Shown here: piece after piece, positions 1 through 64,000 of the stretch
How the letters are laid out: every line of letters begins with the position of its first letter
Position numbering within the stretch: position 1 is the stretch's first letter
NCBI GenBank assembly: GCA_964016885.1
Contig: OZ024742.1
Span: 197,408,001 to 197,472,000 of the forward strand
Direction of reading: 5' to 3'
Length of the DNA: 64,000 bases
Origin: Eledone cirrhosa
Taxonomy: Eukaryota
Notes under the pieces: model-generated
Seen by the model: the letters and a program-made list of their open reading frames with translations, nothing else
What the model was told of the DNA's origin: nothing
The model's database searches: none
Position numbers and translations under genes: made by a program

Positions 1-19
1 CCTGGTGTATATGTTTCAC

Positions 20-340
20 AGACACACACCTCTTCCAGTAAACCGACACTGGAATTATCTTGATGGTGTAAGGTGGTGTTGGCCTCGTTTGTGTAATTTC
101 AATCCTCAATATTTTGTTATTTTTCCGATTTTTTTCAAATATATTTTGTGATCTTTTTGGATGGTAACATCAATGATCTGACATTTTTGATTATTTCTGT
201 CATAATTATAATACCACATCTGTTGTGTTCAAGTGTGTGGTCAGAGTATCTTGGGTTTGTTTCTATCATCATAGACACTTTCTGGGACATGTTGTTACCA
301 CTTGTAACACCTGATATACATGTTGTTTGCTTATTGACCA
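20..340 (-). mobile_element. Decayed R4/Dong-like non-LTR retrotransposon, restriction-like endonuclease (RLE) fragment
   Basis: Minus-strand translation across frameshifts gives KW*QHVPESV...DHTLEHNR...KCQIIDVT...KITKY..RIEI...KIIPV, collinear with the RLE ORF at 12391-12690. Confidence 0.6.
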
Positions 341-477
341 ACGAAGGTACATACAGACCTGGTTATATTTTTTATACTCTTTTTAAGCTAGCATTTTGCA
401 AGAGCTCACTATGTGTATTCATTCTACACAGTCGGCACTTCACACGTACACTAATATAATACCACATATTCATTAAT

Positions 478-875
478 ATAATTGTTTCTACTTTTGGCAC
501 AAGGCCAGCAATTATCCCAGTGTATTACTGGTGCTTTATTTTATCGACCCCGTAATGATGAAAGGCAAAGTTAATAATTTTCATTAATATAATATAATAA
601 ATTCGATTTAGTACTCGGCAGAGCATCAGCTACCATGATCTGCAGCATAGATTTATGGCCCTTTACGTTCTGAGTTCAAATCCCGCCGAGGTTAACTTTG
701 CCTTTCATCCTTATGGGGTCGATAAGATAAAGCACCAGTAATGTACTGGGGTAATTGCTGGCCTTGTGTCAAAAGTAGAAACAATTATTATTATTCAACA
801 TGCTTTGCAGTATATAGTTACGGTCCATTACGTTCTGAGTTTAAATCCCACCGAGGTTAATTTTACCTTTCATCT
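478..875. mobile_element. Cluster of octopus-type tRNA-derived SINE fragments (both orientations)
   Basis: Shared motifs ctgagttcaaatcccgccgaggttaactttgcctttcatcc and ggccttgtgccaaaagtagaaacaatt. Confidence 0.8.
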
Positions 876-1219
876 ACACTACCTTAATATGACTGGAATT
901 TATAGCTAGTGTTTTATACTCTATGTTCCTGGCCCAACCAAGGAGACTGAGACTTAATCAATCTTGCTTGGGTCATGTGGAAGAGGGCTTCCGTTGTAAT
1001 ACACGAAACACTCAGTGAGTCCTGCATACAACACTAATGAAGTCTTCTGGATGAGGGTGTATGCTGAAAGACCTGAAACACTTTGAATCCAGACTACAGC
1101 ACTGATGATGTGTCCAAGGTTTTTACATCCGTGGACGTTTGATATTCTGAGAGTAAAATATATTGTGATACCACTGGTTGTTTTACTGCGGCTTCATGGT
1201 GAAGAGTTAGAAATAAAAG

Positions 1220-1880
1220 GATGCTAATGTGGTGACACGTGGCGGTATGTTAGATATAGAGAGTGTTAATGTAGTAACATGTGGTGGTGTGGTAGAAATG
1301 GAAGAATGATAATTTGGCTACATGTGAAGGTATGTTAGATATGGAAGTATGTTAATTAGGTAACATGTGGTGGTGTGATAGAAATGAAACTATGTTAATG
1401 TGGTTACATGTGGTGATGGTTAAATATGGAAGTGTGTTAATGTAGTTACATGTGGTTGTGTGTTAAATATGGAAGAGTGTTAATGTGGTGACATGGTGGT
1501 GACATGCGGTGGTGTGGTAGAAATGGAAGTATGTTAATCTGGTGACATGTGGTGGTGAGCTAGAAATAGGAAGATGTTAATGTAGTGACATGTGGTGGTG
1601 TGTTAGAAATGAAAGAGTGTTAATGTGGTGACATGTGGTGACATGTGATAGTGTGTTAAATATGGGCTGGTGTTAATGTAATGACATGTGGTGGTGTGTT
1701 ATAAATAGAAGAGTGATAATTTGGCTACATGTGGTGGTGTGGTAGATGTGGTTACATGTGGTAGTGTGTTAGAAATGGAAGTGTTTTAATGCGGTCACAT
1801 GTGGTGATATATTAGATATGGAAGTGTTTTAATGTGGTGACATGTGGTGGTGTGTTAAACAATAAAAGATATACATGTGA
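1220..1880. repeat. Degenerate minisatellite, ~43-bp unit
   Basis: Recurrent gttaatgtggtgacatgtggtggtgtgttagaaatggaagt. Confidence 0.85.
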
Positions 1881-1937
1881 CAAACGGAGCAGACGTGAAT
1901 CTCATGATCAAGTCATCAATAACGTGACAAAGCTAAC

Positions 1938-3005
1938 AATAATTGTTTCTACTTTTGGAACAAGGCCAGCAATGACCCAGTGTCTTACTGGTACTTTATT
2001 TTATCGACCCCGTAAGGATGAAAGGCAAAGTTAACCAAAGCTAACAATAATATTCTCAACTAATGATCCACTTAAAGAAAAGAGTATCAATGTTACAAAG
2101 TATTAGTGGAAATATAAAGGTTTCTGATTTAGGCACAAGGCCAGCAATTTTGAGAAAGGGGTAAAGTCGATTAAATCGACCCAGTTCGTTACTGGTACTT
2201 TATCCCTCGGACCGCAAAGGGCTATAACTCTATGCTGCAAAGCATGGCATCCGACCATCTACTGATATTGCCAATTCACTGATTAATAATAATTGTTTCT
2301 GTTTTAGGCACAAGGCCAACAATTTGGGGGAGGAGAAAGTTGATTAAATCGACCCCAGTGTGTTACTGGTACTTTATTTTATCGACCCCGTAAAAATAAA
2401 AGGTAGAGCTAACCTCGGCGGGATTTGAAATCAGATCGTAAAGGGCCTAAACTCTATGTTGCGAAATATAGCGTTCGACGCTCTACTGATACTTCCAATC
2501 CACTGACCTACCTGACTAATAATAATTGTTTCTACTTTTGGCACAAGGCCAGCAATTAACCAGTGCATTACTGGTACTTTATTTTATCGACCCCGTAAGG
2601 ATGAAAGGCAAAGTCAACCTGATCAATAATAATTGTTTCTACTTCAGGCACAAGGCCAGCAAATACCCAGTACATTACTGGTACTTTATTTTATCGACCC
2701 CGTAAGGTTGAAAGGCAAAGTCAACCTGATCAATAATATTTGTTTCTACTTTAGGCACAAGGCCAGCAATTACCCAGTACATTACTGGTGCTTTATTTTA
2801 TCGACCCCGTAAGGATGAAAGGCAAAGTCAACCTGATTAATAATAATGATTTCTAGTATAGGCACAAGGCCAGTCATTTGAGGGGAGAGGAAAGTCGATT
2901 AAATCGACTCCAGTTCGTTACTGGTACTTTATTTTATCGACCCCGTAAGGATGAACGGCAAAGTTAACCTCGGCGGGATTTGAACTCAGAACATAAAAAG
3001 ACGTA
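1938..3005 (-). mobile_element. Head-to-tail array of SINE copies and 3' halves
   Basis: About seven repeats of aattgtttctactttaggcacaaggccagcaa...ttatcgaccccgtaaggatgaaaggcaaag. Confidence 0.85.
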
Positions 3006-3299
3006 AATTACTGGGAATGTAATGATATATTACATTTCCATATTACCCCTTCCCGGGAGCCTACGTGTTGGACTTGTATATACTAAAAACTACAGGCACA
3101 CATTGGGATCTCATTTGATTGGAGGACACAAGAAAGTAGATGAATCAAATTTCAGTTTAGTTTGAGTTCTTTGTGGGGAGGAAATATATTGGAAAGTCTC
3201 GGCTTTGGGGTCAGGGGATTGAAAAGGCTTCAGTTAAAAATCAAAATCATCCCACAGTTTTAGGAAGCTTCTTATTGCTCACTGGTGCTACTGTTACTG

Positions 3300-3843
3300 T
3301 GTTTGAGGAAGAGAGAGGAGGCGTGAGAGTGATGTTGTGGGAGAGGGGAGACATGAGAAGGAGCTAGAGTGGGAGATAGGAGTGAGAGAAAAGACGTGTG
3401 AAGGTGGTGGCATGGGAGAGAGGAAGTTGTCGTGAGAGAAAAATGGGTCGTGGGAAAGAGAGAAGGGGAGAAAGAAAGCACGAAAGGGAGGACGTGAGAC
3501 AAAGAGGTCGTGAGAGAGTATAGAGGGAGGGGTGAGAGAGAGAAAGAAGAAAAGAGCGAGACAGGGAGTGGCGTCGTAAGAAAGAGAACGTGAGGGAGAG
3601 AGAACGTGAGGGAGAGAGAACGTGAGGGAGAGAGAACGTGAGAGGGTGAGGGTATGAGAGATAAAGGAAGAGATAGAAAGAGAGAGAGAGAGAGATGGAG
3701 AGTGGGCACATGTGAGGAAGGGTCAGAGAGAGTGGGAGCGTGAGAGAGATAAATAAATAGCAAGAGAGAGGGGGAGTGGGGCATGGGAAAAAGAGCGTGA
3801 GAGAGTGGGCGTGGGAAAAAGAGCAGGAGTGAGTGGGGGAGTG

Positions 3844-3878
<35 letters not shown>

Positions 3879-4350
3879 AAAAAAATATATATATAGAGAG
3901 AGAGCGAGAGAGAGAGAAAAAAAAAATATATATATATAGAGAGAGAGAGATGGGGGGGGGGGATCATATGTAAACATATTTCCAGATTAACAGACGAAGG
4001 ACAACAATTTCCAGATGTCAACAAAAGATGTCACTGAAATCTTAAATAATATCATTACAGTTACCACTGTTGCACTTTCAGGCTCTACTCTCTCTTTCTC
4101 TTTCTCTTTCCCTCTCCATCTTTCTTTCTCGTGCTGCACTCTCAGGGTCTAATCTCTCTCTCTCTCTTTCACTCTCTCTCTCTTTCTTTCTCCCTCTTTC
4201 CCTCTCTATCTTACTTTCTTTCTCGTACTTCACTTTCAGATTGTACTTTCTCTGTCTCTTTCTTCCTTTTTCTTTCTCTCTTTCTCTTTCTTTCTCTATC
4301 TCTCTCTTCTTCTTTCCATCTCTCTTTCTCTCTCTCTCTTTTTGAGAGAG
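3300..4350. repeat. Purine-rich (GA) tract followed by pyrimidine-rich (CT) tract
   Basis: Low-complexity GA/CT sequence, including short gagaacgtgagggaga repeats near 3585-3640. Confidence 0.9.
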
Positions 4351-4353
4351 AGA

Positions 4354-4885
4354 GTGGTGGTGTTAGTGGTAATGGTGGCGGTGGTGGTGGTGGTGGTGGT
4401 GTTAGTGGTGATGGTGGTGGTGGTGACGTTAGTGGTAATGGTGGTGGTGGTGGTGGTGTTAGTGGTGATGGTGGCGGTGGTGGTGGTGGTGGTGGTGGTG
4501 GTGTTAGTGGTGATGGTGGTGGTGGTGACGTTAGTGGTAATGGTGGTGGTGGTGGTGGTGGTGGTGTTAGTGGTGATGGTGTTGGTAGTGGTAGTGGTGG
4601 TGGTGATGGTGGTGGTGATGGTGGTGGTGGTGGTGGTCGTCGTGGTGGTGGTGATGGTGGTGGTGGTGGTGGTGTTAGTGGTAATGGTGGTGGTGGTGGT
4701 GTGGTGGTGGTGTTAGTGGTGATGGTGATGGTGGTGGTGGTGGTGGTGGTGGTGGTGGTGGTGGTGGTGGTGGTGGCGTTAGTGGTAATGGTGGTGGTGG
4801 TGTGGTGGTGGTGGTGGTGGTGTGGTAGTGGTGTTAGTGGTAATGGTGGTGGTGGTGTGATGGTGGTGGTGGTGGTGGTGGTAGT
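4354..4885. repeat. (GGT)n-derived microsatellite
   Basis: Direct reading. Confidence 0.95.
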
Positions 4886-5104
4886 TTGCTAATACAGTTG
4901 TATTAGAAATATATGACGGTGAATAGGGCAGAGTCGGTAGAACGCCGGATAAAATACTTTACGATATTCATCAGGATTTCCGTCTCATGAAACAGTTCTA
5001 GTCCTGTAGAAGCCATTTCTATATTAAATACTTATACTCTGCTATGTATTGAGTACCTTACTTACTGTGGTTACCCGCCATTGAACCCGGGATACACACA
5101 CACA

Positions 5105-5165
<61 letters not shown>

Positions 5166-5367
5166 CCTGGAGAAGGATATGTTCCCATGCCATGGCAAAG
5201 ATTGCCGATATATTTAATTTCAGTAAGATGTTTACATATATGCACTAATCCTATTGCATAATGTGAGTGCAGCACGGCTGGAATGAACATCAGTGCTAGG
5301 AAGACTGAGACATTCGACCTCTGAAGGAAGATTGCACAATGCACTCTACATGTGAAAGGAGTGCATT

Positions 5368-5485
5368 GAAGAAGAAGAAGAAGAAGAAGAAGAAGAAGAA
5401 GAAGAAGAAGAAGAAGAAGAAGAAGAAGAAGAAGAAGAAGAAGAAGAAGAAGAAGAAGAAGAAGAAGAAGAAGAAGAAGAAGAAG
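5368..5485. repeat. (GAA)n microsatellite
   Basis: Direct reading. Confidence 0.97.
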
Positions 5486-5504
5486 ATATAATCGTATGTG
5501 TGTC

Positions 5505-5537
<33 letters not shown>

Positions 5538-5554
5538 GTATATGATGTGAATAA

Positions 5555-6305
5555 TGGTTTCTTATATAGGCACAAGGCCTGTAATTATTGGGATGGGGAA
5601 GTCGGTTTAAATCGACCCCAGTACATTACTGGTGCTTTATTTTATCACTTTATCGACCCCGTAAGGATGAAAGACAAAGTTAACCTCGGCGGGATTTGAA
5701 CTCAGACCGTAGAGGGCCGTAACTCTAAGCTGCAAGCCATGGCGTCCGACCCTCTACCGATACTGCCAATCAACCGTCCTTGTAGGGTGTAAATAATAAA
5801 ATCAAATCAAAGCGAAGAGGAAACACAAAGGGGCCAGAATCCTCATTGTGTTACAGAATGTGACGAAAGCACTTCGACAATTAGATAACCACCCGGTTAC
5901 TTAACTAACCGAGAAAGATTAGTTACCTGATTAATAATTGTTTCTACATTTGGCACAAGGCCAGCAATTACCCAGTGCATTACTGGTACTTTATTTTATC
6001 GACCCCGTAAGGATGAAAGGCAAAGTTAACCTCGGCGGCATTATTATTAATCAGTTACCTGATTAATAATAATTGTTTCTATTTTAGGCACAAGGCCAAC
6101 AATTTGGGAGAGGAGGGGAATGTCGATTAAATCCACTCCAGTGTGTTACTGGTACTTTATTTTATTGACCCCGTAAAAATAAAAGGCAAAACTAATCTCG
6201 GCAGGATTTGAAATCAGAAAATAAAGGGCCATAACTCTATGTTACAAAGTATGTTGTTCGACTATCTACCGATACTACCAATCCACTGTCTTACCTGATT
6301 AATAA
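5555..6305 (-). mobile_element. Three SINE copies of the dominant family
   Basis: Same SINE motifs; tRNA-like head ...ccgatactgccaatc(c)accg. Confidence 0.85.
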
Positions 6306-6396
6306 TAATAAAACCAAGTGAAACTCAACTGATGCGTATGTTTTTATTGGTGACATGGCCCTTCCAATGTATAGCAATATATATTCATAAATATGT

Positions 6397-6432
<36 letters not shown>

Positions 6433-6877
6433 TTGTGTTGGGTTTTATATGGATTGCCGTTACAATAATACTGAATTGCCAGGCCATCTCCGAATCAAAT
6501 TGGTCTTCCATTTTCTATTGTCTGTTTGTGTTCGACATAATCGTTATCTTATCGAACTACTTTTGCAATTAACACTTGATGAAATCGCCAATGTCTTGAA
6601 TTGATCGAATGATGAAACTGGACCATCGAAATATGTATAGTGTTTACGCAGAATTAAAATTTTAAAGAAAGTTTCCACTCTGGCCTTCTGTTGATTTTCA
6701 TGTATGTATATATATATAGAGGATGTCCCCTAAAAATGTATACACACTACAACAGCATTCTAATAAATGTGTATACATTTTGGGGGGATACCCTATATAT
6801 ATATATATATATATGTGAAGTAATTCCGTCGGAAAAGTCCAAGAAAAAAGAGTGCTCTATGTAGGTAACAGAGCTTA

Positions 6878-7119
6878 ATAGTTATGTAATAAACAACATA
6901 AGGCAATTATTCCATTTACCAGTGGTTTCTTAAAAGAAAATAATTTGGCTTTCAATCCTCAGAATGAAAAAATCCTGGTCTGTTTATTGAATTTGGATTT
7001 TAAAAATCCAAATTCAATAAACAGACCAGGATTTTTTCATTCTGAGGATTGAAAGCAAAATTTTTTGCTTTTAAGAAACCACTGGTAAATGGAATAATTG
7101 CCTTATGTTGTTTATTACA

Positions 7120-7126
<7 letters not shown>
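6878..7126. mobile_element. Palindromic (TA)n-associated mini-element carrying a hammerhead on each arm
   Basis: Near-perfect inverted repeat centred at ~7002, abutting (TA)n on the right, with a unique tail and then (TA)n on the left. Confidence 0.8.
7036..7093 (+). ncRNA. Minimal type-I hammerhead ribozyme (mirror copy at ~6911-6968 on -)
   Basis: ttcatt-CTGAGGA-stem II ttgaaagcaaaa/ttttgcttttaa-GAAA-CCACTG-GTA^-aatgga. Confidence 0.7.
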
Positions 7127-7180
<54 letters not shown>

Positions 7181-7328
7181 AGAAGTTGAAAATGCAATTG
7201 GAGTCTTTAAACTCTGCTATGTAGTATTGAGTACCTTACTTACTGTGGTTACCTCCGATTCAACCCGGAATAACTTACCTTATATATATATATATAAGAT
7301 AAAAAGATGGTTAAAAGAGTTCCATGTA

Positions 7329-7395
7329 TTTTATTATGCGCATTTCAAAAACAAATATCATCATGCAATAACATTTGTGTTTTCATCAGATAAAA
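7329..7395 (-). ncRNA. Minimal hammerhead ribozyme inside a ~225-bp TA-flanked element (~7290-7512)
   Basis: ttttat-CTGATGA-long stem II-GAAA-T-GCGC-ATA^-ataaaa; palindromic stem III; same family as 40245-40311. Confidence 0.75.
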
Positions 7396-7509
7396 TAGGA
7401 AGACATGATATGAAGGTTAAAAAACACTTGTTTTAAATCAACATATCCGATATCTGCATATCCGATATCTGCATTGCTTTATTGTACTACAATAAAACTC
7501 ACCTCCTAC

Positions 7510-7549
<40 letters not shown>

Positions 7550-7550
<1 letters not shown>

Positions 7551-8692
7551 CGGCGATGAATTAGTTTTGCGAGGTTTTTTATATGAAATCGTGTGTCGAA
7601 ACAAATATTGTTATACTTGGGGAGGGTCATATTTGTGTAATATTGCCAGAATTAATATCAGAACACACTCACTGTTTGGTTGGTTTTCGCTTCTCGCTGT
7701 CTTTTATATCGGTAATCTAACTTACTCGGTCCTCAATGTTGCCATTGACTGACCGACGGTCAAAAATAATACACATACAATATAGACACAAACACATATA
7801 TATAGTTTATCATAAATCTTTCGTTGCACATCTGCAACATCGTCAGTGGTGTTATATTTTCCTCCTGTTGTGTTGTATGTCTACGCCATTTTTATTCAGT
7901 CTGTCTATATATTTATTTATTTATTTGCTTGTTTGTTTATTTTATTTTATTTTATTATTTTATTTTATTTTATTTCGTCTTCTTTGCGCATGCGTTTGCG
8001 TGTGTGTATAATGTTATGTTTGCTGTGTGATGGGTGACTAGTGTGTGTTTATGTGCTTGTTGTTATTGTGCTTGTGTATGTATTTATTTATTTATTTATC
8101 TTATTTTATTTACTTATTTATACTTCTCTTAGGTCAGTGTTGTTTGTTTGGGTGTTGTTGTTATTCCATTCATTCTTTCTGTTTAGCTTTGGTCTTCTAA
8201 TTTCTATTTCACTGGCCTCTCTGATTTGCCTATCTGCTGGGTCATTTCTATGTTTAGATATTATTCTAATTTCTATGTTGTCTATGTTACCGTCATGTTG
8301 TTGTCTAGCATGTTCGTATAGTACTGACCCGTTTTTACGTCCTTTTAGTTCCCCCCAGTGTTGGTCTATCCTTTCACCTATGCTACGAGCTGTCTCACCT
8401 ATGTATGTTGTTGTCATGTTTCTGCAAGTACCCTCTGTACATCTTATGCTATAGACTACGTTTCTAGTTTTACAGTTTATCCGGGGGTTCACCTTACATA
8501 TGATACATTTCCTATTGGTACAGTGGGTTTTCTTAAAAGGGTAGGTTTTGCTGATCAGGGATTTTATGGTGGTTCCTGGCTTTTCTACCACCTTTATTTT
8601 TAAGTGGGTCTTTCTCAGGGCCTTTCTACACAGTGAGTGTGTTCTGTTATTAATTCTGGCAATATTACACAAATATGACCCTCCCCAAGTAT

Positions 8693-8698
<6 letters not shown>
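7550..8698 (-). mobile_element. 5'-truncated Penelope-like element: GIY-YIG endonuclease plus 3' UTR, with inverted terminal piece
   Basis: ORF 8118-8630 NVVYSIRC...YIGETARSIGERIDQH...EASEI...LN; 8630-8698 is an inverted copy of 7607-7675; (TA)n on both sides; hammerhead-like core at ~7812-7850. Confidence 0.9.
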
Positions 8699-8729
<31 letters not shown>

Positions 8730-9261
8730 CTTTATTAATAGTAATTTTTACTCATAAGATTCGAACATAATTAAATCTCGCCAAATCTAACCGATGTGCT
8801 TAAAACCTAGTTTTACAATTTTCATTGGGTTACGCCCGGTCAGTTTGGCATTTGGAAGATGTTTTCCAGTGGTGAATGGTGAATATTATCTTATCTTCTG
8901 ACACCTAAACCTGTGCAAATTTCAATGACTCAGCATATTTTCAATTCTTCTTAATATAGCTTTAAATATTCTCATTAACCTGGAATAGTTCTAGCCTTTG
9001 AGTTCAATCCACCTACTGAAATATTGCTGGGCATGCTGCCTACAGCCGAGTAAATAATTATACCCAGCTTTCCTATATCGTGCTAACTCCTACAACTAGG
9101 CACTGCCAAATCTTTCTCTTTCAACCTCATCCTTGTGAGATGTTGCCAACATTTATATTACACCACATAAAATTCCGTTAGGTTGTCAAGAATGAGATTC
9201 CAAATGTTTCAAAGTTCACGCCCCAACAGCATGAGACTGTGTGATAATTGTCGATGTGGTA

Positions 9262-11985
9262 CCTGTGGATATAGTAGTAGTGATAGTGGTGGTAGTGGTG
9301 GTATTGGTTGTGGTGGCGATAGTGGTGGTGGTGATTGTGGTGGTGATAGTGGTGGTGATAGTGGTGGCGATAGTAGTGGTATTGGTTGTGGTGGCGATAG
9401 TGGTGGTGGTGATTGTGGTGGTGATAGTGGTGGTGATAGTGGTGGTATTGGTTGTGGTGGCGATAGTGGTGGTGGTGATTGTGGTGGTGATAGTGGTGGT
9501 GATAGTGGTGGCGATAGTAGTGGTATTGGTTGTGGTGGCGATAGTGGTGGTGGTGATTGTGGTGGTGATAGTGGTGGTGATAGTGGTGGTATTGGTTGTG
9601 GTGGCGATAGTGGTGGTGGTGATTGTGGTGGTGATAGTGGTGGTGATAGTGGTGGCGATAGTAGTGGTATTGGTTGTGGTGGCGATAGTGGTGGTGGTGA
9701 TTGTGGTGGTGATAGTGGTGGTGATAGTGGTGGTATTGGTTGTGGTGGCGATAGTGGTGGTGGTGATTGTGGTGGTGATAGTGGTGGTGATAGTGGTGGC
9801 GATAGTAGTGGTATTGGTTGTGGTGGCGATAGTGGTGGTGGTGATTGTGGTGGTGATAGTGGTGGTGATAGTGGTGGTATTGGTTGTGGTGGCGATAGTG
9901 GTGGTGGTGATTGTGGTGGTGATAGTGGTGGTGATAGTGGTGGCGATAGTAGTGGTATTGGTTGTGGTGGCGATAGTGGTGGTGGTGATTGTGGTGGTGA
10001 TAGTGGTGGTGATAGTGGTGGCGATAGTAGTGGTATTGGTTGTGGTGGCGATAGTGGTGGTGGTGATTGTGGTGGTGATAGTGGTGGTGATAGTAGTGGT
10101 ATTGGTTGTGGTGGCGATAGTGGTGGTGGTGATTGTGGTGGTGATAGTGGTGGTGATAGTGGTGGCGATAGTAGTGGTATTGGTTGTGGTGGCGATAGTG
10201 GTGGTGGTGATTGTGGTGGTGATAGTGGTGGTGATAGTAGTGGTGGTAGTGGTGGTATTGGTTGTGGTGGCGATAGTGGTGGTGGTGATAGTGGTGGTAG
10301 TGATAGTGGTGGTGGTGATTGTGGTGGTGATATTTGTGGTGATAGTGGTGGTGATAGTAGTGGTGGTAGTGGTGGTATTGGTTGTGGTGGCGATAGTGGT
10401 GGTAGTGATAGTGGTGGTATTGGTTGTGGTGGCGATAGTGGTGGTAGTGATAGTGGTGGTATTGGTTGTGGTGGCGATAGTGGTGGTAGTGATAGTGGTG
10501 GTATTGGTTGTGGTGGCGATAGTGTTGGTGATAGTAGTGGTGGTGATAGTGGTGGTAGTGATAGTGGTGGTAGTGATAGTGGTGGTATTGGTTGTGGTGG
10601 CGATAGTGGTGGTGGTGATAGTGGTGGTAGTGATAGTGGTGGTGGTGATAGTGGTGGTAGTGATAGTGGTGGTAGTGATAGTGGTGGTAGTGATAGTGGT
10701 GGTATTGGTTGTGGTGGCGATAGTGGTGGTGGTGATAGTGGTGGTGGTGATAGTGGTGGTAGTGATAGTGGTGGTATTGGTTGTGGTGGCGATAGTGGTG
10801 GTGGTGATTGTGGTGGTGATAGTGGTGGTAGTGATAGTGGTGGTATTGGTTGTGGTGGAGATAGTGGTGGTGGTGATTGTGGTGGTGATAGTGGTGGTAG
10901 TGATAGTGGTGGTATTGGTTGTGGTGGTGGTGATAGTGGTGGTGATAGTGGTGGTAGTGATAGTGGTGGTATTGGTTGTGGTGGAGATAGTGGTGGTGGT
11001 GATTGTGGTGGTGATAGTGGTGGTGATAGTGGTGGTGATAGTGGTGGTATTGATAGTGGTGGTGGTGATAGTGGTGGTGATAGTGGTGGTGATAGTGGTG
11101 GTGATAGTAGTGGTGGTAGTGGTGATATTGGTTGTGGTGGCGATAGTGGTGGTGGTGATTGTGGTGGTGATATTTGTGGTGATAGTGGTGGTGATAGTGG
11201 TGGTGGTAGTGGTGGTATTGGTTGTGGTGGCGATAATGGTGGTTGTGACGGTGGTGGTATTGGTTGTGGTGGCGATAGTTGTGGTAGTGATAGTGGTAGT
11301 AGTGATAGTGGTGGCGATAGTGTTGGTGATAGTAGTGGTGGTGATAGTGGTGGTGATAGTGGTGGTGGTGATAGTGGTGGTGATAGTGGTGGTGGTGATA
11401 GTGGTGGCGATAGTGTTGGTGATAGTGGTGGTGATAGGGGTGGTAGTGATAGTGGTGGTGATAGTGGTGGTGGTGATAGTGGTGGTGGTGATAGTGGTGG
11501 TGATAGTTGTGGTGATAGTTGTGGTGATAGTGGTGGTAGTGATAGTGAAGGTATTGGTTGTGGTGGTGATAGTGGTCGTATTGGTTGTGGTGGCGATAGT
11601 GTTGGCGATAGTGGTGGTGATAGTAGTGGTGGTGATAGTGGTGGTGGTGATAGTGGTGGTGGTGATAGTGGTGGTGATAGTGGTGGTGGTGATAGTGGTG
11701 GCGATAGTGTTGCTGATAGTGGTGGTGATAGTAGTGGTGGTGATAGTGGTGGTGATAGTGGTGGTGGTGAAAGTAGTGGTATTGGTTGTTGTGGTGATAG
11801 TGTTGGTGATAGTGGTGGTGGTGTTAGTGGTGGTGATAGGGGTGGTAATAGTGGTGGTGATAGTAGGAGGGATAGTAGTGGTGATGATCGTGGTGGTTTT
11901 GGTTGTGGGTATTGTGGGAGTGGTCTGATATTTGTTGAAATGGTACCTGCGTATGTAGTTTGGTGATAGTGGGGGTGGTAGTGGA
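9262..11985. repeat. GGT/GAT/AGT triplet minisatellite with 144-bp (78+66) higher-order repeat
   Basis: tagtagtggtattgg recurs every 144 bp from ~9371 to ~9950, then decays. Confidence 0.92.
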
Positions 11986-12299
11986 GAAGGATGAAAAGCA
12001 AAGTTAACCTCGGCGGGATTTGAATTCAGAACGTAAAGGGTCGTAACTATATGCTGCAAAGCATCATATCCGACCCTCTACCGATACTGCCAATCCACCG
12101 CCCTGAATAATTGTTTCTACTTTTGGCGCAAGGCCAAATTTATTCCAGTGTATTACTGGTACTTTATTTTATCGACCCCGTAAGGATGAAAGGCAAAGGT
12201 AACCTCGGTGGGATTTGAACTCAGAAGTTAAAAGGACATAACCCTATGCTGTAAAGGATGTTATTCGACGTTCTAATGAGACTGCCAATCCACCGCCCT

Positions 12300-12300
<1 letters not shown>
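11986..12300 (-). mobile_element. Two SINE copies
   Basis: Dominant SINE motifs ending in gccaatccaccgccct. Confidence 0.85.
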
Positions 12301-12330
<30 letters not shown>

Positions 12331-12359
12331 AAGAAGAAGAAGAAGAAGAAGAAGAAGAA

Positions 12360-12763
12360 ACTGGAACACAATAGACCTGACCTGGTAGTTGTGGACAAAG
12401 AAAAAAGATCGTGCCTGATTGTGGATGTGGCCTGCCCATTCAACACGAGAGTGCAAGAGAAGGAGAGGGAGAAAATTAACCGATACCAGGACTTAAAGTG
12501 GGAGGTAAAAAGGATTTGGAACTGCCATGAAGTCAAAGTGATCCCGATTGTCATAGGCGCACTGGGGACTATCTCAAAAAGTTTCCAGAGATGGTTAAAG
12601 AAAATTGGCCCCTTCACGCTTTTTAGAACGCTTCAAAAGGCATGCTTGCTGGGAACAGCAAGAACCCTCCGATACGTCCTGAATATCTGTAGTGGCTTGA
12701 TATTCATTTCAACAAACTTTCCAGTTAACTAACATCAATGACTGAGACTCAAAGAGTAATAAC

Positions 12764-12806
<43 letters not shown>
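12360..12806 (+). mobile_element. 3' end of R4/Dong-like non-LTR retrotransposon (RLE domain, (TAA)n tail)
   Basis: LEHNRPDLVVVD...IVDVACP...EKINRYQDLKWE...VIPIVIGALG...LQKACLLGTARTLRYVL, then short UTR and (TAA)n. Confidence 0.88.
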
Positions 12807-12808
<2 letters not shown>

Positions 12809-12982
12809 TGTTTCTACTTTTGGCACAAGGCCAGCAATTACCCAGTACATTACTGGTACTTTATTTTATCGACCCCGTAAGGATGAAAGGCAAAGTTAAC
12901 CTCGGCGGGATTTGAACTCAGACCGCAAAGGGACGTAACTATGCTGGAAAGCATGGCGTCCGACTCTCTACCGATACTGCCA
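12805..12982 (-). mobile_element. SINE inserted in the (TAA)n tail
   Basis: Dominant SINE motifs flanked by (TAA)n. Confidence 0.85.
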
Positions 12983-13629
12983 AATAATAATAATAATTTA
13001 TCATGATACGGAGTAACAAAAGATATAAGTTGAGAAGTGAGATAGCAGTGATATGACAATGACCCGTCAAAGATATTTTCTCCACCTTTACTTAACATTC
13101 CTTAGTTTAGAGTAAGTCAAATGATGCAATCTGACTGTTTGGCATGGATTGGCTAGAAAAGGACGGATACGCATTAGAATCTCTTCATTATTAATACATC
13201 TAACGTTGAAATCTGTTGTTATTACGGAGCATGAGACTAGGAACAAGATAAGAATGATATTAACAGGCGTTGTAGAAGTTGTATTTTAGTAGTTTACAGT
13301 CGCGTGAAATAGAATCAGTTTTGGTTAAAAGGAAGTCTAAACAGATATTACCATATGTCAACAGAGAAAGGGTGTGTAACAATTACAGTTACATCAACTG
13401 ATTACTTTAACAAACGGGATTTCTTTGGTTGTTTTCGTTGTGTTTTTTGTTTGTTTGTTGTTGTTTGTTTTTAAGGTGGTGTTGAAGACCACTCGGCTCC
13501 TCATGAGAAAGAAAATGATACCGACATGTGTTGATGTGTAAAATATATCACAATAAAATTACAACTGTCATTCTAGTTGTTCTCGCAGTTGTCTATTATG
13601 TCACATTCATCATCATCACCACCATCATC

Positions 13630-13900
13630 TAGCAGTATCGGTAGACACCATGCTTTAAAGCATAGGGTTATGGCCCTTTACGTTCTGATTTGAAATCCCA
13701 CCGAGGTTAACTTTGCCTTTCATCCTTACAGGGTCGATAAAATAAAGTATCAGTCACGCACTGAGATCGAGTTAATCGACTTTCCCCTCCCCCAAAATTG
13801 CTGGCTTTGTGCCAAAATCAGAACCTATTGTTATCATCATCACCAGTAATGCACTGCGTAATTGCTGGCCTTGTGCCAAAAGTAGAAACAATTATTATTA
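13630..13900 (+). mobile_element. SINE plus extra 3' fragment
   Basis: Dominant SINE motifs. Confidence 0.8.
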
Positions 13901-13967
13901 TCATCACTATTTGTTGTTGTTGTTGTTGATGATATTGCTGCTGCTGTTGTTGGTGTTGTTGTTGACA

Positions 13968-14735
13968 GATGCTCACGGCACTTCACCAGCTGAACACGAC
14001 AGGCAGTCAGAAAACAACACTTGCGTTCTACAAAGGGATACTGTAAGGTGTGATTGATGAAGGATATTGACGAAGATAGTTTGAAGAGGTTCTTCTAGAG
14101 CAGGGGTGTGCAACATATTCCACTGGCGGGCCACTTTTGAACATTGGAACAACTATTAGGGTCATTAATATTTATTAAGCACTATTCCAAAGATTCACCA
14201 CAACTTCTTTCCATAACATGGAACTGGGAAATTATAACACACATAACTCTATCAGTGAAGCCCTTTAGTATAGGTCAACTAACAGAAAATTGTATTACGG
14301 TTACAAAAAAAATTCTAAATAAATCTACAAGGTAAAAATTAAAAACGGTCAACGCGGGCAGCTCTGACTGGTCTGGCCTGTTGTACGCCCCTGTTCTAGA
14401 GGATTTTCAAGTCGAGGATCAGGGATAATTATCATAACACCTTGGCATAGCAGTGCTACAGAAGGGTACTATGAATTCCAGTTAGGGTCTACGAGCCAGT
14501 AAGTACCAACAGCCGGACCTGCCCAAGATGCAAACAGAATGATGAAACCATCCAGCATTCTTCTTCTTCTTCTTCTTCTTCTTCTTCTTCTTCTTCTTCT
14601 TCTTCTTCTTCTTCTTCTTCTTCTTCTTCTTCTTCTTCTTCTTCTTCTGTGTGTGTTGTATTTTAGGATTCGATTGTTCTGCGTACATCCGTAGTAATGA
14701 CTTCTAACCTCAATCTAAACAAGAAGGCATTGTGA
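13968..14735 (+). mobile_element. Decayed L1/Tx1-like LINE C-terminal (zinc-binding) fragment, split by a hAT MITE and (TTC)n
   Basis: LTALHQLNTTGSQKTTLAFYKG...LA*QCYR...SRTCPRCKQNDETIQH aligns by eye with LTALDQSGNVIGGNSTSAFYRG...LAWQCYR...SRACPRCAQGDETVLH of ORF 62355-63917. Confidence 0.7.
14101..14393. mobile_element. hAT (Charlie-like) non-autonomous DNA transposon
   Basis: TIRs CAGGGGTGTGCAAC / GTTGTACGCCCCTG; perfect 8-bp TSD TTCTAGAG at 14093-14100 and 14394-14401. Confidence 0.88.
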
Positions 14736-14814
14736 GTATGAATTTTACACACACACACACACACACACATATGTGTGTATATATATATTTATATATATAT
14801 ATTTATATATACAT

Positions 14815-15074
14815 ATGATAAACAAGAAAGACGGCTTCATTTGTACGACCCTATTTATTTTGTTATATGTATTTCAAAGACGTCAGGCAATTGTAGAACA
14901 GCTGATAAAACTGCCTTACGCCTTTGAAATACGTATAACAAAATAAATAGGGATGTACAAATGAAACCGTCCTTCTTGTTTATTATTATAATAAAACTCC
15001 GGGTGACACAAATCGTGGAGTGATTTATATCTGTTAAGAAAAGTCGGCAGATTATCAATCAACTAGCTTTCTTC

Positions 15075-15080
<6 letters not shown>
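14815..15080. mobile_element. Palindromic TA-flanked mini-element with partial hammerhead and unique tail
   Basis: Arms ~14815-14890 and ~14912-14986; GAAAT-ACGT-ATA motif; tail to ~15080; (TA)n on both sides. Confidence 0.65.
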
Positions 15081-15111
<31 letters not shown>

Positions 15112-15436
15112 AGAATGAAACGAAATTTCATTTCTCACTCTTAGTACGGCACTTACTTAAATGTAAGTATGTATGTATGTATACGTACATACACATATGT
15201 ATACACACGCACAGTAGTATGTATATATATATACATACATGCACACATATATATGCAAGTATCGGTTTACCGAACATTTATTATAATGCTCGGTTTGTTT
15301 GTTTGTAAACAAACAAACAGCCCGACTTACGTCGTACACTGAACTCACTCGATATGCAAATTAGCCTGCTCAGCCGTTAATATGCATAAGGAAAGTATAT
15401 ACTTTCAGACGTTCAACCATCTGGCAGGAAGGTATA

Positions 15437-15477
15437 CGATGCTGACGATAGCTAATAAGCTTGAAACTAGTACATCG
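15437..15477 (+). ncRNA. Minimal type-I hammerhead ribozyme
   Basis: cgatg-CTGACGA-t-agct(aata)agct-t-GAAA-CTA-GTA^-catcg; palindromic stem III ACTAGT; lies in the loop of inverted repeat ~15170-15337/15527-15680. Confidence 0.85.
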
Positions 15478-15787
15478 TTCCTGTGTCAGTGTTGAACAAA
15501 AAGGTGACGTGGTTGCCTAAACACGGTACGGCGTAATTCGGGCTGTTTGTTGTTTACAATATAATAAGTGTTCGGTAAACCGATACGTGCATATATATAT
15601 ATATGTGCATGTATGTATATATATACATACTACTGTACGTCTGTATACATATATGTATGTACGTATACATACATACATACTTTTATATATATATATATAT
15701 ATATATGTAGATAAATCTACCAAGAGTTTACGGTAGTGTCCAATCCGTATGAAGAACTCAATGTAATCCGGATATTTTATTTTATTT

Positions 15788-15870
<83 letters not shown>

Positions 15871-16019
15871 AATATATATATATTGAATATATATATATAC
15901 AGAAAGAGAGAGAGAAAGAGATAGATTGATAGATAGATTAGATAGACAGACAGATACACACATATATATACATATACAGATATGTTATATATACAGATAT
16001 GTATATATATATATATAAT

Positions 16020-16250
16020 TTTTTTATATTTATTTTCATTTGTACCCCTTCCACCGTTCCCCCCCCCCGTTTTTTAAATGTCTCTCCCCCACTCCCCTAC
16101 ACACCCTTGGAACTCTCTTCCCACACACTTTTCGCCTGAAGAAGAGCTTATGCCAGAAACGTCGTTCCCCCCCCCTCACTCTCAAGAGCGTGAAACTAAT
16201 AAACCTTTGTTCGTACTGCCTCTCTGTTTTGTTCCCGTTCCATTTTTCAC
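16020..16250 (+). mobile_element. Probable solo PLE pseudo-LTR with decayed hammerhead
   Basis: CTGAAGAAGAGCTTATGCCAGAAACGTC at 16136-16163, downstream AATAAA, (TA)n flanks. Confidence 0.45.
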
Positions 16251-16400
<150 letters not shown>

Positions 16401-16605
16401 TATGTATTTTTTCTCACTAGTCAGTTTTTTCGTTGCTACAGATCACGCGGCTGAATTAGCGGTCGCTATCTTCAATTTGCAAAGCCCTTTAAACTGTATG
16501 TTATTACTCTGAGGTCTATAGCTTGTCGAGTGCTTGGCTGCACTGCTGAAGGCATTCGTTGGCTTAGCTGCTGCTCGAACTTCGAATATGCTGCACTTTC
16601 ATTTG

Positions 16606-16677
<72 letters not shown>

Positions 16678-16681
<4 letters not shown>

Positions 16682-17178
16682 AGTTAATATAAATTAATAT
16701 ATGATAAACACGTAAGTGTTTGCATTGCAAAAGACTAAGTTAGCTAGAATGAAATAAACTAATTAAAATAAATATAGTTTGTCCGTCTCGATATAAATCG
16801 ATAAAAATTTTCTGGATTCCTGTTGACAAGCACAGAAGATTTGAATATTTCACTTTTTATACCACCGTTACGAAACATATTTAGGTTTTGAAGTTCAAAT
16901 TCATCTACGGACCAGGTTTGGATTTTGAAATTTAAATTTGTCCAGGAATCACGGCTTTTGCCAATATGACCTTGTTTTTATCGATTTATATCGATTTATA
17001 TCGAGACGGACAAACTATATTTATTTTAATTAGTTTATTTCATTCTCGCTAACTTAGTCTTTTGCAATGCAAACACTTACGTGTTTATCATATATTAATT
17101 TATATTAACTTGTATTTCACGGCTCAGAAATGCTTCTTTCTTTGAGCTAATTAATTGTAAATGACTCCAAATATAATA

Positions 17179-17180
<2 letters not shown>
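16678..17180. mobile_element. TA-flanked inverted-repeat element (arms ~130 bp, spacer ~170 bp, tail) with no visible hammerhead
   Basis: 16678-16807 is the reverse complement of ~16985-17114. Confidence 0.7.
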
Positions 17181-17262
<82 letters not shown>

Positions 17263-17264
17263 TT

Positions 17265-19027
<1,763 letters not shown>

Positions 19028-19503
19028 AGAGAGAGAGAGCGAGAGAGATTGATAGATAATGTTTGTGCATGTGTTCGGACTACTCTCTATGTAAATATTT
19101 TTAGCTCATCTTCTAACGCCAAAAAGATACAAAAAAGTGTTTGACTTTGTAGATAATTCTAATGGAAAAGACTCCAAAAATAAAGAGAGCTTGCCTGACG
19201 TCAGAAACCGACAAATTATAACAATTTGAATAAAAAATAAGAAATAATGATAGAGGGACAACTGAAACATAAAGGAATAAGAAAAGGAAATAAAAATGCC
19301 AACAGTAAATCACTGCGTGTTTAACAATTTTGAATGAATTATCTATTAACATCTACAGCTGAATAAATTGGCTTTCTGTCACGATAAAGGCATTTTTTCT
19401 TGTTTCAATTTAGTTTTTCTATTATGATTATAATTATTATTATTGTTGTTGTTGTTGATGGAAGAGCGGTGGATTGGTAGTATAGGGAGAGCGTCGGACA
19501 ATA

Positions 19504-19631
<128 letters not shown>

Positions 19632-20199
19632 TACATATATATATACATATACGGTACTGGCATTGATAAATATGCTGGGTCCGTCAACCCTTATTATATT
19701 TATATACGTATATATATATGTATATATGTATATGTATATATATATCACGATAAATTAACGGAGTCATAGGCCCTCGCCATTCCATGTAAATAATGTGCTC
19801 AAAGGAGAAGAAATCCTGAGCTCTTTAAAATATAATATGTTGAAAAAGTAACACACCAGAGAGAGATATATACAGTGCGTTATCAATAAAACAGGGAAAA
19901 AACCACCAGTGTATAGAATCTATAACCTATGAAAGGCAGACTATAGACACGATAATTAAAAATATAAATTAATGCGTAAATAAATACCTCTATAACTATA
20001 TAACACACGTACAAATCCAAAGAGATGTTTCGCCAGTAAGTTGTTGACAGAAATGGAATAACCTCGGTTCATCACTTGCAAGAACTAGTAGTAAACACTG
20101 CTAGTAGTCACATGGTTTCTCCGAAGGGAGGTAATCCCCGGTTTTGGCGGTCAAATTCAAAATTTGAACAAAGGATTTAAATCCTTTACACAAACCGAA

Positions 20200-20339
<140 letters not shown>

Positions 20340-20344
20340 TAGAG

Positions 20345-20397
<53 letters not shown>

Positions 20398-20459
20398 GAT
20401 AGATAGATATATAGAGAGAGATCATGTATGTGCATGTTCGAACTATGTTCTAAATATTT

Positions 20460-21042
20460 TTGCGGTATATAGCTACGGCTCTTTACGTTGTGAGTTCAAA
20501 TCCCCTCGAAGTTAACATTGCTTTTCATCCTTACGGGGTCGATGAAATAAATACCAGTCACACACTAGGATCTATTTAATGGACTTTCCCTTCTCTTAAA
20601 TCTGAAACCATTGGATTGGCAGTGTCGGTAGAGGGTCGGACGCCATGCTTTGACGTATATAGTTACGGCCCTTGCCATTCTGAGTTCAAATCCCACCGAG
20701 GTTAACTTTGCCTTTCATCCGTAAGGGGTCGATAAAATAAAGTACCAGTAATGTACTGGGTAATTACTAGCCTTGTGCCAAAAGTAGAAACAATTATTAT
20801 TGTTGTTGCTATTAAGGTTTGTGGAATGGCAGTATCGGGAGAGCGTCGAACAAAATGATTTGCGTTTTTTTTTTATGACTTTCTACGTTTTGTGTTTAAA
20901 TCCCGTCGAGGTCTACTTTGGCTTTCATCCTTCTAGGTTCGATAAAATAAAATACCAGTAACGCACTGGGTTCGATTTAATCGACTTTCTTCTTCCCTTC
21001 AAATTGCTGGCCTTGTGCCAAATGTAGAAACAATTCTTATTA
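20460..21042 (+). mobile_element. Three tandem SINE copies
   Basis: Dominant SINE motifs. Confidence 0.8.
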
Positions 21043-21059
21043 TTGTGCATTGTTACTGC

Positions 21060-21970
21060 ATTACTGAGCACAGCTCTGTGTTCCTTGGGTATGTGCAATG
21101 TTGTTTTTGGTGTTGTTACGTATCTTGTTTTGAAAGTAATCTTCATAATATGTGTGCAATGCATAGCAGGGCTATTTTCTATATATCGTATATATTTGTA
21201 AATCCTGAGGTTTTAGTTATATATCTGCCAGTGTATTTTTTTATCATACCCAGTGCACTTATTATTATAGAGATTGTTTTTCTTTTCATCATCCACATTC
21301 GAATTATTTCTATCCCCAGATATTAATATTTGGATGATTTCTCTATTTCATTGGTAGATATATTGTCATCTGTATGGATTGATACATCAATTTGAAGACT
21401 TCGTTTTTTGTGTGTTCTTTGACTATAATATCCGGCCGGTTGACTTTGATCTCTATCTGTGAGTATTCGCATATTCCAGATTATGGTTGCTTTGTCATTG
21501 TCTGACACCTTTTCTGGTCTGTACCACCTTTTTAGTGTTGGTATTTCATAGTGCTGGTATAACTTCCAGTGTATGTAAATCCTAACTCTATCATGTCTAT
21601 GGATATATTCTTGTTTAGCCATGACTGGATAACCAGAGACAATGTAACTAATTGTTTCTTCCCTGTCACCACCATATATTCTGTTGTTAATTACTGTGTT
21701 CTGCTTCATTATATATTTTTGGTGGTTTCTGGTGATGAGACTTTGGCATTGTGCTGCAATTAAAAATCATTCAGCCCAGTGCTTCTTAACCAGGTTCTGG
21801 GAATTTTGCTTGTTCTCTTCCTTTCTATTGTTTCATTTTTTTTCGGGTATTGGCTACGTAGGAGCTCTTTCTTGCCAAATGTTTTAACATAAAATTCCTG
21901 AGATCGGTCTTCAGTTTGGATCTTATTTTTTTCGAAATTTCTGTTATTTTTTCTTCTGTTTTTATTTCCC
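21060..21970 (-). mobile_element. Decayed R4/Dong-like LINE (zinc knuckle and RLE)
   Basis: EETISYIVSG.PVMAKQEYIHRHDRV..YIHWKL...WYRPEKV..NDKATIIWNMRILTDR...IDVSI..D.NI...EIEKSSKY. Confidence 0.8.
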
Positions 21971-22422
21971 TTTATAATTATTATTGTTGTTATTGTTATT
22001 ACTATTATTTCTTTTCATCTCTACAAGACAAGTTTGACATCGGTCCGTAAGTTTATTGCTTCTTCAACAATTTTGAAAATATTTTTCTTGTTGGAATTAT
22101 TTCAATGTTCTGGAACTAACCTGGCCGGGACCCTGGCTAACAGATCGATTTCCTTTTATAATTGGCCCTAAAATTTATTATTCTTTTAAACAAACACTAT
22201 TGGCATGATTTTCTTCAGTGAGAACAGAGGAACGTCGCATCCACCCACTGCCGAATGCAACATAATCCATCCACCTCTAGTGGCTGCCAGCCAAAGTACC
22301 ACCACCACTACCAACAACTAAAGAAACAATGGCGACAACAAAAATAACAATGACAAAAACAGCGAAAACCACAATAAATAGCAGTGACAACAAAAACACC
22401 TCAAGCATAATATATAAATGTA

Positions 22423-22721
<299 letters not shown>

Positions 22722-22868
22722 TTATATATACACTTATATATGTTTATATATATATATGTATATATATATGTGTATATATGTGTGTATATATCTATGTATA
22801 TATATATGTGTGTGTGTGTTTGTGTGTGTGTGTATGTGTGTATATATGTGTGTGTGTGCATGTGTGTG

Positions 22869-22914
<46 letters not shown>

Positions 22915-23557
22915 AACTACCTACCTATCACAGCACTTATCACTATAGAATTATCTTGAAGAATTCTCTTCCAAAACAAGGGTGTTCTCAGCCTGTTTAC
23001 CTGTGAGCCATCACCTTTAAAATGACATGGGCGATGTTGGTAATGATTAATGCACTAAAATACGTATGGAATGTTTTTCATTACAATAGTTCTTGCTCAA
23101 GTTCAGCAACTTTTCTTTACGAGTTATAAAATGATACATAACATATTACAATGAACTATTGGGGTTGTGGTTTTGGTTGGTAGCTTAGAATGTAAAGCTT
23201 TACAGTTCCAAAGGCCCATTGCTATACGTATATGTATACGTGAATGTGTATGTATATATATATGTAAAATATATTTCACATATATTTTTCAAGAGATGTT
23301 AACATGAATGGACCTGTTATTTTTATCTAAAGACATTTTTTTCCAATTCCAACCCGCCCGTCCTTTCTATCAATCTTATTTTTCATTCTTTCTTCTGAGG
23401 AAGGACTAGCATCCGAAACATTGCGACCCTCTTGCTATTTCAAGCGTTAACCTAATATATCGCTTCCATATACTGTACCGATTGTGTTGTTAATTTTGTT
23501 TACCTTTTACATAGATAGATATATATATACATATATGTATATATAAATATGTATACA

Positions 23558-23629
<72 letters not shown>

Positions 23630-25429
23630 TTTAGCGAGGTTTTTTATATGAAATCGTGTGTCGAAGCAGATATTGTTATACTTGGGGAGGGTCATATTTG
23701 CGTAATATTGCCAGAATTAATAACAGAACACACTCACTGTTTGGTTGGTTTTCGCTTCTCGCTGTCTTTTATATTTGCGATCTAACTTACTCGGTCCTCA
23801 ATGTTGCCATTGACTGACCGACGGTCAAAAATAATACAGATACAATATAGACACACACACATATATATAGTTTACATAATTTACATAAATCTTTCGTTGC
23901 ACATCTGCAACATCGTCAGTGGTGTTATATTTTTTTCCTCCTGTTGTGTTGTATGTCTACGCCATTTTTTATTCAGTCTGTCTATATATTTATTTATTTA
24001 TTTGTTTGTTTGTTTATTTTATTTTGTCTTCTTTGCGCATGCGTTTGCGTGTGTGTATAGTGTTATGTGTGCTGTGTGACTAGTGTGTATAGTGTTGTGT
24101 CTGCTGGCTGACTAGTGTGTGTTTATGTGCTTGTTGTTATTGTGCTTGTGTATGTATTTATTTATCTTATTTTATTTTATTTTATTTATTTACTTATTTA
24201 TACTTCTCTTGGGTCAGTGTTGTTTGTTTGGGTGTTGTTGTTGTTCCACTCATTCTTTCTGTTTAGCTTTGGTCTTCTAATTTCTATTTCACTGGCCTCT
24301 CTGATTTGCCTATCTGCTGGGTTATTCCTATGTTTAGATATTATTCTAATTTCTATGTTGTCTATGTTACCGTCATGTTGTTGTCTAGCATGTTCGTATA
24401 GTACTGACCCGTTTTTCGTCCTTTTAGTTCCCCCCAGTGTTGGTCTATCCTTTCACCTATGCTACGAGCTGTCTCACCTATGTATGTTGTTGTCATGTTT
24501 CTACAAGTACCCTCTGTACATCTTATGCTATAGACTACGTTTCTAGTTTTACAGTTTATCCGGGTGTTCACCTTACATATGATACATTTCCTATTGGTAC
24601 AGTGGGTTTTCTTAAAAGGGTAGGTTTTGCTGATCAGGGATTTTATGGTGGTTCCTGGCTTTTCTACCACCTTTATTTTTAAGTGGGTCTTTCTCAGGGC
24701 CTTTCTACACTGGTTAGCTAATTTCCCTCCAGGGGTGGCGTCCACAAACATGACACTCTGCTATCTCTGGTTGTCGTACCAGAGAACTGCATGCGGTTGA
24801 TGAAGTGTTGGATGTGTCTTTCCATTTCTGTTGGGTCGCACATGCTGGACACATTCTTCATCACTCGTACCAAATCTGCGATCAGAATATTAAACTTAGC
24901 ACTACTGGACATTGCTGAGTTTTTGAGTATCAGGTATTTGGAGGCCATGGGTTTAGCATAGTGTGAGTGGAGAATTTGGGCTCTCTCGTCTATAGTGTTA
25001 ATCCAGAGTTCTGTGTCTAATACAGGTAGTCTATTGTTAGGGTGTTTGGAAGGGAAGTCGATAGTTACAGTTATACTCTGGTGTATGGAATTAGCTATCT
25101 GCTGGATGCTTTCCATCGTGCTACGTTCTAAATCAAACTTGTTAGTGCTCTCTAGTGGGGGTGTTCTTATAACTATATTGATATCGTCTACATAACGAGA
25201 GTACATGATGCGGTCTATGGAGCTTTCATTAAGGAGATATTTAAGTCTCCTTTCCCACCATACCATGAAAAGGTTGTCAAGATCACCAGCTATGTTTCTG
25301 CCCTAGTAGACCTATAAGAGGTAGACCTCCCACCATAACCTCAATGGTAAAAAAGACTCCCATAGGAAGGTGGATTGGGTGGACCAAAGCTATACGGACC
25401 CCCCAAAACACTGATCAGGTAAAAAAAAA

Positions 25430-26797
25430 ATGGTCGCACATGCTATAGGGGCTAGTATCAAAACTACCCTAAAGGGCCACATATTTAAGTTCAATGAGAA
25501 AATCTACACCCAAAATGAGGGAGCAGCCATCGGCGTCAGCATAGCTGGTGATGTTGACAACCTTTTCATGGTATGGTGGGAAAGGAGACTTAAAGATCTC
25601 CTTAATGAAAGCTCCATAGACCGCATCATGTACTCTCGTTATGTAGACGATATCAATATAGTTATAAGAACACCCCCACTAGAGAGCACTAACAAGTTTG
25701 ATTTAGAACGTAGCACGATGGAAAGCATCCAGCAGATAGCTAATTCCATACACCAGAGTATAACTGTAGCTATCGACTTCCCTTCCAAACACCCTAACAA
25801 TAGACTACCTGTATTAGACACAGAACTCTGGATTAACACTATAGACGAGAGAGCCCAAATTCTCCACTCGCACTATGCTAAACCCATGGCCTCCAAATAC
25901 CTGATACTCAAAAACTCAGCAATGTCCAGTAGTGCTAAGTTTAATATTCTGATCGCAGATTTGGTACGAGTGATGAAGAATGTGTCCAGCATGTGCGACC
26001 CAACAGAAATGGAAAGACACATCCAACACTTCATCAACCGCATGCAGTTCTCTGGCTACAACCAAAGAGACAGAGTCAGAGTATACGAAGGAGCCATGGA
26101 AAAGTATAAGACCCTCATAGAACTGGACATGAAAGGTATTTGCCCACTATACAGGAGCAAATCATGGAATAGCTTAGATAGGGCTACACATAAGATAGGG
26201 AAGGCCACATCATGGTACGACAACCAGAGATAGCAGAGTGTCATGTTTGTGGACGCCACCCCTGGAGGGAAATTAGCTAACCAGTGTAGAAAGGCCCTGA
26301 GAAAGACCCACTTAAAAATAAAGGTGGTAGAAAAGCCAGGAACCACCATAAAATCCCTGATCAGCAAAACCTACCCTTTTAAGAAAACCCACTGTACCAA
26401 TAGGAAATGTATCATATGTAAGGTGAACACCCGGATAAACTGTAAAACTAGAAACGTAGTCTATAGCATAAGATGTACAGAGGGTACTTGTAGAAACATG
26501 ACAACAACATACATAGGTGAGACAGCTCGTAGCATAGGTGAAAGGATAGACCAACACTGGGAGGAACTAAAAGGACGAAAAAACGGGTCAGTACTATACG
26601 AACATGCTAGACAACAGCATGACGGTAACATAGACAACATAGAAATTAGAATAATATCTAAACATAGGAATGACCCAGTAGATAGGCAAATCAGAGAGGC
26701 CAGTGAAATAGAAATTAGAAGACCAAAGCTAAACAGAAAGAATGAGTGGAACAACAACAACACCCAAACAAACAACACTGATCTAAGAGAAGTATAA
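25430..26797 (+). pseudogene. PLE RT (RYVDD) and GIY-YIG ORF, 5'-truncated, with in-frame TAG at 26231-26233
   Basis: Q.EGAAIGVSIAG, YSRYVDD, LPVLDTELW, HYAKP; ORFs 25430 and 26243 share a frame; VVY...YIGET. Confidence 0.9.
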
Positions 26798-27037
26798 ATA
26801 AGTAAATAAATAAAATAAAATAAAATAAGATAAATAAATACATACACAAGCACAATAACAACAAGCACATAAACACACACTAGTCACCCAGCAGACACAA
26901 CACTATACACACTAGTCACACAGCACACATAACACTATACACACACACGCAAACGCATGCGCAAAGAAGACAAAATAAAATAAACAAACAAGCAAATAAA
27001 TAAATAAATATATAGACAGACTGAATAAAAAATATAA

Positions 27038-27080
27038 CACCACTGACGATGTTGCAGATGTGCAACGAAAGATTTATGTA
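27038..27080 (+). ncRNA. Hammerhead-like motif in PLE 3' UTR (mirror at ~23885-23922 on -)
   Basis: CTGACGA-t-gttgca(gatg)tgcaac-GAAA-GAT-TTA; stem I weak. Confidence 0.5.
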
Positions 27081-27288
27081 AATTATGTAAACTATATATA
27101 TGTGTTTGTGTCTATATTGTATCTGTATTATTTTTGACCGTCGGTCAGTCAATGGCAACATTGAGGACCGAGTAAGTTAGATCGCAGATATAAAAGACAG
27201 CGAGAAGCGAAAACCAACCAAACAGTGAGTGTGTTCTGTTATTAATTCTGGCAATATTACGCAAATATGACCCTCCCCAAGTATAACA

Positions 27289-27334
<46 letters not shown>

Positions 27335-27490
27335 CTATACTTATATATATATATTTATATATATATATTTATATATAACTATACTTATATATATATATAT
27401 TTTTATAAATAACTATACTTATATATATATATATATATATATACATGTAGTATATAGTATATACATATATATATGTATATATAAATATGT

Positions 27491-27569
<79 letters not shown>

Positions 27570-27660
27570 TACTTATATATATATATTTATATATAACTAT
27601 ACTTATATATATATATATTTTTATAAATAACTACACTTATATATATATATATATATCGAG

Positions 27661-27764
<104 letters not shown>

Positions 27765-28115
27765 GTATATAGTATATACATATATATGTATTTCTCTCTC
27801 CCTCTCTCGCTATATATATATATAATATATATATATCTGTGTGTGTGTGGGGGGGGGGGGTCTATGTGTGTGTCTGTGTATGTTTGTGTTGGTCTGTAAA
27901 GAGCTCAATGGAAATAAGATGCGATAAAATCCTATACCAGAGCACATTTATACAATAGCATTACAGAAGCAGTACTAATTGTATATGATAATATATAGGA
28001 TAAAAACGTAATTAGCATATAAAAAAAAACATTATTTACACTGTTTGTTTGTTATACCAATATATACCTATATAGCTGTTTCGAATGTTAGAGTGTAAAC
28101 ATCATTATTTAATCC

Positions 28116-28310
28116 AGGGCAGTGGATTGGCAGTATCGCTAGAGGGTCGGACACCATGCTTTTCAGCATAGAGTTACGGCCCTTTATGATCTGAGCTCAC
28201 ATCCCGCCGAGGTTAACATTGCCTTTCATCCTTATGGGGTCGATAAAATAAAGTACCAGTAATTCACTGAGTAATTGCTGGCCTTGTGCCAAAAGTAGAA
28301 ACAATTATTT
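28116..28310 (+). mobile_element. Full-length SINE
   Basis: gggcagtggattggcagtatc...gccttgtgccaaaagtagaaacaatt. Confidence 0.88.
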
Positions 28311-28436
28311 AATATTGAAATGACTTCTATATGACTAGAACTATTTCATTCGTACGAAATCACCATGAATGCATTTCTGATGATTTCATACGAATGAAAC
28401 AGTTCTAGTCCTGTAAAAGCCATTTCTATATTAAAT
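28310..28436. mobile_element. Short palindromic mini-element with partial hammerhead core
   Basis: Inverted arms around ~28370; CTGATGA...GAAAC at 28377-28400; related sequence at 4985-5035. Confidence 0.55.
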
Positions 28437-28475
28437 AATTATATATCTATGTATATAATTCTTTCTCTCTCTCTC

Positions 28476-28524
<49 letters not shown>

Positions 28525-28847
28525 TGTTGCTTGTGGAGAAACGAAATGAGCAATCAACCAACAATGTGGAAATTGGAAATATTTATATTAACAGTTTGAC
28601 TTATTTATGCACTACTAGCAGTTTCTTAAACGTAAACAAATCCAACTGCTCCTTCAGACTCGTTTAGATATACAAGAAAGAAATGTTCTTCAATGAGAGT
28701 ATTGTAAGTGGTTTCTATCGTTTGGTTCAGATCACGCCATCAATTCTTTCGACTTCTGATCAAGTGGAGATTTATAAAGCGCTGGTGTGTATTTCGAAAT
28801 ATTTATTCTTAAAATCACCATGTGTGTGTGTATATATATATATATAT

Positions 28848-29058
28848 ATGAAAAGATTCAGGACCCTGACGGCTGAGCTCCGGTCGTTTCGACTGTTAGA
28901 ACCGAACGGATCTAGATGAGTTCGGATCTAGCTGTCGAAACGGCCAGAGCTCAGCCGTCAGGGTCCTGATTCTTTTCATATTACCCACTCTGCTACCCCA
29001 AGTATCGAGTATTGTGGTGAGTTATAGTCCACATGGTATTTTACCACACCATATCTGA
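28848..29058. mobile_element. Palindromic TA-flanked mini-element with tail
   Basis: Arms 28848-28895 / 28930-28980 with CGAAACGGCC; related ends at 35775-35850 and 59155-59283. Confidence 0.65.
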
Positions 29059-29126
29059 TATATATATATAGACTGGCATGGGCTGGGGTTTGGATTCTGT
29101 CGATCAATTGGTTATTGATTAGGCGA

Positions 29127-29241
29127 TACCCGCTGATGAAGCTGCATAAGCCGATTGTGCATTGTTGCATAATATATGCAGACGGATGGTGCAGTGCACC
29201 TTACTGCTGCATTAAATGCGGCCGAAACTCGAGTCCGGGTA
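29127..29241 (+). ncRNA. Type-I hammerhead ribozyme with GUC cleavage site and expanded stem II
   Basis: tacccg-CTGATGA-a-gctgcat..(~68 nt)..atgcggc-c-GAAA-C-TCGA-GTC^-cgggta, inside TA-flanked element 29071-29376. Confidence 0.85.
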
Positions 29242-29374
29242 CCCGCTTTACGTGTGTTGTATTGAAGCGAATAACTATGTGTATACTCTGGGAATGTATC
29301 CTACATTACCTATTGAGTACGCTGAGATACAACTGGTCCTGGCATTGATAAATATGCTGGATCCGTCAACTCCT

Positions 29375-29462
<88 letters not shown>

Positions 29463-29828
29463 GAAATAGCACGGAAAATATATTTAGGCGTCTGTTTTTC
29501 TTTTTTCCTTTTCTTTGATTCGTTGATGGGACATTATTGAAAAAATGAGAGGGACAGTTCTTTTAAAAAGAGAGTTTTATAATGTATATAATGTATATAA
29601 AGTATTACCGGTTTCGATGTATTAGTAAAATTAACTTCATTTATTTATATTCGCTGCAATATATGTTTCGGTGATAACCATTATTCAACAGCTATGACCT
29701 CGTCAGGCCGCTAGAACTAGAACAGAAATTAACAAGAAAACACAATGGTGGAACAAAGTTTATCTTATTAATTCGTTCATATTAAAGCTAAATAGTTACT
29801 CTGAAGTTTCACCTATATATAAATGATG

Positions 29829-29901
<73 letters not shown>

Positions 29902-30149
29902 ATTAAAAGAAGCTATAGTCATATGAAAAGTAATTGTATAGTGCAACAGGCTAAGAAACCTAAAACCGAAACTAATATTGAGTATTACAATTAAAAGAAT
30001 TAATAAGGATTAAAAACTATCAATTAAAGATTTAAAATTAAGTTTTGAGCTAAGTTTTTTTCATCTTCCTTGTTGAGAAGGAGACTGGAAAATGAACTTT
30101 TTGAACGCCGAGAATACATGCATATATGTAAGTATAAATAAAGTTCTGA

Positions 30150-30330
30150 AGCGCAGAAATGCTACAAAGATACCTTATAAAATAGAGTGAAGACGCTTAA
30201 AAGACGGAAACAGAAGTTGCCATCGACCGCTATAAGGAAATAAATCCATAGCAGCCGATGGCAACTGTTTCCGTGTTTTAAGGGGGTTCAGCCTATTTTA
30301 TAATGCATCTTTATACCATTTCTGCGCTTG
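30150..30330. mobile_element. Hairpin MITE-like element (second copy at ~32468-32642, opposite orientation)
   Basis: Imperfect palindrome agaaatgcta...tagcatttct with the same asymmetric centre in both copies. Confidence 0.6.
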
Positions 30331-30347
30331 GGCACTTTCTTTATACT

Positions 30348-30435
<88 letters not shown>

Positions 30436-30593
30436 TCATATTATAATGTGTGCATGTGTGTTGTATGTGTGGGTGTATGTCTATATATATATATAGTTAG
30501 TTGTGTATATGTATGTATATATATATACACACACATCCATATTATAATGTGTGCTTGCGTGTTGTATGCGTGGGTGTATGTCTATCTCTCGCT

Positions 30594-30732
<139 letters not shown>

Positions 30733-30992
30733 TATCTCCATTAAATGTGAAGACATTAGCATATAAGTATATATCTTGGTGTGTGTCTCATAAATACATT
30801 TACAAAGATGTTTGGGTATGGTATACATGCATGTATGCATATATGCATATACAATTATAATCTCTTGTTTAGTGAGTAGCTGTGCAGTGGTAAAAAAACC
30901 ACACATAAAATATATCTTGACAGGCACATGTGAAAGCAACGGTTACTGTTTTTCATATTGTATTTATTATTGTTATTATTATTATAGTATAT

Positions 30993-31190
30993 AGGGCGGT
31001 GGATTGGCAGTATCGGTAGAGGGTCGGACGTCATGCTTTCATGCATAGAGTTACGGCCCTTTCCATTCTGAGTTCAAATCCCGCCGAGGTCAAATTTGCC
31101 TTTCCTCCTTACGGGGTCGATAAAATAAAGTACCAGTAATGTACTTGGCAATTGCTGGCCTTGTGCCAAAAGTAGAAACTATTATTATTA
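30993..31190 (+). mobile_element. Full-length SINE with TSD
   Basis: Dominant SINE; tattattattatagtatat on both sides. Confidence 0.9.
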
Positions 31191-31544
31191 TAGTATATCT
31201 CATATATAGTTGTTTTATGTCTTAGAATTTGCTGAACGTAATAAGTAGACAATGACAAATGCTAACTTGCTGTTAGCTGTGAATGTTACATCAATGAGTC
31301 TAACATCTTTTTTTCTTTCGTTTTATTGAGCAAATTTTCACATAAACATACATACAGTATTCTGACGTGTAAAGAAGATATTGAAGAACTATAAAAATAC
31401 ATTAACTGATGTTTACAGCTCTAAATTCCTCGACTGAATGAAGTGAGGTTTATGAACTAATCAGTGGAAATTAGTTTCGGTTTTAGGTTTCTTAGCCTGT
31501 TGCACTATACAATTACTTTTCATGTGACTATAGCTTCTTTTAAT

Positions 31545-31591
<47 letters not shown>

Positions 31592-31934
31592 CATCATTTA
31601 TATATAGGTGAAACTTCAGAGTAACTATTTAGCTTTAATATGAACGAATTAATAAGATAAACTTTGTTCCACCATTGTGTTTTCTTGTTTTTTTCTGTTC
31701 TAGTTCTAGCAGCCTGATGAGGTCATAGCTGTTGAATAATGGTTATCACCGAAACATATATTGCAGCGAATATAAATAAATGAAGTTAATTTGGCCTGTT
31801 GACTTAGATTTCTTGTTTTTAAATTACTCCGGAGTAAACAGACACACCTGCGCACTTCGTTGAGTGCTCTAACCTGCATACTGAAGTGTCGGTAAGCAAC
31901 CAACACATACTCAAATCTCTCTCTATATATATAC

Positions 31935-31991
<57 letters not shown>

Positions 31992-32234
31992 TATAGATAG
32001 AGAGAGAGAGAGGGGGGGGACGTGACACTGAACTCAGTTTATGAGAGTATTTTATGCAGCAGAGGAAATATAACTTTGTTGTCTCATTTCACTTGATAGA
32101 GTTATAATTTGAAACGTTTAATTTTAATGACTCAAATATTTATATATTTCTGTGTTTCTCATATTGAGATGACATGTTTACTGGCTCCAAAAATATTACT
32201 GAAACATTTATAATGACTAACTAAATCTTAATGT

Positions 32235-32460
32235 GGAGGCGCGTGGCCTAGAGGTAAGGGTATTGGACGTACGATCATAATGTCGTGGGTTTGATTCCTT
32301 GGCTCGGTTGTGTGTTGTGTTCTGGAGCAAAACACTTCATTTCACGCTGTTCCAATGTACTCAGCACAATATGTGTGCCACCAATATTAGGGAGTTTAAC
32401 CCTGTGGGGAACTGGCGTTCGGTCGAAGGGCTTATACTCTCAGTCGCTTCACGCCAAGCG
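32235..32460 (+). mobile_element. Second tRNA-derived SINE family
   Basis: A/B-box-like gtggcctagaggt...ggtttgattcc then gagcaaaacacttcatttcac; relative at 60370-60690. Confidence 0.7.
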
Positions 32461-33199
32461 TAGAAATGAGAAATGCTATAAACATAGCTTATAAAATAGG
32501 GTAAACGCCCTTAAAAGATGGAAAAAGAGGTTGCCATCGGCAGCTATGGAGTTTATTTACTCATAGAGGCCGATGACAACTTCTGTTTCCGCCTTTTAAG
32601 GGTGTTCACCCTATTGTATAAGCTATCTTTATAGCATTTCTGAGGTATTTTTGCCCATTGCTCTTTTTGACAGTATTTGGCTGTTTTAACGGCTGTTTTA
32701 GCGATTAATTTTTTCATTTTTATGTATTTAAATACACTCTCGCTTCGTTTCGATCAGAGATAACAATGTTTTTCATTCAATATTTCTTTTGTTTGAATAA
32801 CTTCTTCAGACGGGCTTTTAGTCTACACCAGTCTCTAGCTGGACTCTCTGCAACTGTTTTTGCATAGGCAGTGGTATGTAGCTTTTCTTTTGCAGTGTAC
32901 GAGTTTATAACTCTACCCATGGAACTCTACCCATGGTCACTTTGTGAATGACTGGTTAGGATTTGCATTGCTATCAATAAAAGGTGTGCACATAAATCAC
33001 TAATCCGTTAGATTCACATGTCACAGCTGTTAAAAATGTAATTAACTTGCTAATTATCTTTATATTGGAAAATGACACATTCACCAATGTTCACTAGGTT
33101 GAACGTGCAGTGGCAGATTTTCCCAGTTTCTCTTGCACGTTATACACCATAACGAGGCTTTTCCATACGTTCCTGGTCAAAAGGGGCTGCGCGTTGTCC

Positions 33200-33716
33200 G
33201 CACGAATACACACAATACACGAATACGCGCAGTACACGAATAAGCGCAATACACGAATACGCGCAATACACGAATACGCGCAATACACGAATACGCGCAA
33301 TATACAAAAATACGCGCAGTACACGAATAAGCGCAATACACGAATACGCGCAGTACGCGAATACACGCAATACACGAATAGGCACAATACAAGAATACGC
33401 GCAGTACACGAATACGCGCAATACACGAATACACTTAATATACAAATACGCGCAGTACACGAATAAGCACAATACATGAATACGCGCAGTACGCAAATAC
33501 GTGCAATACACGAATACGCGCAATACACGAATACGCACAGTACACGAATACGCACAGTACACGAATCCGCGCAATACACGAATACGCGCAATATACAAAT
33601 ACGCGCAGTACACGAATAAGCGCAATGTATGAATACGCGTAATACACGAATACGCACAGTACACGAATACACGCAGAACACGAATACGCGCAATAGACGA
33701 ATATGCGCAGTACACA
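33200..33716. repeat. ~17-bp minisatellite (tacacgaatacgcgcaa/g), ~30 copies
   Basis: Direct reading. Confidence 0.92.
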
Positions 33717-33731
33717 GAAGAATGCGGTATA

Positions 33732-34622
33732 CGAGGTGTGTCAGAAAAGTTCCAGGACTGATGTCACAAAAGATTTATTTCAAACCCAAATTTCACACTA
33801 AGAGTTTTCTCCTTCAAAGTAATCCCCCCAGTAACTGTAATCTTAGCGCTCAGCAGTGATCAAACTTTTATCTTTATAATTTGATATACATGTCCTTTGT
33901 TTCAGGTCGTCAAGCAATGAGCACACAGCAACGAACAAACTTGAAAACTCCGTCAGAAGCACTGGGATTGCTGCAGCAAGTGTATGGAGATGAGACGATG
34001 TCACTCTCACGTGTTTTTGAGTGGTGCAAGAGGTTTAAAGAAGGACGCGAGGACGTGGAAGATGACCCCAGGAGCGGAAGGCCCTCAACAACCAGGACTG
34101 AGGTCAAGGTTGAGCGCGTCAGGCAGATGGGGCGTAGCGATCGTCGGCTGACTGTTCGACTGACGGCAAATGAGCTGGGCATGAATCGAGACAGCGTCTG
34201 GAAGATTCACACTGCAGATTTGGACATCCGGAAAGTCTGCGCGAAGATGGTGCCAAAACTGCTGAACGATGACCAGAAGGGTCGACGCATGCAAGTGTGC
34301 TAGGACATCCTCGAGCATCTTGAAACCGAACCAGACTTGCTAGGGTCAGTCATCACCGGTGATGATTTCATGGATCTTCGAGTACGACCCGGAGTGGATC
34401 CGTTTTGAAGACGTGGACGACATCAAAAAGGCCGTGACGTCGGAACTGCGGAGGATCCCGGATGAACCCTTCCAGGAGTGCATGCAAGCGTGGCAGAAAA
34501 GGATGGAAAAGTGCATTAGACTCCAGGGGGCTTACTTTGAAGGAGAAAACTCTTAGTGTGAAGTGTGGGTTTGAAATAAATCTTTTGTGACATCAGTCCT
34601 GGAACTTTTCTGACCCACCTCG
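33732..34622 (+). mobile_element. Internally deleted mariner (Tc1/mariner) transposon
   Basis: ~57-bp TIRs CGAGGTGTGTCAGAAAAGTTCCAGGACTG; TA TSDs; HTH region VFEWCKRFKEGREDVEDDPRSGRP, KVCAKMVPKLL, ITGD..WIFEYDPE fused to C-terminal KCIRLQGAYFEG. Confidence 0.93.
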
Positions 34623-35886
34623 TATATGTTATCGAACAAAGGAAGGCTCTTTAAGATTCGACGATTCAATGCTTCAACAAAAACACATATTGCACTGATA
34701 CGTGATCTTTATGCAGAAGACTGATCTTGTTAGTTACACGGAAAAAGACTTTCAACTTATGATGGATTGCTTCTCGGCAGTATTTGATGAGTTTGAAAAA
34801 GACAATGGTGGTGTACCAGCATACACACGGAAAGCCATATAACCCACCATCCATATATGTGAAAGATGAAATATTGAAGGCTGAGGATAAGTAATACTCT
34901 CTCCAGAAGCAGCACCCTTGATGAAGAAGTAATTTACGAGTAAGAGCCAGTTAATAGTTTGAACATTTTAGAAGAATGAAGCTAAGATGATGTCAGTCTG
35001 AGATGGTAGTACAAGTTGTGATATACGAGGAAAAAATAAGACTAGTTATAAATAATTATGAATTACTACCTCCTTACGGACAACCGATGCTGCACACTAG
35101 GTCTGCTATGGCTTCTGATGCTTTTGATAAGCTGGAGAGACGCCTGTGGTCACAGTCAGTTATTAGTGTTTGCACGAAGGTTGATGTATATCAAGCAAGT
35201 GTACTTACAGCCTTGTTGTATGAATGTGAGACATGGACAAAATACTGTGAGTTTATCCAGTGAGTCTGTCTATGCTGCAGTGGGCCTGTCTGCCAAGCAT
35301 CGAGACCATGATCATGAAACAGCGTCTCCGGTGGTCAGGTCACATAGTACACCTAGAGGACAGCAGACTCCCAAAATAAATATTGTATGGAGAACTCTTA
35401 CAAGGCAAACGCCTGCAGTGCAAGACACACAAGCGCATTAAAGACTGCCTGAAAGGTACTCAGAAGAAGATCAACACCGAAACATGGGAAATTCTTGCAA
35501 CAGACAGGTTCTAGTGGTGAAATCTGATTGCTAACGGTGTTAAGGAATTTGAAAAGAAGCAGAGTGTCCTATGCTAAAGTGAAGCGAGCAGATAAATATA
35601 TGGGGAGTGTTAGCCCGTTCTCAGAACAGGGTTCGAAAGAGACTCTTACCTGTGAGTGATACGGACGTGTGTGTATGTCAAAGGCAGGTCTACTAAGCCA
35701 TAACAGACGTCATACTCATAGAAATAACACTTTTGAGTATCTCATAAACCTTCATTTTATATATATATATATATAAAACAAAAGGTATGGTAAGGAACCA
35801 GGTGGACCATAACACACCAGAGTACTCGGTACTTAGGGTAGTAAGTGGGGTCTTGCTCTTTTCCTCTCTCTCTCACTCTCTCTCTA

Positions 35887-36663
<777 letters not shown>

Positions 36664-36799
36664 TATATATATATATATATATATATAGTAATAATAATAA
36701 ATTTGAAGACTAAAATCCAAAGAGCGCTCGATAAGGCTAAATATATATCAAATATATAAGAACCGTAGAGCAAATATTTATTATATATATATATATATG

Positions 36800-36896
<97 letters not shown>

Positions 36897-37207
36897 CATC
36901 TATACTAAAGTCTGTCACTCTGCAGATGGGCTTACACGGCCCCACAGAGCTGGTCAAGCCGATCAAACTCAAGCAGGCGAGAAAATTACGTGCTCGCTAC
37001 CTGGTTGATATGTAAGTCACTTCTTGTGACGATCCATCTAAAGCAGGATCAACGACAGCAACAACAACACCACCATTTTGCCAATTTCTGTTTATTTTTG
37101 GGTTTTAAAGAAGTGGCCGTTCTCGGACACGAGTTGGCTTCCACTATGCATTTATATATGTATGTATGTCTGTATCTATGTATGTATTATGTATGCATAT
37201 ATGTATG

Positions 37208-37239
<32 letters not shown>

Positions 37240-37259
37240 AATACATGTTTCTCTTTCTC

Positions 37260-37572
37260 TTAATTTCGAGTATATTTTTTTGACCGGCCACCTTCCTGGT
37301 GGCAAGGTTGTAAAAGAAAAGAAATTGTCATCCCTTGAATCGCAAGAATGTTTTGCAAATTTTGAAGGTGCCAGCTATCGCAGCCATTTGTAGACTATGA
37401 ATTAGGGAGCTGCGCTTTTTGTCCGCAAATCCAGGTTCAGTCATACTTTGGTCCAAGCGGGTTGGTATATAACCCGTAGCTCCAATAATGATGGGTATGA
37501 AGCTAACGGTGTATCTTGGATACTGGATTTGTAAACTTCTCATCAATGGTCGTTAGATGTCTTCCTTCTCCT
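37260..37572 (-). mobile_element. 3' end of an RLE-type non-LTR retrotransposon next to (TATG)n
   Basis: RSLQIQYPRYTVSFIPIIIGATGYIP...LQMAAIAGTFKICKTFLRF. Confidence 0.7.
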
Positions 37573-39653
37573 GTGTATGTATGTATGTATGTATGTATGT
37601 ATGTATGTATGTATGTATGTATGTATGTATGTATGTATGTATGTATGTATGTATGTATGTATGTATGTCTGACTGTGTTTGTGTGAGTGCAAAACTTAGT
37701 CATATATAATAGAGTTAAGAATAGCACTAAATTGTTATTTTCATTTCAGTTATCAGCTTAACTCAGCATAAACATTTCTTATATAAGAAATATTTTATAT
37801 ATTTATATGTGTGAGTGTGTGTGTGTGTCTGTCTGTGTGTGTATGTGCATGTGTGTGTGCGTGTGTACGTATGTGTGTGTGATTATATATGTGCGCGTGT
37901 GTGTATATGTGTATATGTATATATATATATATGTGTGTGTGTGTGTTTATATGTTTGCATGTTTGTATGTATGTTTGCATATATCTATATATATATGTAT
38001 ATGTATGTATATATGTGTGTATACAAAACTTTGTAATAACTTCCTATTCTTTTACATAACTATATCCAAGCGGTTCTCCTATTTGGAGAATATTCCATAT
38101 TGAAACGGCAATGATATAATTGTATGTTAGTTAGTTGACGGAAGGTTCTATACAACACAATAGTTTGAGAAATAAAAAGATAATTATGTGGGCAGTATTA
38201 ACACTTTTGTTGTCATACATTCAATGAAAAATATTGCATATGGTTTGCAAATAATTAATGAAAGTAAAAACCTTTCATAAATATTAATTTATTTAAATAA
38301 CTTATATATTTATATAATTATTTATTTATTTATTTATATATTTATTTCATTAATTATTTATTTATTCATATATTTAACGACGTGAGAATTTGAAATGTCG
38401 TCAAATAGCCACAAAACAAAATTAAGTGATGAAAAAATGGGGGATGTGGTAAAGAAGAGCAGATCTGGTTGTATAGGGGAGTAATAGAAGGACTATAAAT
38501 GCCATAAACGAAAAGAAAAGGATGGAAAGAGCAAGATTATTAGGCAACAGAAGAGAGAGGGAAAAGGGGTGGGTGAGAGACTCTACACCAAGATCGGGGC
38601 GGTGTTTCGGCTGCGCCCCACGGACAAAACTGCAAAGACATTTCCGTGGACAATGGCCGGCAACACCCGCTGCAATAGCCACCTAAACTCGTCAGACGGG
38701 CTGCTGACATTCCGATTTTGAGAATAATCAAGAATTTGGAAATATTTAGGTCACAATTAAGCTGACATTTGGAACAGACCAAATATCCTTAAATAAAATT
38801 ATGACAGATGATTTTTTTTAGATAAATATACATCATTATATCATAGAACTAATGGCAGTTTCAGGCGGTTTGGTATTAAAAGGGTTTAGTTGGAGTGAAA
38901 TTCTACTGATATCTTGTCGCTTCCTGAAACAGGTGCAATACAACTTGGATATTTTCATATCTTATCATCATCAGCTTTCTTTCTCTCTTTTTCTTCTATC
39001 AGTCTCTTTCATTCTCTCTGTTTGTTTGTCCTGCTTTGTTTGTTTCTTGCTTTATGTATTTTTTCATTAACTTATTTGTTTATATTCTTTTATTTCTATT
39101 TTATTCTGTGAAACAAGTTTTCAAAGCCATAGTTTTTTAACTATATTTAGGTATTACTTGAATAAACAATGGAAGCCACATCAATACAAGAAGTGGCCAG
39201 ACGTTACAAAAACCTAACAACTGGAAGGCAACAGGAAATGATAAATTTCTGATTAAAATAAATATCTAACCGAGACATGTATGCTGTTAGAATGTATGTT
39301 TAATAAAATGCTGACAGAGACGAGGACAACACCCGGCCGGCTCATTGAAGGGAAAAAAACCAACTTATTTATAGAAACAAATGAAACAGGAATGATAGAA
39401 ACTACAGACCACCATAACCTCAAGATGATAAGCTAATAGAAACACTACTGTAGCTAGTGCACGGGTTTGTGAAAGAAATTGATATGAGATTAAAGACGTA
39501 AATGTATTTTGATTGCATTTGAAAATCTTTGCATATTGTACTTTCTGAAAATCTAAAATATTAAAATTTAAAATGAGTGTCTTCCGCTTGTAGGCGCCAT
39601 TGTAGTTTCGACTGATATAATATAATATACATTATAGTATATTATATTTTATC

Positions 39654-39752
<99 letters not shown>

Positions 39753-39947
39753 TACTTACGAAATATCGTTGTTTAAATTTATTAAAGATAAAAATGTATT
39801 CGTAGTTGATCATTTTAGAATAAAAATATATTAATTTTCTTTCTTAATTTAATAGAGAAATATAGATTCTGACTGGATGACAGATGCCCAAAACAGAATT
39901 TAGAAAACCGTTGTTTTGCAAAATTGGTTATATATATATATATATAT

Positions 39948-40351
39948 AATGTAGGAGGTGAGTTTTATTGTAGTACAATAAAGCAATGCAGATATCGGAT
40001 AAGAAGCACTCTACAGTTTGTGGGACTGGAGTATGCATAATATAAGATCAAAAGATGGTTAAAGGAGTTCCATATATTTTATTATGCGCATTTCAAAAAC
40101 AAACATCATCAAACAATAATATTTGCGTTTTCATCAGATAAAACAGGAGAACATGATATGAAGGCTAAAAAACACTTGTTGATATGTTGATTTAAAACTG
40201 CACTATCAACAAGTGTTTTTTAGCCTTCATATCATGTTCTCCTGTTTTATCTGATGAAAACGCAAATATTATTGTTTGATGATGTTTGTTTTTGAAATGC
40301 GCATAATAAAATATATGGAACTCCTTTAACCATCTTTTGATCTTATATTAT
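39948..40351. mobile_element. Palindromic TA-flanked mini-element with two identical hammerheads
   Basis: Perfect arms 40037-40184 / 40204-40351; same family as 7290-7512. Confidence 0.85.
40245..40311 (+). ncRNA. Minimal hammerhead ribozyme (mirror at 40077-40143 on -)
   Basis: ttttat-CTGATGA-aaacgcaaatattatt/gatgatgtttgttttt-GAAA-T-GCGC-ATA^-ataaaa. Confidence 0.8.
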
Positions 40352-40680
40352 ATATATATATATATATAATTACATATAATAGACATCACAGCACCCGGCC
40401 TGCTTTCCTCTATTCTCCCTGCCTTCCTTGTCTACGCCTCAGTGTACTTCTTTGTCTGTACATTAGACTACAGTCCTTATTCTCTCCTTTCTATTATTTT
40501 TATCATTTGGCTAAGCCCTTGCGCACTCTAATCTGTGGGTTTTTTCCTACAGGCATAACTTGTCTCTACTTGTTTTGTTATGTTCCAATGTAAACTGAAA
40601 TGAATGGAACCGTAGTTGTTTCCAGTGGTTGGCGGAGAAAATGGGATTGTCCGTCTTTCCGTTGTTTTTTCCTTTGCGTC

Positions 40681-43555
<2,875 letters not shown>

Positions 43556-43755
43556 TAAGTATACTATTTATGGTTATGCAAATACAAAAACCTTTTGTAG
43601 TTATATATATTTTTACAAACCCTAAATAGTGATAGGCAGTAATATATTACTACCTTATTACCAGTAAGTTAAATAGCTCAATGTAATAACATCAGATGAT
43701 TTACAGAGCAGTTATATGAATTATAAGAATCAAAGAACTGTTCAAAACATTTTTA

Positions 43756-43802
43756 TGCTTACAACTGTTTCCTCCAAACCGAGGTTTGGATTCTTCGGAG
43801 CA
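43756..43802 (-). ncRNA. Hammerhead variant with CCGAAGA core
   Basis: tgct-CCGAAGA-a-tccaaacc(tc)ggtttgga-g-GAAA-C-AGTT-GTA^-agca. Confidence 0.6.
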
Positions 43803-44725
43803 ATTTATTATTGAATGAACACTTATATGACCTCCTTTTCAACCCAAGAGACATACAGATACATATGCAAATATTGTGGGTCAACATCCATTACAGCATT
43901 TAGTGTGGCAGTACACATTTAGAGATTACATTCATATTAAAAGATAAAATCAAAAATACAGGTTAAAATACAACATGAAATTAATGTGATACGATAGTCA
44001 TAAGCGGTTATTGAGTGCAATAGTTATACGTGTGGCAAGCACGTGCGTCTTATTTATATAGTGTGGCAGAGAGTTGCGTGTAATAGAAGCACTTAAACAG
44101 GTGATCAAGGGTGTTAAGGGGGTTGATCTGGTAATGAATTCTTTATATGATTGTTATAGCCTGTGCGTGGAGAAATAATATAAGCATTAAAAATAATATA
44201 AGCATTAGAAATATTGGAAATGCGTAGCGAAGCGATGATATGGATTCCATGCACTGCGACATTTTCATAGTCCGGGGAGCGTATTTTTCAGATTATATGC
44301 CCCTCACATAATCCACGACGATTCGATATTGGGCGTTTGACAATCCTGTTAAAGAATCGTAGTCTGGTGGTCTTTAAAGAAAAATGGAGTATATATTTTG
44401 TTTATCTAATAATTCTGTAGACAGGATTTATGATAATATATTGCTCTGAGTATTTAATTTATTAATTCTTCATAGAGCTAAAAAGTGACCGGTTGTAACA
44501 TATATAAATTTATGTATATGTAAACCTTTATATTTAATAATCTCCCGTAAGGTTGAGATTAAATTTGGCGATATTTGGCTGCGCTTTCGAGCGACAGGCC
44601 TACACGCCGTCAACAGCCAATCACATTCTTTCCAACTTGACCACGGCCATAGTGTGATTCTTAGCCATTTTTGAATCCAATTTTGGCGCGATCGGCTTGG
44701 AATACTAAGTGTCTATTTTTGAGTT

Positions 44726-44805
44726 TATCTCCTGATGATTCCGAACTCAATGAATTTCCTATGAATAGGATATCTAAAAATACGGATGAAACCATGGTAG
44801 GGATA
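44726..44805 (+). ncRNA. Type-I hammerhead ribozyme, copy 1
   Basis: tatctc-CTGATGA-t-tccg...cgga-t-GAAA-C-CATG-GTA^-gggata. Confidence 0.75.
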
Positions 44806-45386
44806 TAGTTACGGTATGTACACAGTTCTTCTATGTTTGATTTTACACCGAATTACATATGGTTAATTATGTACTTGGTCGATTTATGCATGCTGTCGAA
44901 ATGTTGGATAAATAACCTGCTGTGGATACCGCGAAGAAGCCACTCTCGTTTATTTGTCGGAGATTTCTTCATAGGAGCTTTTATCCTTATGGCTTAGTAT
45001 AATTGATTTTTTTATATGGTTGATTGTGCTGTTTGGCAGAGGAAATGGAGTATATATTTTGTTTATCTAATCATTCTGTAGACAGGATTTATAATAATAT
45101 ATTGCTCTGAGTATTTAATTTATTAATTCTTCATAGAGCTAAAAAGTGACCGGTTGTAACATATATAAATTTATGTATATGTAAACCTTTATATTTAATA
45201 ATCTCCCGTAAGGTTGAGATTAAATTTGGCGATATTTGGCTGCGCTTTCGAGCGACAGGCCTACACGCCGTCAACAGCCAATCACATTCTTTCCAACTTT
45301 ACCACGGCCTTAGTGTGATTCTTAGCCATTTTTGAATCCAATTTTGGCGCGATCGGCTTGGAATACTAAGTGTCTATTTTTAAGTT

Positions 45387-45466
45387 TATCTCCTGATGAT
45401 TCCGAACTCAATGGATTTCCTATGAATAGGATATCTAAAAATACGGATGAAACCATGGTAGAGATA
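45387..45466 (+). ncRNA. Type-I hammerhead ribozyme, copy 2
   Basis: tatctc-CTGATGA-t-tccg...cgga-t-GAAA-C-CATG-GTA^-gagata; perfect stem I, palindromic ACCATGGT. Confidence 0.8.
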
Positions 45467-45749
45467 TAGTTACGGTATGTACACAGTTCTTCTGTTTGAT
45501 TTTACACCGAATTGCATATGGTTAATTATGTACTTGGTCGATTTATGCATGCTGTCGAAATGTTGGATAAATAACCTGCTGTGGATACCGCGAAGAAGCC
45601 ACTCTCGTTTATTTGTCGGAGATTTCTTCATAGGAGCTTTTATCCATATGGCTTAGTATAATTGATTTTTTATATGGTTGATTGTGCTGTTTGGCAGAGG
45701 AAATGGAGTATATATTTTGTTTATCTAATAATTCTGTAGACATGATTTA

Positions 45750-47461
<1,712 letters not shown>

Positions 47462-47892
47462 TCCTATATATATGTATCACTCCTACCCCATATATTCTAC
47501 CCATCCCCTATTATTTGGGACGCGAGAGTACATAATGTTTTTCTATAAATATAAGACTAGATATTAATGTCGCATTTCTGATACAATTTCATTCATTTGA
47601 CCTAGACAGATATATCTACTGTACACCTGTTTTCATTTCTTATAACTTACTACCTGGAATGTCACCCATTTTGAATTTAGTTATCTTGTCCAAACTTGCT
47701 GCCACCGTGATGGATTGAACTCCACTCCTTAACATATGTCAAATAGTCTAAGTAAATGAAATATTGATTGTCAAACTGGGTGGATGGAATTCATTCTCTT
47801 TAATCCGTGTCAAATAATGAATGCATGTATGTATATATGTATGCATGTACGTATGTATGTATTTATGTATTATTTATGCATGCATGTATGTA

Positions 47893-47920
<28 letters not shown>

Positions 47921-47923
<3 letters not shown>

Positions 47924-48340
47924 TAATAAAAGGAATTCCACTTTGTCTGATTTACTCGTTTTATTTACAATCCTTTAAAATTTATAATGGTATTAGAATG
48001 AAATAATATGGTAGAATATTAAATGTTAAGTGTTAATTGAACAAGTACTTTCATGCTTTCGCAATCTTCAGGTTCATAATGTGTGGTGACAGTCAAGTTT
48101 GCAATTTACAACTGTTGTAAATTGCAAACTTGACTGTCACCACACATTATGAACCTGAAGATTGCGAAAGCATGAAAGTACTTGTTCAATTAACACTTAA
48201 CATTTAATATTCTACCATATTATTTCATTCTAATACCATTATAAATTTTAAAGGATTGTAAATAAAACGAGTAAATCAGACAAAGTGGAATTCCTTTTAT
48301 TAATATAATCTTCTATACACAATCATACACACCCGTGTAT
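47921..48340. mobile_element. Perfect 385-bp palindrome (centre 48113) with tail, TA-flanked
   Basis: 47921-48112 is the reverse complement of 48114-48305. Confidence 0.88.
48150..48188 (+). ncRNA. Very short hammerhead ribozyme (mirror at 48038-48076 on -)
   Basis: tgaac-CTGAAGA-t-tgc(gaaa)gca-t-GAAA-GTA-CTT^-gttca; palindromic stem III AAGTACTT. Confidence 0.75.
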
Positions 48341-48344
48341 ATTT

Positions 48345-48440
<96 letters not shown>

Positions 48441-48934
48441 ATATATATAAATCTGAAAATTTCTGTATGTATGTGTATATGTGTGTCGACATTTTTTAAT
48501 GAGGGCTCATATATTCTAAGCCATTTTATGTGATTTTACAGAGCTTCTCCTTGCACAAAACCTGTACATGATCTACAAAGGCTTTCAAAAATCGATATTG
48601 GGGCTTTTGAAGACTTTAAAAAAGTTTCAGTTATTTGTGTGAATTTTCGTGATTAAGTAAGACAAGAATTATCTTTCGTAATCAAGAGTTATCTTTCGTA
48701 ATTCGGCTCATTCGGATTTTAATTTACACTTTCTACTTGAAACAAAGAGAATAACAATATCATTTCGTATATTTCACAACCAGCAATTTCTAACAGATTA
48801 CTAAGTTAGGTTATAGATTTGACCTTGTATAATTTATCGTTTCAAGCTTGATGTTCATATTAACTGATTTCATAACTTTTACAATATTATGCTTAAATGT
48901 ATCTAAAGGATGATTTATACATGAAAGACTTAGA

Positions 48935-50202
<1,268 letters not shown>

Positions 50203-50260
50203 ATATAGCGAATAAGGAAAAGCGAAGTAGTTTCAGATGTTCAAGTCCTTTAATAATAAT

Positions 50261-50334
50261 GCTGTGATATATATTTCAGTGACGACACTGGCCACACTGT
50301 TCTGTGTGCGAGTGTCGTGTCATCATCAGACAGC
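50261..50334 (-). ncRNA. Type-I hammerhead ribozyme in an ORF-less element (50207-~51420)
   Basis: gctgt-CTGATGA-tgacacgacact...agtgtcgtcact-GAAA-T-ATAT-ATC^-acagc; 50207-50264 inverted at 51325-51382. Confidence 0.8.
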
Positions 50335-51614
50335 TTGTTACATAATAAGGTTATGTTTCCGAGGCAATCCAAATTGGATCGACATGGGAACGGATGAATT
50401 GCGTGTTTGGGGGTTTTTCATCCGCTCCCTTGTGAGTACCAATTCACCCCCACCGGCCTGCGCAAGCGCATGTCCGAAGGAAGTTGACCATTAGCCACCG
50501 CAGATTTCAACGAAATTTGCTTAGTCAGTTCACCCTGTCAGCCAAAACAATGGCCCACCAATGCCTGTACCATATTTTAATGCTACCCATCACGGCTGTG
50601 GCAGTCAGCCGAGAACCAGAGGATATGGGAGAGTGTTTGTTTTTACAGGTCATAATACTACCCCTCACTAAGCGTTGACGGTACGACTGACCATCAGCTT
50701 ATAAGGGAAAATAAACTTATTCTAGGTATCATGGTTTTACGTTGGAAGTTAAGAGTGAGAGTTGGAAATAAAAATTAAAATCCTAAATCAAATATCAGAA
50801 ATTATAAATTAAACAATTAAGAAATTAACAGTTAGAAATTAAAGAATTAAAAAAAGAATTAAAAAAATTATTTTCAGGTGATAATTCGGATTGAGGTAAG
50901 TAAAAATATAGACTGAAGTGAGTAAATAATATGGAGAGAGATGTTTAAGTAATATGTTCTGAGAGGGATTCTAGTGTCACAGGTACTCTATCCACATATT
51001 GAACGACAGTCCCGTACATTATAACTACAGAGCTCCAGGCATTAGTCAATCTGGTACACAGTCCTAATTTCCATCACATGGAACAAAATCAAAGAAAAAC
51101 AAACATAAAGTACACAAAAGAAAAGAACAGAACCAATAGTGAATAAATGCAAAAACACAGAGTACATATATGCAAAATGATCCATATGATTGTCCATCTG
51201 TCCATGTATAGATTGAATTGAGGGGGCCTCTATTCAAATTGGATTTGGTGCAGGAAAATAGGGGTTTATCCTATTATTTGTTTCCGCGTATTTATCCTGC
51301 CGAAAGTTACTATTATGTCCGTCCAGCATTATTATTAAAGGACTTGAACATCTGAAACTACTTCGCTTTTCCTTATTCGATATTTACTCCGTCACTCCTA
51401 TGTGGAAAAAGTACGTTGAGTGCTTGAATTGAATTGCATCAATGTTTACCCTAATAATTTAGCTCCAATTAGTTGAGCGCTTTACGATGTAACCGATATG
51501 GTGGAGAGGAGAGGAACCAACCATAAGCTACCCCGGAAATTCCCTCTACCATGGGGATGGAAACCCCTTACACTGGACGGACATAATAGTAACTTTCGGC
51601 AGGATAAATACGCG

Positions 51615-52485
51615 TACGTCAAACAAAACACAAAGTACACATATACACACACCCTACATACGTACGAACCCGAATACTCACACAGACGCAAAACTCACGT
51701 ATACACATAACCAAAAGCATATGTACCAGAATATATAAAATATACGCCTTAACATATACAATCAAATATACGCACGAGAAAGTATACGTACCTTCACAAA
51801 ACATACATGTAATATATACTTACCAATACAAATAAGTAATGGTATAAACATAACATATACTTAGCTACCACATCAAGACGTAAAATATCCGCGTATAGTT
51901 CGTACTATCTGTTAGGGTATAATGTGGGGCTGTAATACAGGAAAGTTTTGTGCAATTTATGTTTACAAGCCGAAATTGCCTCAGATTTTTTTGTTTAAGA
52001 TGTGGTCTTTGGCGTAGAGTATTTCCAGGGCCTCAGCGGCGCAGATGTCACATGGTCTTTTATTTCCGTCATACGATCGAGCCTGAGCTAGGATCTCCCA
52101 GTGTAACTTATATTGGGTGTGGTTGTCTTTTAGACTCCATATATAAGCTGAAAGTAACGTCATATTCCTTCTTAAAGAGTTAAGAAAAGAATGGATATGC
52201 ATGTAAAGACGGTGCTTGAATCTATTGGCGGTTAACCCTATGTAGGCCCTACGGGACGTGGGTCTTTCAACCTTGCATTTGTAGACAATGTTACTAGAGA
52301 GGCATTTCCCGATTCCTACAATTACAGTTAGTACTAGCTACAGGGTTGCACGTGTTCCTACGGCTAGGTAATTTAGCTAAATTTGAAGCTGTGATATTAT
52401 GTGCAAGGTTAGGAGTCGTAGAGTAAGAAATGTTAATGGTATTTCTATTTAAAATGTTATTATATTTATGTGTAGGGGTAAAATA
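51615..52485 (-). mobile_element. Second Hydra-like PLE copy (GIY-YIG)
   Basis: High similarity to 17975-18890; SAYIWSLKDNHTQYKLHWEILAQA...CDICAAEALEIL. Confidence 0.82.
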
Positions 52486-52529
52486 TCGAGCCCTCTTTGG
52501 ATTTTAGTTTTCAAATTTATTATTATTAC

Positions 52530-53205
<676 letters not shown>

Positions 53206-53212
<7 letters not shown>

Positions 53213-53292
53213 TAAGAGATTAAAGTTTAAGCAAAGAGAATCGCTGGTGAAAGCAACGATTCTTTGCTTAAATTTTAATCTGTTATTGTAAT
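53206..53292. mobile_element. Tiny palindrome made of the 3' end of the PLE family at 17265
   Basis: attaaaataa(c/g)agatt(c/a)aagtttaagcaaagaatcg matches 17265-17305 and is folded back. Confidence 0.6.
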
Positions 53293-53734
53293 AAGTATTT
53301 GGTTTTCTGCTAGCATGTATTGTGTGCATATTGATATTATACGCAAGTATATATGCATGTAGATATGATACATCAAATAAAATCGCAATTGACAATATAC
53401 ACAGAAATTGAACGAAAACTGCGTTACACTGTCTTATATAACGATGCAAATATTTGAACGTTTTATATAAGCGATTTAAAAAGTGTTATAATATAATGGA
53501 CGCTAACCGGAAGTGTTGACAGTTGAAAATTTGAAAGAAGTGAATAAAAAATTATTTATATTTAATCAAGAGTTACGAAATTTAGTACATAAATTATGTA
53601 ATATTCATTGAATATTAATTCGAAGTCATCCAACTTATATTACAAACGGGATAAAACAATATATTCATGACGCAGTCCCGCAACCCCCTTTATTATATTA
53701 TGATACTAGTTACAGTCCGTACTAACGAAACAAC

Positions 53735-54051
53735 ACTGCAGAAGCAATGTTATGCGGTATATTACTGTGTTTCAGATGACGTCCTTTGGAGCTGAAAAAT
53801 ATCATACTGACTATAGTTATTTCACAATATTTAAAATCCAAAGCCAATGCTATCATTTAATCGGCAGTTTACTCCTCCAGCCTAATAAGGAGGTTTTATT
53901 ATTGTTCTATTTTTATGTCTCTCTCACACACACTCACACACACAATACGGTCTCACCTCATACCAGAAAAACACATCCAATACAGTCTTTGTTTTTTTTT
54001 ATCCGTCTTCTCCTAACTGTTCTCCCGGGCGAAGCCGGGTACCTCAACTAG
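53735..54051 (+). mobile_element. Helitron remnant
   Basis: RY...FQMTSFGA...FKIQSQCYHLIGSLL resembles the Helitron RepHel N-terminal region; 3' hairpin cccggGCGAAGccggg followed by CTAG then T. Confidence 0.8.
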
Positions 54052-55031
54052 TAATCTATATAACTATACAGAATGTTTTTTTATCGTTTTCAACACAGAC
54101 GCTGCGACTGTCAACAGCGTTCTAAAATATTTCATTCACGGAATATAATTAAATATATGACAGGAAGGAGCAGATGTTCAACATTTTCTAAAATGTATTC
54201 ATTCATGCTAGAAGCCAGCGTTCTCTGCCAACAATGTTCCATCACTCACGTTTCCTCTTCATATTCATCTACCACTATCTCTCTGATTAAGGACAAAGAA
54301 CCACAGTGTCAGTGAATCTAACGAGTTACCGTCTATCTACGGCATTTGAAAATTAAGACACATGCATTCTTATATATGTGTTCATATATACTAACGCTCA
54401 TACACTGTGTGCGCATGTGTCTACTTGTGTGAATTCATACTTGTAAATGTCAATAATTTAAATAACGAAATAATTACTCGGGTTTAAAATTAATTAAATC
54501 AGATTTATAATAGGAAGTAACATATTTTGTTCTTTGACCTTTATTATCCAATGTATAATAAAGATATTTGTAGGCAATGTTCTCTCCTGAAGACATTTAA
54601 TTATGTTTGGAAATATGTTAGACAGACGAATGACAAGAGTTAGACTAATAACTGCGTCATTTAAAATGGAATAACTATTAAATATTAACATGAAATACAA
54701 ACAAAATCTAACAATCCAACGAAGGTAGCTGGATTTGCTAGAAAGAGCAGCCAAAACACTCTTAAATATATACTATACTATCATTAAAAAGTAGAAAGGG
54801 AGTAAATATGTGGAATAATGTGATCTGAGATAATCCAGGGGTCGAAAAAACTGGATGGAAACAGCTAGAACGCTTTTGATCATATGTCTACTCGATTAGG
54901 GCTAAGCAACAGCAATAGCAACAACTACAGCAACAATTAACATCAACAACAGTAGCAACAACAGCAACAACACCAGAAATTACAACAACAACAACAGCAA
55001 TATAATAATAAGAAGCATTTAATGAACGTGA

Positions 55032-55209
55032 AGGGCGGTGGATTGGCAGTGTCGGTAGAGGGTCTGACGCCAAGCTTTGCAGCAAAGAGTTACGTCCCTT
55101 TATGGTCTGAGTTCAAATCCCGCCGAGGTTAACTTTGCCTTTCATCCTTACGGGGTCGATAAAATAATACACTGGGTAATTGCTGGCCTTGTGCCAAAAG
55201 TAGAAACAA
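55032..55209 (+). mobile_element. Full-length SINE with 13-bp TSD
   Basis: TTAATGAACGTGA at 55019-55031 and 55210-55222. Confidence 0.9.
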
Positions 55210-55777
55210 TTAATGAACGTGACTCATCAGAAGATGATGAAGATATACATTTACTAATATTAGAGATTAAATGTTATAGAATATTGGCTAAGTGGTAGAA
55301 TTTGTTTACATAATTATCTTCCATTCGATTTTCCGTAAAGGCGACTTTGCTAATATCTAAATCTAAGGCGATATAAAAAAATTAATTATATTAAGGTTAG
55401 TGTCAATTAAAATTCGTAAATCTATTTCATTAAATAACTAGAACATCTTTCCTAAATGAATCTTGCACGGTCCCAAACTTACGAACGAGTTACGTTACAA
55501 GAGGCCGTTCATTAGTTGATTTGTACGTAAGTTGATCGTCTAACACAGTACGTAACAGTAAGCCCATACATGTTATATTGATACAGCATATGGAAATATG
55601 AGTGATATATATATATATAGTAATAATAATAAATGTGGAGACTAAAATCCGAAGAGGGTTCGATAAGGATTATATATATATAAATTAAACTATAATAAAG
55701 TAAGGAGTGCGGGACTGCGTCCAGAATATATTTTTTTTATCCCGTTTGTAAAATAAGTTGGATTACTTTGAATAAAT

Positions 55778-55920
55778 AACTGTTTCTACTTTAGGCACAA
55801 GGCCAGCAATTACCCAGTGCATTACTGGTACTTTATTTTATCGACCCCGTAAGGATGAAAGGCAAAGTCAACCTCGGCGGGATTTGAACTCAGATCGTAA
55901 AGGGGCGTAACTATGCTGGA
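55778..55920 (-). mobile_element. 5'-truncated SINE
   Basis: Dominant SINE motifs. Confidence 0.85.
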
Positions 55921-56611
55921 ATGAAAGAATATTACATAATTGATGTACTAAATTTCGTTATTCTTGATTAAATATAAATAATTTTGTTGGTTATTTTAAG
56001 ATTCACTTCTTTAAAATTTTCAAATGTCAACACTTCCGGTTAGCGATCGCTTAAATAAACATTCATATATTTCCGTCACTAATTTTCTCCTAATGCAGTT
56101 TATATATAATATCGTCTTTTTTTAATGAATTACTTTACTGATTGTAGAAGAGAGTGTAACACAGTCTCTCTTCAATGTGTGTGCATATTCTCAATTACGA
56201 TTTTATTTGACGTATCATATCTAAATGCATATATATTTGCATATAATATCAATATGCACACTACACATGCTGGCAGAAAACCGCGTTTTTCTGCTAGTAT
56301 GGATAAAAGCTGGAGAGTAGATTAATTTCAAATAGTATCAATTTTTCTTTGTTCTGTAAAATCAAAGACTGTAAAACGACTTCATAAAAGCTTACGCAAT
56401 ATTGTTAAACCTTCAACAGATACCTTTGTGTACGTCACTCTCTCTCTCTCTCTCACTCACACTCTCTCTCTCTCTCTCTCTCTCCCTCTCTCTCTCTCTC
56501 TCTCACTCTCTCTCTCTCAAAATATCTAACACTTTAATTGTATCTCTCTCTGTATAACGGCATATCTCTCCCTTTCTATTTCTCCCTCTGTGTCTTTCTC
56601 TCTCTTTAGAT

Positions 56612-56718
<107 letters not shown>

Positions 56719-56759
56719 TGTAGTTTCTATGTGGTTCAACCAAGGAGGAGGTGGAGTAG

Positions 56760-56940
56760 GAGGGAGGCGTGCTGCAAGAGCCATTCCAGCTCACGAGACT
56801 TCACACCTGCGGATAGTCAACTCTGTCTGGATGGTGGTGAACAGAGAAGTAACGCTAGGGCCAAGGACACAAGAAGTCTCCACTGCCACAAGTTTATCCT
56901 CCTCGACCCGAAGTGCAGCAGAGACTCGGTTATTTGCAGT
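56760..56940 (-). mobile_element. CRE-like RLE fragment
   Basis: VAVETSCVLGPSVTSLFTTIQTELTIRRCE, similar to 59895-60089. Confidence 0.55.
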
Positions 56941-57119
56941 TGATTTATGATAAAGTTTAAAAGGTCGGCTGTAAGAAATGTAAAATAATTATTTTACAAA
57001 AAAAAGGTATTGAGATACTTTGTACGCAGCTGTAAGATGAAAAACGGTTTGAAGTGAACAGCTTCTGGGTGTGTCGACATATTAACATGTTTGGCAAGTT
57101 GATTAGATGTCTGGTGTAA

Positions 57120-57186
57120 GTGTGTTTGTATGTGTGTGTGTGTGAGTGGGGGGGGGGTTATGTGTGTAAATGTGTTTGTGCGTGTG

Positions 57187-57218
<32 letters not shown>

Positions 57219-57266
57219 GGTGTGTGTATATGTTTATGTATGTATATACGTGTATATGTGTGTGTT

Positions 57267-57297
<31 letters not shown>

Positions 57298-57402
57298 GTG
57301 TGGGTGTGTGTGTGTGTGTATGTTTATGTATGTATATACGTGTATATGTGTGTGTTTGTGTGTGTGCGTGTGATTTTATGTGTGTAAATGAGTAAATGTG
57401 TT

Positions 57403-57433
<31 letters not shown>

Positions 57434-58249
57434 GGGGGGTGTATGTTTATGTATGTATATACGTGTATGTATGTGTGTGGGTTTGTGTGTGTGGGTTTGT
57501 GTGTGTGCGTGTGAGTTTATGTGTGTAAATGATTAAATGTGTTTGTGTGTGTGTGTGTGTATATATATATATGTGTGGGTGTGTGTGTATATTTATGTAT
57601 GTATATACGTGAATGTGTGTGTGTGTGTGAGTTTATGTGTGTAAATGTGTAAATGTGTTTCTGTGTGAGTGTATATATATATATATATATGTGTGTGGAT
57701 GTGTGTGTATGTTTATGTATGTATATACGTGTATGTGTGTGTGCTGTGTGTGAGTGTGTGTCTTTATGTGTAAGTGTGTGTGTTTTTATGTGTATGTGTG
57801 TTGTGTGTATGTGCGTGTATGTGTATTTGTTTGTACCTGTATGTGCGTGTGGTAATGTGTTTTTTCATGTGTGTGTGTTGAGTGTGTGTTATGTACTGGT
57901 TTGTGTGAGTTTATGTGTGTAAGTGTGTGTTACGTACGTGTGTTGTGGGTTGTGTGTGTGTGCGTATGTGTGTTTGTGCTATGTGTGTGTGTGTTTATGT
58001 GCGTGTAAGTGTGTGTTACGTACGTGTGTTGTGTGTGTTTGTTGTGTGTGTATGTGTGCTTGTGTGTGTGTGTGTGTGTTGTTTCTGGGGTGTATGGCTT
58101 CCTGACAGTAGCAATAGAATGAAAATTTACTGCAAGTATGCATCTTTTTACAAACATATATACATGCACACAAACACATAGCATGCATGCTTATATACAC
58201 ATACACACGTACATTCATGCACACGAACACACACATACATGCTTATAAG

Positions 58250-58322
<73 letters not shown>

Positions 58323-58617
58323 ACATACATACGCACATGCATGCATACAAACATACATACATACAGGCATATAAATAAGTGCATACATACATATATATAC
58401 ACGTACATACATATATGCATAATACATACATATATAAGTGCATACATACATATACACATACTTACTCACATACATATACACATACATACATAAACACACG
58501 CTTACATATATATATACACACACATACAAACATACAGACATACTTGCATCTATACATGCATTTATACATAAATACATACATACTTACATATAACATATTA
58601 TTATCTATAAAAGTATA

Positions 58618-58690
<73 letters not shown>
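57120..58690. repeat. (TG)/(TA)/(TACA) low-complexity block with degenerate tandem units
   Basis: Direct reading. Confidence 0.9.
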
Positions 58691-58692
<2 letters not shown>

Positions 58693-59062
58693 ATATATTA
58701 ATAAATGGAAACTATATTTATAAAACCATAATTATTTTATTATATATATTTCAAGGGCGACCAATGTAAATTATGGTGCGCTTTCATCAGATAAAATACA
58801 GATTTGTTTTATAAATAAATATTGACATACCCAGAAAAAAGACAACCTCAACGGTTGAAATTCGGTGGATGGTCCACTACTATGTTGAGTGCTTTATATC
58901 AGTTATAAACATTTTTAAGCTTGTTGAATCCCAACAAATTAAATATAACCTCTGCATATATATATATATATATATGTGTGTTCTATTGATGACATGCATA
59001 TGATTTATACGCATGTGAAAATGTATATATATATATATATAAAGTTATATATATATATAAAG

Positions 59063-59153
<91 letters not shown>

Positions 59154-59281
59154 GAAGGAAGTGTGGTGGTAAGATACCAGGTGGACCATAACGTACCAGA
59201 GTACTCAATACTTAGGGTAGTAGAGTGGGTAATAGGAAAAGTGTCAGGACACCGACGGCTGAGCTCCGGCCGTTTCGACGG

Positions 59282-59317
<36 letters not shown>

Positions 59318-59379
59318 TTAGGACTGTTTGTCAAATCGTAGAAACGATTTTAATGATCATATTTGAGCCATTTACTTGT

Positions 59380-60125
59380 TTCCGATATTCAATCAATTAA
59401 CCCAGATTTTTTATATCCTATCAATTGGTCCTTATTTTCGATATAATAGCAACTGAACCATGTTTTCGAAATCCTATCAACTGATCCTTATTTCTGATAT
59501 AATATCAACTAACCTATAATTTCGATATCTTATTAACTTAACCACATTTGCGTTATCATATCAAGTAGTCTATATTTCCGATATCCTAACAACTAATCTA
59601 TATTTCTGAAATCCTATCAATTAAGCCCTATTTCTGATAACATATCAATAAAACTATATTTTTGATACCGTATCAACCAAGCCGTATCTTCGACATCATA
59701 TCACCTAAGCCAGGTTAATTCTGCGGATTGAATTACAATTATTGGTTTTAAACGCATAAAACATTAAATACAGTAAAGAAATGAGTCGCTACCTCCCTAC
59801 GGACAACTGACGCTGCACACCAGGTCCGAACACAGAAGAGCTGAACTCCCACTGTCATCTCCCCCATTTCTCTTGCCCTCCCCATCTCTCTGTATTATGA
59901 GCAAATGGGGCCCCGTGTGCTGGCCGCGGCGGACAGAATGGAGAAGGCGTTTCCCCAGAGGATGGTAAGGGAGATGCGCTGGAAGAGCCTTTCCATCTCG
60001 CGAGGCTCACACCTGCGGCTGGCCAGCTCGGCGCTTATGGTGGGAAGTAGGGAGGTAGCCCTAGGTCCAATGACAGCAGAAGTTTCCACCTAAGCCATAT
60101 TTCCGATACACTATCAACTAACTCA
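59380..60125. repeat. Degenerate ~31-bp minisatellite interrupted by a CRE-like insertion
   Basis: Recurrent tatttccgatatcctatcaacta; resumes at ~60095. Confidence 0.7.
59713..60086 (-). mobile_element. 5'-truncated CRE-like RLE retrotransposon with TSD
   Basis: VETSAVIGPRATSLL...ERLFQRISLTILWGNAFSIL; CACCTAAGCCA at 59702-59712 and 60087-60097; 3' UTR piece also at ~35065-35105. Confidence 0.75.
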
Positions 60126-60369
60126 GCCACCAAATGGACATGAAAGATGCAACACAATGCATCAAGTACTATAATGACCAGCATCTGATGGCGAGAATTA
60201 ATTCAATCATTATTATAACATTATGTAAGAAACAACTGAATTCTGTGTCTTTTGTTTGAACTAACACTAGAATTCGCATCGAGATATTGTTTCCTTCTTT
60301 TCGTAGTGCTAGCAGATCCCTCTATCCAATTGTTTCTCTCACGACGGGTAATTTACTACATTTTCTTAA

Positions 60370-60690
60370 CCACATGGCTTATGGGTTAGAGCGTTAGTCT
60401 TACAATCGGATTGTTGTGAGTTCAATTCTCGGAACGGTCGTTGTTTTGTATCCTTGAACAAGACATTTATTTCACGTTGCTTCAGTTTACTCAGCTGTAG
60501 AAATGAGTTGCGAAGTCACAAGGTGCCAAGCTGACCTTTCCTTTGAATAACATCGGTGGTGTGAAAAGGGGAGATGAGCGACTGCTTGCCTTCCACAAAT
60601 AACCTTACACTGGCATGTGCCTCGAAGGGGAAGTTTCTAGGTACAAATCTTATGGTCATTCGTAATCAAAGGGGTCTTAACCCTAAACCT
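60370..60690 (+). mobile_element. Second-family tRNA-derived SINE
   Basis: tggcttatgggttagagcg...gagttcaattc then ccttgaacaagacatttatttcac. Confidence 0.65.
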
Positions 60691-60970
60691 TAATCTATTA
60701 TGGTAATTTGCGTTAGGGCAAACACAAAATTCAAATGCCTCCAACGCTTCTTAAGTCAACCGTTGATTACACTTCTAGATACAAGCTAAAAACCTTCTAA
60801 ATAGACAGAATTGGTGACCATTAGCTCTTTAGCGTTGCGATTATCACAGCTATTTGATGGGGTCGACTCCTCGTATACGATCTGTCCACTTTTTCTCCAT
60901 TTCCAGGAGTACTTTACCCGATTTCCTAAATCATTATATATAGTGATCGACTATTATTATTATGGTTATT

Positions 60971-61155
60971 AAGGGCGGTGGATTGGCAGTATCGGTAGAA
61001 AGACGGACGCCATGCTTTACAACATAGTTACGGCCCTTTATGATCTGAGTTCAAATCTCCCGAGGTTAACTTTGGCTTTCATCCTTACGGGGTCGATAAA
61101 ATAAAGTACCAGTAATGCACTGGCCTTGTGCCAAAAGTAGAAACAATTATTATTA
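60971..61155 (+). mobile_element. Full-length SINE
   Basis: Dominant SINE within (TTA)n. Confidence 0.88.
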
Positions 61156-61849
61156 CATTTTCAATGTAAATTATTATTATTATTACATTTTCAATGTAAA
61201 TTATATGGTTTAAATTGAAATTATTGTAGAAAAGAAATTGGTTGTATGATGACCAAAATTGCAATTTCAACGGGTGGGGTTCATTTTTACAATTTACACT
61301 ACGTGGAGAATTTATTTACTAATAATATTATTTAATTGGACTGTTCTTTTTTTTATCAAATAGAGGAAAATAGCTCACAGTTGGATTGTTTGATAGAAAA
61401 TTCTTTATTTACCTTTAACTATAAACTTCGTTTGTTTTCATAACCGAAAGCAAACAGTGAGAACGCCAAAATACTTTTTTCATGTTGGTGTCTTCGTTAT
61501 TATTTATTTAAAGATCCGAAAGCTAACATTCCGAACGGATACCCACCCATAGAAGATGAAGTAGCCATGTGCTGATTAAGAACACACTCAAGATAAATGC
61601 CATAATTATATTGTGAAACAGAAATCCGTCAAACTTTTAAGGGACAACAGTGAAGGACTGGAAACTAAATTAATGTCTTTACTTTATCTGTTATCATGAA
61701 ATAGAATATAGCGGCAATATTAACACAAACAATAATACTAATAATTGGATGATAATAATATTAATTAAACAACAACAACAGCAGCAGCAGCAGCAGGAGC
61801 AGCAGCCATAGCAGCAGCAGCAGCAGCGGCGTCAGGAATAATAATAATA

Positions 61850-62070
61850 ATAATTGTTTCTACTTTAGGCACAAGGTCAGCAATTTAAGGGGATGGAGAA
61901 AGTCGATTAAATCGACCCCAGTGCATTACTGGTATTTATTTTATCAACCCCGTAAGGATGAAAGGCAAAGCTAACCTCAGCAGAATCTAAGATCTGAAAG
62001 TAAAGGACCGTAACTTGTGCTGCGAAGCATGTTGTCCGACGGTCTACCGTTCTGCCAATCCACCGCCCTT
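61850..62070 (-). mobile_element. Full-length SINE
   Basis: Dominant SINE within (TAA)n. Confidence 0.85.
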
Positions 62071-62354
62071 TCTGCCAATAATAATAATAATAATAATAAT
62101 AATGATTTCTTTATTAACCACAAGGGTCTACATAAAGTAGACATTAAGGACAGTGCAGGACAATACAGTACGGTACAAATGGGCATTTCTGCGTGTAAAA
62201 AACAAAAACAGAGGATGTAACAAAAAAATAACAATGAAAAATTCCCCAATAGGGGGGAGACTTCGGAGGGACATTTGTGGAGAAAGCCCAGTAAAAGGCC
62301 ACAGTGACCCTGACCACCAAGGCAAGTGCCCTCTCCCAGTTTTCCACCTTTAAT

Positions 62355-64000
62355 TTACAGATATATACTCAGAGTAGGCCCATTCACTCGGGCCATTCTT
62401 GCTTCTCTCACCCATCTTTCAACAAAATGCTGGGAAGAGAGCACTTCCCTCTCTACTCTGATTTTCCTTTTCAAATGAAATTTGAAAAAGTCAATCAGAG
62501 CATCACCGAAGAGGTAAGTGCTCGTCTTCAGCCCTTTCAAACGTGTCCACCATACTATCTCTTTCGCCATGGCCACCAGACAGATAAAAACTGCCTGCCC
62601 TTCCCGGCTAAAGGAGGAGGGCGGGGCAATCCTCACGATGGACTCAGCTGATAGCCGGATCCGACCTAAACGCGACAGCAGGTGTTCGACATAAACCCAC
62701 AAGTCAGCAATTTTCGGACACTGGACGAGTGCATGCAGGACGGTTTCGTCGCCCTGCGCGCATCTCGGACATGCCCGACTGACGGCACCTCCATGCCTGT
62801 AGAGTTTATCCCGAACTGGCAAGGCTCCTCGGTAGCACTGCCAGGCCAGAGATTTCTGGAAGTTGTCCATAGGCCCTGGCCCGAAAGTTCTTCCGAAGAG
62901 ATTGGCTAGTTGATTTTCGTCGACGCCTAGAGTTTCCCCAAGTACGTCGTCGCTCTTCCCCTCCACTAATCCTCTATAGAACGCCGAGGTGGAGTTTCCA
63001 CCGATCACATTGCCCGATTGGTCGAGGGCTGTGAGCGCCTGAAGACATTCCAGTCTCCAGGCGCTCCCTCTCGGTCTTCGCTTGACCCAGGACTGCATCT
63101 CCGTCAAGGAAACGAGCTGGGGAAATACGCGTCTAGCAAACGGCGACCACACCTGATCACCGTCGAGGAAGAGGTGGAGATGTCGTAGCCTGAGCGCGTG
63201 CCTGCGCATCATCAGCCACGGCATGCCCAGCCCTCCACGTAGCGGGTGTTGACAACAGATGGACCGCCTGACCATCGGAGCGCGTCCCTTCCACAAAAAG
63301 CGAAAGAGCAAACGCTCCAGCGCAGTCAGGCGAGGCTTAGGACAAGGTACGACGGTCAGGCGGTAGCAGATGACAGACGCGATGTACGCGTTAGCCACCT
63401 CCGCTCGACCTTTCAGGGATAGCTTCCTCTCCGCCCATTTCTGGGTGAGAGAAGCCACCCTGCTCGTCACCTCGTCCCAGTTTTTGTCCGTCTGGAGATC
63501 CGTACCGAACCAGACCCCTAGCAATTTAACCGGTCCGTCCGTCCAGCGTCCGACGACGCTGTTGGACGGCATGGAGCTGCCTCTCCAGGTGCCGAGCTGC
63601 AGGCCCACTGACTTTTCCTGGTTGATCATTGTTCCTGTCACCGCTTCGTATTCTCTTAGTGTAGTGCCGATCGCCTCGATATGTTTGGCGTTCGACACCA
63701 CTACGGTGACATCGTCCGCATATGCTGACACGGATCTTCCGCATCCTAGTTCGCGCGGGACGCCCCTCAACGTCTCCAGTTTGTGCAGTAATGGCTCGAG
63801 AGTCAATACGTACAAGAGGGACGAGAGGGGACATCCTTGGCGGACCGAGCGCATGATGTTGAACGGTTCCGAAAGGTGACCGTTCACTCTCACCACAGAG
63901 CAGATGTCGCTGTGCATGGCAGCGATCCAGCCTCTGAAGACGGGCCCAAAGCCAGCCGCCCTCAGGACTGCCGCTAGGTAACGATGGTCGACCCTATCGA
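62355..64000 (-). CDS. L1/Tx1-like LINE ORF2 (RT and C-terminal zinc-binding domain), continues beyond the window
   Basis: VRQGCPLS, AYADD, VKLLGVWF, LSLKGRA, GGLG, CPRC...ETVLHALVQC; uninterrupted frame; 3' UTR to ~62105 with AATAAA ending in (TTA)n. Confidence 0.93.
   Translation of the reverse strand, partial: DRVDHRYLAAVLRAAGFGPVFRGWIAAMHSDICSVVRVNGHLSEPFNIMRSVRQGCPLSSLLYVLTLEPLLHKLETLRGVPRELGCGRSVSAYADDVTVVVSNAKHIEAIGTTLREYEAVTGTMINQEKSVGLQLGTWRGSSMPSNSVVGRWTDGPVKLLGVWFGTDLQTDKNWDEVTSRVASLTQKWAERKLSLKGRAEVANAYIASVICYRLTVVPCPKPRLTALERLLFRFLWKGRAPMVRRSICCQHPLRGGLGMPWLMMRRHALRLRHLHLFLDGDQVWSPFARRVFPQLVSLTEMQSWVKRRPRGSAWRLECLQALTALDQSGNVIGGNSTSAFYRGLVEGKSDDVLGETLGVDENQLANLFGRTFGPGPMDNFQKSLAWQCYRGALPVRDKLYRHGGAVSRACPRCAQGDETVLHALVQCPKIADLWVYVEHLLSRLGRIRLSAESIVRIAPPSSFSREGQAVFICLVAMAKEIVWWTRLKGLKTSTYLFGDALIDFFKFHLKRKIRVEREVLSSQHFVERWVREARMARVNGPTLSIYL

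Follow-up and report, generated by a model that had tools for sequence, protein, structure and literature searches.

Penelope-like elements (PLEs) leave insertions of a distinctive build. Craig et al. (2021; PMC8557442) describe a high degree of 5' truncation, an adjacent inverted truncated copy, a tail of 30-40 bp at one end and (TA)n targets, with Octopus among the hosts of one clade, and Arkhipova et al. (2013; PMC3846280) describe head-to-head palindromic junctions. Minimal hammerhead ribozymes of metazoan PLEs, found mostly in truncated copies, were reported by Cervera and de la Pena (2014; PMC4209133), together with dual motifs that lie on opposite strands, 100-700 bp apart, in Schistosoma. 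In vitro, the Anolis Poseidon protein cuts AT-rich DNA on both strands and extends both; reverse transcription begins at two internal sites that bound the tail, and mostly on uncleaved RNA (Frangieh et al. 2024; PMC11167929). The making of PLE tails and inverted junctions is called unresolved in both PMC8557442 and PMC11167929. Among cephalopods, 31 recently active PLE families have been counted in O. vulgaris (PMC13282606).

Here, we analyzed 64,000 nucleotides of the Eledone cirrhosa genome (contig OZ024742.1, positions 197,408,001 to 197,472,000; this whole stretch is the window), in which a first-pass annotation had noticed a recurrent design of short palindromes in (TA)n runs. These insertions share with published PLE insertions (PMC8557442, PMC3846280) the truncation, the inverted 5' copy, the head-to-head junction, the tail at one end and the (TA)n surroundings. 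As a design this is not novel but the structure already published for PLE insertions, a known kind of which the window provides new examples. The differences are modest and concern the very small size (often 90-500 nt in total, with no ORF), the longer tails (41-100 nt versus 30-40 bp) and the high density. Specifically, the (TA)n statement in PMC8557442 is made for Naiads, which are without hammerheads, whereas the elements here carry them. These hammerheads resemble those of PMC4209133 in being type I with a short palindromic stem III; several of them, however, close stem II by U-U or A-U where the published motifs have G-C, and some of these putative ribozymes have a long stem II or III in contrast to the minimal hammerheads. 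The Poseidon scheme fits the two constant 3' ends and the retained ribozymes seen in the window, but the Poseidon experiments do not show the origin of inverted junctions (PMC11167929).

Animal non-LTR retrozymes (bioRxiv 10.64898/2026.07.22.740005) are likewise short, non-coding, type I hammerhead-bearing and derived from PLE terminal repeats. They are, however, described as head-to-tail tandems with two ribozymes per strand, whereas the mini-elements are head-to-head with one ribozyme per strand; with inverted arms and no tandem array at the mini sites, we rejected an identity with retrozymes. The literature covered, the main texts of mostly open-access papers, contained no paper on such mini-palindromes in cephalopods and none applying to PLEs the concept of twin priming, a name that comes from L1 work (10.1101/2024.08.27.596794).

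Anatomy of the palindromic insertions

All seven palindromes claimed in the first-pass annotation proved real when their arms were located and compared base by base (Table 1). The description of the element at 47921 as perfect around a 1-nt loop is accurate, the two arms being identical around the single base 48113, and at the six other sites the arms span 37-177 nt and are 85-100% identical. An unbiased palindrome seed scan of the whole window returned 17 clusters, 11 of which held at least four seeds, compared with 0-3 in 20 shuffles, and recovered six of the seven listed palindromes, missing 53206. Two additional stumps, at 28303 and 15108, are included in the table. A stretch at 16680-17170 has the same layout, with arms of 129 nt (127/129), a 175-nt loop, a 58-nt tail and (TA)n on both sides; no hammerhead was found in this palindrome.

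Table 1. Positions in the window of the palindromic stumps, their family members and the coding elements (sites are named by start position)
Feature	Positions	Strand	Arms	Arm identity	Loop (nt)	Description
6878 stump	6815-7123	-	6881-7001/7003-7123	118/121	1	complete mirrored hammerheads, strict type I descriptor (6910-6969 minus, 7035-7094 plus); 66-nt tail, left side
14815 stump, older	14818-15080	+	14818-14895/14906-14983	69/78	centre near 14901	turn at first base of hammerhead core; 97-nt tail
28848 stump	28849-29058	+	28849-28913/28914-28978	57/65	0	turn in stem II region; hammerhead 3' half only; 80-nt tail
28848 family member	59152-59287	-				simply 5'-truncated, no mirror arm
28848 family member	35776-35860	-				tail only
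40037 stump	39949-40351	-	40037-40184/40204-40351	148/148	19	complete mirrored hammerheads, strict type I descriptor (40075-40145 minus, 40243-40313 plus); 88-nt tail
40037 family member, no palindrome	7292-7511	+				antisense arm joined to last ~55 nt of tail
47921 palindrome			47924-48112/48114-48302	189/189	1 (48113)	
47921 inverted arm, tail-less	47924-48112	-				abuts (TA)n; hammerhead motif 48038-48076 on minus strand
47921 tail-bearing arm	48114-48302	+				identical to left arm
47921 minimal type I hammerhead motif	48150-48188	+				39 nt
47921 one-sided tail	48303-48346	+				44 nt; small AC-rich hairpin (folding z -2.3); then (TC)n(TA)n
52668 stump	52669-53175	-	52769-52945/52999-53175	169/177	53	mirrored cores and stem II; 100-nt tail
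52668 relative, 69% identical	29628-31914	+				mirrored hammerheads; ~1.5 kb unmirrored interior
53206 stump, tiny	53208-53298	+	53208-53246/53254-53290	33/37	7	mirrored hammerhead 3' half; same family as 17259-17311
Additional stump, absent from the first-pass list	28303-28460	+				turn 5 nt upstream of core; core intact in right arm
Additional stump	15108-15682	+				complete hammerhead 15436-15478 in unmirrored loop; tail on inverted arm
Coding PLE 3' part	7550-8696	-				67-nt inverted arm; hammerhead core 7819-7846; 59-nt tail
Large head-to-head coding PLE	23627-27290					RT end and endonuclease; 7550 family; 45-nt tail
Coding PLE 3' part (GIY-YIG)	46093-47427	-	144 nt, inverted			41-nt tail on inverted arm
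Likely one 5'-truncated PLE	17259-18917	-				GIY-YIG-like ORF end 18411-18863; degenerate hammerhead ~17289-17335

As proposed, one arm adjoins a TA run, within 4 nt, at all seven sites (the run beside the 14815 stump is imperfect); as background, a (TA)4+ run is no more than 10 nt away for 3.7% of the window's non-run positions. The one-sided extension ends at a microsatellite in six of the seven minis, but the description fails for 53206, where the extension is only about 8 nt and that side has no microsatellite. The asymmetry said to be shared with the coding elements is present in all three of these, so that one-sided tails of 41-100 nt overall occur in six of seven minis and three of three coding elements. 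The 52668 tail contains an 11-nt tandem repeat, and the 47921 tail ends near 48346, where (TC)n precedes (TA)n. The AC-rich stem-loop predicted in the 47921 tail invites comparison with Poseidon (PMC11167929), but a general stem-loop of this kind is unsupported, as just 3 of 11 tails have a folding z below -2 relative to shuffles. Repeats of 40-50 nt also lie beside (TA)n at 36688-36736, 52484-52530, 55619-55668, 19653-19694 and 29335-29377, and may be tail-only PLE insertions.

The first-pass annotation had named the variability of fold-back points as a check on truncation, and within families in the window, each with few copies, these points do vary. The 28848 family comprises a palindrome, a plain truncated copy and a tail alone, and the mirror of 7550 measures 67 nt versus over 1 kb in 23627, a member of the same family. 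The 3' ends, in contrast to the joins, are nearly constant within families, both with and without the tail: the tail-less ends are identical at 8696 and 27290 and lie within 3 nt of each other at 40351 and 7292. Variable 5' truncation with constant 3' ends is seen in the families of 28848, 40037, 53206, 52668 and 7550. Since relatives differ in their join or are without a mirror, each insertion likely builds its mirror anew. The junction of the 7292 copy (7433-7455) includes a short locally inverted piece and a 15-nt duplication, resembling a templated insertion.

The turn was expected at or just upstream of the ribozyme, and the arms indeed retain 0-122 nt before the core or turn inside it. 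At 6878, 47921, 40037 and 7292 the joins form a cluster, 39-47 nt upstream of the core; the others lie 0, 5, 104 or 122 nt upstream or within the ribozyme. The 40037 and 7292 copies extend to nearly the same upstream point, which together with the cluster hints at a defined 5' end of the RNA.

The 47921 arm is present in 11 of 15 listed public sequencing runs and is a very high-copy repeat, with 1838 contigs of run X1 on 48114-48346, a depth that is not a copy number. No RNA run and no long-read run is among those listed as containing the arm, a listing uninformative about expression. Eleven X1 contigs pass from 48307 directly into (TA)n, X4 joins unrelated sequence at 48254 and 48303, and in one contig of depth 2 (X8 record 19) the sense arm, from 48127 on, is linked to an inverted piece of the tail, a head-to-head join different from that at 47921. 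Base 48220, common to both arms of 47921, differs from 99.8% of the X1 depth and from 317 of 325 X13 reads. This shared base is as expected if both arms have one source; it could alternatively reflect arm homogenization, assembly polishing or a species difference from the runs. Of the four runs compared with 48114-48346, three are unitig contigs and the raw one is RAD-seq, with molecule ends at the AATT sites 48120, 48191, 48244 and 48289; the four runs are therefore no test of the palindrome centre, and the absence of strand-change joints among those listed comes from unitigs and restriction-cut reads, in which such a joint would hardly be visible. Metagenome contigs, scanned for two exact patterns, gave 0 matches.

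Other repeats accompany these insertions. A very abundant dispersed repeat with a SINE-like distribution, present as numerous copies and fragments, occupies 465-874, 1934-2997, 5551-6309, 11987-12982, 13632-13903, 20459-21046, 28116-28319, 30973-31198, 55031-55930 and 60950-62070, and a 2.6-kb GTG-rich tandem array with periods of 27, 78 and 144 spans 9271-11908.

Ribozyme motifs and coding relatives

The claim of mirrored hammerheads stands in full for three of the seven sites and nearly so for one, while the remaining three carry partial motifs. A strict type I descriptor, run over the whole window, gave 10 matches on 9 distinct cores, compared with 0.1 cores per locally shuffled window (30 shuffles), and both mirrored copies at 6878, 40037 and 47921 account for six of the nine. 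In a relaxed scan, which had no shuffle control and whose output includes probable chance matches, both arms of 52668 show the core and stem II, each with a single stem I mismatch, 29628-31914 likewise has mirrored cores with stem II, and cores appear in the 3' region of the coding 7550/23627 family. The partial sites, whose turn points were read by eye, are cut at different depths: 14815 turns at the first core base and shows a G8-to-A change, 28848 retains only GAAA, stem III and the GUC site, and 53206 turns at the GAAA box. Every readable hammerhead or half points outward, head to head, at all seven listed sites, and the palindromic stem III loops differ between unrelated families.

The 47921 motif has a 5-bp stem I, a 3-bp stem II closed by U-U, a 2-bp palindromic stem III and a predicted C-U-U cleavage triplet. 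Rfam returned no hammerhead family for this motif at E<=10 and none for the whole window at E<=1; 15431-15482 scores HH9 at E 0.13, below gathering, and sub-threshold microRNA-like matches were dismissed as chance, caused by hairpins and microsatellites. Plain alignment brought 10 hammerhead motifs into register at the first core box alone. Frequent variant sites of the 47921 family (at least 10% in X1 or X13) number 20 in 48114-48346 and 0 in the 39-nt motif (Fisher p=0.03), a test that used 35 of the 37 positions listed ahead of 34 weaker ones, the two omitted being under 10% and outside the motif. Elsewhere, a single complete hammerhead motif lies on the minus strand at 58733-58798, in a build similar to the 40037 family, and each unit of a ~660-nt tandem duplication at 44382-45754 (98% identity) has a hammerhead-like core variant, again on the minus strand (44585-44616, 45246-45277).

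Folded whole, the 47921 element is predicted to form a hairpin of about -308 kcal/mol whichever strand is used, and the ribozyme stems have zero probability. The earlier suggestion that the hairpin sequesters the ribozyme is in this respect borne out by prediction, but the motif also fails to fold in a single arm plus tail, where the ribozyme stems are rare too (under 0.03). On its own, the monomer is predicted to form stems I and II and no stem III, and the palindrome to pair in the dimer. With the motifs on opposite strands, one transcript therefore cannot form a double hammerhead; a transcript through the palindrome is predicted to fold as a long hairpin that would lock the ribozyme.

The window's coding elements combine a PLE-type reverse transcriptase (RT) with GIY-YIG, a pairing to which, among the minis, only 53206 is likely linked. 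In the 7550/23627 family the hammerhead core lies ~250 nt past the stop codon, and 57 longer relatives were found for the RT-end ORF piece at 25415-26230, with an Octopus vulgaris protein ranking first at 68%. Pfam matches RT in the coding elements below the cut-off and GIY-YIG at 46778-47254, 48897-49565 and, below the cut-off, 42567-43646; no clean hammerhead was found in the 46093 element.

The link for 53206 runs through 17259-17311, which its arm matches at 90%. This copy runs into a degenerate but whole hammerhead, which lies downstream of an ORF end ~1.1 kb away on the same strand, with an AC-rich 3' region and (TA)n on both sides of 17259-18917. The ORF end resembles GIY-YIG and RT-bearing proteins: at 18411-18863 it is similar to GIY-YIG clusters (feature score 0.95; the family occurs on 37% of their members), and it shares 43% identity with the C-terminal end of a YRDD-containing protein of 717 aa. 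A Pfam search assigned the ORF at 18414-18863 to no family and detected neither RT nor GIY-YIG in its longer relatives P0058-P0060. The shared strand and the lack of a long TA run between hammerhead and ORF end suggest that 17259-18917 is contiguous, and it would then likely be the parent family of 53206. The proposed link from arms to coding PLEs is in this way traced, by adjacency, for 53206, but is only presumed for the six other mini families; tblastn with 57 PLE-related proteins found no ORF remnant beside those six minis or inside 29977-31469.

Two neighboring stretches deserve mention. A further truncated PLE, at 48897-50087, combines a GIY-YIG ORF end with an AC-rich 3' region; its hammerhead core, near 49951, is degenerate, and (TA)n follows at 50088. 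In the composite stretch 50209-52484, inverted pieces (50209-50264/51324-51379; 51285-51326/51573-51614) are connected with a second copy of the PLE-like ORF end 17976-18891.

Origin of the mirrored arms

The available data are well explained by a model, in our judgement a probable one, in which each palindrome is a single, extremely 5'-truncated PLE insertion whose hammerhead-bearing 3' end was copied twice, head to head, in a TA microsatellite. The anatomy, the outward orientation, the constant 3' ends and the variable joins within families are observed in the window, and the coding PLEs of the window, which have the same layout, point to a PLE origin. The core proposal of the first-pass annotation, a 5'-truncated PLE insertion with an inverted second piece, is supported accordingly. 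Under this model, the GIY-YIG endonuclease of the element would nick both strands of (TA)n, and the reverse transcriptase would start one cDNA at an outer internal site of the RNA, yielding the tail, and a second, tail-less one at an inner site and from the opposite nick. Both cDNAs would end prematurely, in many cases on reaching or having just passed the structured ribozyme, and their ends would then be joined head to head, with the mirror rebuilt per insertion and not inherited. One cDNA per start site from opposite nicks would account for the one-sided tail, its presence on either arm and the unequal arms. In L1 twin priming the two segments are not known to overlap, whereas the PLE arms here do. 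Weighing against the model, the window contains no coding parent for six of the seven mini families, the tails are longer than those in print, and loops of 0-1 nt at four or five sites would arise more easily by fold-back self-priming; the end of four arms 39-47 nt upstream of the core, in turn, speaks against purely random truncation.

The two priming events of the earlier proposal hold up in part: they fit the unequal arms better than a simple fold-back, but the loops of 0-1 nt (6878, 28848, 47921 and 28303) favor self-priming. In that scenario, which keeps the PLE origin and is possible but doubtful as the general route, the first cDNA or antisense template folds back, is self-copied and stops before the tail, as proposed for head-to-head palindromes in PMC3846280; the rare base common to both 47921 arms would suit it. 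Self-priming would, however, mirror the sequence next to the join, and without an extra jump it cannot give the 67-nt terminal arm on the 1.08-kb copy at 7550, the 7292 copy, the 15108 and 16680 elements (loops of 175-188 nt) or X8 record 19; the fixed tail-less ends within families also count against it. At some sites self-priming may be at work. A further alternative, which we regard as unlikely, is that the minis are non-autonomous SINE-like families whose short RNAs begin in a solo terminal repeat, 40-70 nt before the hammerhead, and rely on PLE proteins acting in trans for their copying, with the mirror rebuilt at insertion. The very high depth of the 47921 arm, the join cluster, the hammerhead free of frequent variants and the six families with no coding parent in view are all compatible with it, yet the joins outside the cluster and the one family that links to a coding element count against it, ribozyme conservation is equally expected from selection on coding source elements, and the window spans only 64 kb.

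The palindromic shape and TA context also recall DNA-transposon derivatives, MITEs among them, that have long terminal inverted repeats and target TA, and another family in the window does have a fixed centre and no hammerhead (30130-30348 and 32469-32641; two copies ~84% alike with the same centre and loop). That family may be an inherited palindrome such as a MITE, in contrast to the stumps. For the stumps themselves such an origin is very improbable: one-sided tails, hammerheads, single-arm and tail-only copies and variable joins do not agree with the symmetric terminal inverted repeats and uniform copies of a MITE, which led us to reject it. The ORF piece at 33860-34303, which reads like a Tc1/mariner transposase N-terminal region, matches none of the arms among the self-comparison matches listed. 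Sequencing or assembly artefacts such as fold-back reads could likewise produce perfect palindromes, the arms are 100% identical at two sites, and no read across a centre was seen in the ill-suited unitig and RAD-seq runs. We nevertheless give this explanation hardly any credence, as mirroring stops at the element ends, the mirrored flanks share 0 11-mers at all three sites tested, and six of eight arm pairs have diverged (40 mismatches, 22 of them transitions), as in aged insertions.

Implications for PLE biology

As truncated PLE insertions, the palindromes are likely ordinary mobile-DNA debris, end-pieces left at PLE insertion, and the stumps are probably dead copies. The inverted arms are reminiscent of Drosophila, in which inverted repeats in rearranged Penelope copies give dsRNA and siRNAs map to the inverted regions (PMC3681739). 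Repeat-directed editing is reported in squid, in an account that does not mention Penelope where it treats this editing (PMC9068888). There is a slim chance that several families propagate themselves as SINE-like hammerhead RNAs whose 5' end is fixed 40-70 nt ahead of the ribozyme, that PLE proteins copy each of them twice at every insertion, and that together they seed the cephalopod genome with very many perfect hairpins, in which repeat-directed A-to-I editing or silencing by small RNAs would have a main substrate. In genome annotation, such stumps may be mislabelled as MITEs or unknown repeats. Taken together, at least nine such short insertions lie within this 64-kb window, and the many natural junctions of one genome could decide between the two-priming and the self-priming model.
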